A stretch of 63,034 nt of DNA. Origin: an uncultured Bacilli bacterium. Lineage in GTDB: Bacteria; Bacillota_I; Bacilli_A; RF39; UBA660. Positions within the stretch are counted from its first letter, which is position 1. The number at the start of each line of letters is the position of its first letter. The position numbers and the translations under genes were made by a program. Below, one piece after another: positions 1-63,034 of this stretch. The DNA lies in NCBI GenBank assembly GCA_944358145.1, contig CALVQO010000001.1:1-63034 (forward strand), given 5' to 3'. The notes beneath the pieces are model-generated. The model was not told the DNA's origin. It did not search any database and saw only the letters and a program-made list of their open reading frames with translations.

Positions 1-196
1 AATTACAAAATAAATAAAAAACCAGATTCTTTCTGGCTTTGCGAGATATTTTTAAATAACAACTGTCAAACTTGGGTATTAATTCGTTATTACTAATAAT
101 GTTTGTATTAATTAGTTCATTACTAATTGTACTATTATTAGTTTTATAGGAAAAAATAATGCAGTTGTTTGCTATACTAATTAATATCTTTTTCAC
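1..196 (-). CDS. possible 5-prime part of a hypothetical protein running off the left edge
   Basis: GTG at 194-196 (minus) with GGTGA 5 nt upstream. 65 codons stay open to the window edge in a very AT-rich background. N/I-rich, with no recognisable motif. Confidence 0.2.
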   Translation of the reverse strand, partial: MKKILISIANNCIIFSYKTNNSTISNELINTNIISNNELIPKFDSCYLKISRKARKNLVFYLFCN

Positions 197-319
197 ATTA
201 TTCACCACTAATATAATAACATATCTTGACATTTTTTTAAATAATTTTAAAAAAGATATTTATTTTTTACATTTTTATGATATAATTAGGTCATAATAGT
301 AGTGAAGGAAGAGGTTGTT

Positions 320-973
320 ATGAAGAAATTAATTATGATAGTTAGTGTTTTAGCGGCTACTCTTTTAGTTTTTCCGGTACGTGTAGAAGCTGTAGAACAA
401 TCAGGTTCTTATGATGCTCCAGCGTATGGTACAGTTGAATATGAGTGGGAATACGAAAATGAAGAGAATGGTGAAAAAATTTGGAGGTTTTATTTAACTC
501 CAAATCATGATATTACTTATCTTTATCTTGAATTAGTTCCTGTTAATGTTGAGGTTACTTCTGTAGAAGGTAGTAATGTCTTTGCTTTAGCTAATCATTC
601 AGGCTCTAATGTTTTTTTAGAGGCTGCAGGTGGAGTTAGCAGTGGAGAAAGAGTATTAATTATGACAGTTAGAACTACAGATGCTGAAGGTGCAGATGAA
701 CATTGTGAGTTGAATATCAGTTTCCTTAATTTAAATTGTAGTGTAAGTATTCCTGGATATTATTTTGATAATGATGGTAATCCTATTACTCAAGAAGAAT
801 ATAATCAAGTTTGTGGAAATACAACACCTGAGGAGCCTGAGACTCCTGGAGATGTTCCTAATTCACCTGAAACTGGTAGTGTAGTTCCTTATATTGCTAT
901 TGGTGGAGGTATACTTGCTATCATAGTTGTATATTTATTTAGTAGAAAATCTAATAAAGTTTATAAAATATAG
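320..973 (+). CDS. sortase-anchored cell-surface protein (SPETG sorting signal)
   Basis: ATG at 320 follows GAAGGAAGAGG, so the GTG at 302 in the ORF track is unlikely. N-terminal signal peptide. C-terminus is NSPETG plus a hydrophobic helix plus an RKSNK tail, the LPXTG-type architecture. Confidence 0.75.
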   Translation: MKKLIMIVSVLAATLLVFPVRVEAVEQSGSYDAPAYGTVEYEWEYENEENGEKIWRFYLTPNHDITYLYLELVPVNVEVTSVEGSNVFALANHSGSNVFLEAAGGVSSGERVLIMTVRTTDAEGADEHCELNISFLNLNCSVSIPGYYFDNDGNPITQEEYNQVCGNTTPEEPETPGDVPNSPETGSVVPYIAIGGGILAIIVVYLFSRKSNKVYKI

Positions 974-975
974 TA

Positions 976-999
976 AAAAGCACTAAATGTGCTTTTTTT
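976..999 (+). terminator. intrinsic terminator after the surface-protein gene
   Basis: AAAAGCAC-TAAAT-GTGCTTTT hairpin followed by a T-run. Confidence 0.7.
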
Positions 1000-1051
1000 A
1001 TTTGAAACATACATTAATTTATGGTATAGTTAATGTCAAGAGGTGAAGGTA

Positions 1052-2533
1052 ATGCGAGAATTTACGGAACAAGAACAAGTTCGAAGAGACAAATTAGAAA
1101 AAATTAGAGATATGGGTATTGATCCATTTGGTCATCGTTTTGAAGTGACTGATTTTTCAGAGGATATTAAGAAAAAATATGCTGGTTTTACTCATGATGA
1201 ATTAGAAGAAAAAAAGCCAATGGTTAAAGTTGCTGGAAGAATTATGTTTATTAGAAAGATGGGAAAGGCAAGTTTCTTTTCTTTAAAAGATAAATTTGGC
1301 AATATTCAAGTATATATTTCTATTAATGATATTGGGGAAGATGCCTATTCTTTATTTAAAAGTGCTGATATTGGTGATATTGTTGGTGTTAGTGGTAGAG
1401 TTATGCTTACTCAAACTGGTGAAATTACCATTAAGTGTTTAGAATATACTCATTTAGTAAAAGCTTTAAGACCACTTCCTGAAAAATATCATGGATTAAG
1501 TGATGTAGAAGAACGTTTTAGAAGAAGATATGTTGATTTAATTATGAATGATGATGCAAGACGTGTAGCTTTTGCTAGACCTAAAATTATTCGTTCTATT
1601 CAACATTATTTAGATAATTTAGGATATGTAGAAGTAGAAACTCCTATTTTGGGAACTATTTTGGGTGGTGCTGCAGCTAGACCATTTATTACTCATCATA
1701 ATGCTCAAAATATTGATATGTATTTACGTATTGCTACAGAGTTAAATTTAAAAAGACTTTTAGTTGGTGGTATGGATGCTGTTTATGAAATTGGTAGAAT
1801 ATTTAGAAATGAAGGTATGGATAAAAAGCATAATCCAGAGTTTACCACTATAGAATTATATAAAGCATTCTCTGATTTAGAGGGGATGATGGATATTACA
1901 GAAGGAATTATTAGTACATGTGCAATGGAGCTTAATGGTACTTATGAAGTAGATTTTTTAGGACACCATATTAGTTTAGCTCCTGGTTTTAGAAGAGCTC
2001 ATATGGTTGATTTAATTAAAGAGCAAACTGGTATTAATTTTTTTGAAGTTAAAAGTGTTGAAGAAGCAAGAAAACTTGCTATAGAACATAATGTTGAACT
2101 TGAAGAACATTTTGAATTTGGTCATATCGTTAATGCATTCTTTGAGAAGTATGTTGAAGATACGATTATTGAACCAACTTTTGTATTTGGTCATCCAATT
2201 GAAATTAGTCCACTTGCTAAAAAAGATCCTAATGATCCTAGATTTACCCAAAGATTTGAACTCTTTATTATTGGTAGTGAGTATGCTAATGCATTTACGG
2301 AGTTAAATGATCCAATTGATCAATATGAAAGATTTGAAAATCAATTAAAAGAAAGAGAACTTGGTAATGAAGAAGCAAATGATATGGATATTGATTTTGT
2401 TGAAGCATTAGAGTATGGTATGCCTCCTGCTGGTGGTATGGGTATGGGAATAGATCGTTTAGTTATGCTTCTTACAGGTAGTGAGACTATTCGTGAAGTT
2501 ATTTTGTTCCCACTTATGAAGCCTAGAGATTAA
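1052..2533 (+). CDS. lysS: lysine--tRNA ligase (class II)
   Basis: OB-fold N-domain plus class II core motifs (FRNEG, GxGxGIDRL near the C-terminus), typical about 493 aa length. ATG 1052 lies behind AAGAGGTGA. Confidence 0.95.
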   Translation: MREFTEQEQVRRDKLEKIRDMGIDPFGHRFEVTDFSEDIKKKYAGFTHDELEEKKPMVKVAGRIMFIRKMGKASFFSLKDKFGNIQVYISINDIGEDAYSLFKSADIGDIVGVSGRVMLTQTGEITIKCLEYTHLVKALRPLPEKYHGLSDVEERFRRRYVDLIMNDDARRVAFARPKIIRSIQHYLDNLGYVEVETPILGTILGGAAARPFITHHNAQNIDMYLRIATELNLKRLLVGGMDAVYEIGRIFRNEGMDKKHNPEFTTIELYKAFSDLEGMMDITEGIISTCAMELNGTYEVDFLGHHISLAPGFRRAHMVDLIKEQTGINFFEVKSVEEARKLAIEHNVELEEHFEFGHIVNAFFEKYVEDTIIEPTFVFGHPIEISPLAKKDPNDPRFTQRFELFIIGSEYANAFTELNDPIDQYERFENQLKERELGNEEANDMDIDFVEALEYGMPPAGGMGMGIDRLVMLLTGSETIREVILFPLMKPRD

Positions 2534-2559
2534 GAATGATTAAGTTCATTCTTTTTTTT
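2533..2559 (+). terminator. intrinsic terminator after lysS
   Basis: AGAATGA-TTAAGT-TCATTCT hairpin plus T8. The same 26-nt sequence recurs at 13264-13289. Confidence 0.8.
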
Positions 2560-2669
2560 AAGAAAATTTTATAAAAAATTTCTATTTCATAAAATTTTCA
2601 CATAAAAACGACAAGTTTTTCTTTTTTTTTAAAATAATTTGTATTATAATCATGTTTAGGAGGGAATTT

Positions 2670-4133
2670 ATGAAGAAAAAAGAAAAGAGATATGGTCTTT
2701 TAAAGGGTGTATTAATTCTTGTTATACTTGCATTTGTTCTTACTTGGGTTATTCCTGCAGGTGGGTATACTTCATCTGGTTTTACTGAAACAGGAATGGC
2801 TAGATTAGGACTTTATGATGTTGCATATTCAATTTATTATGCATTCTCATTTGCAGTTGACAAAATTGTACTGTTACTTGCTATAGGTGCTTTTTATGGA
2901 GTACTTACTAGAACACAAGGCTATGAAAGAATCGTATCTGGTATTGCAAGTAGAATTAAACATAAGAAAGTGGCAGTTGTTGTTATTTCTGTTATCTTAG
3001 CAGCTTTAACTAGTTTACTTACTCAAACCTTTGTTGTTTTAATTTTTGTTCCATTTATTATTTCTATATTAAATCGAATGAAATTAGATAAAATGACAAT
3101 TTTAGCTACAACATTTGGTTCTATTTTAGTTGGTATTATGGGAGCTACTTATGGAACAGATGGCGTTAGTATGTTTAACTATTATTTAGGTTTTACTACT
3201 ACTACTGCAACTGATTTACCATATTCTATACCACCAGCACTTTTAGTTCGGGCAGGTATTTTACTCATTGGGTTAGTCTTATTTAATTTCTTTACTTTAG
3301 CACATATGAGTAAAGTAGATAAGAAAGCTCAAAGTGTTGATTTGTTTGAAGTAGAAGTAGCAGAGGATAGAACTAAGAAAACAAAAACAATGATTCCAAT
3401 TATTGTTGTTGGGGTAGTATTGTTTGCTTTAGTCATCTTAGGATTCATTAATTGGAGTGATAATTTTGGAATTGAAGCTTTTAATGATTTCCATGATTTT
3501 ATTACTACTGATATTCGAATTGAAGGATCTACTGAATCTAGTGATGATTTCTTTATTTTCCAAGATTTACTTGGTACACAAATGAGTGCTTTAGGTACTT
3601 GGAATAATATTACTATTAGTTCAATATTGATCTTATTTACAGTTATTTTGGCTTTATGTTATCGTTTTAAATTTAGTGAATTTATTGATAGTATAAAGCA
3701 TGGTGCTAAAAAGATGTTTCTTCCATCTGTTTGTATTGTTGGAGCATATCTACTCATGATTGTTGTTTATCAATCAACCTTTTTAGCAACAATTGTAAAT
3801 AGAATTCTTACTTTAACTGATAGCTTTAATATAGCTACGATGACACTTTCTGCTTTAATCTTAAATATTTTCCATACTGATTTAGGATTTACAGGTTGGG
3901 TTATTGGAGCGTATTTACCAGTAGAGTATGCTGATTATATGAATCCGGTTTATACTATGTTTACTTCTTTATATGGATTTGTTCAATTTTTTATTCCTAC
4001 AAGTATGATATTAGGAGTTGGACTTCTTTCTTTAAAAGTTAAATATAGTGACTGGTTAAAATATATTTGGCGTTTCTTAGTAGGTATGTTTATTTGTTTA
4101 CTTGTAATATTTATTCTTATGACTATAATTTAA
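2670..4133 (+). CDS. YfcC-family (C4-dicarboxylate-anaerobic-carrier-like) integral membrane transporter
   Basis: At least 10 predicted TM helices. N-terminal LTWVIPAGGY motif is typical of YfcC-type proteins. ATG 2670 lies behind TAGGAGGGA. Confidence 0.6.
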   Translation: MKKKEKRYGLLKGVLILVILAFVLTWVIPAGGYTSSGFTETGMARLGLYDVAYSIYYAFSFAVDKIVLLLAIGAFYGVLTRTQGYERIVSGIASRIKHKKVAVVVISVILAALTSLLTQTFVVLIFVPFIISILNRMKLDKMTILATTFGSILVGIMGATYGTDGVSMFNYYLGFTTTTATDLPYSIPPALLVRAGILLIGLVLFNFFTLAHMSKVDKKAQSVDLFEVEVAEDRTKKTKTMIPIIVVGVVLFALVILGFINWSDNFGIEAFNDFHDFITTDIRIEGSTESSDDFFIFQDLLGTQMSALGTWNNITISSILILFTVILALCYRFKFSEFIDSIKHGAKKMFLPSVCIVGAYLLMIVVYQSTFLATIVNRILTLTDSFNIATMTLSALILNIFHTDLGFTGWVIGAYLPVEYADYMNPVYTMFTSLYGFVQFFIPTSMILGVGLLSLKVKYSDWLKYIWRFLVGMFICLLVIFILMTII

Positions 4134-4224
4134 AAGGGAGCTTTTATGCTTCTTTTTTCTTTCTTTATATTGAAAATATAAGAAAATCATGTTATAATTT
4201 GAATTATGAGGTTGGTGTTATACT

Positions 4225-4971
4225 ATGAGTAAATTTAAAGTTTTAATTTTTACCCTGGTTTTATTCTTTGCTAGTACAACTTATGCTCATGCTGCATGTG
4301 ATGCAAATGAATTAAATACACTTAGGGGTGTTGCATCTAATGTTAGAGTAAGTTATGAAGAGATGAGAGAACCACTTGATCCTTCAGAATATACTCCACC
4401 AGATGGAACAAGTTCAGATGATTATACTGCCTATTATACGTTCTTTCGAGTTTATATTACAAATTTAACAGAAGATATTTATGTAGAAGTACGTAATAGT
4501 GCTACAGGAGAGACAACTACTTATACTTATGATCAAAGTGATAATGGAACAATTACTTTTGATTGGGAAGAAATTACGGTAATGGTTAATTATACGATTA
4601 CAGTATATAGTTCAAGTAATACTAATTGCCCTGATACAGAATTATATACGTTGTATTTGACTACTCCTAGATTTAATCAATATAGTACTTATGATTTGTG
4701 TGAGGGAGCAGAAGATTTCTATTTGTGTTATGAGTATTTGTCAGTTGAAGATGTTTCTTTTGGAGAGTTTGTCGAATTAGTTGAACGTTATAAAGCTGGA
4801 CAAATTGATGATGGTAGTAACGTGGAAGAACCTGATGATGGAGGTAATGGGTTTATTGCATTTTTGGGTGATCATTATATAGCAATTATTATTATTGCTG
4901 TAGTGGTTATTGCTGTGGGGGTTACTGTAACGGTGATAATAGTGAAAAAGCAAAGGAGAAGAGTAGTATGA
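4225..4971 (+). CDS. exported protein with C-terminal membrane anchor; first gene of the Tad-like operon
   Basis: Signal peptide ending AHA. Acidic Cys-containing ectodomain. C-terminal TM helix plus KKQRRRVV stop-transfer tail. Its stop overlaps the next start (ATGA at 4968). Confidence 0.6.
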   Translation: MSKFKVLIFTLVLFFASTTYAHAACDANELNTLRGVASNVRVSYEEMREPLDPSEYTPPDGTSSDDYTAYYTFFRVYITNLTEDIYVEVRNSATGETTTYTYDQSDNGTITFDWEEITVMVNYTITVYSSSNTNCPDTELYTLYLTTPRFNQYSTYDLCEGAEDFYLCYEYLSVEDVSFGEFVELVERYKAGQIDDGSNVEEPDDGGNGFIAFLGDHYIAIIIIAVVVIAVGVTVTVIIVKKQRRRVV

Positions 4972-7900
4972 AGAAAATACTAAAAAGTATTAGCTTATTT
5001 GCTATTACAATTATGGCTGGCTGTTTATTTATCAGTCATGTAAATGCTGAGACTAGATATGGATCTGTTCATACAAGTGGTGTTACACCAGGATCAACAA
5101 CAACAACAAAGACTTCTACTCATCAGCCACTTCAAGATTTAGGACAAATTGTTATTAAAAAAGAAAATGGCGAAGTTACAGAATATCGTGGTTCCATGCC
5201 GTTTTATATTCATAGTGAAAGCGGAACTGGGTTACCATTTTACTGTTTAGATGCTAACTTAAATGGTTTTGGTACATTAAAGGCTACAAGATTTTTACTA
5301 GGTGATTTTGAAGATAATGTTTATTCTTATGACTTAGCAGTAATGCATGTTATGTTATCTGATGCTAGTTATGAAATTAAGAGTTTAGTTATTCGTACTT
5401 TAACTGCTACATGGAATCACGGCAGAAGTGGTTCTGGTGTAGGGGTTACAGAGGATTCAATGGCTCTTACTAGTGCATATTATGGAATTGCTTATGACTG
5501 GATTACTTCTGATAGTGGTATTAGAGCTAGTTATGATACTATTGCTGGTAGTTTTTCATCAGGAATTATTAGTACTTTAAGTTCTCTAAGTAGTAGAAGT
5601 AAAGGTTATACCTTTAATGATGCGATGGTTGGAAGAGATCAAGCTAAACAATTATTTGCAGAAGCTTTAGAAATTGCTGCTGAATATTTGTCAGGTGATG
5701 GAACTACTCAAGTAGTAGAAGAACCTGCTTCTTCTTGGTCTACTTATCAAGTTGAAGAAAGAGAATATGGTGAATATCATTCTTTCCAAACTACACAAAC
5801 ATTTACTTTAAAGAATTTTACTAATGATGGAAATGCCTCATTTGTTATTGATACTTTAGAGTATGAAGAGGCTTTGGAAGATCTTGGTGTTATTGATCAA
5901 CCTAGAATTGTTGGAATTAAAATTAATGGTACAGATTACACAAATAATTGGGGTTCTTTTTATGGGGCTATAGGTCAGAACCTTTTAGAACCATTAAATA
6001 GTTCCAATGCTATTACTGATGAAATTACTATTGAAATTACTATTGAGTTTTTTGGGGCTACTAATGTCCCAGAAGAATTACAAGGTACATATGGTAATTT
6101 GAATTGTGGTCAACAACCAATGAAATGGCATATGGATTATACTTATAATGATACGGGATTAAATGGTGAATATAGTAACTATTTAGGTGTTGTTTGGGAA
6201 GCTACAAGAAATGATAGCGATTCTGAACATCAAAGATTTGTAAGTATTGAACCAATTGATAATGCTGAAGAAAATGAAGGCGTTTCAGATTCTGTTAATG
6301 GTGAAGTATCATTAATTGATGGATGTAATTGTGATGATTTAGTAGATGCATGTATAGCTTCTGGAAGTCTTGATAGTGAAGAATGTGATGAATTATTTGA
6401 AGCTGACTGTGGTGAATGTGATGAGCTTTATGTTGAATGCAAACTTGGCGATCGAACAGCTTGTGATACTTACAGAGAAACATGTAGTGCTAAATGTGAA
6501 AGTGATGTTTCAACGTTTGAATGTTGTACTGCTGATGGACAATGGTTAGAGATTTCTCAATCTGATAATATAGATGCTTATATTCATGGACCTGATGAGC
6601 CAACTATGTGTTTTGTTAATAAAGTGGATAATCAAAAAGACGAAGAAGATGGTTATCTTGATGCTGAAGGTATAAAAGATGATGTAGATAATTCTTATAC
6701 AGAAATTAAGGGTAAGAAATATTGCTTAGTTTCTTGTAAAGAAGATTATAATATGTCTATGCCTGCCGCTAAACTTGTAAATGCAGGTAGATACTTTACT
6801 TTTAACGCTGCAATAGATGGTACTAAGACATGTTATACTAATACAATTGATAGAGAATTATATAACGAAGATATCATTGAAATTCAAAAGAGAATATATA
6901 CTGCATATAATGGATATATTAGATATTGGACTGCTCTGAATCAGGGACATCCGCATAGTGAAGAGCTTGAGGAAATCGTTACTAGTTGTACTCCAAATTG
7001 TAACAGAAATACTGAAACAACGGGTCAGTATATTCCTGGCGCTACTACTGATCCATTTGATTATGTTATTTATGAACCTGATTTTGATGAAAATACTGGT
7101 CAAGTAACTAGTTTAAATCCTCAGAAAGTTACTGGTGACGTAATTTCTCAGGATTCTAAAGTTACGCCTAATACTAATGGGCCAATTTCATGTCCGTATA
7201 AATATCTGGGTCCAGATGGAAAGGAACATACAGGACATCGTGATAAAAGTTGTACTTGGTATAGTTATGAGGAGTATACTGGTGAAGATTTAAGAACTGA
7301 TTTAGAAAAAGAAATGAATGGTTATAAAACAGCTCTTGAAACTGCTTTGGCTGATTATAAAGCTGCAATTGAAGAGTATAATTCATGTTCTGAGTGGAGT
7401 TCTGAAATAAAATATAAACCTGATGTTTATTATGATTATGAAGAGGATTATTTAGCTGACCATTATAATAATCGTGGAGAAATGGATCCAACTGTTGAAA
7501 GTAAAAATAATTCTGAATGGTACTGTAATGGTAATTTTACTTCTTTTGTTGATTATGGTAAAATTAATAACGAATATGATCAATGTAATAATTCTACTGG
7601 ATATCAAACTCATGAAATGACTTATATAATTTGTGATCCTGATAAGAGGGAATGTAAAGAAGATAAAAAACAGATGTCAGATGCTACTTATAAGAAGGTT
7701 ACTTCTCAAATAAGCGTAACCTATAAACCAGCTACAATGTTCTATAATGAATATCCTAGTGGAATGGTTGGACCTATTGATGATATGCCAGATCAGAATG
7801 CTATACCAATTGAAAATGCTTTACCTGTTGCTCTTGATACAGCTCGTGGTATTTATGAATATTCAGTTCATGTTAATAACTTGGGTGAGTATTATGATAC

Positions 7901-8654
7901 TGACGATGTAGGACGTTTAGTTGGTGGTAGTGGCCGTCAAGATGCTGTTGTTAATGATGGTTCATTTGATGTATATCTTGGTGATGATGGCTCTATTCAA
8001 TATATGTGTGCTTATCTAGTTAATATGGGAACTATGGATGAAGACTTTAATATTGTTTGTGACTGGGATAATTGTGAAGATGGTGACTGTACATCTAATT
8101 GTGTTGGTCCAAACTGTGAAACTGGTGATGAAGAATGTTATGGTGAAGACTGTGTGTCTAAGTGTATTGGCGCTGGATGTATATACGATTCATATGCAGG
8201 TTCATCATTACTTGAAAGAGTTATATCTTTAAATAATTTATTCCCTAATGGAACTGATTCTTATAACTGGAATCGTGAAGTAAATGAAAAGGCTGCTGAA
8301 ACTATTGATCAAATAGAGGATGCTGGAAATGCTATTTATGATGAAGAACCAATTTTAAGTGTTACTATATCACCAAGTACTGCTAGAGAGATTAAAGCTT
8401 ATAATGATGATGCTGAAAGCGATGGTGGATATTCAAATTCTACATTGATCTGTGAATCTGTTGGTGGATATGATATGATTGGATGTTATAGTACATTTAT
8501 TGATGATTTAATTGATGGTGTATATGGCTCTGATATTATTAATGATCGAAGTTTGATTATGGGCGGAAGCTATCGTAGCAATAGTAGTAATTATTTCAAA
8601 TTATGGGATGGTACAATAGATGCAGAAAGCATGCTTGGACCATCTTGGTATTAG
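4968..8654 (+). CDS. 1,228-aa secreted cysteine-rich protein of unknown function
   Basis: Long uninterrupted ORF in AT-rich DNA. Signal peptide (..ISHVNA/ET). Two dense Cys clusters at about nt 6324-6530 and 8058-8180. No C-terminal anchor. Confidence 0.8.
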   Translation: MKKILKSISLFAITIMAGCLFISHVNAETRYGSVHTSGVTPGSTTTTKTSTHQPLQDLGQIVIKKENGEVTEYRGSMPFYIHSESGTGLPFYCLDANLNGFGTLKATRFLLGDFEDNVYSYDLAVMHVMLSDASYEIKSLVIRTLTATWNHGRSGSGVGVTEDSMALTSAYYGIAYDWITSDSGIRASYDTIAGSFSSGIISTLSSLSSRSKGYTFNDAMVGRDQAKQLFAEALEIAAEYLSGDGTTQVVEEPASSWSTYQVEEREYGEYHSFQTTQTFTLKNFTNDGNASFVIDTLEYEEALEDLGVIDQPRIVGIKINGTDYTNNWGSFYGAIGQNLLEPLNSSNAITDEITIEITIEFFGATNVPEELQGTYGNLNCGQQPMKWHMDYTYNDTGLNGEYSNYLGVVWEATRNDSDSEHQRFVSIEPIDNAEENEGVSDSVNGEVSLIDGCNCDDLVDACIASGSLDSEECDELFEADCGECDELYVECKLGDRTACDTYRETCSAKCESDVSTFECCTADGQWLEISQSDNIDAYIHGPDEPTMCFVNKVDNQKDEEDGYLDAEGIKDDVDNSYTEIKGKKYCLVSCKEDYNMSMPAAKLVNAGRYFTFNAAIDGTKTCYTNTIDRELYNEDIIEIQKRIYTAYNGYIRYWTALNQGHPHSEELEEIVTSCTPNCNRNTETTGQYIPGATTDPFDYVIYEPDFDENTGQVTSLNPQKVTGDVISQDSKVTPNTNGPISCPYKYLGPDGKEHTGHRDKSCTWYSYEEYTGEDLRTDLEKEMNGYKTALETALADYKAAIEEYNSCSEWSSEIKYKPDVYYDYEEDYLADHYNNRGEMDPTVESKNNSEWYCNGNFTSFVDYGKINNEYDQCNNSTGYQTHEMTYIICDPDKRECKEDKKQMSDATYKKVTSQISVTYKPATMFYNEYPSGMVGPIDDMPDQNAIPIENALPVALDTARGIYEYSVHVNNLGEYYDTDDVGRLVGGSGRQDAVVNDGSFDVYLGDDGSIQYMCAYLVNMGTMDEDFNIVCDWDNCEDGDCTSNCVGPNCETGDEECYGEDCVSKCIGAGCIYDSYAGSSLLERVISLNNLFPNGTDSYNWNREVNEKAAETIDQIEDAGNAIYDEEPILSVTISPSTAREIKAYNDDAESDGGYSNSTLICESVGGYDMIGCYSTFIDDLIDGVYGSDIINDRSLIMGGSYRSNSSNYFKLWDGTIDAESMLGPSWY

Positions 8655-8673
8655 GAAAGAGGTGCTGTAGAAA

Positions 8674-9096
8674 ATGACGCAATCTTCATATTGGGGTTAT
8701 TGGTTAATTACTTTTGGTGTTGCCATTGTAGGTTTAATGATTTCAGTACAAGGAATTACTACTAATACCACCCAAGATAGTTATGCGATAAGAGAAATAG
8801 CTGAAGCTTCAATGCTTGAAGCTGTAGATTATGGTTATTATCGTGATTATAATGAAATTAAAATTAATAAAGAAAAATTTATGGAAGTCTTTATTAGAAT
8901 GACTGCTGAAGTTATGGGAGTGAATGATTCATATGAAGTTAACTTTTATGCTATTTATGAAGCTCCCCCTAAGGTCAGCGTTGAAATAAAAACTAATAGT
9001 GGTACTAATTTTATTAATACTGGTGATTATGATACTGTTAGTAGAATAGATGCTATTATTCAGATTCATGCTGAAGAAGTAGGAGAGGAAGAATAA
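8674..9096 (+). CDS. small N-terminally anchored protein (possible minor pilin / pseudopilin-like component)
   Basis: RBS GAAAGAGGTG. Single N-terminal hydrophobic helix (WLITFGVAIVGLMISV) followed by a 110-aa soluble domain. No class III signal motif seen. Confidence 0.5.
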   Translation: MTQSSYWGYWLITFGVAIVGLMISVQGITTNTTQDSYAIREIAEASMLEAVDYGYYRDYNEIKINKEKFMEVFIRMTAEVMGVNDSYEVNFYAIYEAPPKVSVEIKTNSGTNFINTGDYDTVSRIDAIIQIHAEEVGEEE

Positions 9097-9106
9097 GGAG
9101 GATAAA

Positions 9107-9949
9107 ATGGGGAATATAGTAACAACGATTAAAAGATTTTTATCAAATAAAAATACTATTACTATACTTGGTGTGTTAGCTGGAATTGTAGTTTTGTATT
9201 TAGGTTATAATTATCGTGTTGATCAAGCGATTGACACAATAGCTATTCCATATGCTAGAGAAACAATTACAGCAACTTCAGAAATTACTCAGGAAATGGT
9301 CGATACAACAGAAGTTCTAAGATCTTTTGTTTCCGCTAATAGTAATGTTATTACTGGTATGGATGCTTTAATTAATCAAACAGATCCTAGGTGTATTACA
9401 TATGGAACTAGTGTTCCACAAGGTGCTTTTTTCTACACTGAACAAGTTGTTTCATGTAGTTCAGCACCAAATGATCCACTTAAGAATATGCCTGATGGTT
9501 ATGCGCCATTCTCTTTATCAGTAGATATTCATACTACTTATGGTAATTCTATGTATCCTGGTGATTTTATCGATTTGTATGTTAAAATGACTAGTCGTGA
9601 TAATCGAATTATATTTGGTAAATTTATTGAAAAAATTGAAATTTTGGATGTTCGTGATAGTCAAGGTATTAGTGTATTCTTGACTAGTGAAGCGAGAACT
9701 CCTGCAGAATTATTGTTTGCAGTTCCAGAGGATTTGTTCTTGTTATTAAGTAAAGCAACCTATGTTAACAGTGTAGAGATTATACCAGTACCTAGAAATG
9801 CTTCTTATACCACAAATCCAGGAGAGACAGCTGTAACTAGTGAATACCTACGAAATGAAATTGAATATTATACTCAGGATATTCCGGATGAAGTAGTTCA
9901 ATATCCACCAAGTAGTAGTAATAATGATGATACAACTACAACGGAATAA
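9107..9949 (+). CDS. CpaB/RcpC-like Flp-pilus assembly protein
   Basis: N-terminal TM, a SAF-like segment (ITATSEITQEMVDTTEV), then a PGDFIDLYV ... IEILDVRD pattern as in CpaB. RBS AAGGAGG. Confidence 0.65.
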   Translation: MGNIVTTIKRFLSNKNTITILGVLAGIVVLYLGYNYRVDQAIDTIAIPYARETITATSEITQEMVDTTEVLRSFVSANSNVITGMDALINQTDPRCITYGTSVPQGAFFYTEQVVSCSSAPNDPLKNMPDGYAPFSLSVDIHTTYGNSMYPGDFIDLYVKMTSRDNRIIFGKFIEKIEILDVRDSQGISVFLTSEARTPAELLFAVPEDLFLLLSKATYVNSVEIIPVPRNASYTTNPGETAVTSEYLRNEIEYYTQDIPDEVVQYPPSSSNNDDTTTTE

Positions 9950-9977
9950 AGATAAAGAATAAAAGGGAGGTGCTTAT

Positions 9978-11066
9978 GTGAATGATGCTATATTTTCACA
10001 AATTGATTTTGGACCGTTAAAAGAATTTATTGATATTGATGATATTACCGATATTTCTTATACTAATGGTGGTCAATTGTGGTTAAAAAGTTTGTCTAAG
10101 GGTGTGTATCGTGTTGAAAGGCCAGAGATAAATAATGCTTTAATTGAAAAATTAGCTTTTCAATGCTCTAACGTAATGGGTAAAACATTCAATATGGCAC
10201 ATCCTTTTTTAGATGCTGAGTCTACTGAGCTTCGTCTTAACTTTGTTCACGATTCAATTGCAACGAATGGTATAGCTTTAGTTATTCGTAAAACTCCTGC
10301 TAAAATTCGTTTGAATCGTGAAAAGTTACTTAACGAAGATTATGTTAGTGCAGATTTACTTGATTTTCTTCTTAATTGTGTTCAGGGACATGCTAATATT
10401 ATTGTTAGTGGTGAAACTGGTAGTGGTAAAACTGAGCTTGTTAAATATTTAGCTAGTACAACTAAAGAAAATGAAAAAATTATTACTATTGAAGATACTT
10501 TGGAGTTGCACTTAGATCGTATATTTCCACATCGGGATATTGTAGCAATGAAAACTAATAATATTGCTAGTTATTCTGAAGTGTTGGTTACTTGTATGAG
10601 GCAGAACCCAATATGGATATTATTATCTGAGGTTCGTAGTGCAGAAGCTGTAATGGCAGTTCGTAACTCTATTTCTTCTGGACACCATATTATTTCTACT
10701 ATCCACTCAGATAAAGCTGCATTGATTCCTATGCGTATGTATAGTTTAATTGAGTCTAATATTGATGTTGAACAATTTGTTACAACTATTCACAGATATG
10801 TACAAATAGGTATTTATGTTAAGGGTTATATGAGTGCAAAGTATGGAAGATTCCAAAGAGAAATTATGGAAATTTGTGAATTTTATGTAGATGAGAATAA
10901 TAAACCTCAAGTTAATACAATTTATCAGAAAACTTTAGATGGAAGATTTACTCTTAATAATCCAACTAAACATTTAAGAGATTATTTAGCAATTCAGGGT
11001 GTTATTTTGGAAGAAGATTTATTTCATTTGAATGGCAAAAAAATGGATACGATAGAATCTTTATAA
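9978..11066 (+). CDS. CpaF/TadA/VirB11-type secretion ATPase
   Basis: Walker A GETGSGKTE, ITIEDTLEL (Asp box), Walker B ILLSEVR, His box STIHS. GTG start 5 nt after AAGGGAGGTG. Confidence 0.85.
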   Translation: MNDAIFSQIDFGPLKEFIDIDDITDISYTNGGQLWLKSLSKGVYRVERPEINNALIEKLAFQCSNVMGKTFNMAHPFLDAESTELRLNFVHDSIATNGIALVIRKTPAKIRLNREKLLNEDYVSADLLDFLLNCVQGHANIIVSGETGSGKTELVKYLASTTKENEKIITIEDTLELHLDRIFPHRDIVAMKTNNIASYSEVLVTCMRQNPIWILLSEVRSAEAVMAVRNSISSGHHIISTIHSDKAALIPMRMYSLIESNIDVEQFVTTIHRYVQIGIYVKGYMSAKYGRFQREIMEICEFYVDENNKPQVNTIYQKTLDGRFTLNNPTKHLRDYLAIQGVILEEDLFHLNGKKMDTIESL

Positions 11067-11079
11067 AAGGAGGAAAATC

Positions 11080-11976
11080 ATGGAATTTGTAATAATATTT
11101 TTTATCGCGATGTTTGTTGTTATATATCGTAAGAATGATGGTTCTGAAACCTTTTATAAGTTTGTAAAATCTCAATTTGGGATAGTTTATGAAAAATATG
11201 CTCCTTATAGTTATAAAACGATAAGTGCTAAAATGAAAGAATTAAAGCAAGAATATACAGTAAAAGATTATGTTTTACAAATTGTAGTTATTGGTGGACT
11301 TGCAGCAGCGATTGCTTATTTGTACTTTTATAGTTTAATTGTTGTGATTATCTATGTAGCTATAGCTGTAGCTTTTATTCCTTATTTAGCTTTCTTAAGA
11401 AGTAAAAGATTATATAGTGAGTATATTTTTGAACAAATTCAAGTATATACTACTAATGTTATTATGGAATTTAATACTACTCAAAGTTTTGTTAAATCAT
11501 TAGAGGGTGTTAGAGATTCAGGAATTCTTGAGGATCCAGTACTAGAAGATGTTAAGACAATGATTAATATGTCTTATCAAAATGGTACTATTGATGAATC
11601 TATTGAGTATTTTAATCAAAAATATCCTTATTATATGGTCAAGAATATGCATCAATTATTTTTACAAATTACTAAAGAAGGTGCTAAAGATTCAGGTGAA
11701 TCTTTGGAGAATATGAGTATGGATATTGATGCTTTAGTTGAAGGTGTTTATCGTGATCAAATGGATCGTAAACAGTTTCATACTAAGTTTATTACTTTCG
11801 CATTAGTTTTATTCTTCTTAGTATTAGTTATGCAAGTATTACTGGGAAAAGATAGTTATTTGCAACTTCTTGATTTGTGGTATGTTCATATTGTTCTACA
11901 TGCGATTATTATTATTAATTGTTATTTCCTTCTTAGTGGAGAGAAATATTATAATGAAAATGTGGGGGTAGAATAG
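11080..11976 (+). CDS. TadB-like (T2SS-F family) inner-membrane platform protein
   Basis: Topology is N-terminal TMs, an about 130-aa cytoplasmic helical domain, and C-terminal TMs. It lies directly after the ATPase. RBS AAAGGAGG. Confidence 0.55.
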   Translation: MEFVIIFFIAMFVVIYRKNDGSETFYKFVKSQFGIVYEKYAPYSYKTISAKMKELKQEYTVKDYVLQIVVIGGLAAAIAYLYFYSLIVVIIYVAIAVAFIPYLAFLRSKRLYSEYIFEQIQVYTTNVIMEFNTTQSFVKSLEGVRDSGILEDPVLEDVKTMINMSYQNGTIDESIEYFNQKYPYYMVKNMHQLFLQITKEGAKDSGESLENMSMDIDALVEGVYRDQMDRKQFHTKFITFALVLFFLVLVMQVLLGKDSYLQLLDLWYVHIVLHAIIIINCYFLLSGEKYYNENVGVE

Positions 11977-11977
11977 T

Positions 11978-12766
11978 ATGCAGATAGAAATTGCTATTTT
12001 GGCAGTAATTATTTTCTTTGTACTATCTTATAGTGGTAAGATTAGTATTAATAAGTTAGTTGCAGATAATGAAATGTATTTAAGAAGATTAAAAGAAAGT
12101 GATTATGACTTTTATGTTAAAGCTAAATATGGGGATTCTGTTAATCCGGATTTGCTATTTAATAAAAGAATTAGAAATGCTTTAATTATTACTGTTTTAG
12201 TATTTTGTTTACTTATTTCTAATATGTCTTATGTGTATGCTTTAGTTTGTATTGTAGTTGGATTTGCTTTCTTTAAATTAGATTATATTAATTTAAAAAA
12301 TTATTATAAGAAACATTTGCATGAAATTGATACGATGTTACCTTATTATTTAAAGGGACTTGAAATATTAATTCAACATTATACTGTTCCAGTTGCAATA
12401 GGTAAATCTTTAGATGATGCACCAGATATATTTAAGGATGGGTTGAAAGAATTAATTAATGCAATAAATGCTGGTGATGATACTATTGAGCCTTATATGG
12501 CATTTGCAAGACAGTATCCAGTTAGAGATTCTATGAGAATGATGCGTCTTTTATATCGGTTAAGTTTAGGTAGACAAGAGCGTAAGCAAGAACAATTACT
12601 AGCATTTTCAAGAACGATTTCTAGTTTGCAACAAAAAGCAAGAGAAACAAAATATAAGAATCGTTTGGATAAAATGGAAAGTAAAACAATGAGTATGCTT
12701 GTAACTACTGGCCTTGGAGTAGTAATATTGCTAATATTTGCTGTATTATTACTGATGAATGTTTAG
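11978..12766 (+). CDS. TadC-like (T2SS-F family) inner-membrane platform protein
   Basis: Same topology class as the preceding gene. Its start is 1 nt after the previous stop. Confidence 0.55.
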   Translation: MQIEIAILAVIIFFVLSYSGKISINKLVADNEMYLRRLKESDYDFYVKAKYGDSVNPDLLFNKRIRNALIITVLVFCLLISNMSYVYALVCIVVGFAFFKLDYINLKNYYKKHLHEIDTMLPYYLKGLEILIQHYTVPVAIGKSLDDAPDIFKDGLKELINAINAGDDTIEPYMAFARQYPVRDSMRMMRLLYRLSLGRQERKQEQLLAFSRTISSLQQKARETKYKNRLDKMESKTMSMLVTTGLGVVILLIFAVLLLMNV

Positions 12767-12787
12767 ACAAAATTTGACAGTAAAAAC

Positions 12788-12816
12788 TTGACAATGGACT
12801 TAAGTTAGGATACAAT
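12788..12816 (+). promoter_or_regulatory. consensus sigma-A promoter for the two-TM protein gene
   Basis: TTGACA (12788-12793), a 17-nt spacer, TACAAT (12811-12816). A second TTGACA sits at 12774. Confidence 0.7.
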
Positions 12817-12847
12817 TAGTATAGATGAAGAAAGCGAGGAATTTTAT

Positions 12848-13252
12848 ATGTTAATTATGGCTAGACCTGCTATTTGTTCAGATTTATGGGAAATTTGGCA
12901 AATTATTGGATGGGTACTATGGATTTTTAAAATTGTTATACCAATTATTATTATTCTTTTTGGTATGATCGATTTAGGAAAAGCAGTAGTTGCAAGTAAA
13001 GATGATGAAATTAAGAAATCAGTTAAATCACTTGTTATGAGAGCGATCGCTGGTGTAATTATCTTCTTTATTCCAACAATTATTGGTTTAATCTTTGGTA
13101 TCGTTGGTGATTTCTCAGAAGTAGAAGCAGAGTATAATATATGTCGTAGTTGTATAACTAATCCAGGTGGTTGTGAGGCTGCTGCACAAAGTGGTTGTGC
13201 TGAGTTAGGTGGTACTTGGATGGATGGTACTTGTAGTATACCTGAAGAATAA
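12848..13252 (+). CDS. two-TM VirB2/Maff2-like small membrane protein with Cys-rich C-terminal tail
   Basis: Two hydrophobic helices separated by the charged loop DLGKAVVASKDDEIKK. The loop and second helix align without gaps to the ICE protein at 53949-54143. The tail has 6 Cys. It has its own promoter. Confidence 0.6.
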   Translation: MLIMARPAICSDLWEIWQIIGWVLWIFKIVIPIIIILFGMIDLGKAVVASKDDEIKKSVKSLVMRAIAGVIIFFIPTIIGLIFGIVGDFSEVEAEYNICRSCITNPGGCEAAAQSGCAELGGTWMDGTCSIPEE

Positions 13253-13263
13253 AAGATTTTAGG

Positions 13264-13289
13264 GAATGATTAAGTTCATTCTTTTTTTT
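13264..13289 (+). terminator. intrinsic terminator, identical copy of the lysS terminator
   Basis: GAATGATTAAGTTCATTCTTTTTTTT is 26/26 identical to 2534-2559. Confidence 0.8.
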
Positions 13290-13341
13290 GGAGTAAAGAA
13301 AATAATGGGATTAATGTTTATTTCATTATCTGATTTTGTGT

Positions 13342-13368
13342 AAAAAAAAAATCCTTATTTAAGGATTT
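13342..13368 (-). terminator. intrinsic terminator of tRNA-Asn
   Basis: On the minus strand, AAATCCTT-AAAT-AAGGATTT followed by a T-run. Confidence 0.75.
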
Positions 13369-13379
13369 TAATTACTTAA

Positions 13380-13455
13380 TGGCGCCCAATGTAGGACTCG
13401 AACCTACGACCTAACGGTTAACAGCCGTGCGCTCTACCGACTGAGCTAATTGGGC
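13380..13455 (-). tRNA. tRNA-Asn: tRNA-Asn (anticodon GTT), CCA encoded
   Basis: The reverse complement reads GCCCAATTAGCTCAGTCGGTAGAGCGCACGGCTGTTAACCGTTAGGTCGTAGGTTCGAGTCCTACATTGGGCGCCA. It folds as a cloverleaf with the CT-GTT-AA anticodon loop and a GGTTCGAGTCC T-arm. Confidence 0.95.
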
Positions 13456-13466
13456 ATTGCTCTTAA

Positions 13467-13495
13467 ATTATATTAAATATTATGTTACTTGTCAA
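13467..13495 (-). promoter_or_regulatory. consensus sigma-A promoter for tRNA-Asn
   Basis: Minus strand TTGACA, 17 nt, TATAAT, ending about 11 nt upstream of the tRNA 5-prime end. Confidence 0.8.
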
Positions 13496-13586
13496 CAGTT
13501 TTATGCATTTTTTTAAAAATAATCTAAATTCTACCATTGTCAATCGTGATAATAAATGTTAAGATATTTTAGGAGAAGTGATTAGA

Positions 13587-15902
13587 ATGGAACAAGTAAT
13601 TATTATAACTACAGAAGAAAATAAAAAAAGCATATTAAGAAAAAATAGTAGTCAACATATTTTTTATCATTTGAAGTTCTATACTTTTCAAGATCTTAAG
13701 AAAAAGTTGTTTTTTGATTATGATTTAAATACAATTTTATTTATTGTTGAGCATTATCATGTGAATATTTCTATTGCTAAAATATATTTAGAAAATTTAT
13801 ATTTTTTAAAGGATTTAGATGATGAAAAAGTTCGTTTCTTGCTTGAGTTAAAGCAATTATTAGATGCTCATGATTTACTTATTTATCATCCTAATTTTAA
13901 AAAGATGTTAGATGGTAAGAAGATTATTGTTTATGGATATCCTGTTCTTAGTAAAGAACAACAGCTTATTTTGGACCAACTTGATTCTAAAATTGAGTTT
14001 CAAGAAGATTTAGAATTATGTTATTTGCCTCAAGTTTATGAAGCTAAAAATATGGATGAAGAGGTAGAATTTGTTGTAAGAAAAATAGAAGAATTATTAG
14101 AACAGGGAATATCAATTAATCATATTAAAATTGTTTGTTCATCTGATTATGATCATATTCTTATTCGTTATTTGTCTATGTATCATTTGCCTTTTCATCA
14201 TCGTAGTACTCATGCTTTTTATAGTACTATGGTTGCTCAAGAGTTTTTAGAGGGTTATGATCATTATTCTATTGAAGAAAATATTTTATTGTTAAGTGAA
14301 AAATATCAAAATGTAAATGAGTTAGTTCGAATTATTAATCGTTCAGTGATGATTCAAGATAAAGATAGACGAAAATATTTTATTATTGAAGATTTAAAAC
14401 AGGTAAAAGTAAAAGAGGCTAGGTATGATCAAGCTTTGGAAATTACAGATTTTCATCATTCTTTTTTAGATGATGATTATGTTTTTTTGCTTGGTTTTCA
14501 TGTGAATTTCTATCCTAAAATTAAAAGAGATACTGAATATTTAAGTGATTTAGTAAAAGAAAAGTTAGGTCTTGATACTACTATAGATTATAATCATTGT
14601 GAAAAATTAACGATGATAAAGAAGATTCATTCCATTAAAAATTTAGTAATTACTTATAAGTTAAATGGGCCTAATGGGGCATGTTATCCATCTATGTTAT
14701 TGGATGAACTTTCTTTAGAAGTAAAACCTGTTGTTTTAGATTCAACTTTATCTTATTCTAAATTACATAGTGAAATTAAATATGCTGAGGCATTAGATCA
14801 ACTATCTAAATTTAATTATATTAGTGAAGATTTAGCTATGTATCAAAATAATTTAGATATTCCTTATTTAGAATATGATAATCAGTTTACGGGAATTAAG
14901 GAAAGTCAATTTAAAGAAAAAATTCATCATGAACTTACTTTATCTTATACGAATATGGAAATGTATCAAGAGTGTGCTTTTCGTTATTATATTAGTAAGG
15001 TTCTTCATTTGGATATATTTTTGGAAACATTTAAAACTATTCTTGGTAGTATTATGCATCATGTATTAGAACAAGGTATTGTTAAAGATATTGATATTCC
15101 TGTAGAAATGATGAAGTTTGTTAAAGAAAAAGAGTATCAATTGAATGCTAAAGAACTTTTTTATTTAGAAGAGTTTAGTGAGGAACTTAAAAAGGTATTA
15201 GCTATTATTCGCCGTCAACAAAGTCATTCTCAGTTGAAGAAATATTTGTTTGAAAATGAGTTTTATGTTTATAAAGATCAAGAGGATATGAAGATTACTT
15301 TTAAGGGAAATATTGATAAAGTGATGTATGATGAAATTGATGGAAAAGAAGTATTAGCTGTAGTGGATTATAAAACAGGTAATACAAATATTACCTTAAA
15401 AAATTTAGATTATGGACTTAATATTCAACTTCCGATTTATCTTTATTTATTAAAAAAATCAGATCGTTTTCATGATGCTTTGATCGCAGGATTTTATATT
15501 CAGAAAGTACTGGCTAAAAAAGAAAATATTCAATTTAAAAAGTCTCTTCAAGAATTGTTAGAGAATAGACTTCGGTTACAGGGATTTACTAATAGTGATG
15601 AAAAATTAATGAAACTAATTGATGATGATTATCAAAATGGAGAAATATTAGCTAATGTACAGTTTAAGAAAGATGGAGGGCTTAGTAGTAAATCTAAAGT
15701 GTTGTCTAATGAAGAGATGGATGAGCTTATTATTAAAGTAGATAATCTTATTGATGAGGTTATTCATAAGATTTTAAATGCCACATTTTTGATTAATCCT
15801 AAAGTAATTGATGGTAAAAACGTAGCTTGTACTTATTGTAAGTTTAGAGATTTGTGTTATCGATGTAAAAAGAATGAAGTTGTTTTAGGAGGTGAAGTAT
15901 GA
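13587..15902 (+). CDS. addB: helicase-nuclease AddAB/RexAB subunit B (short form, about 771 aa)
   Basis: C-terminal PD-(D/E)xK nuclease with VDYKTG, plus Fe-S cysteines (QECAFRYY ... ACTYCKFRDLC). It overlaps addA by 4 nt. ATG 13587 is 10 nt after AGGAGA. No Walker A is visible. Confidence 0.8.
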   Translation: MEQVIIITTEENKKSILRKNSSQHIFYHLKFYTFQDLKKKLFFDYDLNTILFIVEHYHVNISIAKIYLENLYFLKDLDDEKVRFLLELKQLLDAHDLLIYHPNFKKMLDGKKIIVYGYPVLSKEQQLILDQLDSKIEFQEDLELCYLPQVYEAKNMDEEVEFVVRKIEELLEQGISINHIKIVCSSDYDHILIRYLSMYHLPFHHRSTHAFYSTMVAQEFLEGYDHYSIEENILLLSEKYQNVNELVRIINRSVMIQDKDRRKYFIIEDLKQVKVKEARYDQALEITDFHHSFLDDDYVFLLGFHVNFYPKIKRDTEYLSDLVKEKLGLDTTIDYNHCEKLTMIKKIHSIKNLVITYKLNGPNGACYPSMLLDELSLEVKPVVLDSTLSYSKLHSEIKYAEALDQLSKFNYISEDLAMYQNNLDIPYLEYDNQFTGIKESQFKEKIHHELTLSYTNMEMYQECAFRYYISKVLHLDIFLETFKTILGSIMHHVLEQGIVKDIDIPVEMMKFVKEKEYQLNAKELFYLEEFSEELKKVLAIIRRQQSHSQLKKYLFENEFYVYKDQEDMKITFKGNIDKVMYDEIDGKEVLAVVDYKTGNTNITLKNLDYGLNIQLPIYLYLLKKSDRFHDALIAGFYIQKVLAKKENIQFKKSLQELLENRLRLQGFTNSDEKLMKLIDDDYQNGEILANVQFKKDGGLSSKSKVLSNEEMDELIIKVDNLIDEVIHKILNATFLINPKVIDGKNVACTYCKFRDLCYRCKKNEVVLGGEV

Positions 15903-18900
15903 ATTGGACAGTAGAGCAGAAGCAAGCTATTGAACGTGAAGGTACTAATTTAATTATTTCAGCTGGAGCTGGATCAGGAAAGACGGCTGTTCTTTCTGAG
16001 AGGGTTTTGCGTAAATTAAAAGAAGGAATTGATATTAGAAATATTCTTATTTTAACTTTTACTAATGAGGCAGCTGGAGAAATGAAAGAACGTATTCGTA
16101 AAAAAATAAAAAAAGAAGGATTAACAACACAACTTTCTTTTATTGATACTGCTTATATTACTACTTTTGATGCTTATGCTTTTAGTATTGTGAAAAAATA
16201 TCATTATTTATTTAATTTAGATTCTCATTTATCTATTATTGAAAGTTCTGTTATTCAGTTAGAGAAAAAAAGAATTTTAGATGAATTGATTATGGATTTG
16301 TATGAACAAAAAGATGAAAACTATTTAAAGTTAGTTAGAGATTTTACAACAAGAGATGATGAAACAATTAAAGAAGCTATATTATCTATTAGTAATAGTC
16401 TTGATTTACATTATGATAAAACGGAATATTTAACGAGTTATCTTGAGAAGTATTATCATGATGATTATATTAATCAAATATTTCAAGAGTATTTTGATTA
16501 TCTTAAAAATCTTACGGTTTTAATTGAAGAAGATTATTATGCTTTAGAAAGTTTTTTGCCAGATAAAGTTTGTGAGAAATGTTATCAGGCTTTATCTTCT
16601 TTATTTAAACCTAGAAATTATGATGATTTGTATGGTAAAAATATTCAATTGCCACAATTTAGAGGTTTAGAAGAAGAGGCTAGTCCAATTAAGGAAGATT
16701 TGAAAAAGTTAGTTAAAGAGCTTAATGAATTAACAATTTATAGTGAAGAGGAATTAAAAAATCAAGTTAAAAGTACTAAAGAATATGTACAAGCGATTAT
16801 TCAGATTATTTTAAAGTTGGATGAAAGAATTAATGAGTATAAAAGGGAAAAGGGAGCTTTTGAGTTTGTTGATATTGCTAAAATGGCAATTAAACTCGTA
16901 AAAGAACATCCAAATATCCGAGAAGAGATTAAGAATTTTTATCAAGAGATTATGATCGATGAATATCAGGATACTAATGATTTACAGGAAATGTTTATTC
17001 AGGAAATTCAAAATGGAAATGTTTATATGGTTGGGGATATAAAACAGTCTATTTATCGTTTTCGAAATGCTAATCCAAATATTTTTAGAGAAAAGTATGA
17101 TCATTATAAAGAACATATTGGTGGAGAAAAAATTGATTTATTAGAAAATTTTCGTTCAAGAAAAGAAGTTTTAGCTAATATTAATGAGATTTTTAATTTA
17201 ATTATGATTCCAGATTTAGGAGGAGTAGATTATAGTGATCATCATGCTATGATTTATGGAAATAAGGCTTATGATGAAAAGGGAAGTAGTAATCAAAATC
17301 ATCATTTGGAAATATTAAAGTATCAAAATACGGATAAAGAATTTAGTAATGCAGAGATAGAAGCTTTTGCTATTGCTAAAGATATCAAAGAAAAAATGGA
17401 AAATCATTATTTGGTTTATGATTTTGATTTAGGTAAGAATAGGGATGTTACTTATCGTGATTTTTGTATTATTTTAGATCGGGGAACGGAAATGGCTCGC
17501 TATAAAAAGATATTTGAAACTTTTAATATTCCTATGGAAATTTATAAAGATAGTAATTTAACTGATGGGGATGATATACTTGTTATTAGAAATATTATTC
17601 GTCTGATTTTGGCAATTAAGTTAGAAGAATTTGATTCTAATATGCGTTATTATTTTGTTAGTATTGCTCGTAGTTATTTGGGTAATATGAGTGATGAAGA
17701 GATTTTTAATCATTTAGAAAATAATACTTTTTATCAAACTGATATTTATTTAAAAGCACAAGGTATTGCTAAAAAAATTGATTCTATGACGCCTAATTTG
17801 TTGTTGCAGCAAATTATACAGGATTTTCAATATTATCAGAAGTTAATTTTAGTTGGTAATGTTAAAGATGCTATAATTCGTGTTGATTATCTTTTAAGTC
17901 TTGCTAATTCGATGGAAAGTCTTGGCTTTACTATTAAAGATTTTTTAGATTATTTAAATAATATGGTAGATCAGGGAACAGAGATTCGTTATAAAGAAGC
18001 AAAAACTTCAAGTAATGCAGTTAGAATTATGAATATTCATAAATCAAAAGGGCTTGAATTTCCTATTTGTTATTTTGCAGGATTTTCTCAAAGTTTTAAT
18101 TTAAGAGATTTGCAAAGTAGGTTTATGGTAGATCCAACTTATGGAATATTAACGCCTTTTTATCAAGATGGAATTGGAACACTGTTTACGAAAGTGTTAA
18201 TTAAAAATAAATATTTGGAAGATGAAATAGCAGAAAAAATTAGACTTTTTTATGTAGCTTTAACTAGAGCAAAAGAAAAAATGATTATGGTTATTCCAGA
18301 GTTTAAAGAAGAACATTTAGTTAAAACAAAAATTGATTATTTAACAGGGATGAAGTATCGATCTTTTTATGATTTTATTGCTTCTATTTCTTTAAATCTA
18401 AATCAATATATTAAAAATATTGATTTAGCTAGTTTACCTTTATCTAAAGATTATGAGTTTGGTGTTAAAAGAGAACTAGAAAAAATGCATAGTAATCAAG
18501 TTATGGAATTTAGAAATTTGGATATTGATGCTAAGATAATAGAACAAGAACATGCTTCTAAAACAATTGAGGGTATTCTTACTATTAAAGATGCTAAGAC
18601 TTTGGAATATGGAACAAAAATTCATGAAATGTTAGAAGAAACTGATTTTAAGCAAGTGCATGATCCTAATATATATGTAAGGCATTTGTGTGATACTTTT
18701 GATTTTGAACAGGCAATTATTTATCAAGAATTAGAATTTATGTTTACTAAAGAAAGTCAAGAATATCATGGAATTATTGATTTAATGCTTGAGTATGAAG
18801 ATGAGATTAAAATTATTGATTATAAATTAAAGCATATTGATGATGAGGCTTATATTAGACAGTTAAATGTTTATTATGATTATATTAGAAGTGTTAGTGA

Positions 18901-18973
18901 TAAAAAAGTATCTTTGTATTTGTATTCTATTATGGATAATCAGTTAAAAGAAGTAGAGGTATTAAATGTATGA
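15899..18973 (+). CDS. addA: ATP-dependent helicase/nuclease subunit A (UvrD/Rep superfamily 1)
   Basis: Walker A AGAGSGKT, DEYQDT, VGDIKQSIYRFR, and C-terminal RecB-type nuclease motif GIIDLM ... IIDYK. Confidence 0.9.
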   Translation: MNWTVEQKQAIEREGTNLIISAGAGSGKTAVLSERVLRKLKEGIDIRNILILTFTNEAAGEMKERIRKKIKKEGLTTQLSFIDTAYITTFDAYAFSIVKKYHYLFNLDSHLSIIESSVIQLEKKRILDELIMDLYEQKDENYLKLVRDFTTRDDETIKEAILSISNSLDLHYDKTEYLTSYLEKYYHDDYINQIFQEYFDYLKNLTVLIEEDYYALESFLPDKVCEKCYQALSSLFKPRNYDDLYGKNIQLPQFRGLEEEASPIKEDLKKLVKELNELTIYSEEELKNQVKSTKEYVQAIIQIILKLDERINEYKREKGAFEFVDIAKMAIKLVKEHPNIREEIKNFYQEIMIDEYQDTNDLQEMFIQEIQNGNVYMVGDIKQSIYRFRNANPNIFREKYDHYKEHIGGEKIDLLENFRSRKEVLANINEIFNLIMIPDLGGVDYSDHHAMIYGNKAYDEKGSSNQNHHLEILKYQNTDKEFSNAEIEAFAIAKDIKEKMENHYLVYDFDLGKNRDVTYRDFCIILDRGTEMARYKKIFETFNIPMEIYKDSNLTDGDDILVIRNIIRLILAIKLEEFDSNMRYYFVSIARSYLGNMSDEEIFNHLENNTFYQTDIYLKAQGIAKKIDSMTPNLLLQQIIQDFQYYQKLILVGNVKDAIIRVDYLLSLANSMESLGFTIKDFLDYLNNMVDQGTEIRYKEAKTSSNAVRIMNIHKSKGLEFPICYFAGFSQSFNLRDLQSRFMVDPTYGILTPFYQDGIGTLFTKVLIKNKYLEDEIAEKIRLFYVALTRAKEKMIMVIPEFKEEHLVKTKIDYLTGMKYRSFYDFIASISLNLNQYIKNIDLASLPLSKDYEFGVKRELEKMHSNQVMEFRNLDIDAKIIEQEHASKTIEGILTIKDAKTLEYGTKIHEMLEETDFKQVHDPNIYVRHLCDTFDFEQAIIYQELEFMFTKESQEYHGIIDLMLEYEDEIKIIDYKLKHIDDEAYIRQLNVYYDYIRSVSDKKVSLYLYSIMDNQLKEVEVLNV

Positions 18974-19194
18974 GAATAGGGATTCTGTAATGGAATCTTT
19001 CTTTTGTTGAACGGGTATTAGTTTCGCTAGTCCTTTTTGGGTATCTTTTATTCATTATGTTTTTTTATGAATGAAGAAGACTTATCATTAGTAGAATATT
19101 AAGCAAATATGTGAGATGCCTTTTATTTAAATAAAAAATGCAAGAAATTTAAAGTTTGTAAACAAATATGTCGAACTTTGTCGAACGGTTTTTC

Positions 19195-19223
19195 TTGCTT
19201 TTTTAATGGTTAAGTATCATAAT
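19195..19223 (+). promoter_or_regulatory. putative promoter of the candidate type I toxin mRNA
   Basis: TTGCTT (19195-19200), 17 nt, CATAAT (19218-19223). Confidence 0.45.
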
Positions 19224-27218: not shown

Positions 27219-29063
27219 ATGTATTTTAAAGTTGTTAATGGTGCAGTAGATATTGGGGATAAGCGTATACTTGAAGAAGTTAATTTAGAGATAAAAGATA
27301 AAGATCATATTGCGATAGCGGGAAGAAATGGAGTAGGGAAAACTACTCTTTTAAAAGCATTAGTAAATCAAGAATTATTTAGTGAAGGGGTAGGAGAAGA
27401 AAAGTTTACTCTTACTATACTGGGTCATCCTGTAATTGGATATTTAAAACAAAATGAAGGATATCCTAAAGATCATACTTTATTAGAAGAAATATTAGAA
27501 GTTTATCAGTCTATTCGGGATGTAGAAAAAAGAATTGCAAAGTTAGAGGAGAAAATGGAAAATGGGACAGCAACTCATCTTGATATCGATTCTTATCTTG
27601 AATTAGAAGAATATTATAAAAATATTGGTGGGTATGAATATCAAAAAGAGTATTTGAATGCTTTAACTAAAAATGGGTTTTTAGTTGATGATCTTTCTAA
27701 GCCACTATCTTCTTTTTCTGGTGGAGAACAAACGAAAATTAGTTTTATTAAACTGCTTTTAAGTAAGCCAGATTTACTGTTATTAGATGAACCAACTAAT
27801 CATTTAGATATTTCAGGTATTTTATGGCTCGAAGAGTATTTACAACATTATCCTAAAACTTTTGCGGTTGTTTCTCATGATCGAATGTTTATTAATCATG
27901 TTGTTCATAAAATTTATGAAATTTCTTATGGAGAGACTCATCTTTATCTAGGTGATTATGAAGCTTATGAAAAAGAAAAGAAAAGAAGATATGATGAGCA
28001 ATTAAAAAGTTATGAACGTGAACAAAAAGAAATAGCACGTCTGAAAAGAATTGCCGATCGCTTTCGTTATAAGCCTTCTAAGGCTAGTATGGCAATGTCA
28101 AAATTAAAACAAATTGAGAGAATGGTAAAAACTGATCGACCAGAAAAAGAGAATCGAGCAACTTTTCATGTGAAGTTTGATTCCCTAAAAGAAAGTGGGC
28201 GAACTGTTTTAATGGTTGATCATTTGAAGTTCGGTTATGAATCTATTTTGGGTGAAGCTACATTTACTTTGGAAAAGGGACGAAGACTAGGTATTATTGG
28301 GGCTAATGGAACTGGTAAATCTACTTTTTTAAAAACGATTATGAATATAATTCCTAGTTTAGGTGGAACTTTTAGTTTGGGTTATCATGTTAGTGTTGCT
28401 TATTTTGATCAACAGTTAAATACATTAAATTCTAGTTTAACGATTTATGAAGAGTTTAAAAAAGATTTTCCGTCCCTTAATGATTATGAAATTCGGTCTT
28501 GTTTAGCTAGTTTTTTGTTTTATTATGAAGATTTGGATAAAAAAATTGAAGTGTTATCTGGAGGAGAAAAAGTAAGATTAGAGCTTTGTAAAGTCTTGCT
28601 TAAGAATGCTAATTTTTTGATTTTAGATGAACCAACGAATCATTTGGATATTTTATCTAAAGAAAAATTAGAAGATATTTTACTTCTTTATCCTGGTACT
28701 GTTTTATTTGTTTCTCATGATCGTTATTTTGTGAAAAAAATAGCAGATTCTATTTTGGAATTTTCTTCAGAGGAAATACATTATTATGATTATTGTTATG
28801 AAGATTATTTGGAAAAGAAAAAAGCTTTAGTAGAACAACAAGACTTACCTGTTCCGATAAAGAAAGAAAAAAAGCAAAAGGAAAGAGTTAATGGTGTTTC
28901 TTTGGATAAACAAATAGGAAAGTTAGAAAAAGAAATAGAAGAGTTAAAACAGGAATTGTTCTTAGAAAGTGTTTATACTAATCCTGAAAAATATCAAGAA
29001 ATTACAGAGAAAATAGAAATTTTAGAAGAAAAGTTAAATCATTTACTTGCTCAATGGGAATAA
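27219..29063 (+). CDS. ABC-F family ATPase (two ABC domains, no TM; translation-factor type)
   Basis: Walker A GRNGVGKT and GANGTGKS, signatures FSGGEQTK and LSGGEKVR, a charged linker and a C-terminal coiled coil. Confidence 0.9.
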   Translation: MYFKVVNGAVDIGDKRILEEVNLEIKDKDHIAIAGRNGVGKTTLLKALVNQELFSEGVGEEKFTLTILGHPVIGYLKQNEGYPKDHTLLEEILEVYQSIRDVEKRIAKLEEKMENGTATHLDIDSYLELEEYYKNIGGYEYQKEYLNALTKNGFLVDDLSKPLSSFSGGEQTKISFIKLLLSKPDLLLLDEPTNHLDISGILWLEEYLQHYPKTFAVVSHDRMFINHVVHKIYEISYGETHLYLGDYEAYEKEKKRRYDEQLKSYEREQKEIARLKRIADRFRYKPSKASMAMSKLKQIERMVKTDRPEKENRATFHVKFDSLKESGRTVLMVDHLKFGYESILGEATFTLEKGRRLGIIGANGTGKSTFLKTIMNIIPSLGGTFSLGYHVSVAYFDQQLNTLNSSLTIYEEFKKDFPSLNDYEIRSCLASFLFYYEDLDKKIEVLSGGEKVRLELCKVLLKNANFLILDEPTNHLDILSKEKLEDILLLYPGTVLFVSHDRYFVKKIADSILEFSSEEIHYYDYCYEDYLEKKKALVEQQDLPVPIKKEKKQKERVNGVSLDKQIGKLEKEIEELKQELFLESVYTNPEKYQEITEKIEILEEKLNHLLAQWE

Positions 29064-29124
29064 AATATTGTATTGATTTATTGGGAAAAATACTATAAAA
29101 TAATAATAGTCAAGGAGGATAAAA

Positions 29125-29982
29125 ATGAGAAAGTTTTTAAAAGTTTTAATCATGGGAGTTTTTATGCTTAGTTTATCAGGGTGTGGAGAAGATAAGCTTG
29201 CTAATAATCAAGTTTATACTACAATTTATCCAATTGAGTTTTTAACTAATTATTTATATGGAGAAGAGCGAGTAGTTAATAGTATTTATCCTAGAGGAGC
29301 AGATGTGGATAGCTATGAACTTACGGATATGCAAAAAAATAATTATAGTAAAGCCGGATTATTTGTTTATAATGGACTTACTGAAGAAAAAGAACTTGCT
29401 AGAGAATTTTTGAATAGTAATCCAGATTTATTATTAATTGATGTTTCCTATGGCTTAAATTATGAGTATGCAATAGAAGAGTTATGGTTAAGTCCTAATA
29501 ATTATTTGATGCTTGCTAAGAATATAAAAAATAATTTAGTTGATTATACGAATAGTACAGTGTTAATTGAGAGTATTGAAGATAGATATAATGAATTAGA
29601 AGAGACTTTATCTTTTATGGATGCTGAACTTAGAAGTGTGGCAACAGAAGCTAGAAGTGAAGGTAATCCTACCATAGTGGTATCTAGTAGTAAACTTGCC
29701 TTTTTAGAAAATTATGGATTTGATGTGATTTTACTTGATGGAGATATTAATGAAGATAGTATTATTGATGCAGTAGATGAAGGAACGATTACAGATATTT
29801 ATCTTTGTGATGTTGATGAGAAAACAGAATTAATTACTAATTTAGAAGAAAATTATGAGGCAAATATTATTCAAGTAGATACGATGTATACTTTGACTGA
29901 TGAAGAAGCTAGTAATAATGAAACTTATTTAACTATTATGAGAGATTTTATTGATCAAATTCGTAATACTACTTTAGGCTAA
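29125..29982 (+). CDS. ZnuA/cluster A-I-like solute-binding lipoprotein (orphan)
   Basis: Lipobox LSLSGC. VYTTIYPIEFLTNYL and AGLFVYNG resemble metal-SBP blocks. No permease or ATPase lies next to it. Confidence 0.55.
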   Translation: MRKFLKVLIMGVFMLSLSGCGEDKLANNQVYTTIYPIEFLTNYLYGEERVVNSIYPRGADVDSYELTDMQKNNYSKAGLFVYNGLTEEKELAREFLNSNPDLLLIDVSYGLNYEYAIEELWLSPNNYLMLAKNIKNNLVDYTNSTVLIESIEDRYNELEETLSFMDAELRSVATEARSEGNPTIVVSSSKLAFLENYGFDVILLDGDINEDSIIDAVDEGTITDIYLCDVDEKTELITNLEENYEANIIQVDTMYTLTDEEASNNETYLTIMRDFIDQIRNTTLG

Positions 29983-30037
29983 ACTTGAGTTTAGCCTTTT
30001 CATATGATAAAATATTAGTACTGGAGAGTGATACATT

Positions 30038-31345
30038 ATGTTTGAATATATGGGAGATCGAATTAGTAAAGCTATTAAAAATATCCGAGGAATGGGTACA
30101 ATTACGGAAGAAAATATTAGCGATGCTATGCGTGAAATTCGTTTTGCTTTACTCGAGGCTGATGTTAATTATCAAGTAGTTAAAGAATTTGTAGCTAGTG
30201 TTAAAGAAAAAGCTTTGGGACTTGATGTTTCTAAAAGTTTGAAGCCTGATGAATTGTTTATTAAATTGGTTAAAGATGAATTAATTGAACTTTTAGGTGG
30301 AGAATATGAAGCTTTAAAAGTAAATAGTGGAACTACTGTTTTAATGTTATGTGGACTTCAAGGTAGTGGTAAAACAACAACTGCTGGAAAACTTGCTAAT
30401 TATGTTAGAAAAAAACATAATAAAAAGCCTTTGCTTGTGGCTTGTGATATTTATCGTCCTGCAGCTATAGAACAATTAGTAGAAATTGGAAAGAGTTTAA
30501 ATGTTCCGGTATTTACTAAGGGAAAAATTGATCCTGTCCAAATTGTTCGAGAAGCTATGGATTATGCTAAAGAAAATCATTTAGATTATATTATTATTGA
30601 TACAGCAGGTCGTTTGCAAATTGATGAGGCACTAATGCAAGAACTTAAAGATATTAGTTCTAACTTTAAAATTGATGAGACTATTTTAGTTATTGATGCT
30701 ATGATGGGACAAGATGCTATTAATGTTATTACCGGTTTTAATAATGAATTAAAACTTACAGGTACTATTCTTACTAAGTTAGATGGTAATACTAAGGGTG
30801 GTGTTGCTTTATCTGTTCGTCATTTAACTCATATTCCAATTAAGTTTGTGGGAGATTCTGAAAAAATGGATGGCTTAAGAGAGTTTTATCCAGATCGAAT
30901 GGCTGAGCGAATTCTTGATATGGGAGATATTTTAGGAATAGCTGAAAAAGTAGAAGGTTTAATTAGTGAAGATGATGCAAAAAGTCAAGTAGCTAAAATG
31001 CGTAAAGGAAAATATGATTTAGAAGATTTTTTAACGAATATTAAACAAATTAAAAAATTAGGACCTTTAGAAAATATTTTGAAAATGCTTCCTGGCGCTA
31101 GAAAGATGGGACTTAATCAAATTAATATTGATCCTAAACAAATCGCTCATGTAGAAGCAATAATTAGTTCTATGACACCTAAAGAAAGAAAAAATCCTGA
31201 TATTTTAAAGGCTAGTCGTAAACAGAGAATTGCTCGTGGTAGTGGAGTTAGTGTTGAGGAAGTTAATCGTTTATTAAAGCAATTTGAATCCATGAAAGAG
31301 ATGATGAAGAAATTGAGTAATGGTAATATGAAAATGCCATTTTAA
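30038..31345 (+). CDS. ffh: signal recognition particle protein Ffh
   Basis: N and G domains with GLQGSGKTTT, DTAGR and TKLDG, plus a Met-rich M domain. Confidence 0.95.
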   Translation: MFEYMGDRISKAIKNIRGMGTITEENISDAMREIRFALLEADVNYQVVKEFVASVKEKALGLDVSKSLKPDELFIKLVKDELIELLGGEYEALKVNSGTTVLMLCGLQGSGKTTTAGKLANYVRKKHNKKPLLVACDIYRPAAIEQLVEIGKSLNVPVFTKGKIDPVQIVREAMDYAKENHLDYIIIDTAGRLQIDEALMQELKDISSNFKIDETILVIDAMMGQDAINVITGFNNELKLTGTILTKLDGNTKGGVALSVRHLTHIPIKFVGDSEKMDGLREFYPDRMAERILDMGDILGIAEKVEGLISEDDAKSQVAKMRKGKYDLEDFLTNIKQIKKLGPLENILKMLPGARKMGLNQINIDPKQIAHVEAIISSMTPKERKNPDILKASRKQRIARGSGVSVEEVNRLLKQFESMKEMMKKLSNGNMKMPF

Positions 31346-31353
31346 GGAGTTAT

Positions 31354-31755
31354 ATGAAGAAGTTTATTGTTGTATTGTCTTCGATATTTGAATTAGTATT
31401 TTATACATTTTTTATGGTACTTATTGGAAATGTTAATATTACTAATCAAGTAATTAGTTTAATTGTTCATTTTTTATCGATGATTGTGGTAGCTAGTTTG
31501 TTTTATTTTCTTATTCGTTTTATTTTTAGTAAGTTAGAGATGAAAGCTAAAAAATATATTTATTATATGGTAATTGCTAATTTTATTGTAGGGGCTATTG
31601 TACCAGTATTTTTAATTATTATTATTCCTAATGAGGCTCTTACTACTTTTGCTTTTTTGATGGTTGTTAGTACTATTTATTATGGAATATTTATTAATTT
31701 AGTTATTTGTATTTTAAATTATTTTCTTACTAATCGGTATAAAAAATTGGGATAA
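31354..31755 (+). CDS. hypothetical 4-TM membrane protein
   Basis: Four hydrophobic helices. Tight spacing after ffh. Confidence 0.5.
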   Translation: MKKFIVVLSSIFELVFYTFFMVLIGNVNITNQVISLIVHFLSMIVVASLFYFLIRFIFSKLEMKAKKYIYYMVIANFIVGAIVPVFLIIIIPNEALTTFAFLMVVSTIYYGIFINLVICILNYFLTNRYKKLG

Positions 31756-31805
31756 ATACCTATGCATTATTATTTCTTTGTCATAAGATAAACTAGAAAG
31801 GGAAA

Positions 31806-32183
31806 GTGATTATCTTGAAAGTAAATAATAATCGTGATTATGAATCAATGAAAACAGAAGCATATTATGATCATCAATATAAAGCAACAGATAAAGAAGG
31901 ATATCCAGAAGCAGGATGTTGTGATATGAATATGGGTATGGGTATGGGAATGGCTATGCCTAATATGATGGGAGAAACCATCCCTGGAGTAGTATGTCCA
32001 CCGGTTTATGAGTGCCCTAGAGAAACCATATGCCATCGATATATTTGTCATGAAGTTCCCCATATTATCCCATGTAATACGAGAATTATTAATCATCATA
32101 TTTATCGTCATACTTATGCACCAACTTATTCTTGTTGCGAAGAGAATGAAGTACAAAATGTTTATGAAAGAAGATGCTGCTAA
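31806..32183 (+). CDS. CotD-like spore coat protein (start uncertain)
   Basis: Cys/His-rich with HEVPHIIPCNTRIINHHIYRHTY, as in the CotD family, and an MGMGMGM repeat. Possible starts are at 31806, 31815 and 31848. Confidence 0.55.
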   Translation: MIILKVNNNRDYESMKTEAYYDHQYKATDKEGYPEAGCCDMNMGMGMGMAMPNMMGETIPGVVCPPVYECPRETICHRYICHEVPHIIPCNTRIINHHIYRHTYAPTYSCCEENEVQNVYERRCC

Positions 32184-32286
32184 TCTTCTTTTTGTTTATA
32201 GGAAAGTATATGGATTTCATTCATTTATGCTTTGAAGATTAGTTTTTAAAATTAATCTTTTTTCATATATTTTATTGGTGAAATAG

Positions 32287-33063
32287 ATGAATTTAAAGTT
32301 AATTGTTCAGGGATTTATTGTAGGTGTTGGTAAGATTATACCGGGTGTAAGTGGGGCTATGATGGCTATACTCATGGGAATATATGAGGATTTAATGGAA
32401 GCAGTAACTAGATTTTTTGATGATAAAAAGAAACATTTTTGGTTGCTTCTTAATTTTGGAATTGGGTTGTTTATTGCTATTGTATTATTTAGTAAAGTTA
32501 TTTTATTTTTATTAACTAATTATTATGATGTTACGATTTATTTGTTTTTAGGATTAATTACAGGTACTGTTTTTCAGTTTAGAAAACAGGTTTGTTTTAA
32601 TTCTAAAAATATTTTTCTTTTTCTTGTTGCTTTATTAGTGATGTTTGTATTACCTTTTTTACAAAATAGTCAATTGTATGTTTTTCAAAATTCTTTTTTT
32701 CATTATTTTTATGTTGTTTTATTAGGAGGGATAGATGCTTTAACTTCAATTGTTCCGGGAGTGAGTGGAACTGCTATATTTATGATGCTTGGCTCTTATG
32801 AATTTGTTTTAACAGTTTTAGGTAATCCTTTTTCTTTTCTCTTTGTTTTATATGTTGGGGGATTAGTTTTAGGAGTTATATTTACTTGTTATTTGATGTA
32901 TTATTTGCTTAAGCATAGAAAGAAAGAGACAAATATTGTTATTTTTGCTTTTTCTATAGCTTCTATTCTTTTACTTTTTATTAGAGTTAGTAGTAGTATT
33001 AATTTCTTTTTGATCTTTATTTTTATTATAGGAATGATTTTTGGCTATTTGTTTGATCAGTAA
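32287..33063 (+). CDS. DUF368 family membrane protein (polyprenyl-phosphate transporter family)
   Basis: Two internal repeats, each with the PGVSG motif (IIPGVSGAMMAILMGIYE and IVPGVSGTAIFMMLGSYE), and 8 TMs. Confidence 0.75.
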   Translation: MNLKLIVQGFIVGVGKIIPGVSGAMMAILMGIYEDLMEAVTRFFDDKKKHFWLLLNFGIGLFIAIVLFSKVILFLLTNYYDVTIYLFLGLITGTVFQFRKQVCFNSKNIFLFLVALLVMFVLPFLQNSQLYVFQNSFFHYFYVVLLGGIDALTSIVPGVSGTAIFMMLGSYEFVLTVLGNPFSFLFVLYVGGLVLGVIFTCYLMYYLLKHRKKETNIVIFAFSIASILLLFIRVSSSINFFLIFIFIIGMIFGYLFDQ

Positions 33064-33126
33064 AATTCTTGGGAATTTAAGTAAATAATTGTTGCAATTT
33101 CTTTTGTTTTGTGTTAAATTATAGGT

Positions 33127-33146
33127 GAACACGAAAGTGTTTTTTT
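33127..33146 (+). terminator. small GAAA-tetraloop hairpin plus T-run upstream of secE
   Basis: GAACAC-GAAA-GTGTT followed by T6. Confidence 0.45.
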
Positions 33147-33173
33147 AAATACTTTAATTTAGAGGGGATCGAA

Positions 33174-33428
33174 ATGGCAAAAAAAGAAGAAGTAAAAGAT
33201 GAAAAAAAATCTACAAAAGTGAAAAAGGCAAAAAAAGAGACTAAAGAAAAAGTTAAGAAAGAAAATTTCTTTGTTGGTGTTAAATCAGAACTTTCTAAAG
33301 TAAAATGGCCTACAAAACAAGAAGTTGTTAAATATACTATTGCTACTTTAGTGTTTATTGTTATTTTAGTGTTATTTTTTGTATTACTTAGTTTACTTAT
33401 GTTTGTAATAAAGGGGGCTTTTAACTAA
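33174..33428 (+). CDS. secE: preprotein translocase subunit SecE
   Basis: Lys-rich N-terminus, a single C-terminal TM, the motif ELSKVKWPT, and a position immediately upstream of nusG. Confidence 0.85.
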
Positions 33429-33961
33429 TGGAAAAAGAGTGGTATGTTGTTAATACTTATTCTGGTCATGAATCAAAAGTTAAAGAAAAACTAGAAGCTA
33501 GAACTGAATCTATGGGAATGCAAGATTATATTTTTCGTGTAATTGTTCCAGAAACTACTGAAGTTGAAGTTAAAGATGGGCAAAAAAAAGAAAAAAAGAA
33601 AAAAATGTTTCCTGGTTATGTATTAGTTGAGATGATTATGAGTGATGAAGCTTGGTATATTGTTCGTAATACTCCTGGTGTAACTGGATTTATTGGCTCT
33701 AGTGGCAAGGGTGCTAAACCTACACCATTACTACCTTCAGAAATTGATAAGATTTTAGCTGGTATGGGTATGAGTCGTGTTAATATTGAATCAGAAATGG
33801 CTGTAGGAGATAAAGTAAGCATTATTGATGGTCCATTCAAAGGTATGATGGGTAAAGTTGATAGTATTGACTTAGAAAATAATCGCTTAAATGTTTTAAT
33901 TGATTTATTTGGACAAGAAACGCCTGTTGAAGTTGAAGTTTATCAAGTTAGTAAAGCATAG
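33428..33961 (+). CDS. nusG: transcription termination/antitermination factor NusG
   Basis: WYVVNTYSGHE NGN domain, and a KOW motif GDKVSIIDGPFKGMMGKV. Confidence 0.95.
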   Translation: MEKEWYVVNTYSGHESKVKEKLEARTESMGMQDYIFRVIVPETTEVEVKDGQKKEKKKKMFPGYVLVEMIMSDEAWYIVRNTPGVTGFIGSSGKGAKPTPLLPSEIDKILAGMGMSRVNIESEMAVGDKVSIIDGPFKGMMGKVDSIDLENNRLNVLIDLFGQETPVEVEVYQVSKA

Positions 33962-33988
33962 AGTAAGAAATTCGTTCTTGCTCTTTTC
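33962..33988 (+). terminator. terminator after nusG
   Basis: AGTAAGAA-ATTCG-TTCTTGCT hairpin (one G-U pair) followed by CTTTTC. Confidence 0.5.
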
Positions 33989-34026
33989 TATTGGGAAGTG
34001 TTAAACTGTTGTTAGGAAGTGATCAT

Positions 34027-35040
34027 ATGATTTATCCAACATTTATTAAAAAGGGCGATACTATTGGAGTTTGTGCTCCTTCAAATGGTATTACAAGAGA
34101 AGCAAAAGTAAATCGTTTTAATCATGCTATAGAAAGTATTCATGAAAAAGGATATCAAGTAATAGAGACTCCTCATGTTCGAACGAATGATGATTATGCT
34201 AGTAGTGATGCTAAGATGAGAGCACAAGAGTTGGCAAGTTTATATCAAAATCAAGAAGTGAAGGCAATTATTTGTGCTACTGGTGGCGAATTTTTGTTAG
34301 AAATGCTTACTTTTTTTGATTTTTCGGTTGTTAAAAATAATATTAAGTGGTTACAAGGGTATTCTGATCCGACGGGTCTATTATTTACAATTACGACAAA
34401 CTTGGATATAGCAACCATTTATGGACATAATTTTGCTGGCTTTGGAATGGATGTTTGGCATAAATCATTGGAAAATAATTGGGATATTTTAAATGGAAAT
34501 TTAATCGTTCAAAAAAGTTTTGATTATTATGAGAGTGCCCCAAATGAAGAAGTTACTGGTTTAGAAGAATATCATCTAGATACGCCTGTTTATTGGAAAA
34601 ATTTGCGTGATGAAGAAGAAATAATTATCAGTGGTCGTATGATTGGTGGCTGTATTGATATTATAACGGAGCTTTTTGGGACAAGATTCGATAAAACAAA
34701 AGAGTTTATCGAAAAATATAAAGATGATGGAATTATTTGGTATTTTGATAATTGTGAGTTATCTTGTGAGGATTTAGTACGAACTTTATGGAAGTTTAAA
34801 GATAATGGCTGGTTTTTATACTGCAATGGGATTATATTTGGTAGAAGTGCATGCCATGAGAGTAATTTTGGAATTACTTTTGATGAAGCAATAAGACGAG
34901 TATTGGGTGAGCTAAATATACCTATCATTATTGATGCTGATTTTGGACATGTTCCTCCAAGAATGACAATTATTAATGGAGCATATGCAACAATTGTTAG
35001 TAAAAAAGGAAAAGGAACAATACAGTTTGAGCTAAAATAA
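34027..35040 (+). CDS. S66 family LD-carboxypeptidase / MccF-like peptidase
   Basis: GDTIGVCAPS N-terminus, LQGYSDPT (nucleophile Ser) and FGHVPP near the C-terminus. ATG 34027 follows AGGAAGTGA. Confidence 0.75.
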   Translation: MIYPTFIKKGDTIGVCAPSNGITREAKVNRFNHAIESIHEKGYQVIETPHVRTNDDYASSDAKMRAQELASLYQNQEVKAIICATGGEFLLEMLTFFDFSVVKNNIKWLQGYSDPTGLLFTITTNLDIATIYGHNFAGFGMDVWHKSLENNWDILNGNLIVQKSFDYYESAPNEEVTGLEEYHLDTPVYWKNLRDEEEIIISGRMIGGCIDIITELFGTRFDKTKEFIEKYKDDGIIWYFDNCELSCEDLVRTLWKFKDNGWFLYCNGIIFGRSACHESNFGITFDEAIRRVLGELNIPIIIDADFGHVPPRMTIINGAYATIVSKKGKGTIQFELK

Positions 35041-35042
35041 AG

Positions 35043-35089
35043 TTGGAAAATGTTTATTGTAGATTAGTTTAGCATTTTCCAATTTTTTT
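35043..35089 (+). terminator. strong intrinsic terminator
   Basis: TTGGAAAATG ... CATTTTCCAA 10-bp stem followed by T7. Confidence 0.8.
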
Positions 35090-35164
35090 CTTAAATTAAT
35101 ACATTATTTGCTCGATTTTCGTACATTAGTTTGATATAATAATGTTAAAAATCAGGAGGGTTAT

Positions 35165-36028
35165 ATGAATGAAATTGTAAAAGATGAAGTGATTATTGAA
35201 AATTTAATTTATGAAGTTCGTGGAAAGCAGGTAATGCTTGATAGTGATTTGGCCAAACTCTATCAAGTTGAAACGAAAAGAATTAATGAAGCAGTTAGTA
35301 GAAACGTCGAAAAATTTCCTGAAAGGTTTTGTTTTAGAATTACTGAAAAAGAATTTGATTTTTTGAAGTCGCAAATTGCGACTTCAAAAGGTGGCTCTAG
35401 AAAAGGACACTCAGTTTTTACTGAGCAAGGAGTTGCCATGTTAGCTACAATTCTTAAGTCTAAAGTGGCTACTCAAGTAAGTATTGCCATAATGGATGCT
35501 TTTGTTCTCATGCGTAAATATATTTCAGGTAATTTAATTGAACAGCAAAAACTTTATGATTTGGTATTAGAGGATCATCATAGAATAGATAGGCTTGAAG
35601 ATACATTTCAAAAATTTGAAGAAAAACGAAAAATCCATGAAATATATTTTAATGGCCAAATTTATGATGCTTATTCTAAGATATTGGGTATTTTTAATTG
35701 TGCTAAAAAGGAATTAATCATCATTGATAGTTATGCTGATAAGAAAATTCTTGATATTATTAAGGACTTAGATATAAAAGTAGTGATTATAACCAAGAAG
35801 AATCATTTATTGAAAGAGTCAACCGTAGAAGAGTATCATAAAGAATATCATAATTTAACATTAAAATATAATGATACATTTCATGATCGGTATTTTATAT
35901 TAGATAAAAGGGTTGTTTATCATTGTGGGGCTAGTATCAATCGAATTGGTTATAAAACATTTTCAATTAATTTGATTGATGATAAGGATATTTGTTGTTT
36001 GTTAATTGATAAAATAAATAGGATTTAG
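35165..36028 (+). CDS. ORF6N (KilA-N-related) DNA-binding domain protein with C-terminal HDRYFILD domain, copy 1
   Basis: The ORF6N block is IYEVRGKQVMLDSDLAKLYQVETKRINEAV..N..KFPERF. The C-terminal block is IIDSYADK ... FHDRYFILD ... YHCGASINRIGYK. Confidence 0.75.
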   Translation: MNEIVKDEVIIENLIYEVRGKQVMLDSDLAKLYQVETKRINEAVSRNVEKFPERFCFRITEKEFDFLKSQIATSKGGSRKGHSVFTEQGVAMLATILKSKVATQVSIAIMDAFVLMRKYISGNLIEQQKLYDLVLEDHHRIDRLEDTFQKFEEKRKIHEIYFNGQIYDAYSKILGIFNCAKKELIIIDSYADKKILDIIKDLDIKVVIITKKNHLLKESTVEEYHKEYHNLTLKYNDTFHDRYFILDKRVVYHCGASINRIGYKTFSINLIDDKDICCLLIDKINRI

Positions 36029-36069
36029 AACTATTATTTTAATTTACATGTGAAAATAGGAGGTTTTGG

Positions 36070-36948
36070 ATGAATAATATTGATTTAAAAGAAGATAAAA
36101 TTGAAAATTTAATTTATGAAATAAGAGGAAAACAAGTAATGCTTGATAGTGACTTAGCAAAACTCTATCAAGTTGAAACGAAAAGAATTAATGAAGCTGT
36201 AAAAAATAATAAAGATAAATTTCCTGAAAGATTTTCGTGGAAATTAACAAAGGATGAAAGTAAAACTTTTTTGGACGAAAATTTCGACCAAAAAATGGAG
36301 ACTCGAGGCGGTCGATATAGTTGTCCGCGGGTTTTTACTGAGCAAGGGGTTGCCATGCTAGCCACAATTCTTAAGTCTAAAGTCGCTACTCAAGTAAGTA
36401 TTGCCATAATGGATGCTTTTGTTGCTATGCGTAAATATATATCTAATAGTTTAATAGAACATCAAAATCTTTATGATTTAGTATTAGAAGATCATCACAG
36501 AATAAATAATCTTGAAGATACATTTCGAAAATTTGAAGAGAAAAGAAAAGTGAATGAAATCTATTTTGATGGACAGATTTATGATGCTTATTCTAAGATA
36601 TTAGATATTTTTAAGAGTGCTAAAAGTAAACTTATTATTGTTGATTCTTATGCCGATAAAATATTACTTGATATCATTAAAGTAGTAGATGTTAAAGTAA
36701 CGATTATTACTAAGTCTAATAATTTATTAATGAAACAGGATATAGAAAATTATAACAAACAGTATCATAATTTAACTGTAAAGTATGATAATACTTTTCA
36801 TGATCGATATTTTATATTAGATAATAAAATACTTTATCACTGTGGGTCTAGTATTAATAGGATAGGATATAAAACTTTTTCTATTACTTTAGTAGGTGAT
36901 GCTGATATGTGTAGATTATTAATGGATAAAATAAATAAAATTGTATGA
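36070..36948 (+). CDS. ORF6N domain protein with C-terminal HDRYFILD domain, copy 2 (tandem paralog)
   Basis: Same architecture as copy 1. One DNA segment is 89/93 identical between the copies (36331-36423 versus 35414-35506). Confidence 0.75.
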   Translation: MNNIDLKEDKIENLIYEIRGKQVMLDSDLAKLYQVETKRINEAVKNNKDKFPERFSWKLTKDESKTFLDENFDQKMETRGGRYSCPRVFTEQGVAMLATILKSKVATQVSIAIMDAFVAMRKYISNSLIEHQNLYDLVLEDHHRINNLEDTFRKFEEKRKVNEIYFDGQIYDAYSKILDIFKSAKSKLIIVDSYADKILLDIIKVVDVKVTIITKSNNLLMKQDIENYNKQYHNLTVKYDNTFHDRYFILDNKILYHCGSSINRIGYKTFSITLVGDADMCRLLMDKINKIV

Positions 36949-36974
36949 AAAAAGCAACTTGTTGGTTGCTTTTT
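36949..36974. terminator. bidirectional terminator
   Basis: AAAAGCAAC-TTGTTG-GTTGCTTTT between convergent genes. Confidence 0.7.
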
Positions 36975-37755
36975 ATTTTAATAATTTCTTTTCTATATAA
37001 GTTATGATTTTATATAGAACAAAAGAAATAATAATTAATATGACTATACCACTCATTACCATATTTAAGTTAAATACTTGAGTTCCATAGATAATTAAAT
37101 AACCAAGGCCACTTTTACTAACTAAAAATTCACCCATAATTACACCAATTAGAGTCATGGATATATTTAGTTTTAAACTAGATATAATAGTTTTATAGGA
37201 AGCGGGTATAGTTAATTTAAATAAGATGTCAAATCTTGAAGCGTTAAATGTTTTAAATAGTTTAATTAAGTCTTTATCAATATTATTAAAACCATTATAA
37301 ATTGACATAATTCCTACGATTAAATTAATTAGGAGAGCCATAACAATAATTGATTTGGTGTTAGCTCCGGCTATAATAATAATTAATGGACCTAGTGCTA
37401 CTTTGGGTAGGCTGTTTAACATTGTTAAATAAGGGTCAACTATTTTATTTAAAGTTTTAAATTCATAAAGAATAATGGCTATGATAAAACTTAGGGTTAT
37501 TCCTAAAATGAAGGCTATTAGTGTTTCATATAAAGTTGTTAAGATATGACCAATTAAGTTATAATTAAGATAGAGATTTATTATGCTTTCTATTACTTTA
37601 GAAGGGGATGAAAAGATAAAAGGGTTTATTATTTTATATTTGCTTAATAATTCCCAAATGATTAAGAATCCTACTAATATTAATATTTGAAAAGTGATAA
37701 CAATTATTTTTTCTTTTCTTATTTTTTTTAAATAATTTTTGTGTTCTTTACTCAT
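36973..37755 (-). CDS. ABC transporter permease (NitT/TauT family)
   Basis: 6 TMs and the BPD-type EAA-like loop LNSLPKVALGPLIII. Overlaps the ATPase gene. Confidence 0.8.
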   Translation of the reverse strand: MSKEHKNYLKKIRKEKIIVITFQILILVGFLIIWELLSKYKIINPFIFSSPSKVIESIINLYLNYNLIGHILTTLYETLIAFILGITLSFIIAIILYEFKTLNKIVDPYLTMLNSLPKVALGPLIIIIAGANTKSIIVMALLINLIVGIMSIYNGFNNIDKDLIKLFKTFNASRFDILFKLTIPASYKTIISSLKLNISMTLIGVIMGEFLVSKSGLGYLIIYGTQVFNLNMVMSGIVILIIISFVLYKIITYIEKKLLK

Positions 37756-38494
37756 GAAACATAAGATCCTTCCAAATTAAATCATAATAATTAGCAAAAT
37801 TTTTATCTTTTCTGTTTTCAATTGGTGTTCCTTCTTTTTCTCTTTTAATTTTATAAATATTTTTAATGGTACATGGTCTATCACTTAATACGATTACTCT
37901 ATCTGAAATACTTATTGCTTCGGCTAAATCATGAGTAACCATTAGAGCTGTTTTCCCTTCCTCTTTAATAATTTTATAAACATCATCACTTACCTTTAAT
38001 CTTGATTGGTAATCTAGTTTTGAAAATGGTTCATCAAGAATTAATATGTCTGGTTTAAGTGCTAGAGTACGAATTAAAGCTACTCTTTGTCTCATTCCTC
38101 CTGATAATTCAAAAGGACGTTTATCCATAAATTCTAATAATCCATATTTTTTAAATAAATCTTTTACATAGGCTATGTTTTCTTCTGTTTTTTCTTTTTT
38201 TATTTCTAAACTTAGTAGGGCATTGTCTATTACTTTCCTCCAAGATAACATGGAATCGCTTTGAAGCATATATCCTAGTTTTAGATTTTCTTTAAGTTCA
38301 ATATTTCCTTTAGTTAGATTATCCATATTCGTTAATATATTTAAAAGGGTTGATTTACCACAACCTGATGGCCCTACAATAGATACAAATTCACCTTCAT
38401 ATAAATCAAATGAGATATCCTTTATAGCTTCTATTTCATCTTTTTTATTGTAATAAACTTTGTTTAGATTTTTAACACTTAATAATTTATTCAT
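37748..38494 (-). CDS. ABC transporter ATP-binding protein (NitT/TauT family)
   Basis: Walker A GPSGCGKST, signature LSGGMRQR, Walker B ILILDEP. Confidence 0.9.
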   Translation of the reverse strand: MNKLLSVKNLNKVYYNKKDEIEAIKDISFDLYEGEFVSIVGPSGCGKSTLLNILTNMDNLTKGNIELKENLKLGYMLQSDSMLSWRKVIDNALLSLEIKKEKTEENIAYVKDLFKKYGLLEFMDKRPFELSGGMRQRVALIRTLALKPDILILDEPFSKLDYQSRLKVSDDVYKIIKEEGKTALMVTHDLAEAISISDRVIVLSDRPCTIKNIYKIKREKEGTPIENRKDKNFANYYDLIWKDLMFHE

Positions 38495-39371
38495 CTAAAT
38501 TATGAATTAAATCACTATAAGGGACATAATCTTCAAGTAAATTGTTGTCAATTAACATATCTTGTAAATTAGTAAAACTACTCTCTGTTATATATGGTGT
38601 AGATAGCCATGAATCATATTTTTTATAATTATCAATGATGGTAATGATATCATTTAGAGCACTATCTGGAAATTGTGGTAATATTACATTTGCAGTAGTT
38701 TGGCTATCATTATTTAGAACGAATTCTAAACCTTTAGCGATAGCTCTAGTAAAACCACTTAATAATTCTTCATTGTTTTCTAAATAGCTTTTACGAGTAT
38801 AGAAGGCTGTATATGGTACTTCACCAGAAAGTCTTCCAATAGAATCAACAATACAAGAATCTGATACGTTTACTACTGTTGTTGCAGTAGGTTCAAATAG
38901 ATTTACATAGTCTCCAATTCCACCAATAAATGATCCAGATAGACTAGCAAAATCAATTGAGTAATTTACATTAATTTTATTTACATCAATACCAGCATTT
39001 TTCATGGCGTTTAAGAAGTTAACTGCAGGCATTCCTCCAGCACGACCAACAAGTATTTCACTACCATAAAGGTCAGTAAGTTCAAATTCACTTGAACAGT
39101 CTCTTGCTAAAATGAATTGTCCATCTCTTTTAGTAAGTCCTGCAAAAGTTACTAAATAATCTTTTTCACCACCAGCATAAACATAAATAGATGATTCAGT
39201 ACCAGCAAAACCTACATCAACAGTATCAGACAAGACTGCTGCACTAACTTTGTCTGCACCACTAGTTAAGATTAAATCAATTTCTATTCCTTCCTCTTCA
39301 AAATAACCATTTTCAATTGCTACATACAACGGAGCATAAAAAACACTATGTGTTACTTCTGCTACCATCAC
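38487..39371 (-). pseudogene. NMT1/SsuA-like substrate-binding protein gene, 5-prime truncated by element insertion
   Basis: The frame starts inside the mature domain (..AEVTHSVFYAPLYVAIENGYFEEEG) with no signal peptide or lipobox. An in-frame stop lies 10 codons upstream at 39402-39404. The recombinase gene end overlaps its first 26 nt. Confidence 0.7.
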
Positions 39372-41052
39372 ATTGTGGACACTTTTGCTTAGAAGAAGAG
39401 CCTATAAGATTTATATACAGATTTTCTCCATCGGATTCTACAGAACTAATTAGCATTTTAATCATCAATCTTTTTTCAACGATATCTAATGTATCAAATG
39501 ATTCCATATAATTTTTAATCATGTCTAATGCAATTTTTGCCATTTGTTTTTGGTCTATTTCAGCATCAATTTCTTTATTCATTTCAGCTATTCTTTTTTC
39601 TATTTCATTATTTTTGGATTTTAAATCTTTAATTTGAAGTGCAACTTCGTTAATTATTTCAGGATCTATAATTGCCATTCTATCTATTAATGTTTCAATT
39701 TTCATTTTATTTTTAGTAAAAGTAGCATTTAAGGTTTGTAATTCAGTTTGTTTTTTTGTTGATTCTTTTTCACGACCTGATGCCAAATCCTCTAATCGTT
39801 TCATAAATTCACTTTTTGGAGAAGTTATTTCTTTAAGTTTTTGTATAACTAGTTTATCTGTTTCTATTCCATTAATATTTTTACATTGGCATTGTTTCTT
39901 TCTACTTTTATCTTTTAATTCACATAGATAACTAAAATTTCTTTCTCCATTTGAAGCGATGGAATTTCTTAATCTTGGTCGCATATAACTTCCACAGTGT
40001 TTACATTTTATTATGCCTGATAATATAGATGTGTTTTGTTGAGGAGCTCGTAGTCGTTTGTTTTGATTGTTTGTTATTAAATTCCATACACTTATAAATT
40101 GATCGCTAGTAATTAAACCATTATGTTTACCAACTGCAATAATCCATTCATTAATATCTTTAAATGATTTTGCTTTTCCTGTAATTTCTAATCTTTTATT
40201 ATAAGCTATAAGCCCTAATTTTTTGTCATAAATATTTTTTTTATTTTGCTCATTGCTATTATGATATATAGTAGCACCTTTTTCTTCAAAAAAATTGTTT
40301 ATTTTCTCATCTGCTATAACATATACTGGATTTTTAAAAATTGTGACTAAAGAAAATCTACTAAAGTTATTTCCATTTCTTGTTTTAATACCATTATTTA
40401 ATAAATAAGTTTCTAATTTTGATAATCCTTTTAATTCTAACATTTTTGTCCATAGTAATTTAATTGTTTCAGCTTCTTCAGGAATAACATCTAATTTATA
40501 TAAACTTCTTTTTTTACCATCTATATCTATAGTTTCTATTTTTTGTGATTTATATCCTAAAGGAGTATTTCCACCTAACCATCTTCCTGTTTTTGCAAGT
40601 TCATACATATTATCCCTTATTCTTTCTGCAATAGTATCTCTTTCTAATTGTGCAAAAACAGATGATATCATAAGCATTGCAACACCCATTGGAGTCGAAG
40701 TATCAAAATTTTCTGTTACTGATATAAATTTTACATCATATTGCAATAATTCATTTTTTAAATTACAAAAATCCGCTACATTTCTACTTATTCTGTCTAG
40801 TCTATAAACAATAACACATTGAATTTTGTTTTTCTTGATATCAGTCATTAATTTTTGTAATTGGGGTCTATTAGTATTATATCCTGTAAATCCTTCATCA
40901 GAATATATTTTAATATCTTCATCTTTTGCATTAAATTTTGTTATTAAAGTATTTTTACAATATTCTATTTGATTATCGATACTTTCGCCTTTACCTGTAA
41001 ATTTTGATTTTCTTGCATATACACCATAATATTTTTTTTCGTTATTTTCCAT
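39346..41052 (-). CDS. large serine recombinase (integrase of the element)
   Basis: N-terminal resolvase domain YGVYARKSKF..GESIDNQ with the catalytic Ser, a recombinase domain, Cys-rich zinc ribbon (CKHCGSYM ... C..C) and a coiled coil. 568 aa from ATG 41052. Confidence 0.9.
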   Translation of the reverse strand: MENNEKKYYGVYARKSKFTGKGESIDNQIEYCKNTLITKFNAKDEDIKIYSDEGFTGYNTNRPQLQKLMTDIKKNKIQCVIVYRLDRISRNVADFCNLKNELLQYDVKFISVTENFDTSTPMGVAMLMISSVFAQLERDTIAERIRDNMYELAKTGRWLGGNTPLGYKSQKIETIDIDGKKRSLYKLDVIPEEAETIKLLWTKMLELKGLSKLETYLLNNGIKTRNGNNFSRFSLVTIFKNPVYVIADEKINNFFEEKGATIYHNSNEQNKKNIYDKKLGLIAYNKRLEITGKAKSFKDINEWIIAVGKHNGLITSDQFISVWNLITNNQNKRLRAPQQNTSILSGIIKCKHCGSYMRPRLRNSIASNGERNFSYLCELKDKSRKKQCQCKNINGIETDKLVIQKLKEITSPKSEFMKRLEDLASGREKESTKKQTELQTLNATFTKNKMKIETLIDRMAIIDPEIINEVALQIKDLKSKNNEIEKRIAEMNKEIDAEIDQKQMAKIALDMIKNYMESFDTLDIVEKRLMIKMLISSVESDGENLYINLIGSSSKQKCPQCDGSRSNT

Positions 41053-41112
41053 AACAATCAACTCCTATGTCATTGATTATTATATCACATCATGGTATCA
41101 TAAGGAATCTTT

Positions 41113-41140
41113 TTTAAAAAAAATAGTTTATAAAAAACTA
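41113..41140 (-). terminator. terminator after the NUDIX gene
   Basis: Minus strand TAGTTT-loop-AAACTA followed by T8. Confidence 0.5.
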
Positions 41141-41578
41141 TTTAATAGAATAACCTAATTTCTCTAATGCTAGTATGGTAAATGGAGATAGTTGTTTCTT
41201 GTTTAATTCATTTATGCTATACCAATTTGCACCGTCTGAATCTAGTCCATCTGCATCATTTTTTAAAGTATTCTCATTAGTATCTACTGTATATAAGATA
41301 CCTACGTGATGTAAATCTTCCCATAAATCAGGTTCCATTTCCCACTTAATATTAGTAGCAACAGCATCAAGTAATTTGTAGTTAGTTATGCCTATTCCAG
41401 CTTCTTCCATTATCTCTCTTTTTAAAGTTTCAAAAGGTTGTTCAGTATGTTCAATCCCGCCACCTGGTAGATCTAGCTTTCCTTTATAACCACCTCTAGC
41501 TTTTCTTACAAGGGCAATTTTATTATCACTAATAATTATACCATATGCTCCTACATGAGTTTTAACAATTGTTTCCAT
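41138..41578 (-). CDS. NUDIX hydrolase
   Basis: Nudix box GGGIEHTEQPFETLKREIMEEAGI. The METIV start is 8 nt after AAAGGA. Confidence 0.85.
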   Translation of the reverse strand: METIVKTHVGAYGIIISDNKIALVRKARGGYKGKLDLPGGGIEHTEQPFETLKREIMEEAGIGITNYKLLDAVATNIKWEMEPDLWEDLHHVGILYTVDTNENTLKNDADGLDSDGANWYSINELNKKQLSPFTILALEKLGYSIK

Positions 41579-41859
41579 TGTTTTCATCCTTTCTTTTACT
41601 ATTTTAACATAAATACAAGCGAGATGGCAGTAATATTTCACTTATGTGTGTACGTGGAACTTTAGCCAAGTGGTAAGGGTAAGGCAGGGGACTTTAATTA
41701 TTTTTATTGCCTAAAAATCAAAATTGACAGATTATTGTTTCAACAATACAAAATAAATAAAAATAATTTGCAATAAAATATATTATTTTAAATATTATTA
41801 TACATTTAAAAAACTCTTAAAATTAAAATTTTAAGAGTCAAATATTTCTTTAAAAATTA

Positions 41860-42963
41860 TTAATTTTTCTTTTTCCTAGTAAGAGTAATTAGAGGTACCA
41901 GATACTCATTTTCAGTTAAACCTGAATGATTAGATAATAGCTCTTTTCCATATCTTCTATATTTAAGATTCTTATCACTTATAGCTATTGCAATAAAATT
42001 TCCTAGACAAGATTTAAACATATTGTGATTAATACCTAATCCAAAAAGCTGAAGTGATAAAATATCTTCTTGCTTTAATAGTATAAAGTTTGAACCAAAT
42101 TGCTTTTCAAATTCAGTTTTAAAGTAATCAATTTTATCTTCTTTAATAAATAGCATACACGCTCTAGAGTCTATTGAAGTTGTCTGAGATAAACAATTAA
42201 AAAGATTAGGGTAATCTTCAAGATAAATATAACTTGAGTTCGTTAATCCATGATCAGCAGTTATAAGTATCAGACTATCATTTAAACTATTGTATAAATA
42301 TTTTATTGTTTTTTCTATCAACTTCAAATTCTCTTGTGTTTCAAAAGATTCCGTTCCTGTTTTATGAATAATTGAATCAGGATTTTCGTAATAAGCGTAA
42401 ATAAAATTTCTCTCATCGTTATCACATAATTGTATAATTTTTTCACACATATCATCTAATCCATTATAATGAGTTCCGGCATAAGGTGATAGATAAGTTG
42501 CATTAAATATTGTTTGTGCATTAATTAAATCAAAAATAGTAGTATAAGGGAAATACTTCATACCTATATTTTCAGGAAATAAATTTTTCGTATCTTTCTC
42601 TGTATTTAAAAACAAAGTTACAACTTTATCAATAGGTTTGATATAATTATCCCATCCAAGCCAACAATGTTGATTTGGATATAATCCAGTAATAATAGAA
42701 GTGGTGGCGGCTGTTGTAGTGGTTGGAAAAACAGAATATAATGTCTTTTTTATATTGCTAAATAATAGAGGACAGCTTTTTGAATATGTTTTAAGTAAAT
42801 TCATGCCCATTCCATCACATAAAATCAAAATAACATTTTTAGGCTGATTTCTTAACAAAATTTCATCTATCTCAAAATTAGAGTCGTTGATAGCTTTTAA
42901 GCCAAAATATTTTAATATGGAATTTGGAATTCCAACTATCGATTCTTTATAGTTTATAAACAT
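41860..42963 (-). CDS. alkaline-phosphatase-superfamily metalloenzyme (NPP/PglZ-like phosphodiesterase or phosphatase)
   Basis: ILILCDGMG, FPTTTTAATTSIITGLYPNQH (nucleophile Thr region), NPDSIIHKTG, ITADHGL and SNHSGLTENEYLVPL. Its ATG directly abuts the stop of the viperin gene (TAGATG). Confidence 0.7.
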   Translation of the reverse strand: MFINYKESIVGIPNSILKYFGLKAINDSNFEIDEILLRNQPKNVILILCDGMGMNLLKTYSKSCPLLFSNIKKTLYSVFPTTTTAATTSIITGLYPNQHCWLGWDNYIKPIDKVVTLFLNTEKDTKNLFPENIGMKYFPYTTIFDLINAQTIFNATYLSPYAGTHYNGLDDMCEKIIQLCDNDERNFIYAYYENPDSIIHKTGTESFETQENLKLIEKTIKYLYNSLNDSLILITADHGLTNSSYIYLEDYPNLFNCLSQTTSIDSRACMLFIKEDKIDYFKTEFEKQFGSNFILLKQEDILSLQLFGLGINHNMFKSCLGNFIAIAISDKNLKYRRYGKELLSNHSGLTENEYLVPLITLTRKKKN

Positions 42964-43788
42964 CTATCTGTAAAATCTTTCAAATGCTCTTTTTCTGACT
43001 AAATGATTTGTTAAGTCTATATTTTTAATGCACTCATCAATAGAACTTTCTAAAATGTTACAAGTTACTTTTCCAGCATTATCTTTTAAATCTCCATTTG
43101 GAAAAATGCTGAAATATGTAGTTTTAAATTCTTCAAAATCATTAAAATCTACCTGAGTATCCGTTATAGGCATTTTTTTAATTATTTCTGTTAGATTTAA
43201 ATATTCTTGATCACTTATGTTAAATTCTTCTTGATTATCAACAGCTTTATATGTTATTGGATAATATCTAAAAATTTTCCATCTTTTAATATCATAATGT
43301 TTCAAAATTTCCCAAATTAGTGGGATATGATTTAAATTTTGCTTAGTAGCCACTGTATTTACTTTTAAGTTAATTTTGCCATTAAATCTACTTAAATTTT
43401 TAATCGCTTTTCTTAAATGTTCTTTGCCTCTACCTACTTTTATATGGTATTCTTCACTAGGCGATTCAATATCAAAAGTAATCCAGTCAAATAAAGAAAT
43501 AATTATTTCTGACATCTCATCATTTATAAGCAGTCCATTTGTAGTTAATGAAAGTAAAATGCTTGGCTTTTTTTCTCTAATATATCTTGCAAGTTCAAAT
43601 AGTCCTTCATATAGTAATGGCTCGCCACCTGCAAAAGTGATTTTTTCTACTCCATGTTCAATTAATTTATCAGCAATTTTTTTGTTATCTTCTAGTGATA
43701 AATCTTCTGATAATGTTCTATAGCAGAACGTGCAGTTTTCATTACATTTTTCAGTAATGTTCCAACATACAGAATAAATTTTATTCAT
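42964..43788 (-). CDS. prokaryotic viperin homolog (pVip), radical SAM
   Basis: It aligns by eye block-for-block with human viperin. VCWNITEKCNENCTFCYRT matches VNYHFTRQCNYKCGFCFHT. GVEKITFAGGEPLL matches GMEKINFSGGEPFL. FDIESPSEEYHIKVGRG matches ISCDSFDEEVNVLIGRG. IKRWKIFR matches VRWKVFQ. Confidence 0.8.
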   Translation of the reverse strand: MNKIYSVCWNITEKCNENCTFCYRTLSEDLSLEDNKKIADKLIEHGVEKITFAGGEPLLYEGLFELARYIREKKPSILLSLTTNGLLINDEMSEIIISLFDWITFDIESPSEEYHIKVGRGKEHLRKAIKNLSRFNGKINLKVNTVATKQNLNHIPLIWEILKHYDIKRWKIFRYYPITYKAVDNQEEFNISDQEYLNLTEIIKKMPITDTQVDFNDFEEFKTTYFSIFPNGDLKDNAGKVTCNILESSIDECIKNIDLTNHLVRKRAFERFYR

Positions 43789-43874
43789 TTTTCCTCCTTT
43801 TTTCTGAATATTTTACTATAATATTGCAATTTGTCAAGTTAAGATTTATAATAATAGTGATTTGGGGGATTTTT

Positions 43875-44414
43875 ATGATAGGACTAAAAACTGATATGGT
43901 AGAATTACTTCCATATGATTATACTTGGAAAGATGAATTTCAAAAAATGAAAAAAGATATTGAAATGGCATTAAATGGTTATACTTTCGATATTCAACAT
44001 GTTGGTAGCACTTCAATTGAGGGATGCCCAGCAAAACCAGTTATTGATATTAATATTGGTATTGAGTCGTTAGAATATGGAAATCAATTAGTTCCTTTGT
44101 TAATAAATATAGGTTATATTTATAAAGGCGATGATGGTATACCTGGAAGACACTATTTTAAAAAGCAAGAAAATGGTGTTACTGTATCTCATATTCATAT
44201 GTGTCCAATAGGCGATGAAATTTGGAAAAATCAAATTTTGTTTAGAGATTATATGCGAGAACATCCCGAACAACTACAAGAATACATAGAATTAAAGAGA
44301 AAATTAGCTATTTTATATCCTACAGATCGTGCTAGCTATTCTTTAGGCAAGAAAAATTTTATTGAAAATATTTTGGTAGAAGCAGAAGCTTTAAAAAGAA
44401 GCAGAAAAAAATAG
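43875..44414 (+). CDS. GrpB family (nucleotidyltransferase-fold) protein
   Basis: VELLPYDYTWKDEF ... IQHVGSTSIEGCPAKPVIDI is the GrpB signature. ATG 43875 follows GGGGGA. Confidence 0.8.
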   Translation: MIGLKTDMVELLPYDYTWKDEFQKMKKDIEMALNGYTFDIQHVGSTSIEGCPAKPVIDINIGIESLEYGNQLVPLLINIGYIYKGDDGIPGRHYFKKQENGVTVSHIHMCPIGDEIWKNQILFRDYMREHPEQLQEYIELKRKLAILYPTDRASYSLGKKNFIENILVEAEALKRSRKK

Positions 44415-44426
44415 GAGGTTATATAT

Positions 44427-44906
44427 ATGAATTCTGATATAACATTTGAAAGTGAAAATATGGTTTTTAATTTTCGAGTAGCTACTGTTATTAAAAATGG
44501 TGATAAAATATTGGTACAGAAAGATGATCGGGTTTCTCATGTCACTTTACCTGGTGGAAGATGTTCTTTAGGTGAGGATACTACTGAAACTTCAGTAAGA
44601 GAATTTAAAGAAGAAACTGACATTAATTGCTTATTTGTAAAATCACTAGGTATGATAGAAAATTTTTTCGTATCCTCTTTTAATGGAAAAAAATATCATG
44701 AAATTTTAATGATTAATGAAATAAAATTCGTTGATCATAATTTATATTCTATGAAGGAAATTCCAAATATTGAAGAAAAGAAAAAAGAGCATTTAAAATT
44801 TGTTTGGATGACTCAAGAAGAATTGAAAAATTCCAATTTCAAGCCAAACATAATTTTAGAAATAATTAATAATGATGGCTTTACTCATTTAATTAATAAG
44901 GATTAA
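44427..44906 (+). CDS. NUDIX hydrolase (second copy, divergent)
   Basis: Nudix box PGGRCSLGEDTTETSVREFKEETD. RBS AGGAGG. Confidence 0.85.
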   Translation: MNSDITFESENMVFNFRVATVIKNGDKILVQKDDRVSHVTLPGGRCSLGEDTTETSVREFKEETDINCLFVKSLGMIENFFVSSFNGKKYHEILMINEIKFVDHNLYSMKEIPNIEEKKKEHLKFVWMTQEELKNSNFKPNIILEIINNDGFTHLINKD

Positions 44907-44919
44907 ATGAGTTTTTTAA

Positions 44920-45213
44920 TTTTATGGTGTACTTTTTATTGCTTTAAGCGGTAAAGAATGTTTGGAGTTAGTTCAAAAAAATAATTATGATATTATTTTT
45001 TTGGATATTATGATGTCAGAAATGAGTGGAGTAGAAACGTTTAAATTGTTAAAAGAAAAGAATCAATTTGATACCCCTGTAATTGCTTTGACTGCCGATG
45101 CTGACATTGATTCTAAAGAGAAATATTTGGCTTTAGGATTTGATGGTTATATTCCTAAACCTATAAATATTGAATTATTAAAAAAAGGATTAAGTAATTG
45201 GCTTAATCAATAA
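44920..45213 (+). pseudogene. 5-prime-truncated response-regulator receiver (REC) domain fragment
   Basis: The frame reads ..ALSGKECLELVQKNNYDIIFLDIMMSEMSG...PVIALTADA...GFDGYIPKPI. It lacks strand beta-1 with the acidic pocket, and a stop lies immediately upstream. Confidence 0.6.
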
Positions 45214-45299
45214 TAAAGCATGAAATTTTGTTTAAAAAGTTGGTGTTTTGCAAATGAGGATTTATACAAAAGATCCAATATAATTATTAATTTCTTTTG

Positions 45300-45746
45300 T
45301 TATTTTCTACCGCATAAGCTATCTAAATTTACTCTATATAATTCTGATAAAGCTATTAACATATCAATTTTAAATGTTATTTTGCCATTAAAATATCTAA
45401 ATACAGTAGATTTGTTGCACTTAAGAAATTCAGCAATATCTTCGTATGTGTGATTATATTTAATTTTACATAATAAAAGATTTTCTGAAAGTTTATTATA
45501 ATTGATTTTTTGATATGCAACTTTTTTAGAAGTTTTTTCTAAGCCTAAAATATAAGCTAAACTAACATGGTAATATAAAGCTAGCTGATCTGCTACAGAT
45601 AAAGGAACCATACTCCTTTGATTTTCCCATGTAGAATATGTTGCTCTTTTACAATTTAATATCTGAGCAAGATCTTCTTGCTTTAATTCATTATCTAATC
45701 GTAATTTCTTTAAGTTATTGAGATACATAAACATCACTACAAACAT
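45300..45746 (-). CDS. XRE-family regulator with two HTH domains
   Basis: LRLDNELKQEDLAQILNCKRATYSTWENQ, plus a second HTH YEDIAEFLKCNKSTVFRYFNGK. Confidence 0.7.
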   Translation of the reverse strand: MFVVMFMYLNNLKKLRLDNELKQEDLAQILNCKRATYSTWENQRSMVPLSVADQLALYYHVSLAYILGLEKTSKKVAYQKINYNKLSENLLLCKIKYNHTYEDIAEFLKCNKSTVFRYFNGKITFKIDMLIALSELYRVNLDSLCGRK

Positions 45747-45858
45747 TTTCTCATGTTATTATGTGCATTCACAATTATGCGACGTGTACGCAACAAATTT
45801 AACTATACTTAACATTGATTTAATGTTATAATAAAAAAGAATAGCAATATTTATGTTG

Positions 45859-46128
45859 TTATTCTTCTATATCAGCCATGTCTACTCTTGAAGGCAACTT
45901 TTTAAAATCACGTTTAACATAAAACTCGAAAGGCTCCACACCCAATGCTTTTGATAGCTTCTCCAATTTATCAAAAGAAGGAGTATGATGCCCAAGTTCA
46001 AGTTGACTTATATAAGTTACACTAGTATCTGTAAGTTCAGCAACTTTTTCTTGAGTATATTTTTTACGAAATCGAAAATATTTAACATTGTTGCCAAACA
46101 CTTCGTTTAATTTCAATCGTATCACCAA
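45859..46128 (-). CDS. XRE-family HTH transcriptional regulator
   Basis: RFRKKYTQEKVAELTDTSVTYISQLELGHHTPS is a typical HTH_3 motif. Confidence 0.8.
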   Translation of the reverse strand: MVIRLKLNEVFGNNVKYFRFRKKYTQEKVAELTDTSVTYISQLELGHHTPSFDKLEKLSKALGVEPFEFYVKRDFKKLPSRVDMADIEE

Positions 46129-46259
46129 CTTTTACATTATTATGATACGATTTTTATAAAAAATACTCCAATAAGTATTAGTGCAAAAGTAGGCATGCTT
46201 CTTATAGATTAAGTATTTTATAAAATAACTATTATATAATAGAAGGGGAATCGTATCAT

Positions 46260-46961
46260 ATGGCAAATAAAAAATGTGCAATAAAAAAAGATTTAAAAAA
46301 TATTGTTTTAAATAAAAATTATGATTTAATAATTTATAGATTAATTGGTAATAACTATTTAGATTTTTTATTTTCAAAATCTGACAATAAGTGGTTAATT
46401 GATAATTTGACAAAAAAGGATATAATTTCAGAAGAACAAATTGTTAAATTATTAGATAGGCTAATTTTTTTGTTAAAAAGTGATTTTATAAGTACATTAG
46501 CACATCAAGAGTTTATTATAGAAAAAATAATTATATCTAACAAAGAATTAATAGGGGACTATTTAAAAATAAAAAATAATTTAAACAATTCAGAATTTAA
46601 TGATTTTATTAATCAAAAAATTTATAATATAATTGTAAGTAATTTTTGTAAGAATATAAAATATATACCTGAATTAAAGGAGTTGGTAACTAAAACAGGT
46701 ATAAGTTTAAATAAAAAAGATCATAATAACTTATTAAAAATAAAAAAACTTTTAATGGATATTATTAATTGTAATCAAAAAGAATATCATGCCATTTATC
46801 TTTTTAGTGATATTGATTATGATATTAAATATGAAATTAAAAGAAATAAAATAGATTCTAAAAATATTATAAATCAAATAATTAGCAATTATATTTATAG
46901 ATATTCTATACTTTTAAATAACTATTATAATAAAAAGCAATATCTAGAAATATTTGAATAA
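46260..46961 (+). CDS. hypothetical protein (N/K/I-rich)
   Basis: 233-codon ORF in about 20 percent GC DNA, with RBS AAGGGGA. No recognisable motifs. Confidence 0.5.
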   Translation: MANKKCAIKKDLKNIVLNKNYDLIIYRLIGNNYLDFLFSKSDNKWLIDNLTKKDIISEEQIVKLLDRLIFLLKSDFISTLAHQEFIIEKIIISNKELIGDYLKIKNNLNNSEFNDFINQKIYNIIVSNFCKNIKYIPELKELVTKTGISLNKKDHNNLLKIKKLLMDIINCNQKEYHAIYLFSDIDYDIKYEIKRNKIDSKNIINQIISNYIYRYSILLNNYYNKKQYLEIFE

Positions 46962-47218
46962 ATATTAGTGGGAAATTTGTGTGTTAGTCCATACCAAACA
47001 ATATAAATCTTATATGTTGAAACTCTTAACACACTTGGGAGGGCGGGGAACGAAGAAGCAAATCGAAAGATTCTCTTTCTATTATCTACTACACGCATAG
47101 ATATATTTGCTTCTTTTTTATTTTAACTTTTTATTATATGAAAGTTTAGGACTTTTTAAGAGAACTATTTGCTTTATTATATTAATGTGCTAAAATATTA
47201 TAAAAAAGTGGTGATTTT

Positions 47219-48298
47219 GTGGAAAAAAATAAAGTAGGTAAATTTCTTGTACAATTGCGTAAAGAACAAAATTTGACACAGTATGATATTGCTGATCAAA
47301 TCCCTATTAGCAGAGAAGCTGTTTCAAAATGGGAACGAGGAATTACTAAGCCTAATAAATCTAGTTTGGAAAGATTAAGTGAAATTTTTGATATTTCGGT
47401 TGAAGAAATTTTAATAGGTAAAAGATTAAGTAAAAATAAGAAAGAAGAAATAAAAAAATTAACTTTGGAACTATATGGTAGCAAATTGTTTTTAAAAAAG
47501 GTAGTTATTGCATTATTTCTTTTTCTAGTTTTAATTATTATTTTATTTTTATTGTATTATTTTTTATCAAATTATAATTCTATAAAAGTATATACTATTA
47601 ATAATAGTAGTAATAATACAATTATTAATGATGGAATTTTAGTATTAACAAAAGATAATATATATTTCAGTATAAGTAATGTTCAGGCTAAAAAAACTAT
47701 CAGAATGATTGCACTATATTATATGGATGATGAAAGTAAAGAATTAATATATTCCACTGAAGATTGCTATATTAACTTATATGATTTTTATGGTTATAAT
47801 TCTTATTTTGATTATAACAAAATGGATTATATTATTGATAATTTATATTTGGATATTAGTTATGATGACAATGAAATAGAAACTATTAAATTAAATTTTA
47901 TAGAAGATTTTGCTAATAATAAAATTTATAATGATAAAGAAAAAAATATTGTTGATAATAAATTATCAGATAGTAATTTTAGTGCTGAAAAAATAAAAAG
48001 TGTCTTTAAATTAATAGATGATGTATATATTTATGAAGATAAAAAAAATAATTTAATTTTTTCATATATTGAGGATGCTAATTTATTAAATTTAATCTCA
48101 AGTGAAAAAAATAAATCATTTGAATGGTATTATTATTTTGATTCCAATACTTTAGAATATAATGAATATCAAGATCAAAATTTAGTTAATTCATTTAATT
48201 ATTCTAATAATAATATTATATGTAATATTAATAATTGCCAGAAAGATATTAAAAAAGTCAGTTATTTTTATGACAATATTAATAATATTTTAGAGTAG
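47219..48298 (+). CDS. membrane-anchored XRE-family regulator (HTH, TM, extracellular domain)
   Basis: N-terminal HTH (LRKEQNLTQYDIADQIPISREAVSKWERG), one TM (VVIALFLFLVLIIILFLLYYF) and a 230-aa outer domain. Confidence 0.7.
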   Translation: MEKNKVGKFLVQLRKEQNLTQYDIADQIPISREAVSKWERGITKPNKSSLERLSEIFDISVEEILIGKRLSKNKKEEIKKLTLELYGSKLFLKKVVIALFLFLVLIIILFLLYYFLSNYNSIKVYTINNSSNNTIINDGILVLTKDNIYFSISNVQAKKTIRMIALYYMDDESKELIYSTEDCYINLYDFYGYNSYFDYNKMDYIIDNLYLDISYDDNEIETIKLNFIEDFANNKIYNDKEKNIVDNKLSDSNFSAEKIKSVFKLIDDVYIYEDKKNNLIFSYIEDANLLNLISSEKNKSFEWYYYFDSNTLEYNEYQDQNLVNSFNYSNNNIICNINNCQKDIKKVSYFYDNINNILE

Positions 48299-48365
48299 GT
48301 CCCTAAAAAGTCCTATCTTTTTTTTGCTTTTATGATTATAATTTGTTTAAAAGAATGGAGGAATT

Positions 48366-49088
48366 ATGAAAAGAAAAAGTTTGTATTTTATTTGCTTAGT
48401 CAGTTTATTTTCTTTTACATCTCATGTACAAGCAAAAGAAGTTTATTACGTTAATCAAAATAATGTCGAATTTACAAAGGAAGAATATGATTTTATATCA
48501 TATATGTTTTGGGATGGTGCACAAAATCAAATGAGTTTAAATGATTATGATGATTTTGTAAATTCAAATATTATGAATGGTGAGTTAGATTCACAAATAT
48601 ATTATGATTTACCATTAACACGTTCTACATCTATCGAAGATGCTAATAGAACTTTAAAGATTGTTAAAAGTTGCTCATCAAATTGTTTTATTTCAGTTAC
48701 TCTTACATGGAAAAACTCTCCTACAGTTAGAAGTTACGATGTAATGGGTGCTTATCTAAGTGGTACAAGTTTAGTAAATACTCCTACTACTTCCATAACT
48801 GCTAGTGGTACAACAACAACTTATCGAGATATTAAAAATGATACTAATGGTTTTGGTGTATCAATGAAGTTACCTACTTATGGAACATCAATGGTTATTA
48901 ATCAGAGTTTTAGAGTAAACAAAGGTGGAACAGTATATGCTAGTTATCAACACGCTATGAAAAGTATTAGCTTAGCAAATAGTAAAAATTATACAATTTC
49001 TCGCAATGGATATGGTGGCGTATTTCAATTTAGTGGTACTGCATTAACTACTTATGACAGAATGAATGGTGTAAATATTTCTGTTTAA
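48366..49088 (+). CDS. secreted hypothetical protein
   Basis: Signal peptide ..TSHVQA/KE, a beta-rich S/T-rich body, RBS GGAGG. Confidence 0.6.
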   Translation: MKRKSLYFICLVSLFSFTSHVQAKEVYYVNQNNVEFTKEEYDFISYMFWDGAQNQMSLNDYDDFVNSNIMNGELDSQIYYDLPLTRSTSIEDANRTLKIVKSCSSNCFISVTLTWKNSPTVRSYDVMGAYLSGTSLVNTPTTSITASGTTTTYRDIKNDTNGFGVSMKLPTYGTSMVINQSFRVNKGGTVYASYQHAMKSISLANSKNYTISRNGYGGVFQFSGTALTTYDRMNGVNISV

Positions 49089-49190
49089 AAGCATAGATTA
49101 TGCTTTTGATGAAAAGAAGGGAGGATTTGCTAATGTAAAATATATTAATGTTCATTATTTAATAAGTATTAAAAAGGAAAGGTAGAAAAA

Positions 49191-50339
49191 ATGAAAAGAA
49201 AAAAAATTATATTAGTAGTTGCCCTCGTAATGATATTTTTAATAGGGACTATAAGTGCTGGTGCAACTCAAAATAGTAGCTTGTTATTAAAAAACGCTCA
49301 ACAGGCAGATCTTGCAAGTAAGATACAAGAAAAGATTGAAGAAGAATCCTATCCGGATTACTTTGGTGGAATCTATATAAGTGATGATTCTAATCATGTT
49401 GTACTTCAGATTGTAAAAGATAAAATTCCAAAATCCAAAAGTTCTAATGAATATACAACGTTTAAAAATGTTTCTGAAATGGATAGTGATATTGAAATAG
49501 AATATGTTGATAATTCTTATAAAGATTTGAATGATATCAATAATAAATTGATAGAATATTTTTCTTCTGAAGATGCAGATATATCAAATCTAAATGCGCA
49601 TTATATAGATGTTATTAAAAATCAAGTTGTAATAGAATTAAAGAGTGACAAAGCAGATAAAATTAACGTAATCAAAGAAAAAGCTTTTGATACGAATACA
49701 ATTTCTAAAATGAATGTGAATTCAAATTTAATTAAAATTGTCCAAAAGGATTCTACAAATAATGATTTAGCTTTAAAATCAGGGCAAAAAATTTCAACAT
49801 CTCTTGGTTCTTGTTCAATGGGGTTCAGAGTGAAAGTTAATGGCGAAAAAGGTTATATTACTGCAGCACATTGTTTTGAGGGAAATGGAGATAGTTCAAC
49901 CGGTGGAAAAGTTCAATGGTGGAAATATAGTGGCAAAGTAGATGCAGCTTTTGTCAAAAAAGGCGCACTTAATATTTTTTCAGATCCTTCAAATGAATTA
50001 GCATATACAAGCGGTGATATAAAAGAGTTAAATGCCAGTGTATCAGCTATTCCATCAGTTAATATGACAATTGCAAAAGCAGGTTTTAAAACTGGATATA
50101 CAACTGGAAAAATTAAAAACACAAATTATTCTGGTGTATACAATGGTACATATTTTACTGGATTAATAGCTAGTGATATGCATACAGACAATGGAGATAG
50201 TGGAGGACCAGTATTTATTCCAATGAATATTAATGGTGGTGCCACTTTGTTGGGTATAGTGAAAGGAACTTCATCTTATGGTAGTGCCTTTGTAAGTGTA
50301 GATAACATTTTTGCTGAATTATCATTCGTTAGATATTAA
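49191..50339 (+). CDS. secreted S1-family (chymotrypsin/alpha-lytic-type) serine protease with N-terminal propeptide
   Basis: Signal peptide, an about 170-aa pro-region, and a catalytic triad: ITAAHC, VDAAFV, DNGDSGGPVF. Confidence 0.85.
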   Translation: MKRKKIILVVALVMIFLIGTISAGATQNSSLLLKNAQQADLASKIQEKIEEESYPDYFGGIYISDDSNHVVLQIVKDKIPKSKSSNEYTTFKNVSEMDSDIEIEYVDNSYKDLNDINNKLIEYFSSEDADISNLNAHYIDVIKNQVVIELKSDKADKINVIKEKAFDTNTISKMNVNSNLIKIVQKDSTNNDLALKSGQKISTSLGSCSMGFRVKVNGEKGYITAAHCFEGNGDSSTGGKVQWWKYSGKVDAAFVKKGALNIFSDPSNELAYTSGDIKELNASVSAIPSVNMTIAKAGFKTGYTTGKIKNTNYSGVYNGTYFTGLIASDMHTDNGDSGGPVFIPMNINGGATLLGIVKGTSSYGSAFVSVDNIFAELSFVRY

Positions 50340-50383
50340 TAATAGAATTATGTTATAATATTATTAAAGGATGGCATTATGTT

Positions 50384-50908
50384 ATGAATAAAAATATGCT
50401 CTTGATAATGTTATTAGGATTACTAGTAATTTTGCTAATAATTGGATGTTGCAACATAAAAAATAAAAGGATTGATAATCAACTAGTTGAAATTAATAAT
50501 AGAATAACGGATTATTTTTTGATGGACGACATAGAATATACCAATTTAAGTTTTAATTATATTGATAGTAGCCAAAATAAAGTAATTGTTGGATTATATG
50601 AAAATACGAAAGAACAGCAAGATGAATTTAAAAGAATTGTTGTCAATTCTAATCTTATAGTTTTTGTTGATAGTAAAGGAATTGATAATCAACTAGTTGA
50701 AATTAATAATAGAATAACGGACTATTTTTTGATGGACAACATAGAATATACCAATTTAAGTTTTAATTATATTGATAGTAACCAAAATAAAGTAATTGTT
50801 GGATTATATGAAAATACGAAAGAACAGCAAGATGAATTTAAAAGAATTGTTGTCAATTCTAACCTTATAGTTTTTATTGATGGTAAAGAAAATATAGACT
50901 TAACATAA
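50384..50908 (+). CDS. lipoprotein made of two tandem protease-prodomain-like modules
   Basis: Lipobox LIIGC. Two 70-aa repeats (IDNQLVEINNRITDYFLMD.IEYTNLSFNYIDS.QNKVIVGLYENTKEQQDEFKRIVVNSNLIVF) resemble the propeptide segment LNDINNKLIEYFSSEDADISNLNAHYIDVIKNQVVIELK of the adjacent protease. Confidence 0.7.
   Translation: MNKNMLLIMLLGLLVILLIIGCCNIKNKRIDNQLVEINNRITDYFLMDDIEYTNLSFNYIDSSQNKVIVGLYENTKEQQDEFKRIVVNSNLIVFVDSKGIDNQLVEINNRITDYFLMDNIEYTNLSFNYIDSNQNKVIVGLYENTKEQQDEFKRIVVNSNLIVFIDGKENIDLT
50471..50890 (+). repeat. 2 x 210-bp near-identical tandem duplication (coding)
   Basis: 50471-50680 and 50681-50890 differ at only a handful of positions. Confidence 0.9.
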
Positions 50909-50924
50909 ATCAAAAAATAATCTT

Positions 50925-50967
50925 AAGGGCTATTGGGAGTAAATTCTCATAGCCTTTTTTATTTTTT
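50925..50967 (+). terminator. intrinsic terminator
   Basis: AAGGGCTAT ... ATAGCCTT stem followed by TTTTATTTTTT. Confidence 0.7.
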
Positions 50968-51140
50968 CAAATTCCTTGTAGTATTTGCACGAGGAAACTA
51001 ATCAAAATAGATTTTTTATAAGATGCTATATGTGGTATGATTCTTTGAATAAAATTATTGTATCACAAAAATTCTTTTTAACTTTTCAAAAATTAAAAAA
51101 CTGCTAAGAAATTAATTATTTAATTTCTCAACAGTTCTTT

Positions 51141-51926
51141 TTAATTTCTTGATCTTATCCTAATCTTATAATTATTTTCATTCAAATGCACATCTCTTTT
51201 AGCATAACTATATAAATTTTCTATTGCATTCATTTTTTCATGTTGTGTTTTTTGATTATTTAAATCTAGTGCATCAATGTATAAATTTATAAATTCTTGC
51301 TCTGGTACAGTTTTAAAAATTGCCTCTCTATATCCAGTTTGATCTGTATATAATTTTAAAGTTTTTGAAGTAGATATCTCGGGGAAACCATATAATCTAT
51401 GATAAAACTTTTTTATTTTCTCAATAGTTAAATGATATAGATGATTAAAGTACAAATCGCCATGTTCATACAAAGATTTTAAGTCTATCATTCTATTATT
51501 AATTATAGAAACCATTTCTTTAGCTTCTTCATCACTTAAGCAAGGCATTGGTAGTGAGTATAATTCTCTAATGTATTCTTGAAGTTTATGAACTCTGCCA
51601 TTACGATCAAAAATAATAATTCCATGTCCTATCATGCTTAGTAGAACATTGCTTTGGCTCTCAAAATCTTTAATCGCTCTAGCATAATAATCTAATATTG
51701 GTTTTTCAAAGTATTCTATTCTAATTCCATCTACTAAATCAATACCTCGTGCTAAATTATTTGGATCTTCACTATTTGTAATTACTTGCAAATCCAAATC
51801 GGAAGTTTTAGTAGCATATCCAGTTGCTACACTTCCATAAAATACAACACCCTCAATATTCTTATTTTCAAGATACCCCTTTTCATTCAAGAAAGTTTTA
51901 ATTACTTCCGTGAATGTTTTTGTCAT
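51141..51926 (-). CDS. pol-beta-superfamily nucleotidyltransferase (ANT/Lnu-like architecture)
   Basis: GVVFYGSVATGYATKTSDLDLQV is the GS...D.D NTase motif, followed by a helical C-terminal domain. 261 aa. Confidence 0.65.
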   Translation of the reverse strand: MTKTFTEVIKTFLNEKGYLENKNIEGVVFYGSVATGYATKTSDLDLQVITNSEDPNNLARGIDLVDGIRIEYFEKPILDYYARAIKDFESQSNVLLSMIGHGIIIFDRNGRVHKLQEYIRELYSLPMPCLSDEEAKEMVSIINNRMIDLKSLYEHGDLYFNHLYHLTIEKIKKFYHRLYGFPEISTSKTLKLYTDQTGYREAIFKTVPEQEFINLYIDALDLNNQKTQHEKMNAIENLYSYAKRDVHLNENNYKIRIRSRN

Positions 51927-52237
51927 TTTCCTTTACCCTCCAACTATTATAAATACATTATAATATATAAATTTTAAAAAAACTATACGTTTGCTTAAAA
52001 TAAACAACATTTTGCCTTAATTTTAATATTTTTCCTATTTTTTAATAGTTTAACGGTATTTAAACATATTTAAACAAATTTTATATACTTTCAAATAAAA
52101 TTTTTATATGGTTTTGTTGCATTTATTTTGTCAAGTGATAAAATATAGTAAAATCGAAGTAATTAGATGAAAATACGAATTTATTGGGTTATTATAAAAT
52201 AATAATCCAATTTTTTTAGGTAAAAATCTAAAAAAGT

Positions 52238-52267
52238 ATTGACATTTAAAATTAGTTCGGTTAGTAT
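52238..52267 (+). promoter_or_regulatory. putative promoter of the transfer/regulatory module
   Basis: TTGACA (52238-52243), 18 nt, TAGTAT (52262-52267), with TATAAA just downstream. Confidence 0.45.
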
Positions 52268-52323
52268 AAATACCCTGATGTAATTGCAGTGCTTATGTCA
52301 GGGGGATATAGGTGGTGGCAAAT

Positions 52324-52437
52324 ATGGGTAGAATTACATCAATATATTTTTGTGAATCTACAAATAATGAAGGATTTTTAAAAAGGAGCATTATCTTTAA
52401 TAGGATTAATGCCCCTTTTTTTATGGTACGGAGGTGA
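52324..52437 (+). CDS. possible 37-codon leader peptide ORF
   Basis: ATG 6 nt after GGTGGTGG. The ORF reads through the terminator hairpin, and its TGA lies inside the GGAGGTGA RBS of the downstream gene. Confidence 0.3.
   Translation: MGRITSIYFCESTNNEGFLKRSIIFNRINAPFFMVRR
52385..52422 (+). terminator. leader terminator/attenuator upstream of the ArpU-like gene
   Basis: GGAGCATTA ... TAATGCCCC (8 of 9 bp) followed by T7, located 20 nt before the next start codon. Confidence 0.55.
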
Positions 52438-52442
52438 TTTAA

Positions 52443-52898
52443 ATGGAATTTCATGAAGAATTTTTTGATAACTTACTATTAGATGCTGAAGAAATAAAAT
52501 GTTACTCTTATGAAAAATGTCGAGAAGAAGTAGAAAAGAAAATCAAAAAATATTTGAGAGCCCATTTTAAGTTTATTAACCTAATCCCACCAAAAATAAC
52601 TGTAAACTATGAATTTAGGTATGAAAGTTTTACTCCAAAGAAAATTGACAAAACTAGTGATTATGTTGCAGATAAGATTGATTCAGAAATGGAAGCACTA
52701 GAAATTTATAACAAACTAAAGCAAGTATGGAATAGACTTTCATATAACGAACGGGTTTACACTACTGAAGTTCTGATTTACAAAAAGTCAGAAAATTATG
52801 CTATTGATCATATGAAAAATGCAACAAGATATTTACTTGATCATATTAAGAAAAGCTGTATTATAAAACTTGCAATAGCATTTAATGTTGATGAGTAA
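52443..52898 (+). CDS. ArpU-family (sigma-region-4-like) transcriptional regulator
   Basis: About 150 aa. The C-terminal LSYNERVYTTEVLIYKKS.. segment resembles the ArpU/phage late-regulator pattern, and the gene heads a mobile-element operon. Confidence 0.5.
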   Translation: MEFHEEFFDNLLLDAEEIKCYSYEKCREEVEKKIKKYLRAHFKFINLIPPKITVNYEFRYESFTPKKIDKTSDYVADKIDSEMEALEIYNKLKQVWNRLSYNERVYTTEVLIYKKSENYAIDHMKNATRYLLDHIKKSCIIKLAIAFNVDE

Positions 52899-52917
52899 GA
52901 AATTACTCTTTTTTTTT
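52893..52917 (+). terminator. intrinsic terminator
   Basis: GAGTAA-GAAA-TTACTC followed by T9, overlapping the stop codon. Confidence 0.75.
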
Positions 52918-53037
52918 GAGTTTAAGCGATCTCATTAAAAAAGCTAAAATATTTTAGGAGGTGATAAAAAAGTTGATATTAAACCATATTATTCTACTGA
53001 ACTAGGAACCTTATATAAAGGGGACTGTTTAGAAGTT

Positions 53038-53790
53038 ATGGATTATTTAATTTCACAAAATATTAAGTTTGATGCTATTATAACTGATCCGCCTTATGCA
53101 GTTACAAATTTTAGTTGGGATCAAATTATTCCTTTTGATGCAATGTGGGAAAGACTTTTAAAATTAATAAAAGATGATGGGGCTATTGTTTTGTTCGGCA
53201 ATGAACCATTTTCTAGTAATTTAAGGAAAAGCGGTGAGGAATATTATCAATATGATTGGAAATGGATTAAAACACAAGTAACTGGTTTTGTTAATGCTAA
53301 ATATCAACCATTAAGATGTTATGAAGATATTATGATTTTTTCTAAATCTGGTGTAGTTCCAAATTGTTCCAAAACTATGTGTTATTATCCGCAGGGGTTA
53401 ATTCCTGTACATATAAAAAGTAAGCCAAAGCCTACCTTTTCAAAGGGCAAAAATTGGCATTTTAACAAATCAAAGGAATACATTAAAGAATACGAAAATT
53501 ATCCTCGTAATGTATTACAATTTGCTAGAGAATCTATTCTTTATCATCCTACTCAAAAGCCATGCAATTTAATGGAATATTTGATTTTAACTTATACTAA
53601 AAAAAATGAAATAGTATTAGATTTCACTGCTGGTAGTGGTTCTACTTTAATTGCTAGTGAACTATTAAATCGTAGATGGATTGGAATTGAAATTACGGAC
53701 AAATATTGTGAAGTTATAAAAAAAAGAATTGAAAATGGACTACAATTAAAAATCGATTTTGAAAATGATTTATCAAAGGAGGAAGATTAA
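53038..53790 (+). CDS. orphan DNA N6-adenine/N4-cytosine methyltransferase (true start probably upstream, about 52978)
   Basis: IITDPPY catalytic motif, HPTQKP, and SAM-binding DFTAGSGST. The conserved N-terminal LYKGDCLEVM block lies upstream of the first ATG. Confidence 0.85.
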   Translation: MDYLISQNIKFDAIITDPPYAVTNFSWDQIIPFDAMWERLLKLIKDDGAIVLFGNEPFSSNLRKSGEEYYQYDWKWIKTQVTGFVNAKYQPLRCYEDIMIFSKSGVVPNCSKTMCYYPQGLIPVHIKSKPKPTFSKGKNWHFNKSKEYIKEYENYPRNVLQFARESILYHPTQKPCNLMEYLILTYTKKNEIVLDFTAGSGSTLIASELLNRRWIGIEITDKYCEVIKKRIENGLQLKIDFENDLSKEED

Positions 53791-53948
53791 ATAAGTTATT
53801 TCAAAATAAAAAGTCGAGAGAATGTCCTTATAAATCTCGACCAATTAAATTTTATCATAAATAATAATAGGAATACAACTCTCATGATTGGGGGTTATTT
53901 TTTATAGAAGGAGTTTTAGCAGATGTATTAGCGTTAATTAATGATGCA

Positions 53949-54143
53949 ATGGGATACATTAAACTTTTTGTTATTGGTGGAACAGCTTTTTTTGTTGCCA
54001 AAGATTATGCTCTTAAAATGGCAAGCTCAGATGATAACGAAAAAGCAAGTTACGATAGAAAGGTTAAAACAACTATTATTGCAGGTGTTTGTGCATTAAT
54101 TACAACTCAATTTGTTTCTTGGGTATTGGGGTACTTTCAATAA
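53949..54143 (+). CDS. Maff2/VirB2-like two-TM small protein of the conjugation module
   Basis: 64 aa: a TM, the charged loop KMASSDDNEKASYDRK, then a second TM. Its stop overlaps the next start (TAATG). Confidence 0.5.
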   Translation: MGYIKLFVIGGTAFFVAKDYALKMASSDDNEKASYDRKVKTTIIAGVCALITTQFVSWVLGYFQ

Positions 54144-54538
54144 TGAGAGAACAATTTATAAACAATATAAACAATATTTTAGACAGTAAACAAATTGAAG
54201 GTATTAATTTAGAAAGAGTCGATTTACTAAAATCTGTTTTTCAGAATCAAGAATTGTTCAACAAATTATATGTAAATTTTAAAAATTATTTTACAAGTAA
54301 TTTTAATGAAGATGAATTATTCTTAAAAACTGAAGATTTTGTATATAGACTTCATTATGCAATAAATAATTGGCTAATTCCTATTCATAACTTAAATGAT
54401 TCAGAAGTAATTAAAACATTAAATAATTTAGTAGATAATGGTATAGATCTATATGAAAGTGTGTCCTATGATGATTATGATAAAGTTATGCTAGATGAAT
54501 TTGAAGAAATTTACTATGGAAAGGAATACAATATATAA
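54143..54538 (+). CDS. hypothetical protein
   Basis: TAATG coupling at both ends. Acidic, helical. Confidence 0.5.
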   Translation: MREQFINNINNILDSKQIEGINLERVDLLKSVFQNQELFNKLYVNFKNYFTSNFNEDELFLKTEDFVYRLHYAINNWLIPIHNLNDSEVIKTLNNLVDNGIDLYESVSYDDYDKVMLDEFEEIYYGKEYNI

Positions 54539-54810
54539 TGGATAAAGACCTGAGAAGATTTATCAGAAGTCATAATTTAGTAAATAGAATTTACGATATG
54601 CTTTTTTATTTAAAGGTATTAAAAAATAGTGATAATGAAATTAGTACTAAAAAATTTTTTTACTATAGATTAGAAGATGTCGAATATGTTGAGTCACTTG
54701 CTAAATTTTTTGAAAATAAGTTACGAAAATATAAAAAAAATCCAGATATTCGATGTAATTTACTAGATTTAATTCAAGATTTAGATTATTTAAAACAATA
54801 TTTAATTTAA
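54538..54810 (+). CDS. hypothetical protein
   Basis: Translationally coupled 90-aa ORF. Confidence 0.5.
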   Translation: MDKDLRRFIRSHNLVNRIYDMLFYLKVLKNSDNEISTKKFFYYRLEDVEYVESLAKFFENKLRKYKKNPDIRCNLLDLIQDLDYLKQYLI

Positions 54811-54863
54811 TAGTGCAAAATATTTAAATATTTGTTAAAATATAAGCAAATATGGAGGCTATT

Positions 54864-63034: not shown

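Follow-up and report, generated by a model that had tools for sequence, protein, structure and literature searches.

The window, that is, the whole 63,034-nt stretch of DNA analysed here, comes from an uncultured Bacilli bacterium and carries on its plus strand eight intact open reading frames (g1-g8) at positions 4225-13252 (Table 1). Their coordinates are those of the original prediction, and a GGAGG-like Shine-Dalgarno motif lies 5' of all eight starts, as had been claimed. From g1 to g8, the intergenic distances are -4 (the ATGA overlap of g1 and g2), 19, 10, 28, 13, 1, and 81 nt, so the predicted packing at 0-30 nt holds for g1-g7 (-4 to 28 nt) and fails for g8. Because a promoter-like site lies in the 81-nt gap (12788-12816) and TTGACA-type hexamer pairs, judged by eye, also precede g8 in relatives, g1-g7 form a tight operon, whereas g8 is probably also transcribed separately, from a promoter of its own. 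The hairpin 3' of g8 was overlooked by the automated scan because its stem has just two G-C pairs. The protein features on which the prediction was built are present: a C-terminally anchored exported g1, a Cys-rich secreted g2 of 1,228 aa, the motifs GETGSGKTE in g5 and PGDFIDLYV...ILDVRD in g4, and a two-TM g8.

Table 1. Genes and putative transcription signals of the locus (positions in the window)
Feature	Positions	Strand	Remarks
Terminator-like hairpin	4132-4157		just before the g1 promoter-like site
Putative sigma-70-like promoter, TTGAAA-17-TATAAT, extended TG	4170-4198	+	upstream of g1; consensus match only
g1, exported 248-aa protein	4225-4971	+	stop overlaps g2 start (ATGA)
g2, secreted 1,228-aa protein	4968-8654	+	signal peptide; 40 Cys
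g3, DUF5411 protein	8674-9096	+	N-terminal TM helix, small alpha/beta ectodomain
g4, CpaB/RcpC-like protein	9107-9949	+	N-terminal TM helix, SAF-like region, PGDFIDLYV beta-clip region
g5, secretion ATPase, VirB11/TadA/FlaI branch	9978-11066	+	GTG start; 362 aa
g6, polytopic membrane protein	11080-11976	+	about 5 TM helices, cytoplasmic helical domain
g7, membrane protein	11978-12766	+	3 TM helices, cytoplasmic helical domain
Second promoter-like site, TTGACA-17-TACAAT	12788-12816	+	g7-g8 gap; 11/12 consensus matches
g8, two-TM hairpin protein	12848-13252	+	basic loop; conserved Cys before TM1; Cys-rich tail after TM2
Terminator-like hairpin GAATGA/TCATTC, then eight-T run	13264-13289	+	3' of g8; read from sequence

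Two loci serve as points of reference throughout: the conjugation operon of the pLS20 family of Bacillus (genes 34-54; Val-Calvo et al. 2021, PMC8557374), in which the function of genes 36-45 is listed as unknown, and the closest full match to the present cluster, an annotated, unstudied region (160.7-169.5 kb) of the Priestia koreensis plasmid NZ_CP061869. Among the eight proteins, only g5 (T2SSE) and g3 (DUF5411) pass Pfam cut-offs. The ATPase g5 matches PF00437 with 93.3 bits (cut-off 24.9) and stays under every NCBIfam equivalog cut-off; in the PDB, it scores best with CpaF (61.8 bits), followed by FlaI (56.2) and VirB11 (54.3). Its Walker A, Asp-box, Walker B, and His-box motifs seem intact by eye, its C-terminal tail (...IESL) is conserved, and it is 76-97% identical across 80 species loci. 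Among plasmid proteins, g5 is matched best by the pLS20-family 'VirB11' and the Priestia protein; the HMM of the g5 family aligns to these with 161 bits (pLS20 gene 37) and 195 bits (Priestia). The g3 protein belongs to PF17424 (162.5 bits, cut-off 30), is 42-94% identical among relatives, and its HMM matches the gene directly 5' of the ATPase in Priestia and in pLS20 (gene 36, itself DUF5411 by Pfam). Since the homologue at one related locus (L010) bears a VanX-like wall peptidase domain, the C-terminus of g3 lies outside the membrane.

For g4, g6, and g7, the labels originally proposed fail in direct searches and hold through the Priestia homologues. With g4 (30-85% identity among relatives), direct matches remain below cut-off (RcpC, 16.5 bits; TIGR03177, 17.9 bits), and the sole match to PDB profiles is RcpC (9gzr, E 0.63), but the g4 HMM matches the Priestia SAF protein with an E-value of 1.4e-34, and that protein in turn matches TIGR03177 (E 2.7e-13). 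Similarly, g6 has no direct match in Pfam or PDB and g7 no direct match, T2SSF included in both cases; in Priestia, however, g6 has a homologue annotated as 'T2SS F family' (HMM E 2e-12, hhalign 92%), which reaches 24.2 bits with T2SSF, just under the cut-off of 25.2, and g7 has one in the gene next to it (HMM E 1.2e-14, hhalign 96.9%). The two proteins align with each other in register (hhalign E 4.3e-4, probability 34%), T2SSF is detected in two of 44 aligned g7-type sequences (g7 and 43 distant relatives), and both are about 56-97% identical among relatives. We regard g6 as a candidate TadB/C-like platform and g7 as its probable paralogue and a second platform subunit. The two-TM protein g8 is a candidate VirB2-like (T4SS_pilin) protein: it scores 20.1 bits with PF18895, under the cut-off of 26.6, two g8 paralogues from another relative (L078) align to it in a similar register with 16-19 bits, and pLS20 gene 45 scores 32.1 bits. 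The resemblance to gene 45 is a weak family-level match, not significant in direct comparison by hhalign. In relatives, g8 paralogues are arrayed in two to four copies.

At the head of the operon, the g1 protein carries a signal peptide of the Sec type and ends in a TM helix and a basic tail (KKQRRRVV); three or more of its four Cys are conserved. It is without a family in Pfam, NCBIfam, and PHROGs and was counted in 72 of 80 related loci as well as in the window, with 25-76% identity to the window copy. The giant g2, which has no sequence match in Pfam or PDB, is 23-57% identical to its counterparts in relatives; its N-terminal part is variable, the C-terminal third is conserved, and residues 1031-1071 form an invariant nine-Cys block. 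Thus, g1 and g2 diverge fast while the motor is strongly conserved.

The system is neither isolated nor unique: the family comprises at least 519 matching stretches, borne on the chromosomes of uncultured gut Bacilli, several hundred species in all, and a search of phage records and viral contigs found no close relative of the cluster. The core order g1-g7 recurs in all 80 species loci examined, and the same arrangement is found in strains from several samples, so it is not due to chance. The cluster is flanked by lysS (693.7 bits), tRNA-Asn, AddB, and AddA, and the order lysS-permease-g1..g8-tRNA-addBA is inherited vertically in the window clade, bearing out the original placement among core genes. 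In sister lineages, the module is continued by a pair of small pilin-like proteins, a pair of N-anchored ones, and arrays of g8 paralogues, and further by proteins like VirB6, VirB3, and VirB4, a hydrolase of the cell wall, and VirD4; the T4SS genes adjoining it include VirD4 (T4SS-DNA_transf, 188 bits), VirB4 (594 aa), and TrbL_4, along with a DUF5592-like protein and M23/glucosaminidase hydrolases. A separate transcription unit, sometimes located elsewhere, encodes the small pilin-like proteins (MKEATGELN...) together with further parts. Neither a pilin cassette nor linked-type VirB4, VirD4, or VirB6 genes occur within 10 kb of the 21 window-clade loci or anywhere in the 63-kb window.

Genes 36-39 of pLS20 are the nearest relatives of the cluster gene for gene: HMMs match g3 to 36, g5 to 37, g6 to 38, and g7 to 39 in the same order, although the last two matches (E 0.14 and 1.6e-3, respectively, in a 4,500-ORF database) are weak and lean on collinearity. 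The likeness extends to the whole order, namely, a large surface adhesin, small protein(s), DUF5411 (36), the VirB11-like ATPase (37), polytopic membrane proteins (38, 39), an N-anchored protein (40), very small TM proteins (41), and a two-TM T4SS_pilin (45), and, in the sister lineages, VirD4, VirB6-like, DUF5592, VirB4, and wall hydrolase genes that come after. Unlike pLS20, the present locus is chromosomal, with no relaxase detected, encodes an additional CpaB/SAF protein and an ATPase of about 31-32% identity, has the Cys-rich g1/g2 pair in place of the thioester protein Tie, and in the window clade lacks the VirB4, VirD4, and VirB6 part. As to the ATPase and platform proteins falling inside a characterised conjugation family, their nearest relatives do lie in a conjugation operon, but among uncharacterised genes and at about 31% identity. 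The description of the locus as a hybrid of Tad and T4SS parts was apt, given the collinearity with genes 36-39, the weak match to gene 45, and the contiguity with VirB4, VirD4, VirB6-like, and hydrolase genes in sister lineages.

The Priestia locus shares a large Ig-like protein (to which the g2 HMM has a weak but collinear match), DUF5411, SAF/CpaB, CpaF/VirB11, the 'T2SS F family' protein, and a g7 homologue, with E-values of 6e-6, 1e-34, 3e-58, 2e-12, and 1e-14 for g3 to g7 in order. It also holds a small DUF4320-like protein but differs in being plasmid-borne, in having its CpaB and ATPase genes separated by a ParA-like one, and in lacking g1, g8, and a Cys-rich giant; its flanks are free of T4SS genes for about 6 kb on either side. 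A DUF5411 operon of gut Clostridia, predicted to be 'secretion-related' and to encode an unknown membrane machine, with no T4SS or pLS20 link drawn (Miller et al. 2022, PMC9523054), similarly combines in 8-9 genes CpaF, a PilC/GspF-like protein, DUF5411 protein(s), and a large internalin-like surface protein; compared by description, it has one platform protein, of 434 aa, a different set of small genes, and no Cys-rich giant. The relaxase-less T4SS with VirB2-like arrays of Patescibacteria (bioRxiv 10.1101/2025.01.22.634366) is likewise a chromosomal conjugation-type system of monoderm ancestry with tandem variable VirB2-like (PF18895) genes and no relaxase, but the likeness is one of analogy, in a different phylum where no VirB11/Tad-like module was reported.

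What, then, might the apparatus do? It could be a dedicated exporter of g2, a type II secretion-like piston forming no stable external filament, whose sole job is the release or placement of this protein. The g1-g2 pair always heads the operon with overlapping start and stop codons, the corresponding place is taken by a large surface protein in Priestia (Ig-like) and pLS20 (the Tie adhesin), and the cassette is duplicated at two loci (L056, L079), which suggests interchangeable cargo. However, ordinary Sec signal peptides on both g1 and g2 make a special membrane translocon unneeded, the pilin-like proteins and VirB2-like arrays of relatives favour a polymer, and neither PMC8557374 nor PMC11730352 connects the export of Tie with genes 36-39; we consider such an exporter unlikely.

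The cluster is not a classic Tad pilus. It does resemble Tad/Flp (type IVc) loci in the order of a CpaB-like protein, an ATPase of the same branch whose best PDB match is CpaF, and two platform-like proteins, and the separate unit of relatives, with two small pilin-like and two N-anchored proteins, as well as orphan cassettes lacking neighbouring core genes (L127, L128, L145, L154), would fit an ordinary monoderm pilus with its pilin, minor pilins, TadZ, and peptidase encoded elsewhere and an incidental T4SS linkage. Yet none of Flp (G/XXXXEY), TadV, and TadZ is recognised, every component falls short of the curated Tad family cut-offs, and the ATPase g5 is VirB11-sized (362 aa) and scores far higher with pLS20 gene 37 than with CpaF, though by different methods. 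The small proteins show neither an Flp match nor G/XXXXEY, the a5 protein has no TadZ/ParA signal, a motif-plus-TM screen found no A24 peptidase-like ORF in the window or the first 80 species loci, and T4SS genes adjoin the module repeatedly, in many lineages and in pLS20. The claim of no Flp pilin or prepilin peptidase thus holds for the 63-kb window; because the pilin-like unit of relatives can sit elsewhere, absence at the locus does not imply absence from the genome. All told, the ordinary pilus appears quite unlikely.

An active integrative conjugative element, spread horizontally and transferring DNA, is very unlikely. Homology to a conjugation operon, the adjoining VirD4 and VirB4 of relatives, the tRNA gene directly downstream, and a G+C content slightly above that of the flanks (0.30-0.34 versus 0.25-0.30) favour one. 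Against it, no relaxase of the two families searched, MobP2 and MobL, lies within 10 kb of 160 related loci, the lysS/addAB flanks are kept over 21 clade loci with identities declining together, relatives sit amid housekeeping genes such as spoIVA, pyk, and uvrA, and the ICE that does occur in the window, about 40 kb downstream, is a separate, unrelated one, the T4SS proteins showing 25-33% identity. A functionless remnant, decaying once the pilin cassette and T4SS core (missing at 21 of 21 clade loci) had been lost, is barely credible, as intact ORFs with Shine-Dalgarno sites, high identity within the clade (g5 92-97%, g6/g7 79-97%, versus 64-95% for LysS), and identical g3 proteins in many samples imply strong purifying selection.

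It seems moderately likely that the locus represents the Tad-like sub-assembly, together with one VirB2-like protein, of a pLS20-type Gram-positive T4SS that has become a resident chromosomal organelle in a large group of related uncultured gut Bacilli, best read, as to function, as a T4SS arm that would build a wall-spanning filament or display an adhesin. The physical linkage of the module to VirB6-, VirB3-, VirB4-, VirD4-like, and wall-hydrolase genes supports this reading; counted against it, no filament subunit is established, and low-confidence AF2 models of g3 (pLDDT 66.6) and g6 (pLDDT 63.6) match no pilin or platform fold and give no other significant fold match. In such an arm, the g5 hexamer would dock onto a g6/g7 membrane platform and use ATP to draw small membrane-anchored subunits from the bilayer, namely, g3 and g8, joined in lineages that encode them by the MKEATGELN proteins of 75-100 aa and two proteins of 150-170 aa, which would pile into a short filament through a ring of the CpaB-like g4 and the cell wall. 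The co-translated, disulfide-rich g1 (a membrane anchor) and g2 (giant and variable), whose role we read only from their position, overlapping start and stop codons, and conservation pattern, could be the adhesive or target-recognition part carried or positioned by the filament. The likely role would be touching another cell or host material, in the manner of a T4SS adhesion or mating-pair arm. In the window clade, the remaining T4SS genes and the small-pilin cassette would either reside elsewhere in the genome or have been lost, and in the latter case, the module would work alone, as may also hold in Priestia.

The eight plus-strand genes of the original prediction (g1-g8; 4225-13252) were recovered with exactly the stated coordinates, with a GGAGG-like site 5' of each of the eight starts and with intergenic gaps, from g1 to g8, of -4, 19, 10, 28, 13, 1, and 81 nt. 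The flanking genes are lysS, a permease gene, tRNA-Asn, AddB, and AddA. The last and widest gap holds a promoter-like site of its own (see the table) and, in relatives, TTGACA-type hexamer pairs are likewise seen by eye 5' of g8, so that g1-g7 make up a tight operon and g8 an adjacent unit.

Features of the window and of related loci, with positions in the sequence named
Feature	Sequence	Position	Strand	Remarks
Sigma-70-like promoter	window	4170-4198	+	sequence match; downstream of the hairpin closing the upstream permease gene
g5 C-terminal tail	window	~11010-11063
Second promoter-like site	window	12788-12816	+	inside the 81-nt gap 5' of g8
Hairpin with T-run	window	13264-13289	+	read from sequence; 3' of g8
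Non-coding stretch	window	19170-19487	-	~320 nt; several hairpins, no conserved ORF
Counterpart of the non-coding stretch	L127/L128	12019-12332		75.6% identical to the window stretch
Sporulation-related ORFs	window	24140-24877; 24946-25881; 31806-32183
Tandem paralogous ORFs	window	35165-36028; 36070-36948		287 and 292 aa
Large serine recombinase	window	39346-41061	-	in a minus-strand gene block
ICE, upstream part	window	~53000-63034		N6_N4 methyltransferase, TED/SpaA LPXTG adhesin (55830-58400), sortase (58372-58995), Flg_new protein
TrbL_4	window	61537-62679		3' end of window
DUF5592	window	62679-62954		3' end of window
ICE, extension of window	L169	11143-21143		VirB4 (808 aa), M23 peptidase, MobL relaxase, T4 coupling protein
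DUF5411 protein of a close relative	L010	7759-9102		447 aa
g5 homologues with linker	L060; L067; L079	9986-11608; 10001-11623; 10001-11392
g1-g2 copies	L056	378-5119; 5246-9188
g1-g2 copies	L079	2447-8378; 13188-18312
Gene 45 of pLS20-type plasmid pNARUSE	L081	12954-13184		76-aa two-TM protein
Priestia koreensis plasmid locus	NZ_CP061869			gene order: large Ig-like, DUF5411, SAF, ParA-like, CpaF/VirB11, 'T2SS F family', 279-aa, DUF4320-like
Type A T4SS linkage	L061, L066, L139, L164 and others			a5, g8 array, TrbL_4 (VirB6-like), ~105-aa DUF5592-like, ~190-aa protein
Type B T4SS linkage	L129, L135, L022			a5, M23 + glucosaminidase hydrolase, ~250-aa protein, VirD4

Only two of the proteins passed curated thresholds in direct searches, namely, g3, a member of the DUF5411 family (PF17424; 162.5 bits vs a gathering score of 30, E 6.4e-48), and g5, a T2SSE ATPase (93.3 bits, above the Pfam cut-off). 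The g5 ATPase stays under all NCBIfam equivalog cut-offs (98 of 373 bits for TIGR03819, 108.6 of 250 for VirB11), with VirB11, the TadA-family conjugal ATPase, TrbB, FlaI, and ComGA as its top partial matches, and in the PDB is about equally far from CpaF (61.8 bits), FlaI (56.2), and VirB11 (54.3). The labels originally attached to g4 (CpaB-like), g6 and g7 (platform proteins), and g8 (VirB2-like) are not verifiable from the window proteins alone. Direct RcpC/CpaB scores of g4 (16.5-17.9 bits) are sub-threshold in Pfam and NCBIfam, and RcpC is its sole PDB match, at E 0.63. For g6 and g7, searches of Pfam, NCBIfam, PHROGs, and the PDB with single sequences or profiles yielded no match, Pfam detected no T2SSF domain in either at E<=1, and of the 44 aligned sequences of the g7 family, 2 had a T2SSF match. 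The AF2 models of g3 (pLDDT 66.6) and g6 (pLDDT 63.6) are of low confidence, and Foldseek comparison with the PDB returned nothing under E 0.08 and no significant match for either, so that the pilin and platform assignments are without fold-based support. Alignment of g6 with g7 by hhalign is not significant when shallow alignments are used, and a deeper g7 alignment matches g6 in register (E 4.3e-4, only suggestive), which suggests paralogy.

Two of these families show additional architectures. The last residues of the g5 ATPase form a short, conserved tail (IESL, IETL, EDIL, or EEVL) that, in some lineages, is set off from the catalytic domain by a low-complexity linker of 100-180 residues rich in P, Q, S, T, and N; this tail looks like a tethered docking motif. 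In one close relative (L010), a D-Ala-D-Ala dipeptidase (VanX/DdpX-like) domain is found at the C-terminus of the DUF5411 protein (E 7.8e-6), together with the motifs SAHNTACAVD and EWWHYQD; DUF5411 proteins elsewhere have 233-283 aa, or 508 aa in L061, with unrelated extensions.

The sole solid basis for the CpaB-like label of g4 and the TadB/C-like label of g6 is an intermediate, the Priestia plasmid locus, which is collinear with the window core and clearly homologous to it. The family HMMs match their Priestia counterparts with E values of 6e-6 (g3), 1e-34 (g4), 3e-58 (g5), 2e-12 (g6), and 1e-14 (g7), and the hhalign values are 92% (g6) and 96.9% (g7). The Priestia homologue of g4, in turn, matches CpaB TIGR03177 at E 2.7e-13 (49.8 bits of 71), and that of g6 reaches 24.2 bits against T2SSF, with a cut-off of 25.2. 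When g5 was compared with plasmids by tblastn, the same Priestia plasmid came up among the top matches together with the 'VirB11-like' gene of the pLS20-family conjugative plasmids of Bacillus (31-32% identity over 85% of the query), and the g5 family HMM scores 160.9 bits against pLS20 gene 37, which identifies the two as homologous VirB11-like ATPases. The gene order of pLS20 is the same, with the Tie adhesin (gene 34) followed by genes 35, 36 (DUF5411-like), 37 (the ATPase), 38, 39, 40, 41 (47 aa, two copies), and 45. In a database of 4,500 ORFs, the family HMMs yielded full-length, collinear matches between g3 and gene 36 (E 3.9e-4), g7 and gene 39 (E 1.6e-3), g6 and gene 38 (E 0.14), and g6 and the pDSYZ homologue (E 0.0098), and Pfam detects DUF5411 in gene 36 at 25.5 bits. 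Singly, these matches are weak; jointly, they make a convincing case that a DUF5411 protein immediately upstream of the ATPase and two polytopic proteins immediately downstream of it are common to this locus and pLS20 genes 36, 38, and 39.

In the published account of pLS20, genes 36, 38-41, and 43-45 are given as 'Unknown', with no pilus homologues present (Val-Calvo et al., PMC8557374), and our search of the later literature found no function assigned to these genes. VirB2 homologues are said to be absent from pLS20 and from Gram-positive T4SSs generally (PMC8557374; bioRxiv 10.1101/2025.01.22.634366), and Gram-positive conjugation systems are stated to be without a pilus, without VirB2 homologues, and mostly without VirB11 (PMC8557374; PMC11730352; bioRxiv 10.1101/2025.01.22.634366). 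Gene 45 of the pLS20-type plasmid pNARUSE scores 32.1 against the T4SS_pilin family, for which the gathering score is 26.6. The Tad-like pilus of TANB77 (PMC11680825) was weighed as a candidate for the same system; on its published architecture, with an ATPase of 640 aa and TadBC fused into one protein, we judge it to be different.

The sister lineages provide the connection to the rest of a T4SS. With pLS20 VirD4 and VirB4 as queries, we found homologues directly adjoining the Tad-like module (for example, in L061, L066, L164, L129, and L045), in two types of arrangement (see the table; a5 is a 330-aa protein). In type A loci that are long enough (such as L164, L142, and L116), a 594-aa VirB4 comes next, followed in some by an M23 hydrolase. 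In four loci (L045, L041, L048, and L049), VirD4 lies immediately upstream of g1, with a score of 188 bits against T4SS-DNA_transf in L045. Housekeeping genes surround these T4SS-linked loci (spoIVA and pyk in L045; by eye, a UvrA-like gene in L078), and no MobP2 or MobL relaxase was detected within 10 kb in 160 loci. No VirB4, VirD4, VirB6-like protein, or wall hydrolase of the linked type is encoded in the window or in any of the 21 loci of the window clade. Judging by this linkage, the Tad-like module belongs to a T4SS.

T4SS genes of a different kind, TrbL_4 and DUF5592, do occur at the 3' end of the window and could be taken for the missing half of the machine. Contigs that extend the window show them to lie in an element with a MobL relaxase, and the identity of its T4SS proteins to those encoded by the Tad-linked genes is only 25-33%, so that this candidate is ruled out; by its gene content, the element is an ordinary, separate ICE.

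The absence of a Flp pilin and a prepilin peptidase, which the original prediction had emphasized, holds for the window but does not make the system provably pilin-less. The window has no Flp pilin with a G/XXXXEY motif and no TadZ/CpaE ParA-like ATPase, and a crude screen that combined motif and TM criteria found no polytopic ORF with the GxGD motif of an A24 peptidase (TadV/CpaA) either there or in the first 80 species loci. Outside the window clade, however, 42 of 59 species loci carry, 3' of g7 and behind a promoter-like site of its own, a cassette encoding two proteins of 75-100 aa that share a near-invariant N-terminus (MKEATGELNMTVVTVVAIAAVAAFFY) and have Cys-rich tails (CVWKG at the end of the second), two N-anchored proteins of 150-170 aa, a5, and one to four g8 paralogues. 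In relatives, the small proteins start with MKEATGELNMTV and have neither a Flp match nor a G/XXXXEY motif. A TadZ identity is rejected for a5, which matches nothing in Pfam, NCBIfam, or the PDB and, in hhalign, does not match the ParA-like protein of Priestia. HMM searches of the 63-kb window found none of the cassette families other than g8. In metagenomes, the cassette is mostly located 3' of g7, with orphan copies in L127, L128, L145, and L154; because such orphans exist, absence at the window locus is no proof of absence from the genome. The window contains a non-coding stretch that is 75.6% identical to a region about 1 kb downstream of the orphan cassette in L127/L128; it belongs to no Rfam family at the gathering score and gives only a sub-threshold match to potC.

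Neither g1 nor g2 matches any family in Pfam, NCBIfam, or PHROGs, nor does g2 in a PDB profile search. Both have a Sec signal peptide; the C-terminal TM helix of g1 serves as its anchor, and the g1 stop codon overlaps the g2 start (ATGA). The giant g2 protein contains 40 Cys, about 30 of them conserved, including nine that form an invariant block (residues 1031-1071); variability peaks in the N-terminal 100-560 residues and conservation in the C-terminal third. Such a pattern would suit a recognition protein that is exposed and diversifying, the conserved end of which would dock on the machine. The g2 HMM also matches the Ig-like protein of Priestia, weakly, in two collinear segments. Extra g1-g2 cassettes adjoin the core operon in L056 (with g4) and L079 (with g3) and may be alternative surface modules.

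The g8 protein scores 20.1 bits against T4SS_pilin and its paralogues 16-19 bits, below the cut-off of 26.6, and its hhalign comparison with pLS20 gene 45 is not significant. The g8 family alignment has three invariant Cys, one right before TM1 and two after TM2, and it could be speculated that they link both extracellular ends by a disulfide, in a manner akin to the head-to-tail cyclisation of VirB2/TrbC pilins.

Close relatives of g5 number in the thousands, and a species-level scan with one genome per species yielded at least 519 matching stretches; all the matches listed come from uncultured gut 'Bacilli', 'Tenericutes', or 'Mycoplasma sp. CAG:776'-type MAGs. The gene order g1-g2-g3-g4(-g4')-g5-g6-g7 is kept in 80 of 80 fetched loci, with identity to the window dropping from the motor outwards: 76-97% for g5, about 56-97% for g6/g7, 42-94% for g3, 30-85% for g4, 25-76% for g1, and 23-57% for g2. 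Within the window clade (L001-L021), the lysS, permease, and addBA flanks are syntenic, and the motor is more conserved than LysS (92-97% vs 64-95% identity). Identical g3 proteins, with the same neighbours, recur across contigs of several samples. No record matches the window LysS product exactly; the strain contigs carry the same flanks and did not lead to the cassette. Comparative evidence of this kind indicates that the locus is resident, vertically inherited, and strongly selected in the window clade. A phage origin is rejected, with no functional match in PHROGs and no close relatives in phage records or viral contigs.

Several other features were noted in the window. Among its sporulation genes, GPR endopeptidase scores above the cut-off (152.9 bits) and SpoIIP is at 121.5 bits vs a cut-off of 123.15; a Cys/His-rich 125-aa ORF is spore-coat-like by eye, without a family match. 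In L045, SpoIVA adjoins the system, and LPXTG proteins and sortases are also present. Given the sporulation genes, the 'Mycoplasma/Tenericutes'-labelled MAGs look like walled spore-formers. The large serine recombinase of the window (CcrB/CcrC/XisF-like, E 8.5e-40), around which GC skew turns negative (37000-44000), is a possible mobile-element integrase. The products of the two tandem ORFs have near-identical N-terminal segments, IENLIYE[VI]RGKQVMLDSDLAKLYQVETKRINEAV.

Taken together, these observations bear out most of the original reading of the locus as a hybrid of Tad and T4SS parts; the system is, however, not isolated. From the family relationships, linkage, and conservation observed here, we infer a mechanism in which g5 would power the g6/g7 platform to assemble membrane-extracted subunits (g3 and g8, plus the small pilin-like proteins in loci that have them) into a structure spanning the wall, which would pass through a g4 ring and carry or position g1 and g2 so that they touch another cell or material of the host. 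A more far-reaching proposal, which we consider rather unlikely as a whole, is that these uncultured gut Bacilli have, as a lineage-defining organelle for cell contact, a pLS20-type T4SS that lacks a relaxase and includes a Tad-like filament module. With hypervariable Cys-rich g1/g2 tips and VirB2-like arrays, they would attach to a partner cell or to the surface of a host and exchange macromolecules with it. If true, the homologous pLS20 genes 36-45 would themselves be the genes for the pilus, or mating-pair apparatus, that has long been missing from Gram-positive conjugation.

The main value of these findings is that they tie an abundant gut lineage to the unexplained pLS20 genes 36-45. The putative VirB11/TadB-C/CpaB/DUF5411 module, together with a VirB2-like candidate, emerges as a conserved block common to pLS20-family plasmids and the chromosomes of several hundred gut Bacilli species; the exposed parts of the machine evolve fast. 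For the question of how monoderm T4SSs make cell contact, this provides a concrete hypothesis that is genetically tractable in B. subtilis with pLS20. In the abundant uncultured gut bacteria themselves, the locus points to a major surface structure that is probably host- or partner-facing.

Follow-up and report, generated by a model that had tools for sequence, protein, structure and literature searches.

The window analysed here, a stretch of 63,034 nucleotides from an uncultured member of the Bacilli, carries on its forward strand an operon (4225–12766) that encodes a 248-aa protein, a 1228-aa Cys-rich secreted protein, a DUF5411 protein, a CpaB-like protein, a VirB11/CpaF-type ATPase and a paralogous pair of membrane proteins (298 and 262 aa). 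The gene for the 262-aa protein stops at 12766 and is followed, after a gap of 81 nt, by an open reading frame for a 134-aa protein on the same strand (12848–13252), with addB as its downstream neighbour. The first-pass annotation of this DNA had described a protein with two hydrophobic helices lying 81 nt past a TadC-like gene, and the reading frame, the gap and both helices (residues about 15–40 and 67–88) were confirmed. The 298/262-aa pair gave no match to T2SSF (PF00482) even at E<10, so its designation as tadB/tadC-like derives from genomic context only; true T2SSF genes are found on contigs C90 and C55 of this genome. For the 298-aa tadB-like protein, a shallow alignment gave an AF2 model of low quality (pLDDT 61), and the fold search run on it was meaningless. 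A CpaF-PilC-DUF5411 system has been predicted in Clostridia in a 2022 paper (PMC9523054). In the literature on RF39 and type IV secretion, and on DUF5411, we found no description of the locus studied here.

The gap holds a sigma-70-type promoter (12788–12816, forward strand), consisting of TTGACA (12788–12793), a spacer of 17 nt and TACAAT (12811–12816). A dedicated promoter of exactly this composition had been proposed earlier, and it is indeed present: it matches the consensus at 11 of 12 positions and ranks in the top three of the sites on either strand over 11.3 kb. All 79 species loci have, about 60 nt upstream of the start codon, a promoter with a 17-nt spacer that matches at 10 or more of the 12 positions, and random 200-nt windows reach 10/12 in 9% of cases and 11/12 in 2%; its conservation exceeds chance. 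In an alignment of five same-genus intergenic regions (alignment A3) the promoter is kept in G051, G125 and G003 although the flanks diverge. A second TTGACA box (12774–12779, forward strand) lies 14 nt upstream of the -35 hexamer, with a similar box in same-genus genomes, and could be an UP-like element, an operator or an alternative -35. Downstream of the promoter, a ribosome-binding site GAGGA (12835–12839, forward strand) is placed 8 nt upstream of the ATG, and AGCGAGGAA at this site is kept in all of the five aligned sequences but G098. Past the stop codon is a terminator-like 8-bp hairpin with a T-run (13262–13287, forward strand; -7.5 kcal/mol), which is energetically weak (z-score -0.96). 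A hairpin with T-run within 90 nt of the stop codon is nonetheless present in 58 of the 79 species loci, against 24 of 790 random windows. Having its own promoter and terminator, the gene would fit what a subunit made in many copies needs.

The 134-aa protein is most likely a membrane hairpin with both termini outside and a basic loop inside. Its N-terminal segment (residues 1–14; 12848–12889, forward strand, as are the segments that follow) is predicted to lie outside the cell and contains Cys10, which is nearly invariant in alignments A1 and A4. On this N-terminal side long paralogues bear a signal peptide and an ectodomain, and others bear enzymes C-terminally; the short form has just 14 residues ahead of helix 1, and no segment resembling a signal peptide. 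Transmembrane helix 1 (residues 15–40; 12890–12967) is followed by the loop IDLGKAVVASKDDEIKKSVKSLVMRA (residues 41–66; 12968–13045), whose six basic residues place it in the predicted cytoplasm by the positive-inside rule. Nowhere is the family better conserved than in this loop: D42 to K57 are almost wholly invariant across 37 orthologues, and the consensus is retained in the diverse members of alignment A4. Transmembrane helix 2 (residues 67–88; 13046–13111) contains IFFIPT, with F73, F74 and P76 nearly invariant in the same diverse alignment. The AF2 model (pLDDT 80) has helices at residues 14–48 and 52–86, the latter divided into 52–73 and 75–86. Finally, the acidic tail (residues 89–134; 13112–13249), predicted to be extracellular, carries the conserved motif C99-x2-C102-x3-P106-x2-C109. 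These three cysteines and P106 are invariant in alignment A1, and conservation in alignment A4 is 90% or higher for C10, C99, C102 and C109; the additional pair C118 and C129 is seen in a long-tailed subgroup. The tail had been credited with six cysteines, a count that needs correction: five are in the tail (C99, C102, C109, C118 and C129) and the sixth is C10, ahead of helix 1. Features of Flp/Tad (type IVc) pilins are absent from the protein, as it has two helices, no G-cleavage motif and no class III signal peptide.

Against the Pfam model PF18895 (T4SS_pilin) the 134-aa protein scores 20.1 bits (E 6.6e-4), aligning residues 15–82 to profile positions 4–71 of 71, and falls below the gathering cut-off of 26.6 bits. 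Its relatives behave similarly. The model is matched at E<0.01 by 33 of 37 orthologues and 33 of 56 diverse members, and it was the top match, in the same register, for ten out of ten family sequences (19.6–32.3 bits), three of which exceeded the cut-off. None of the ten reversed sequences matched PF18895 at E<0.1, which argues against the matches being an artefact of hydrophobic composition. On sequence comparison, membership in PF18895 holds at the level of the family, as a divergent subfamily, and not for the window sequence taken by itself. The family is lineage-specific and large (7047 cluster representatives at E<1e-3); its hairpin is found alone, as in the short 'type A' member described here, at the end of secreted proteins of 200–560 aa, or ahead of enzyme domains. 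Other models and structures were less informative. At E<0.1, neither the 134-aa protein, nor a two-helix protein borne by an integrative and conjugative element (ICE) in the same window, nor their homologues matched TrbC/VirB2 (PF04956), and no match to Maff2 was found in Pfam scans of the two proteins and of 37, 56 and 22 homologues. Searching the sequences of the PDB with a profile of the family brought up spurious membrane matches and no solved pilin. Foldseek of the AF2 model against the PDB gave nothing below E 7, which says little because a helical hairpin is too simple a fold. The resemblance to VirB2/Maff2-like proteins suggested earlier is therefore to be split: a putative place in the VirB2-like class is supported, through PF18895 and synteny, and the Maff2 likeness is not borne out, nor is a match to PF04956.

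Gene order across genomes gives the hairpin family its context. In other genera the locus is contiguous and reads tadA-tadB-tadC-like, flp, flp, tadE, tadE, tadZ, A, (A/B/C)n, VirB6, VirB3, VirB4, hydrolase, T4CP, where A is a short family member and longer paralogues stand between A and the VirB6-like gene. One complete locus of this kind that was read through (G010) showed no relaxase. Among 149 sampled genomes of the bacterial family, 142 have the two-helix family, 137 the VirB6-like gene and 126 the tadB-like gene. The copy in the window has no adjoining T4SS gene; such genes do adjoin its orthologues in other genera and two paralogues in its own genome. These paralogues lie on contig C3, directly upstream of a gene for a 716-aa polytopic protein that matches the models of the Mbov_0396 ICE transmembrane protein (1.3e-6) and pLS20_p028 (2.5e-4), in both cases below the cut-off. 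VirB3 and VirB4 of this genome are encoded on contig C98 and the coupling protein on contig C21.

Among known systems the arrangement resembles that of pLS20-type plasmids, where an operon starts with a VirB11-like ATPase and a pair of membrane proteins and continues with two Flp-like proteins of 47 aa, a hairpin of 76 aa, VirD4, a VirB6-like protein, DUF5592 and VirB4. The 76-aa protein (pNARUSE, NZ_AP028060.1, 15412–15642) is likewise a two-helix hairpin with a short charged loop, and it passes PF18895 with 32.1 bits. Its gene, too, has those for a VirB11/CpaF-type ATPase, a pair of membrane proteins and small Flp-like proteins ahead of it and VirB6-like, VirB3-like and VirB4 genes behind it. 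Similarity at the sequence level is another matter. The 76-aa protein shows no direct similarity to the 134-aa family (hhalign 0.3%), and gives a probability of 6% against the family of the ICE protein. Unlike it, the 134-aa family has a predicted Cys-clamped tail, an invariant KDDEIKK loop, arrays, ectodomain fusions and a chromosomal location. The only sequence link to pLS20 is the ATPase, which finds matches of 31–32% identity on pLS20-type Bacillus plasmids; for the VirB6-like protein the link is weak, and the closest plasmid VirB4 (28.7%) belongs to B. thuringiensis plasmids, not to pLS20. Comparison of a pLS20-type 267-aa protein with the tadB-like family was not significant (hhalign P 0.014, probability 3%), DUF5411 gave E 0.46 against a pLS20-type 126-aa protein, and a tblastn search of 72,556 plasmids with the 134-aa and 298-aa proteins returned no match. 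Because pLS20 carries a small protein that passes PF18895, the role of this class of hairpin can be tested in Bacillus subtilis.

Chromosomal T4SSs of Patescibacteria (CPR) offer a second parallel. There, too, a monoderm host with a reduced genome has a Gram-positive-type T4SS, with divergent PF18895/VirB2-like genes arrayed in the vicinity of virB4 and virB6, and a type IV pilus-type system as well (Quinonero-Coronel et al., 2025, doi 10.1101/2025.01.22.634366; PMC12857230). The likeness is one of description, and the present case differs in that the hosts are gut Bacilli of the Bacillota, the pilin genes lie directly beside a Tad-like module, many of them with ectodomains and a conserved cysteine motif. 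According to a recent review, VirB2-type subunits have not been found in Gram-positive T4SSs apart from those of Patescibacteria (PMC12857230). This conflicts with the presence of a VirB2-like family in nearly all members of one family of uncultured gut Bacilli with small genomes; its lead copy there has a conserved strong promoter and a terminator, as would be expected of a major structural subunit. The VirB2/TrbC/TraA pilins of diderms (PF04956) are similarly small, share the predicted topology and are linked to virB3, virB4 and virB6; the 134-aa protein differs from them in its lack of a PF04956 match and of a long cleaved leader, in its Cys-rich tail and in the monoderm envelope of its host. 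In ICEs of Mollicutes, Mbov_0395 (NF045849) is a small two-helix protein upstream of the polytopic VirB6-like Mbov_0396. The models of this pair reach the ICE family (E 0.0044) and the chromosomal VirB6-like protein (1.3e-6), all far below the curated cut-offs, and the 134-aa protein itself gives no match to NF045849. By analogy, CedA1/TedC, the archaeal DNA-import pilins, may also be compared: they are VirB2-like hairpins of a chromosomal, non-mobile T4SS relative in cells with no outer membrane (Beltran et al., 2023, PMC9905601), albeit in another domain of life.

Taken with the observed family-level membership, synteny and conservation of promoter and terminator, these comparisons lead us to consider it probable that the 134-aa protein is a VirB2-type pilin-like subunit (PF18895 class) of a chromosomal, conjugation-derived transfer apparatus conserved across a family of small-genome gut Bacilli. 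It would then be a known kind of part in a new variant, a small hairpin that is a distant relative of VirB2 in an uncultured small-genome gut bacterium. The protein is expected to insert as a helical hairpin with both ends outside and its lysine-rich invariant loop toward the cytoplasm, and disulfides among the four conserved cysteines (C10 and those of the C-x2-C-x6-C tail) probably hold the two outer ends together. Transcription as a unit of its own, from the strong conserved promoter to the terminator, would suit a subunit needed in many copies. In the fuller locus of most genera examined, the homologue comes first after a Tad-like motor module (ATPase, two platform-like proteins, Flp-like pilins, TadE-like and TadZ-like proteins), followed by ectodomain paralogues and then by the VirB6-like protein, VirB3, VirB4, a wall hydrolase and the coupling protein. 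Rearrangements in this genus have moved the Flp-to-TadZ block (C31) and the remaining T4SS genes (C3, C98 and C21) away, leaving the 134-aa gene directly behind the tadC-like gene. On this reading the odd gene after the Tad-like operon is explained. Subunits extracted from the membrane could finally form a pilus or a short conduit together with VirB6 and VirB4. A bolder extension, to which we give a small chance of being right, is that these gut Bacilli build an extracellular filament or conduit of Cys-clamped VirB2-like hairpins, with a strongly expressed short form as the major subunit and the ectodomain paralogues as minor or tip subunits displaying enzymes and adhesins. Its assembly would fall to a domesticated, apparently relaxase-less pLS20-type machine in which a Tad-like motor and a VirB4/VirB6 channel cooperate. 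If true, this would be the second monoderm lineage with a T4SS pilus, after Patescibacteria, and might hint at a partner-dependent lifestyle.

Could the 134-aa protein instead serve the adjacent Tad-like motor and not VirB4/VirB6, either as an unconventional fibre subunit or by partnering the ATPase and the platform proteins in the membrane? The first-pass annotation implied something close to this. Its position invites the question, as the gene was kept behind the tadC-like gene though the Flp-to-TadZ block and the T4SS genes moved. More generally, in rearranged lineages (window-like loci and loci that end in tadZ-A) it is the Tad-like genes, not VirB6, with which the short copy has remained; in G021, for example, two short copies sit behind tadZ, with VirB6, VirB3 and VirB4 on another contig. 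An invariant cytoplasmic loop would also suggest a conserved cytoplasmic partner, and pLS20-type operons unite both parts in one operon. Nevertheless, when neighbours move, a gene that has a promoter and a terminator to itself can stay at an operon boundary by chance, and short members adjoin VirB6-like genes in five genomes where the otherwise very conserved tadB-like gene was not found. The family, moreover, matches a T4SS pilin profile and lacks a class III signal peptide, and the Tad-like module has TadE-like proteins and Flp-like pilins of its own. The latter are separate proteins of 67–86 aa with an MKE..G leader and one helix that match no Pfam pilin model; in this genome they are encoded on contig C31, and a prepilin peptidase is encoded on contig C90. 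That the 134-aa protein is the missing pilin of the operon can accordingly be rejected: the 'missing' Flp pilins simply reside on another contig. Service to the Tad-like motor in one of the two other roles seems unlikely to us.

The hairpin could also be a mere membrane anchor or scaffold, which displays ectodomains in the long paralogues or a small Cys-knot in the short form and neither leaves the membrane nor polymerizes, its likeness to PF18895 reflecting a shared simple fold. In many family members domains resembling hydrolases, esterases or adhesins do flank the hairpin on one side or the other, the PF18895 similarity is weak and came with no structural match, and we know of no Gram-positive T4SS, among those characterized so far, for which a pilus has been shown. 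An anchor, however, would have no need of an invariant 26-residue cytoplasmic loop, and the family keeps close company with VirB6-like, VirB3 and VirB4 genes in a synteny that is both tight and very widely distributed. The strong promoter and terminator of the short form fit a stoichiometric subunit, and the reversed-sequence controls speak against a purely compositional match. We regard the anchor as a decidedly doubtful explanation.

The relation to the ICE protein deserves a closer look, as the two had been aligned without gaps over 29 residues. The register of that alignment was recovered by hhalign with a diverse profile (probability 7%, P 0.005), and the identities number 8 and not about 9. 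Significance did not follow: BLASTP of the two proteins gave E 0.10, and hhalign of the two families with close sequences a probability of 2.5%, so that neither pairwise nor profile alignment reveals significant similarity. In this genome the family profile retrieves three genes at E<0.01, none of them the ICE gene. It is extremely improbable that the 134-aa gene arose recently through copying or capture of the ICE gene, with close paralogues exchanged between element and chromosome: the shared register, weak PF18895 matches in both proteins and a common slot upstream of a VirB6-like gene are outweighed by the alignment statistics, by a Cys motif that the ICE family lacks and by the vertical conservation of the chromosomal gene, with syntenic flanks, in 142 of 149 genomes of the family.

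For the ICE protein itself, PF18895 is weakly matched by 9 of 22 homologues, the E of 0.0044 for the Mbov_0395 pilin-like model came from one 79-aa homologue, and its slot lies upstream of a VirB6-like gene in a genuine conjugation module, whose T4SS genes at the window end (61537–62954, forward strand) encode TrbL_4 (VirB6-like; 61537–62679) and a PrgI/DUF5592-like protein (VirB3-like; 62679–62954). The first-pass annotation gave the ICE protein 64 aa (53949–54143), which is the length obtained from the ATG at 53949. Nearly all homologues have 79 aa, and they carry an ATG where the window has ATA at 53904; the homologous N-terminus begins at this codon, and the gene is better drawn as 53904–54143 on the forward strand.

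The 134-aa gene at 12848-13252 (+) is set apart from the Tad-like operon (4225-12766, +) by signals at both of its ends. An 81-nt gap separates it from the end of the 262-aa, tadC-like gene at 12766 and contains, on the same strand, TTGACA (12788-12793), a 17-nt spacer and TACAAT (12811-12816), and the sequence GAGGA is found as a ribosome-binding site 8 nt upstream of the ATG. The first-pass annotation as a whole, namely a 134-aa gene with its own promoter in the gap and two hydrophobic helices in its product, is confirmed. The promoter scored 11/12 in a consensus scan of 11.3 kb and was among the top three sites, another of which is located at 4170, upstream of the first operon gene. Within the genus, the -35, the -10 and their spacing are kept while the flanks diverge, and in one genome (G003) the promoter is separated from the tadC-like gene by an additional terminator hairpin. 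At all 79 loci compared, each from a different species, a site with a 17-nt spacer lies about 60 nt upstream of the start and scores 10/12 or better, and 58 of them reach at least 11/12; random 200-nt windows from the same loci do so in 9% and 2% of cases, respectively. On the 3' side, an 8-bp hairpin with a U-run (13262-13287, +) follows the gene. A hairpin with a T-run at most 90 nt past the stop was found at 58/79 loci as opposed to 24/790 random windows, including some loci where more T4SS genes come downstream. Promoter and terminator conservation together point to a conserved, strongly promoted and mostly self-contained unit, as would be expected for an abundant subunit. The terminator has a near-identical copy (AATGATTAAGTTCATTCTTTTTT core) at 2532-2557, 3' of the gene preceding the dcuC-like gene; the two share a pattern of 24/26 bases, with a chance expectation of none.

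The product has two long hydrophobic helices, modelled by AF2 at 14-48 and 52-86 (pLDDT 80). Its tail had been credited with six cysteines but holds five, the sixth being C10. The protein has at least 484 close homologues, and the family comprises 7047 representatives (50% clustering, E<1e-3), 2068 of them below 1e-10. The conserved unit consists of C10, helix 1, the loop IDLGKAVVASKDDEIKKS, helix 2 with IFFIPT, and C-x2-C-x3-P-x2-C. It occurs as a standalone protein (100-150 aa), forms the C-terminal end of secreted proteins (200-560 aa), or stands at the N-terminus before hydrolase- or esterase-like domains. Domains at either end of the hairpin, together with the basic loop, argue for a topology with an internal loop and two external ends. 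Only one Pfam model matches the family consistently, PF18895 (T4SS_pilin), with which VirB2-like pilins of Patescibacteria are called. The protein scores 20.1 bits, missing the cut-off of 26.6, and covers profile positions 4-71 of 71. At E<0.01 the model matches 33/37 orthologues and 33/56 diverse members; it is the top match in 10/10 forward sequences (19.6-32.3 bits, three exceeding the cut-off), and none of the 10 reversed sequences matches it at E<0.1. We therefore regard the gene product as probably belonging, in a divergent and Cys-clamped form, to the VirB2-like T4SS_pilin class. According to a 2025 review, VirB2 is not found in Gram-positive T4SSs, Patescibacteria excepted (PMC12857230).

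The operon and its flanks are syntenic in relatives, with dcuC-like upstream and addBA and lemA downstream. Other genera of the bacterial family have the parts of the locus side by side: a Cys-rich giant protein, DUF5411, CpaB-like, ATPase, and the 298-aa and 262-aa (tadC-like) proteins are followed by two small Flp-like pilins, two TadE-like and a TadZ-like gene, then by the short hairpin gene studied here, further hairpin genes, each either short or extended by an ectodomain, and finally VirB6-like, VirB3-like, a split VirB4, an M23 hydrolase and a coupling protein. In the G010 genome no relaxase was seen in the locus, and housekeeping genes come after the coupling protein. In the window's own genome these parts are scattered: contig C31 carries the Flp-like, TadE-like and TadZ-like genes, C98 has VirB3 together with a VirB4 that shares 70% identity with its G010 counterpart, C21 has the coupling protein and C90 a prepilin peptidase. 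On C3, two tandem paralogues (289 and 404 aa) are encoded immediately upstream of a 716-aa polytopic protein, which weakly matches two models, Mbov_0396 (ICE transmembrane protein) and pLS20_p028 (conjugation). The gene probably leads, as a transcription unit of its own, a chromosomal machine derived from a conjugation system, and rearrangement in the window's genus has probably left it stranded behind the Tad-like operon. In the stretch 29492-35590 of C3 (L011:7493-13590), the two long paralogues and the VirB6-like gene are followed by a 227-aa protein that matches no family and, where the contig stops, by a PD-(D/E)XK-type transposase; VirB3 and VirB4 open the short contig C98. The probable cause is an insertion that either disrupted the T4SS operon or interrupted the assembly at this point. 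One species (CALVHK010000011.1, L119) shows the locus rearranged in another way: VirB3 and VirB4 come immediately after a short hairpin gene 3' of the tadC-like gene, and no VirB6-like gene was detected between hairpin gene and VirB3. The DUF5411 protein is 140 aa long in the window (8674-9096); in a related species (L001:4819-6267), fusion to the cell-wall hydrolase domain Peptidase_M15 brings it to 482 aa.

Among 149 sampled genomes of the bacterial family, 142 have the hairpin family (1-12 copies), 137 the VirB6-like protein and 126 a tadB-like gene. In five genomes where the tadB-like gene was not found, short hairpin genes still adjoin the VirB6-like gene; therefore, the hairpin goes with the T4SS part, independent of the Tad-like part. 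The 134-aa protein is not the missing pilin of the Tad module; the 'missing' pilin genes are the Flp-like genes on C31. These lie at 9344-11870, encode proteins of 79 and 78 aa with one helix, Cys-rich tails and the leaders MKEATGELNMTVV and MKQTMGDLNMTVI, and have the two TadE-like genes and the TadZ-like gene downstream. Nonetheless, a functional tie of the short hairpin to the Tad-like half is conceivable, as in rearranged lineages (the window's clade and loci ending tadZ-A, A being the short form) the short copy remains with the Tad-like genes. Canonical type IV pilus genes are likewise present in the 1.2-Mb genome: C90 encodes, besides the prepilin peptidase, a PilC-type protein that has two T2SSF domains, C55 a second T2SSE ATPase and two T2SSF proteins, and C64 a further T2SSE ATPase.

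The VirB2-like assignment thus holds through PF18895 and the T4SS context, and not through the specific kinship with the ICE protein or Maff2 from which it had been proposed. The ungapped 29-residue register exists, with 8 identities instead of about 9, but the resemblance is without statistical support (pair BLASTP E 0.10). Profile-profile comparison of the two families gave a probability of 2.5% with close sequences and 7% (P 0.005), now in the proposed register, with a more diverse profile. The 134-aa family profile matched three genes in its own genome, the ICE gene not being one of them, and neither Maff2 nor TrbC/VirB2 (PF04956) matched the 134-aa protein, the ICE protein or homologues of either. 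What survives is a weaker form of the claim, a shared T4SS slot. In related elements, the ICE gene homologues follow a methylase and precede TrbL_4 (VirB6-like), PrgI (VirB3-like), VirB4, M23, MobL relaxase and coupling protein, and the window's end carries TrbL_4 and a PrgI/DUF5592-like gene. The two small proteins thus take equivalent places in separate T4SSs, the 134-aa protein in a chromosomal and the ICE protein in a mobile one. The ICE protein had been read as 64 aa (53949-54143), but its homologues are nearly all 79 aa and the homologous N-terminus starts at an ATA at 53904. In 53904-53951 this ATA occupies the ATG position of the 79-aa homologues, with GGGGG about 10 nt upstream; a rare ATA start, a start that has been weakened and an error in the assembly are the three options. 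The 64-aa frame begins at an internal ATG that has no clear ribosome-binding site before it.

A literature search found no description of this chromosomal locus. The best plasmid matches of the ATPase are pLS20-type Bacillus plasmids (31-32% identity), those of VirB4 B. thuringiensis plasmids (28.7%), some in records of 67,159 bp, which we take to be pBMB67. The operon of the pLS20-type plasmid pNARUSE runs as follows: thioester adhesin, two small proteins, VirB11-like ATPase, two membrane proteins, two 47-aa Flp-like proteins, a 76-aa hairpin that passes PF18895 (32.1 bits), VirD4, VirB6-like, DUF5592 and VirB4. From the layout shared with this operon, the chromosomal locus looks like a domesticated pLS20-type apparatus, with sequence support for such a kinship confined to the PF18895 link and to three proteins, namely the ATPase, VirB4 and the VirB6-like protein. 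In the window, a thioester/SpaA adhesin, a sortase, a camelysin-like protein and a signal peptidase lie between the ICE hairpin gene and TrbL_4 (54852-61279); in related elements, adhesin and sortase are instead upstream of the methylase.

Follow-up and report, generated by a model that had tools for sequence, protein, structure and literature searches.

How did an ABC importer operon of an uncultured Bacilli bacterium come to carry a substrate-binding protein (SBP) gene that starts in the middle and runs into a recombinase gene? The operon lies in a 63,034-nt stretch of DNA (hereafter, the window), for which a sequence-only reading had proposed that an element encoding a large serine recombinase (LSR) had inserted into the SBP gene. 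The features next to the junction are as follows.

36973 to 37755, minus strand: importer permease, intact, 260 aa (Pfam BPD_transp_1, E = 3.9e-25)
37748 to 38494, minus strand: importer ATPase, intact, 248 aa (Pfam ABC_tran, E = 3.4e-29)
38487 to 39371, minus strand: SBP frame, 294 aa from a GTG codon (open reading frame [ORF] listing; Pfam NMT1, E = 1.2e-17)
38487 to 39357, minus strand: host-derived 3' fragment of the SBP gene, the B' side of attR (NMT1 match and comparison with the intact gene of relatives)
39346 to 41061, minus strand: LSR, 571 aa from a TTG or 568 aa from the ATG at 41052 (Pfam domains and PHROG match)

The permease and ATPase genes are full ORFs, as had been claimed, and, like the SBP 3' fragment, are free of stop codons. 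The ATPase has the same length as in a relative (L002), and the permease is collinear in order with the relatives' permease. The Pfam families of all three proteins fit a NitT/TauT-type ABC importer. The NCBIfam matches of the permease to SaoP, SsuC, and TauC are weak and all under cut-off, and the scores for SsuA_fam (34 bits), SaoA (178 bits), and SaoP (84 bits) are all far under their cut-offs; no riboswitch was found upstream of the importer genes. The SBP frame is open over 304 codons, which places an in-frame stop 10 codons upstream of the GTG, and its residue 13 aligns with position 5 of the NMT1 profile, so that the encoded protein starts at the edge of the mature domain. Both points agree with the earlier reading. 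The host sequence resumes at E-V-T-H-S-V-F-Y-A-P, with 41 N-terminal codons absent. Comparison with related genomes indicates that this truncation is real: SBP frames of 333 to 367 aa are open in 22 genomes of the same genus, and in the closest relatives the gene is intact (about 340 aa, 91% identity to the fragment in the window), is uninterrupted at the position where the frame in the window begins, and has an N terminus that reads MEYIKEEYILKKKIIAILIAIIL...TTIRLAEVTHSVFYAP.

The missing 5' fragment is absent from the window because the window is an entire contig (C1) and the inserted element runs off its right end. It is found on another contig of the same genome, C51, at positions 3351 to 3542, where a promoter region and an AGGAGG ribosome-binding site precede 41 codons for a membrane anchor ending in ..ITIRLA, and element DNA follows directly. 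This number is within the 35 to 45 codons that had been expected at the far end of the element. The expectation of a lost signal peptide with a lipobox holds in part: the N terminus is indeed gone, but in this lineage it is an uncleaved membrane anchor without a cysteine, and a lipobox-like ..FIGC is present in some other hosts of the same recombinase family. Joining the two flanks restores the frame ..IRLA|EVTHSVFYAP, and the relatives' uninterrupted genes have a conserved attB. The original observation is thus confirmed, and its interpretation, a serine-integrase element that has split the SBP gene, is supported by the 5' fragment, the conserved attB, the clean rejoining, and attachment sites of the LSR type. 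The crossover, predicted to lie between 39346 and 39402, maps within that interval.

39358 to 39359, minus strand: crossover core dinucleotide, GA on the minus strand and TC on the plus strand (attL/attR comparison)
39360 to 39381, minus strand: P arm of attP, kept in attR (dyad symmetry with the P' arm on C51)

The GA is common to both junctions. In all attL and attR sites compared, the base 5' of it tracks the left flank and the base 3' of it tracks the right flank, and alignment with a copy of the element from another sample (L041) has no mismatch through GA, the first one lying 7 nt past it. The rebuilt attP, tgtccacaatgtgatggtagca-GA-tactaccctcacatcaaggaca, has 22-bp arms with a dyad symmetry of 17/22 (19/27). 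Such imperfect inverted arms around a nonpalindromic 2-bp core are what the sites of a large serine recombinase are expected to look like. The site used in the host encodes ..(R/K)(L/V)A|EVTHS.. and lies where the mature NMT1 domain begins. LSRs catalyze integration between attP and attB, and excision usually needs a directionality factor.

Assignment of the recombinase to the LSRs relies on its predicted catalytic, recombinase, and zinc-ribbon domains: Resolvase (PF00239; E = 2.7e-35, residues 14 to 161 against positions 3 to 145 of the 145-position profile), Recombinase (PF07508; 2.4e-13), and Zn_ribbon_recom (PF13408; 1.1e-9). A stretch of about 150 residues of heptad-like sequence, a predicted coiled coil, separates the zinc ribbon from the last strands. 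The Y-x-R-K-S motif is present in 20/20 homologues read, and the best PHROG match is the integrase family PHROG 95 (2e-105). We take the ATG at 41052 as the start, as in the database copies, which gives 568 aa. Recombinases of this family, with 40 to 100% identity, use the SBP site in many hosts, including six further genomes, and attL sites with unrelated host N termini are also found in the family.

The recombinase gene overlaps the SBP frame by 26 nt (39346 to 39371), as had been noted. The core lies three sense codons upstream of the recombinase stop codon at 39346 to 39348; with the core inside the ORF, host DNA provides the final three sense codons (S-N-T) as well as the stop codon. The P arm encodes the recombinase tail ..CPQCDGS(R), kept as ..CP(Q/R)x(D/E)GSR in homologues, and also gives the SBP 3' fragment a GTG-ATG in its own frame. 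Beyond the core, the tails of the homologues vary with the host sequence, being an out-of-frame reading of AEVTHSVFYAP. Two features of the ends had escaped the sequence-only reading, namely, that the recombinase ORF crosses the crossover and that a start-less ORF in the same frame lies at the other end.

The recombinase ORF therefore has no stop codon of its own. On C51, directly after the core and in the recombinase frame, there is an open frame of 174 codons for a tandem helix-turn-helix (HTH) protein of the XRE type, which has no canonical start (ATG, GTG, or TTG) before codon 46. In a reconstruction of the excised circle the two frames are continuous over 742 aa; in the circle the recombinase would thus read on into the HTH ORF, and a long LSR-HTH protein might be made. 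The integrated copy has a 568-aa recombinase ended by host codons and an HTH ORF without a canonical start for 45 codons. In other words, the crossover falls inside the integrase ORF, and the far end of the element encodes an alternative C terminus in the same frame. With attP placed in such a composite frame, the element probably makes different recombinase and regulator products in its two topological states, which would amount to a simple sensing of the integration state.

Comparison of related elements bears on this proposal. The recombinase and HTH frames are in phase in 9/9 end pairs from two element families, giving fused ORFs of 732 to 758 aa, and both ends are on one contig in seven related elements. 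An intact HTH ORF is found in the same genome for 11 of the 14 read-through recombinases, versus 0 or 1 of the 7 that have their own stop, which in several cases precedes the core. The homologues of the HTH protein cover 87 to 96% of the frame from crossover to stop, and codons 9 to 45 of this frame have pS > pN (dN/dS of about 0.1 to 0.5). Contigs from JGI metagenomes and IMG/VR yielded no assembled attP junction, a search of 1.84 billion representative proteins yielded no recombinase-HTH fusion, and none of the best 120 recombinase homologues exceeds 592 aa.

These data can also be read as two separate genes at the two ends, the recombinase simply ending at the first stop after the attP arm. 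The HTH protein would then be translated alone when integrated, from the promoter of the interrupted host gene, by reinitiation after the ORF of the host 5' fragment at a TTG, ATA, or ATT near codon 11/12, and the in-frame continuity across attP would be a by-product of constraint on two symmetric arms. The HTH homologues in the databases, where fused proteins are missing, are stand-alone proteins of 150 to 180 aa, and several lineages have an ATG, TTG, or GTG 5 to 15 codons past the core. The stop of the host 5' fragment ORF overlaps HTH codon 11/12 (TTGA in L023, TAATA here, TAATT in L032), so that termination-reinitiation, or noncanonical starts in these Mollicutes-like Bacilli, could translate the HTH protein in the integrated state, and an AAGGA motif lies in the P' arm 10 to 13 nt upstream. 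The AlphaFold model has the folded HTH domain starting near residue 44, with residues 1 to 40 as a low-confidence helix and linker, and on this model the folded domain would still be complete in a protein that begins at M46. Against two separate genes stand the recombinase linker tails, which at 14 to 39 codons are stop-free and in frame in every HTH-keeping element (in all 9 end pairs), in DNA of about 27% GC. Three lineages lack an ATG, GTG, or TTG before HTH codon 46, 54, or 63, and the 45 to 62 start-less codons are under purifying selection; the position of the start varies; where the HTH ORF is missing, recombinases that have a stop of their own occur; and the same design is seen again at another target and another core, in the sigma-gene family of elements, in which a host TGA directly follows the AA core. 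We judge the two-gene reading to be quite plausible, if short of an even chance. The composite gene, in which only the circle makes the protein of about 742 aa and integration detaches its DNA-binding tail, so that the element reads its own topology and switches behavior, with a design conserved in at least two element families that have different targets and cores, appears to us evenly poised between right and wrong.

The element as a whole spans at least 38 kb on three contigs: C1 (the window), C49, and C51. The latter two were assigned by tblastn of the genes of a related element (L021) against the source genome.

39360 to 63034: part of the integrative and conjugative element (ICE) inside the window, 23.7 kb, continuing on C49 and C51
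41138 to 44906: cargo genes for a NUDIX protein, an alkaline-phosphatase-superfamily enzyme, a viperin-like radical SAM enzyme, GrpB, and a second NUDIX protein (Pfam)
45300 to 48298: regulatory region with three XRE-family HTH proteins, one of them membrane anchored (Pfam HTH_3; conserved in L041)
53038 to 53790, plus strand: DNA methyltransferase (N6_N4_Mtase, Pfam E = 5.7e-30)
55830 to 58995, plus strand: surface adhesin with a thioester domain and six SpaA repeats, and its sortase (Pfam SpaA, 5.3e-84; TED, 2.6e-8; Sortase, 1.1e-14)
61537 to 62954, plus strand: conjugation channel genes, TrbL/VirB6-like (TrbL_4, 1.2e-13) and PrgI/VirB3-like (PrgI, 0.0017, weak)
C49 (contig of the same genome): VirB4-like ATPase, M23 peptidase, MobL relaxase, and N-terminal part of the coupling protein (tblastn, ORFs, Pfam)
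C51, 3543 to 8322: C-terminal end of the coupling protein, ArdC-like protein, 63-aa ORF, tandem-HTH ORF, and attL (ORFs)

The contig ends 80 nt past the channel genes. Pfam scores on C49 and C51 are 3.3e-23 for MobL, 2e-15 for T4SS-DNA_transf, and 5.8e-21 for TraG P-loop/AAA_10. By its predicted relaxase, coupling protein, and VirB4-type ATPase, combined with an integration module, the insert classifies as an ICE and not as a phage. The conserved 63-aa ORF is a candidate for the recombination directionality factor. The viperin-like enzyme scores 142 bits with NCBIfam viperin_w_prok, under the cut-off of 180, and in L041 the cargo cassette adjoins the recombinase gene with 0 mismatches.

The element itself would have entered by its own LSR, which recombined attP with the conserved host site inside the SBP gene. 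Integration separates the C51 fragment, with the promoter, ribosome-binding site, and 41-codon membrane anchor, from the remainder of the SBP gene at 38487 to 39357. The SBP fragment cannot then be exported, and the importer should be inactive as long as the element is present; precise excision would restore the gene. The copy in L041, at the same site in its host, has 0/11,695 mismatches inside the element versus 27/194 (14%) in the host flank. An identical element beside a diverged flank marks the boundary and points to recent transfer, so that, as read from these sequences, the element appears to have been mobile recently. It is therefore improbable that we are dealing with a decayed, immobile island fixed in the lineage, in which disruption of the gene is old and no longer reversible. 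Decay does occur among relatives: in one, a 550-aa recombinase with a CGA-to-TGA change lies next to an SBP stump of 181 aa and the ABC genes are missing, and another is a mini-element of 7 kb that lacks both the conjugation genes and the HTH. In the element described here, a contig gap interrupts the coupling-protein gene. However, the insertion is present in only 1 of 24 species genomes of the genus, this one, the remaining importer genes are without stops, and the relaxase, VirB4-like ATPase, recombinase, and both att arms look intact.

The source genome is a metagenome-assembled genome of 116 contigs, 78% complete, and the element falls on three contigs with at least two gaps between its defined att ends. 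In principle, C51 (attL) and C1 (attR) could come from different strains or elements brought together by binning or assembly, and the close relative L021 differs from C51 by about 1 to 9% in parts. Such an artefact is very unlikely: each end supplies the half that the other lacks, both of a single dyad-symmetric attP and of a single host codon series, the genome contains only one SBP match and only one recombinase of the family, attL and attR have the same structure in independent assemblies, and related elements have both ends on one contig. Physical linkage of C1, C49, and C51 is suggested by L021, in which attL, HTH, ArdC, coupling protein, MobL, and M23 are on one piece of DNA, and by L041. 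Finally, that the insert is a prophage with a serine integrase is scarcely credible: large serine integrases are common in temperate phages and the best PHROG match is a phage integrase family, but no capsid, portal, terminase, or tail genes were seen in the 23.7 kb of the window, C49, or C51, where relaxase, coupling protein, VirB4-, VirB6-, and VirB3-like, sortase/adhesin, and ArdC genes are found instead, and the HTH protein has no match in phage or plasmid collections. As a whole, an ICE of at least 38 kb that integrated into the SBP gene by means of its own LSR, and whose attP would lie inside a composite frame, is in our view the highly probable explanation of this locus.

The layout with a stop-less recombinase is already known from the rumA ICEs of streptococci and enterococci (ICE-r and vanG elements), which integrate by a single LSR (Ambroset et al. 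2016, PMC4701971; Srinivasan et al. 2014, PMC4120198). [quoted passage not shown] Both groups of elements are conjugative, have one terminal LSR, a GA core, and imperfect inverted terminal repeats, and insert inside a conserved protein-coding gene. Here, however, the target is an NMT1-type ABC substrate-binding gene rather than rumA, the hosts are uncultured small-genome gut Bacilli, and the far-end ORF is longer (165 to 174 codons) and encodes a tandem XRE-type HTH protein, so that the likeness is one of layout. Because the end ORFs here are out of frame with the host gene, a rumA-type fusion to host protein cannot be the point, and only the continuity from recombinase to HTH is conserved.

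The skin-type elements that interrupt sigK are excised by SpoIVCA-type large serine recombinases and likewise split a gene at a conserved motif. Relatives of 7 to 12 kb, with recombinases 44 to 51% identical to the one in the window, are found in a sigma-factor gene at ..ARCIEN|EILM.. and have the same in-frame recombinase-HTH layout. In contrast to skin-type elements, the one described here is a full ICE in a transporter gene with a GA instead of an AA core, and nothing suggests developmentally programmed excision. Tn5397 (TndX) and Tn4451 (TnpX) of clostridia are also Firmicutes mobile elements moved by an LSR at a GA dinucleotide, and our recombinase has a weak match to the structure of the TnpX N-terminal domain (2mhc). 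TndX and TnpX have relaxed or different target choice, and circularization of Tn4451 is reported to create a promoter instead; we know of no composite ORF across the joint in either element.

Two tyrosine recombinase systems are also comparable. According to the account in PMC4701971, attP of myxophage Mx8 lies inside the integrase gene (IntP/IntX), integration swaps the C terminus from 112 residues to 13, and the integrated form is less active. On that account, Mx8 shares with the ICE an attP inside the integrase ORF and a C terminus exchanged by integration, but it is a phage with a tyrosine recombinase, and the swapped part belongs to the integrase proper rather than to a separable HTH module. 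The "suicidal" (type I) SSV-type integrases, tyrosine recombinases so far found only in archaea, also have the attachment site within the integrase frame, so that after integration each end of the element has one part of the gene (Badel et al. 2020, PMC7253208). An SSV-type suicidal integrase was rejected as a model here, as the 568-aa ORF of the integrated copy keeps all three LSR Pfam domains: SSV-type integration destroys the catalytic protein, whereas in this case only the C-terminal DNA-binding HTH module is detached.

These findings explain the broken transporter gene in the source genome and delimit, to the base pair, a mobile element of at least 38 kb, in which the viperin-like cassette beside the recombinase appears to be conjugative cargo that moves between hosts. 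For large serine recombinases, enzymes of practical interest as genome-engineering tools, they also add a new target gene and a new attB/attP pair that is well defined. Insertion of an ICE by its LSR is an event of an ordinary kind; the twist seems to be the apparent loss of the recombinase's DNA-binding tail. The element offers a clean natural test of the old, unexplained observation from rumA ICEs of a stop-less recombinase and a start-less far-end ORF. Provided that the long form is indeed produced and differs in behavior, serine-recombinase elements would have in it a built-in sensor of the integration state, comparable to IntP/IntX of Mx8.

The importer operon and the integrated element were delineated in a metagenome-assembled genome (MAG) of 1.2 Mb in 116 contigs, with a completeness of 78%, of which contig C1 in its entirety forms the window. 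On the minus strand, the gene order is recombinase, frame of the substrate-binding protein (SBP), ATPase, and permease, as follows.

36973-37755, minus strand: ABC permease (Pfam)
37748-38494, minus strand: ABC ATPase (Pfam)
38487-39371, minus strand: NMT1-family SBP frame (Pfam)
39346-41061, minus strand: recombinase gene (Pfam Resolvase, Recombinase, and Zn_ribbon_recom)
39360-63034: part of the element in the window; the contig ends at the right edge
41138-44906: cargo block directly beside the recombinase (NUDIX, alkaline-phosphatase-type enzyme, viperin-like radical SAM enzyme, GrpB, NUDIX)

The sequence-only reading had proposed that a serine-integrase element split the SBP gene, leaving a truncated SBP frame overlapped by the 3' end of the recombinase gene. 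Both features were confirmed: the overlap measures 26 nt, and the SBP frame, which starts ~10 residues ahead of the NMT1 profile start, has only 304 open codons, compared with 333 to 367 in 22 congeneric species genomes. The two nearest relatives (91% identity) encode SBPs of 340 aa with an N-terminal membrane anchor followed by ..TTIRLAEVTHSVFYAP.., so that, given these longer homologues, the truncation is real. The missing 5' piece, predicted to comprise about 35 to 45 codons and to lie beyond the window, is indeed absent within it. When the same genome was searched with the first codons of a relative's gene plus the DNA preceding them, one strong match emerged, on contig C51 (positions 3351 to 3542, 82% identity), which consists of a promoter region, an AGGAGG ribosome-binding site, a TTG start, and 41 codons (MKKKIITILIAIILIIVIIITSIKLTHKEEENNELITIRLA) before it departs from the gene. 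The expectation of a lost lipobox has to be corrected for this lineage, where the N terminus is an uncleaved membrane anchor that has no cysteine; a lipobox-like FIGC motif occurs in some other hosts of the element family. When the two host flanks are joined, NELITIRLA runs in frame into EVTHSVFYAP, identical to the sequence in eleven uninterrupted relatives.

Comparison of the attL, attR, and attB sequences narrowed the crossover from the predicted interval of about 39346 to 39402 to positions 39358 and 39359. The sites read as follows.

attL, contig C51: ..aaggcttgct-GA-tactaccctcacatcaaggaca..
attR, window, minus strand: ..tgtccacaatgtgatggtagca-GA-agtaacacatagtg..
attB, relatives: ..(a/c)ttgc(c/t)-GA-agtaac(t/c/g)ca(c/t)agtg..
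attB junction expected for this genome: ..AGGCTTGCT-GA-AGTAACACATAG..
attP, rebuilt: ..GATGGTAGCA-GA-TACTACCCTCAC..

At attL, in every junction read, GA is preceded by a base that depends on the host alanine codon and followed by T from the element; at attR, it is preceded by A from the element and followed by A from the host. Because the flanking bases segregate with their flanks, the exchanged core is exactly the 2-bp GA. An exact 2-bp exchanged core is the signature of large serine recombinases (LSRs) and, together with the restored reading frame, supports the splitting of the target gene by such an element. The rebuilt attP has 22-bp arms with inverted symmetry at 17 of 22 positions (19 of 27 over 27 bp). 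Scans for promoters and terminators stayed at chance level in this AT-rich DNA, and pattern scans for an assembled attP junction in JGI metagenome contigs and IMG/VR found none, their 3 matches all being ordinary attL sites with the host sequence GTAGCA-GA. In one 2.2-kb metagenome contig with a coverage of 2.5 (L043), the HTH (helix-turn-helix) end of an element adjoins the reverse complement of the SBP 3' fragment, followed by an AAA_14/DUF4143 gene; the nearly symmetric arms may have undergone inversion or rearrangement here, or the contig, with its low coverage, may be a chimera. At another chromosomal locus (L070, G081:C1, about 345000), a recombinase tail reads ..DDFK, then QNTHSLKSI and a stop codon, the latter part being a P'-arm-like sequence directly after the core position with no HTH gene behind it; by its sequence, this site resembles an attP that is scarred or has never recombined.

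The same recombinase with the same neighbors was found in a contig from another sample (L041). Its ungapped alignment to window positions 39164 to 51052 contains 27 mismatches, all of them within the 194 host positions of the SBP gene; the element part, 11,695 nt up to and including GA, has none, and the first mismatch lies 7 nt past the core. On the attL side, C51 and the related element L021 show 18 differences over the first 1,500 element positions, in contrast to 70 over 190 host positions. The mismatch counts in the first of these alignments (0 in the element, 27/194 in the host flank) point to recent entry of the element into hosts whose target genes differ by ~14%. Among the 24 species genomes of the same genus that were searched, the insertion is present in this genome only.

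Pfam and NCBIfam matches assign to the window part of the element the recombinase, the cargo block, three XRE regulators, an S1 protease block, a nucleotidyltransferase, a DNA methyltransferase, a thioester/SpaA adhesin with a sortase, a signal peptidase, and, at the right end, genes for TrbL(VirB6)-like and PrgI(VirB3)-like components of a conjugation channel. The viperin-like enzyme scores 142 bits against NCBIfam viperin_w_prok, below the cut-off of 180. Probing with the genes of L021 located the rest of the element on two other contigs of this genome, C49 and C51.

C49 (9 kb): VirB4-like ATPase, M23 peptidase, MobL relaxase, N-terminal part of the coupling protein
C51 3543-8322: C-terminal end of the coupling protein, ArdC-like gene, 63-aa ORF, tandem-HTH ORF, attL
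C51 4060-4251, minus strand: 63-aa ORF without a family match (L021 3561-3752; decayed remnant L038 2651-2842; locus L048 from another host 4719-4910), convergent to the HTH ORF in every element

No phage structural genes were seen in the insert. [quoted passage not shown] The splitting of a gene by an LSR-ICE is an ordinary kind of event, here resolved to the base pair. The 63-aa ORF, a candidate recombination directionality factor, is still found beside the recombinase in decayed remnants and in the 7-kb mini-element, from which both the conjugation genes and the HTH ORF are gone. Contig C21 of the same genome carries another gene for a coupling protein (13396 to 14832), with 35% identity to the one in the ICE, which indicates a further conjugative or type IV secretion module.

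Use of this target site extends across the recombinase family. Homologues that are 66 to 100% identical end in ..CP(Q/R)x(D/E)GSR, followed by tails such as SNT and a stop codon, SNPQCFLCTYVCSN, or SGSHYFLCSYVCCY, all of which are out-of-frame readings of AEVTHSVFYAPLYVA. The CPQC of this tail was considered as a zinc motif and rejected, as its cysteines vary (CPRSEGSR, SPQSDVSR); what is conserved is the DNA arm. Very different SBP N termini, some with the lipobox-like FIGC, are joined to the same element arm at ..(L/V)A-GA in twelve attL loci, which come from species genomes and other metagenomes. A related recombinase is encoded in 21 of 401 genomes of the order, and in seven of these, this genome included, it abuts AEVTHS. 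Decayed forms include a widespread 550-aa recombinase with a CGA-to-TGA change six codons before the core, found beside a 181-aa SBP stump with no ABC genes, and a 7-kb mini-element devoid of conjugation genes. It is well documented that LSR elements insert at conserved sites in coding sequence and that many LSR lineages use one and the same target gene (PMC10083194).

The recombinase gene itself crosses the att site. Its stop codon (39346 to 39348) lies beyond the core and, like the final three sense codons, belongs to the host. In the excised circle, the frame would run from ..CPQCDGSR directly into YYPHIKDIYELIRIVYNKVG.. and continue for 174 further codons, for a total of 742 aa; this continuation ends with the tandem-HTH ORF at the far end of the element on C51, which gene callers start at M46. 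Homologues of the HTH frame, 154 to 168 aa long, cover 87 to 96% of the frame from core to stop, and codons 9 to 45 show pS values of 0.49 to 0.84 versus pN values of 0.21 to 0.44, which shows that the frame is genuinely coding from the core onward. Nevertheless, no ATG, GTG, or TTG precedes HTH codon 46 in this element and its 95% relative, or codon 54 or 63 in two other lineages. Because the ORF starts inside the P' arm of attP, there is no space for a dedicated promoter. The HTH ORF always depends on DNA upstream of the junction, which is the recombinase gene in the circular form and the host gene in the chromosome. Once the element is integrated, a stop codon from the host closes this frame at the core or just ahead of it. 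In the AlphaFold model (pLDDT 82.5), residues 1 to 40 are predicted as a low-confidence helix and linker, with a confident tandem HTH from about residue 44, and a fold search with this model retrieved only generic XRE/Cro-type repressors (HipB, C-proteins, SinR, ImmR), with no excisionase or known directionality factor among its neighbors. The HTH protein had no match in phage or plasmid collections.

The same arrangement recurs in elements with a different target. Distant homologues of the HTH ORF (29 to 35% identity) occur at attL inside a sigma-factor gene (after ..TYAARCIEN), with core AA and a similar P' arm. Their recombinases, 44 to 51% identical to the one in the window, have xAA as the last codon, directly followed by the host TGA from AA/T-GAA (N-E-I-L-M).

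Sigma-factor-gene elements at ..ARCIEN/EILM.., core AA: L094-L100 (seven species genomes of the same family); L051, L052, L054

The seven genome elements, 6.9 to 12 kb in length, each have both ends on one contig. In the sigma-factor-gene elements, the recombinase ORF is closed by the host TGA right after the core, and a tandem-HTH ORF that lacks a start codon opens at the core codon; in L099 and three metagenome loci, the host codons A(R/K)C provide an ATG in frame, three codons upstream. Adding this element and the related one in genome G367 to the seven genome elements gives nine end pairs, and in all nine the recombinase and HTH frames are in register across the core with no intervening stop, forming composite ORFs of 732 to 758 aa. 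The poorly conserved recombinase tails, from the last domain strand to the arm, span 14, 16, 21, 31, 35, or 39 codons, all open, in DNA of ~27% GC. Across the order, an intact HTH ORF is present in the same genome for 11 of 14 read-through recombinases versus 0 to 1 of 7 with their own stop (Fisher p 0.001 to 0.016, for relatives that are not independent and MAGs that are incomplete). The expected pairing of own-stop recombinases with own-start HTH genes was dropped, since G367 combines a read-through recombinase with a TTG-bearing HTH ORF.

A live alternative is that the HTH frame is translated in the integrated state by reinitiation at TTG, ATA, or ATT, given that the ORF of the host fragment ends at HTH codon 11 or 12 (TTGA in one lineage, TAATA here). 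Several lineages have a start codon 5 to 15 codons past the core, and a product from M46 would, according to the model, retain the fold. No natural recombinase-HTH fusion was found in 1.84 billion representative proteins searched with the HTH module or among the top 120 recombinase homologues, and none of the collections searched contains an attP-form contig; these results count against a functional fusion. The odds that the long recombinase-HTH form is a selected product are, in our estimate, about even.

Related layouts have been described. In the rumA ICEs of streptococci, attR lies within the serine integrase gene (Ambroset et al., PMC4701971), and their end ORFs were read as fusions to rumA, "of unknown significance" (PMC4120198). 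The split between recombinase and far-end ORF is therefore already in the literature; here, in contrast, neither end ORF is in frame with the host gene, and a reading as host fusions thereby falls away. In SSV-type archaeal integrases, attP likewise lies in the integrase ORF, but integration destroys the integrase (PMC7253208), which is not the case here. What is new are the target gene and its attB, the host group, the ICE itself, and the position of the end ORFs out of the host-gene frame. The recombinase gene crossing its own att site is a secondary feature, known in outline, whose function is putative.

The operon has also been hit elsewhere. In another host (L048, 13307 to 15147), a further serine recombinase gene, which is smaller (396 aa) and lies on the opposite strand, truncates the permease of the same ABC operon to 215 aa, so that this operon carries two independent insertions. 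In the window, two tandem paralogous genes for ORF6N-domain proteins (287 and 292 aa; 35165 to 36948) lie directly downstream of the permease, outside the ICE; this domain is typical of phage and mobile DNA. NCBIfam matches to the SsuA family, SaoA/SaoP, TauC, and SsuC all fall far below the cut-off and assign no substrate to the importer, and no riboswitch or other Rfam family that might point to one was found upstream of the SBP gene.

For the host, the P arm of the element reads GTG-ATG-GTA-GCA in the frame of the SBP fragment (39360 to 39371; the same in G367, GTG-ATA in the decayed remnant L038). The truncated gene thus gains start codons from the element, and a cytoplasmic SBP product might be made. 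A binding protein has to be extracellular, and the 3' fragment has no export signal. As, in addition, no second SBP copy was found in the assembled genome (78% complete), the prediction is that the importer does not work as long as the ICE is integrated and works again after precise excision.

What the first reader, a model, noticed from the sequence alone, without database searches (positions are those of the whole stretch)
41138..44906. Prokaryotic viperin translationally coupled to an alkaline-phosphatase-superfamily enzyme, flanked by two NUDIX hydrolases and GrpB
The 274-aa radical SAM protein aligns block by block with vertebrate viperin: the CxxxCxxC loop CNENCTFC, FAGGEPLL, DIESPSEEYHIKVGRG and RWKIFR. 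It is therefore very likely a pVip that makes 3-prime-deoxy-3-prime,4-prime-didehydro-NTP chain terminators. Described pVips are usually solitary or paired with nucleotide kinases. Here its stop codon is fused to the start of an AlkP/NPP/PglZ-like metalloenzyme (TAGATG at 42961-42966). The pair is surrounded by two different NUDIX hydrolases and a GrpB nucleotidyltransferase-fold protein, all on ICE cargo. One reading is a defence module in which pyrophosphatase and phosphatase partners process or detoxify ddhNTPs, or convert them to a diffusible ddh-nucleoside. Another is a PglZ-like effector coupled to viperin signalling. I am not aware of this gene combination having been characterised.
Basis: partly seen in the sequence, partly recalled or inferred. 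Interest (0 to 1): 0.8.

Follow-up and report, generated by a model that had tools for sequence, protein, structure and literature searches.

The report
Viperin-like enzyme in conserved nucleotide-processing cassette
A mobile four-gene block in uncultured gut bacteria pairs a divergent relative of the antiviral enzyme viperin with three enzymes that cut or transfer nucleotide phosphates, which suggests an undescribed pathway that makes and then processes a modified nucleotide.

Summary
All five ORFs, the quoted motifs and the TAGATG junction are present.

- **The radical SAM protein is viperin-like, not a confirmed viperin.** It has the viperin fold (TM 0.84-0.86, full length), and viperin is by far its best HMM match. 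But it scores below NCBIfam's curated viperin cutoff (142 vs 180 bits). It sits in a separate clade (89% bootstrap) from threshold-passing viperins (77%).
- **Its active site is partly changed.** It keeps the columns aligned with viperin's triphosphate-binding residues and base-pocket Asn. It replaces several viperin-invariant residues (His to Asn10, Ala to Arg24, Glu to Asn216, Asp to Phe229).
- **The conserved unit is a four-gene cassette.** GrpB and NUDIX are transcribed divergently from rSAM and an NPP-type phosphodiesterase. It occurs complete in five independent lineages and contexts, chromosomal and mobile.
- **The partners are specific to this cassette.** Their nearest non-cassette relatives all stand alone.
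GrpB-NUDIX is a more constant partner than the AlkP enzyme. The second NUDIX (41138-41578) is not part of the unit. The PglZ reading is rejected. Stop-start fusion occurs only in this lineage.

The most likely function is radical modification of an NTP (ddhNTP-like) followed by hydrolytic processing, carried as accessory cargo. A defence role is inferred, not shown.

The parts
42964..43788 (-). Viperin-like radical SAM enzyme (274 aa), a member of a 'C8-W9-N10...R24' clade outside the curated viperin family
   Evidence: NF038283 gives 142 bits against a cutoff of 180, and the next-best family gives 74 bits. PADLOC pVip gives 140 bits. The AF2 model has pLDDT 95, and the top 18 Foldseek hits are all viperins at TM 0.84-0.86. 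Residue comparison is and clade support.
41860..42963 (-). NPP-type (AlkP-superfamily) nucleotide pyrophosphatase/phosphodiesterase, 367 aa, with no obvious signal peptide
   Evidence: Pfam Phosphodiest scores 71 bits. D50, T82/T83, D196, H200, D237, H238 and H346 are invariant across 61 homologs. The AF2 model has pLDDT 97, and the best folds are ENPP5/1/3/4 at TM about 0.65.
43875..44414 (+). GrpB-family protein (nucleotidyltransferase fold, biochemically uncharacterised); the ORF could also start at the TTG at 43824
   Evidence: Pfam GrpB scores 160 bits. The best PDB match is 2nrk, 'hypothetical protein GrpB'. It is conserved next to the rSAM gene in every assessable lineage.
44427..44906 (+). 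NUDIX hydrolase 2 (159 aa), co-operonic with GrpB, with an intact Nudix box
   Evidence: Pfam NUDIX 2e-11. The box G-RCSLG-E-DTTETSV-RE-F-K-EE is readable in the translation. Its weak best NCBIfam matches are NTP-type pyrophosphohydrolases. It is conserved with GrpB at 58-67% identity in all lineages.
43789..43874 (.). Divergent promoter region between the rSAM-NPP and GrpB-NUDIX2 operons
   Evidence: A TTGACA-16-TAAAAT site (11 of 12 matches) faces the rSAM gene, and a TTGCAA-17-TATAAT site faces GrpB. The TTGAC...TA(T/A)AAT block is conserved in six lineages.
41808..41839 (-). Terminator-like hairpin plus U6, 21 nt after the NPP stop codon
   Evidence: Seen in the sequence. The fold gives dG -11.9 kcal/mol and z -2.4 against shuffles.
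41138..41578 (-). NUDIX hydrolase 1: an adjacent, lineage-specific neighbour that is not part of the conserved cassette
   Evidence: Pfam NUDIX 2e-15. It is found only in the window and the 97% twin L013, and it lies beyond the terminator-like hairpin.
39346..41061 (-). Large serine recombinase at the left end of the mobile element that carries the cassette (context)
   Evidence: It carries Resolvase, Recombinase and Zn_ribbon_recom domains. It overlaps the N-terminally truncated NMT1 binding-protein gene at 38487-39371.

Best explanation
This is a conserved, horizontally mobile four-gene cassette found in uncultured gut Bacilli. It consists of two back-to-back operons.

One operon encodes a viperin-like radical SAM enzyme followed by a cytoplasmic NPP-type pyrophosphatase/phosphodiesterase. 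The other encodes a GrpB nucleotidyltransferase-fold protein followed by a NUDIX hydrolase.

Proposed mechanism:
1. The rSAM enzyme binds a nucleoside triphosphate in a viperin-type pocket. It uses a 5'-deoxyadenosyl radical to modify the ribose, most likely by a viperin-type 3'-dehydration that gives a ddhNTP-like analogue. This step is inferred.
2. The NUDIX and NPP enzymes then cleave the phosphoanhydride bonds of the product (NTP analogue to NMP analogue plus PPi, and possibly further). This sets the phosphorylation state and pool size of the analogue. This step is inferred from family chemistry.
3. GrpB may transfer the nucleotidyl group to an acceptor. This step is speculative.

The cassette is accessory cargo on ICE-like and other mobile elements. 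I take its most probable biological role to be anti-phage or anti-mobile-element defence through a nucleotide analogue.

Shown here: gene content, conservation, the viperin-like fold, retained and replaced residues, intact catalytic sites in NPP and NUDIX, and mobility.
Inferred: the substrate, the product, the order of steps and the defence role.
For: **Linkage**
- The complete cassette occurs in five independent lineages and contexts: window/L013, L001-3, L004-6/L016, L015 and L052-53. Across them the rSAM proteins are 66-73% identical, NPP 52-61%, GrpB 52-66% and NUDIX2 58-67%.
- Identical longest-contig lengths across the three homolog searches (13145, 10446, 9691, 4588, 3505, 7865) suggest further co-resident sets.
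- The nearest non-cassette relatives of every component stand alone: rSAM at 48% identity or less, NPP at about 40%, and GrpB at 47-51%.
- The divergent promoter is conserved.

**The rSAM enzyme**
- It has the viperin fold over its full length.
- Viperin is the best HMM match by a two-fold margin.
- It conserves the columns aligned with mouse K120, R194, K220, N222, R245, K247 and Y302, and the beta8-loop Asn (N237) at the mouse C314 column. Shomar et al. (10.1101/2023.09.13.557418) describe that Asn as the marker of promiscuous prokaryotic viperin pockets.

**The partners**
- NPP has a full bimetallo site with a Thr nucleophile, and its best folds are ENPP enzymes.
- The Nudix box of NUDIX2 is intact.
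- Lineage-specific additions are also phosphotransfer enzymes: a ribokinase-family PfkB kinase 6 nt after NUDIX2 in L001, and a HAD-IIIC-like phosphatase in L014, the lineage that lacks NPP.

**Mobility and accessory status**
- A serine recombinase and conjugation-type genes lie in the window.
- Mob_Pre and AbiEi/AbiEii lie next to the cassette in L001.
- The solitary relatives also sit beside serine recombinases.
Against: - The rSAM protein fails the curated viperin threshold (142 vs 180 bits). It lies in a different clade from validated-type viperins (89% vs 77% bootstrap support; sister relation unresolved at 4%).
- It replaces viperin-invariant residues that probably line the active site (His to Asn10, Ala to Arg24, Glu to Asn216, Asp to Phe229, Arg to Asp/Thr233). 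The product may therefore not be a ddh-nucleotide.
- Known pVip partners are kinases that supply substrate (12% of bacterial viperins, Shomar et al.), not hydrolases that would destroy the active triphosphate.
- NUDIX and NPP appear chemically redundant under this model, and GrpB has no assigned role.
- Apart from AbiE in L001, no recognised defence genes flank the cassette. PADLOC finds only HTH regulators and an orphan methylase nearby in the window. In L004 the neighbours are housekeeping genes.
- No homolog was found in the phage collection, and there is no experimental data.
Confidence: 0.45

Rival explanations
1. Canonical prokaryotic viperin. The rSAM protein is an ordinary ddhNTP-producing pVip, and the neighbouring hydrolases are bystander cargo with no functional link.
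For: Viperin models are the top hits, and PADLOC-style detection would label the protein pVip. The fold is viperin. The triphosphate-binding columns and the base-pocket Asn are retained. Relatives at 45-48% identity are solitary, like most pVips.
Against: It scores below the curated cutoff, while true viperins score 230-287 bits. It forms a separate, well-supported clade. Several viperin-invariant residues are replaced. The partners are conserved across five contexts, while everything else around them changes. The partners' nearest relatives are not linked to each other.
Confidence: 0.15
2. Biosynthesis of a diffusible nucleoside analogue. The rSAM enzyme makes a modified NTP. NUDIX, then NPP or a HAD phosphatase, strip the phosphates to release a membrane-permeable nucleoside. 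That nucleoside acts outside the producer as an antiviral or antibacterial agent, or as a public good. GrpB or the PfkB kinase provides self-protection or recycling.
For: All conserved partners remove or transfer nucleotide phosphates rather than add them. A HAD-type phosphatase appears where NPP is missing. A near-consensus, conserved sigma70-type promoter suggests constitutive expression. In one lineage the cassette sits among housekeeping genes rather than in a defence island.
Against: No exporter gene is conserved with the cassette. NPP-family enzymes typically cleave diesters and pyrophosphates, not monoesters. The HAD substitution is a single case with a borderline score. There is no precedent for a viperin-type enzyme in secreted-metabolite biosynthesis in the literature searched.
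Confidence: 0.2
3. Different chemistry. The CWN...R clade is a viperin-like radical SAM family with a different substrate or outcome. Examples would be a nucleotide-sugar or dinucleotide substrate, or epimerisation or reduction using the clade-invariant Cys8 as hydrogen donor. The cassette would then serve a metabolic or cofactor role unrelated to chain termination.
For: His to Asn10 and Asn/Ser to Cys8 fall on strand beta1. My alignment puts MoaA's GTP-binding Arg17 in the same column (the PDB entry title for 2fb2 appears). Other invariant viperin residues are replaced. Other members of the wider CW radiation lie in biosynthetic-looking contexts, such as Peptidase_U32, methyltransferase and ATP-grasp in L011. 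NUDIX enzymes act on many nucleoside-diphosphate-X compounds.
Against: The columns aligned with viperin's triphosphate-binding basic residues, Tyr and base-pocket Asn are all retained. The distribution is patchy and mobile, which is atypical for core metabolism.
Confidence: 0.15
4. A PglZ-like effector coupled to viperin signalling.
For: There is a marginal local Pfam PglZ hit (27.8 bits, residues 183-240) and weak PADLOC PglZ hits.
Against: Phosphodiest scores 71 bits over residues 44-252. The BREX PglZ NCBIfam model gives 22 bits against a cutoff of 270. The best folds are ENPP enzymes, and no PglZ structure is in the top 50. No BREX genes are nearby. The PglZ match covers only the metal-site core shared across the superfamily.
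Confidence: 0.02

Closest known systems
Prokaryotic viperins (pVips; NCBIfam NF038283; Bernheim et al. 2021; Shomar et al. 2023 preprint 10.1101/2023.09.13.557418)
   Same: Same fold, including the C-terminal extension (TM 0.84-0.86). Same CxxxCxxC and GGEP motifs. Same length class. Conserved columns aligned with the triphosphate-binding Lys/Arg residues and Tyr, and with the beta8-loop Asn. Carried on mobile elements.
   Different: Only 25-33% identical to threshold-passing viperins. Below the curated score cutoffs. A separate clade. The N/S-x-His motif on beta1 is replaced by Cys-Trp-Asn. Viperin-invariant Ala, Glu, Asp and Arg are replaced, and the C-terminal Trp is lost. The partners are hydrolases and a GrpB protein rather than NMP kinases.
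Viperin-kinase modules (pVip with CMPK-like kinases; human viperin-CMPK2)
   Same: A nucleotide-modifying radical SAM enzyme genetically linked to nucleotide-metabolism enzymes. One lineage (L001) adds a kinase.
   Different: The conserved partners here act in the opposite direction, cleaving phosphoanhydride or diester bonds. The L001 kinase belongs to the PfkB/ribokinase family, not the NMP kinases.
NPP/ENPP nucleotide pyrophosphatase/phosphodiesterases (Pfam PF01663)
   Same: A complete bimetallo site with a Thr nucleophile, and an ENPP-like core fold.
   Different: Small (367 aa) and apparently cytoplasmic. TM is only about 0.65 and identity under 20% to solved ENPPs. The Asn of the ENPP 'FPN' motif is replaced. 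It belongs to a large uncharacterised Firmicute family whose other members stand alone.
GrpB/UPF0157 family (PDB 2nrk; C-terminal domain of mycobacterial CoaE)
   Same: A clear family member (160 bits).
   Different: No GrpB protein has an assigned catalytic function. Here it is in a fixed pair with a NUDIX hydrolase next to a viperin-like enzyme, and its close relatives elsewhere do not share that pairing.

Membership tests
Viperin / pVip (NF038283, PADLOC pVip) | Radical SAM CxxxCxxC cluster motif and GGEP SAM-binding motif | tested here: met
   C15, C19, C22 and G54-G55-E56-P57 are invariant across 69 relatives.
Viperin / pVip (NF038283, PADLOC pVip) | Whole-protein score at or above the curated family cutoff (180 bits) | tested here: not met
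   The query scores 142.3 bits. Clade relatives score 130-166 bits, and true viperins score 230-287 bits. On PADLOC pVip models the query scores 140 bits against 210-298 for true viperins.
Viperin / pVip (NF038283, PADLOC pVip) | Viperin fold including the C-terminal extension | tested here: met
   The AF2 model has pLDDT 95.1. The top 18 PDB matches are viperins at TM 0.84-0.86 over 263-288 columns, and the next family reaches at most 0.74.
Viperin / pVip (NF038283, PADLOC pVip) | Basic residues and Tyr that bind the NTP triphosphate (mouse K120, R194, K220, R245, K247, Y302; the roles are from my own knowledge of the mouse structures) | tested here: met
   K49, R120, K142, R169, K171 and Y225 are conserved in the clade and in true viperins.
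Viperin / pVip (NF038283, PADLOC pVip) | Asn/Ser-x-His motif on strand beta1 (mouse N77, H79) and the other viperin-invariant columns | tested here: not met
   The clade has invariant C8-W9-N10. In addition, Ala becomes R24, Glu becomes N216, Asp becomes F229, Arg becomes D/T233, and the C-terminal Trp is lost.
Viperin / pVip (NF038283, PADLOC pVip) | Conserved Asn in the beta8 loop at the mouse C314 column (the promiscuous prokaryotic pocket of Shomar et al.) | tested here: met
   N237 lies in the column where 11 of 14 true viperins have Asn. The profile alignment to T. virens and engineered mouse-loop structures places it at the C314/R257 column.
Viperin / pVip (NF038283, PADLOC pVip) | Branches within the clade of validated or curated viperins | tested here: not met
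   In the NJ tree of 229 sequences the query clade has 89% support and the true-viperin clade, including four PGAP-annotated proteins, has 77%. Their sister relation has 4% support, so it is unresolved. This is an NJ tree on a biased sample, so an ML tree with the published pVip clades is still needed.
Viperin / pVip (NF038283, PADLOC pVip) | Produces 3'-deoxy-3',4'-didehydro-NTP and protects against phage | not testable with these tools
   Requires enzymology, LC-MS and phage challenge.
NPP / Phosphodiest (PF01663) | Score above the Pfam gathering threshold over most of the domain | tested here: met
   71.1 bits against a cutoff of 23, covering residues 44-252.
NPP / Phosphodiest (PF01663) | Two-metal site (Asp, Asp-His, Asp-His, His) with a Thr nucleophile | tested here: met
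   D50, T82/T83, D196, H200, D237, H238 and H346 are invariant in 61 sequences. The alignment to ENPP1/3 places them at the catalytic motifs.
PglZ (BREX / PorX type) | Full-length match to PglZ models and association with BREX or regulatory partners | tested here: not met
   There is only a 58-residue local Pfam match (27.8 bits). The NCBIfam BREX PglZ model gives 21.9 bits against a cutoff of 270. No PglZ fold is in the top 50, and no BREX genes are present.
NUDIX hydrolases (PF00293) | Nudix box GX5EX7REUXEEXGU | tested here: met
   NUDIX2 reads GRCSLGEDTTETSVREFKEETDI, where only the final Gly is replaced by Asp. NUDIX1 reads GGIEHTEQPFETLKREIMEEAGI.
GrpB (PF04229) | Full-length match to the family model | tested here: met
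   159.8 bits, covering 157 of 159 profile positions. PDB 2nrk matches at 5e-21.
Integrative conjugative element cargo | A terminal integrase, conjugation genes, and interruption of a host gene | tested here: inconclusive
   The serine recombinase abuts a truncated NMT1 binding-protein gene. A TrbL-like gene, an adhesin, a sortase and an orphan methylase lie downstream. The right end of the element and the att sites were not found inside the window.

The most novel reading that the evidence does not exclude
The cassette is a previously unrecognised four-enzyme pathway. A non-canonical viperin-like radical SAM enzyme makes a modified nucleotide, which may differ from the known ddhNTPs. A dedicated NUDIX, an NPP and a GrpB nucleotidyltransferase then convert it into a different active species, such as a released nucleoside or a nucleotidylated conjugate. 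This would give the GrpB family its first function and extend viperin-type immunity from a single enzyme to a multi-step metabolite pathway.
Probability: 0.25. Interest if true: 0.8.

Novelty: new variant of a known kind. Interest (0 to 1): 0.62.

Why it matters
Viperins are among the few immune enzymes shared by bacteria and humans. So far they are known to work alone or with kinases that feed them substrate.

A conserved, mobile cassette that links a viperin-like enzyme to three nucleotide-phosphate-processing enzymes points to regulated production, conversion or export of a nucleotide analogue. That logic has not been described for this family.

It also marks out a sizeable viperin-like clade (56 clusters at 50% identity with E at or below 1e-30) that automated tools would either call pVip or leave as a generic 'radical SAM protein'. 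Its chemistry is untested.

It gives a concrete genomic handle on GrpB, a widespread family with no known function.

New nucleotide analogues from such pathways are also of practical interest as antiviral chain terminators.

Tried and rejected
1. **tRNA-like fragment at about 41650-41700.** I suspected an att-site remnant. ARAGORN and Rfam (E at or below 1) gave no tRNA match, so I dropped it.
2. **Repeats bounding the cassette or element.** Only AT-rich matches at chance level were found.
3. **PglZ reading.** Rejected by the HMM and fold comparisons.
4. **Searches for the cassette in plasmid and phage records.** At the DNA level only a 157-bp GrpB match was found. At the protein level only canonical viperins at 25-32% identity appeared in plasmids, and nothing in phages.
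5. **Literature on viperin with NUDIX, GrpB or phosphatase partners.** Nothing relevant was found. The key structural papers (Fenwick 2017 and 2020, Lachowicz 2021) are not held. The roles I give to individual viperin residues therefore rest on my own knowledge plus Shomar et al.
6. **Residue-defined groups as clades.** Exact monophyly was never recovered, because a broad 'CW-x' radiation surrounds them. I replaced this with bootstrap support for the tree-derived clades.
7. **A recurrent partner gene among the solitary 45-48% relatives.** None was found apart from serine recombinases.
8. **GrpB-NUDIX as a general gene pair.** It is not one: three non-cassette GrpB loci lack a NUDIX gene.
9. 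**Model coordinates.** These are not exposed to scripts, so I could not measure distances between the replaced residues and the substrate pocket.

Full report
**1. Observation**

The region holds five ORFs as described.
- NUDIX1: 41138-41641, minus strand, with a probable start at 41578.
- An AlkP-superfamily gene: 41860-42963, minus strand.
- A 274-aa radical SAM gene: 42964-43788, minus strand.
- GrpB: plus strand. The ORF opens at 43824, but the likely start is the ATG at 43875.
- NUDIX2: 44427-44906, plus strand.

The quoted peptide motifs are all in the translation. The rSAM stop codon abuts the AlkP start codon, reading TAGATG on the minus strand at 42966-42961. The Pfam assignments are unambiguous.

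A near-consensus promoter (TTGACA-16-TAAAAT) faces the rSAM gene, and a second one faces GrpB. The two gene pairs are therefore divergent operons.

A 10-12 bp hairpin followed by U6 lies 21 nt after the AlkP stop codon. This separates NUDIX1 from the operon.

**2. Is the radical SAM protein a viperin?**

Evidence in favour:
- Viperin is the best family by a wide margin. NF038283 gives 142 bits and the next rSAM family gives 74. PADLOC pVip gives 140 bits over the full length.
- A high-confidence AF2 model (pLDDT 95.1) matches solved viperins in its top 18 hits, at TM 0.84-0.86 over the whole length. The next family reaches at most 0.74.

Evidence against:
- The score is below NCBIfam's curated cutoff of 180 bits.
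- Calibration shows two tiers. Threshold-passing viperins, which are only 25-33% identical to the query, score 230-287 bits on NF038283 and 210-298 bits on PADLOC. The query and all its relatives down to about 35% identity score 130-170 bits.

The column-by-column comparison shows what is kept and what is replaced.
- Kept: the Fe-S and SAM motifs. Also kept are the columns aligned with mouse K120, R194, K220, N222, R245, K247 and Y302. In the query these are K49, R120, K142, N144, R169, K171 and Y225.
- Replaced: residues that are invariant in true viperins. The beta1 motif N/S-[FWY]-H becomes C8-W9-N10. Ala becomes R24, Gly becomes T104, Asn becomes A182, Glu becomes N216, Asp becomes F229, Arg becomes D/T233, Phe becomes H262, and the C-terminal Trp is lost.

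A profile alignment to the solved structures puts the query's N237 at the column of mouse C314 and T. virens R257. True prokaryotic viperins have Asn at that column (11 of 14). Shomar et al. (10.1101/2023.09.13.557418) identify this Asn as the hallmark of the promiscuous prokaryotic pocket.

The same alignment shows that the His column varies naturally among viperin-like enzymes. PDB 9dfn has Phe there, and 9dfu is its F40H variant.

In my alignment, MoaA's Arg17 falls in the column of the query's C8. Arg17 is one of the residues mutated in PDB 2fb2. This position is therefore substrate-proximal in related enzymes.

**3. Phylogeny**

An exhaustive search of 1.84 billion cluster representatives found 56 clusters at E of 1e-30 or lower, and 1985 at 1e-10 or lower.

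I built an NJ tree of 229 sequences. It included these representatives, the word-index hits, four PGAP-annotated 'viperin family antiviral radical SAM proteins' fetched from plasmids, and 21 MoaA-like outgroups. Bootstrap support from 200 replicates was:

| Clade | Sequences | Support |
|---|---|---|
| Cassette tier | 24 | 96% |
| Query clade, including the solitary relatives at 45-49% identity | 45 | 89% |
| True viperins | 23 | 77% |
| Sister grouping of the query clade and the true viperins | - | 4% |

The query therefore belongs to a distinct viperin-like clade. Its position relative to canonical viperins is unresolved. The sample is biased towards the query and NJ is crude, so an ML tree with the published pVip clades is still needed.

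**4. The conserved unit**

The layout NUDIX<-GrpB<-|->rSAM->NPP recurs in five independent lineages whose surroundings are unrelated.

| Lineage | Setting |
|---|---|
| Window and its 97% twin L013 | ICE-like element |
| L001-3 | Mobile element with Mob_Pre and AbiEi/AbiEii; carries an extra PfkB kinase and an acyltransferase |
| L004-6 / L016 | Chromosomal, between NrdD/Mur-ligase and Dus/PRPP-synthase genes in a goat-caecum Bacilli MAG |
| L015 | Rabbit MAG |
| L052-53 | Followed by homologs of the window's 359-aa HTH and 240-aa genes |

Matching longest-contig lengths across the three homolog searches suggest further instances.

One lineage (L014/L017) lacks the NPP gene, and L014 keeps GrpB-NUDIX2-rSAM. 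In L014 a HAD-IIIC-like hydrolase follows NUDIX2. This may be a non-orthologous phosphatase replacement, but it is a single case with borderline scores.

NUDIX1 is found only in the window and L013.

The spacing between rSAM and NPP is 0 nt only in the window lineage. Elsewhere it is 24-57 nt.

The divergent promoter is conserved in all six lineages.

The nearest relatives of each component outside the cassette stand alone.
- rSAM at 48% identity or less. Several of these sit beside serine recombinases.
- NPP at about 40% identity.
- GrpB at 47-51% identity.

The four-gene assembly is therefore specific to this clade. It is not a by-product of common gene pairs. All hosts are uncultured gut 'Bacilli' MAGs.

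**5. The partners**

The AlkP-like protein is an NPP-type enzyme.
- Phosphodiest scores 71 bits, against a 58-residue local PglZ hit of 28 bits.
- The BREX PglZ model gives 22 bits against a cutoff of 270.
- All seven bimetallo-site and nucleophile residues are invariant across 61 homologs.
- The AF2 model (pLDDT 96.9) matches ENPP5/1/3/4 best, at TM about 0.65. No PglZ structure is in the top 50.
- It has no evident signal peptide, so it is probably cytoplasmic.

NUDIX2 has an intact Nudix box. Its weak best matches are NTP-type pyrophosphohydrolases.

GrpB is a clear family member, but the family has no assigned catalytic function.

**6. Context**

On the left, a large serine recombinase gene overlaps the truncated 5' end of an NMT1-type binding-protein gene, which belongs to an ABC-transporter operon. 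On the right lie HTH regulators, a Pol-beta nucleotidyltransferase, an orphan DNA methylase, a thioester/SpaA adhesin, a sortase and a TrbL-like protein. This fits an ICE with the cassette in its accessory region. The element's right end lies outside what I could define.

**7. Mechanism**

The most economical reading has three steps.
1. The rSAM enzyme binds an NTP, as viperin does, and modifies the ribose by radical chemistry. A ddhNTP-like product is the default expectation, because the fold, the triphosphate-binding site, the Tyr and the base-pocket Asn are all retained.
2. The NUDIX and NPP enzymes hydrolyse the product's phosphoanhydride bonds.
3. GrpB may transfer the nucleotidyl moiety to an acceptor.

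The replaced active-site residues leave real room for a different substrate or product.

The defence role is inferred from the family relationship and the mobile-element carriage. It is not supported by dense defence-island context. Only AbiE in L001 points that way.

The hydrolase partners are the opposite of the known kinase partners. That makes either product processing and export, or pool control, more likely than substrate supply.

**8. Novelty**

No paper in the searchable library links viperin with GrpB, NUDIX or NPP partners. Shomar et al. list only kinases and a few eukaryotic fusions as partners.

I rate this as a new variant of a known kind. It is a viperin-like enzyme outside the curated family, embedded in an undescribed and conserved multi-enzyme cassette. 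Its narrow host range and the lack of any functional data temper the score.

Noticed in passing
window 44962-45213 (+): An 83-aa response-regulator receiver fragment lacks its first 34 or so profile positions and any upstream domain. It is 47% identical to the C-terminal receiver of the intact hybrid histidine kinase that lies two genes from the cassette in L001. This suggests an inversion or rearrangement scar at the NUDIX2 end of the cassette.
   Followed up: partly
window 38487-39371 (-) and 39346-41061 (-): The NMT1-type ABC-transporter binding-protein gene lacks its N-terminus and overlaps the 3' end of the large serine recombinase gene by 26 nt. This is probably the integration junction of the mobile element.
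   Followed up: partly
L014 161-673 (-): In the lineage that lacks the NPP gene, a 170-aa HAD-IIIC-like hydrolase with an FDFDNT motif follows NUDIX2 on the same strand. It may be a non-orthologous phosphatase replacement.
   Followed up: partly
L001 4043-4867 (-) and 7985-9013 (+): This lineage extends the cassette. A ribokinase-family PfkB kinase lies 6 nt after NUDIX2, and a PlsC-type acyltransferase follows the NPP gene. AbiEi/AbiEii and Mob_Pre are nearby.
   Followed up: partly
L060 1595-2419 (+) and L059 1837-2469 (+): A PGAP-annotated true viperin on a Thiodictyon plasmid sits directly after an inositol-monophosphatase-family gene. An Anabaena viperin sits after a deoxynucleoside kinase. 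Phosphatase partners may therefore also exist for canonical viperins.
   Followed up: no
L018-L020, L022 (upstream of the rSAM gene): The solitary relatives at 45-48% identity recurrently lie next to one or two large serine recombinase genes. That places them at the ends of mobile elements, like the window's cassette.
   Followed up: partly
L013 2068-3155: In the 97%-identical MAG contig, the NPP gene matches in two pieces in different reading frames that meet near position 2925. This is either a frameshift or an assembly error.
   Followed up: no
window 51141-51926 (-): A lone minus-strand 261-aa Pol-beta-type nucleotidyltransferase has weak PADLOC PDC-S09 similarity. It sits among plus-strand element genes, and an orphan N6/N4 DNA methylase lies at 53038-53790.
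   Followed up: no
L011/L012 6001-11133: A viperin-like clade member at 42% identity is followed by Peptidase_U32, a methyltransferase-like gene and an ATP-grasp gene. This is a biosynthetic-looking context, which suggests the wider CW-type clade has diverse roles.
   Followed up: no
window 41650-41700: A stretch that looks by eye like the 5' half of a tRNA was not recognised by ARAGORN or by Rfam at E of 1 or lower. It is probably a chance resemblance.
   Followed up: yes
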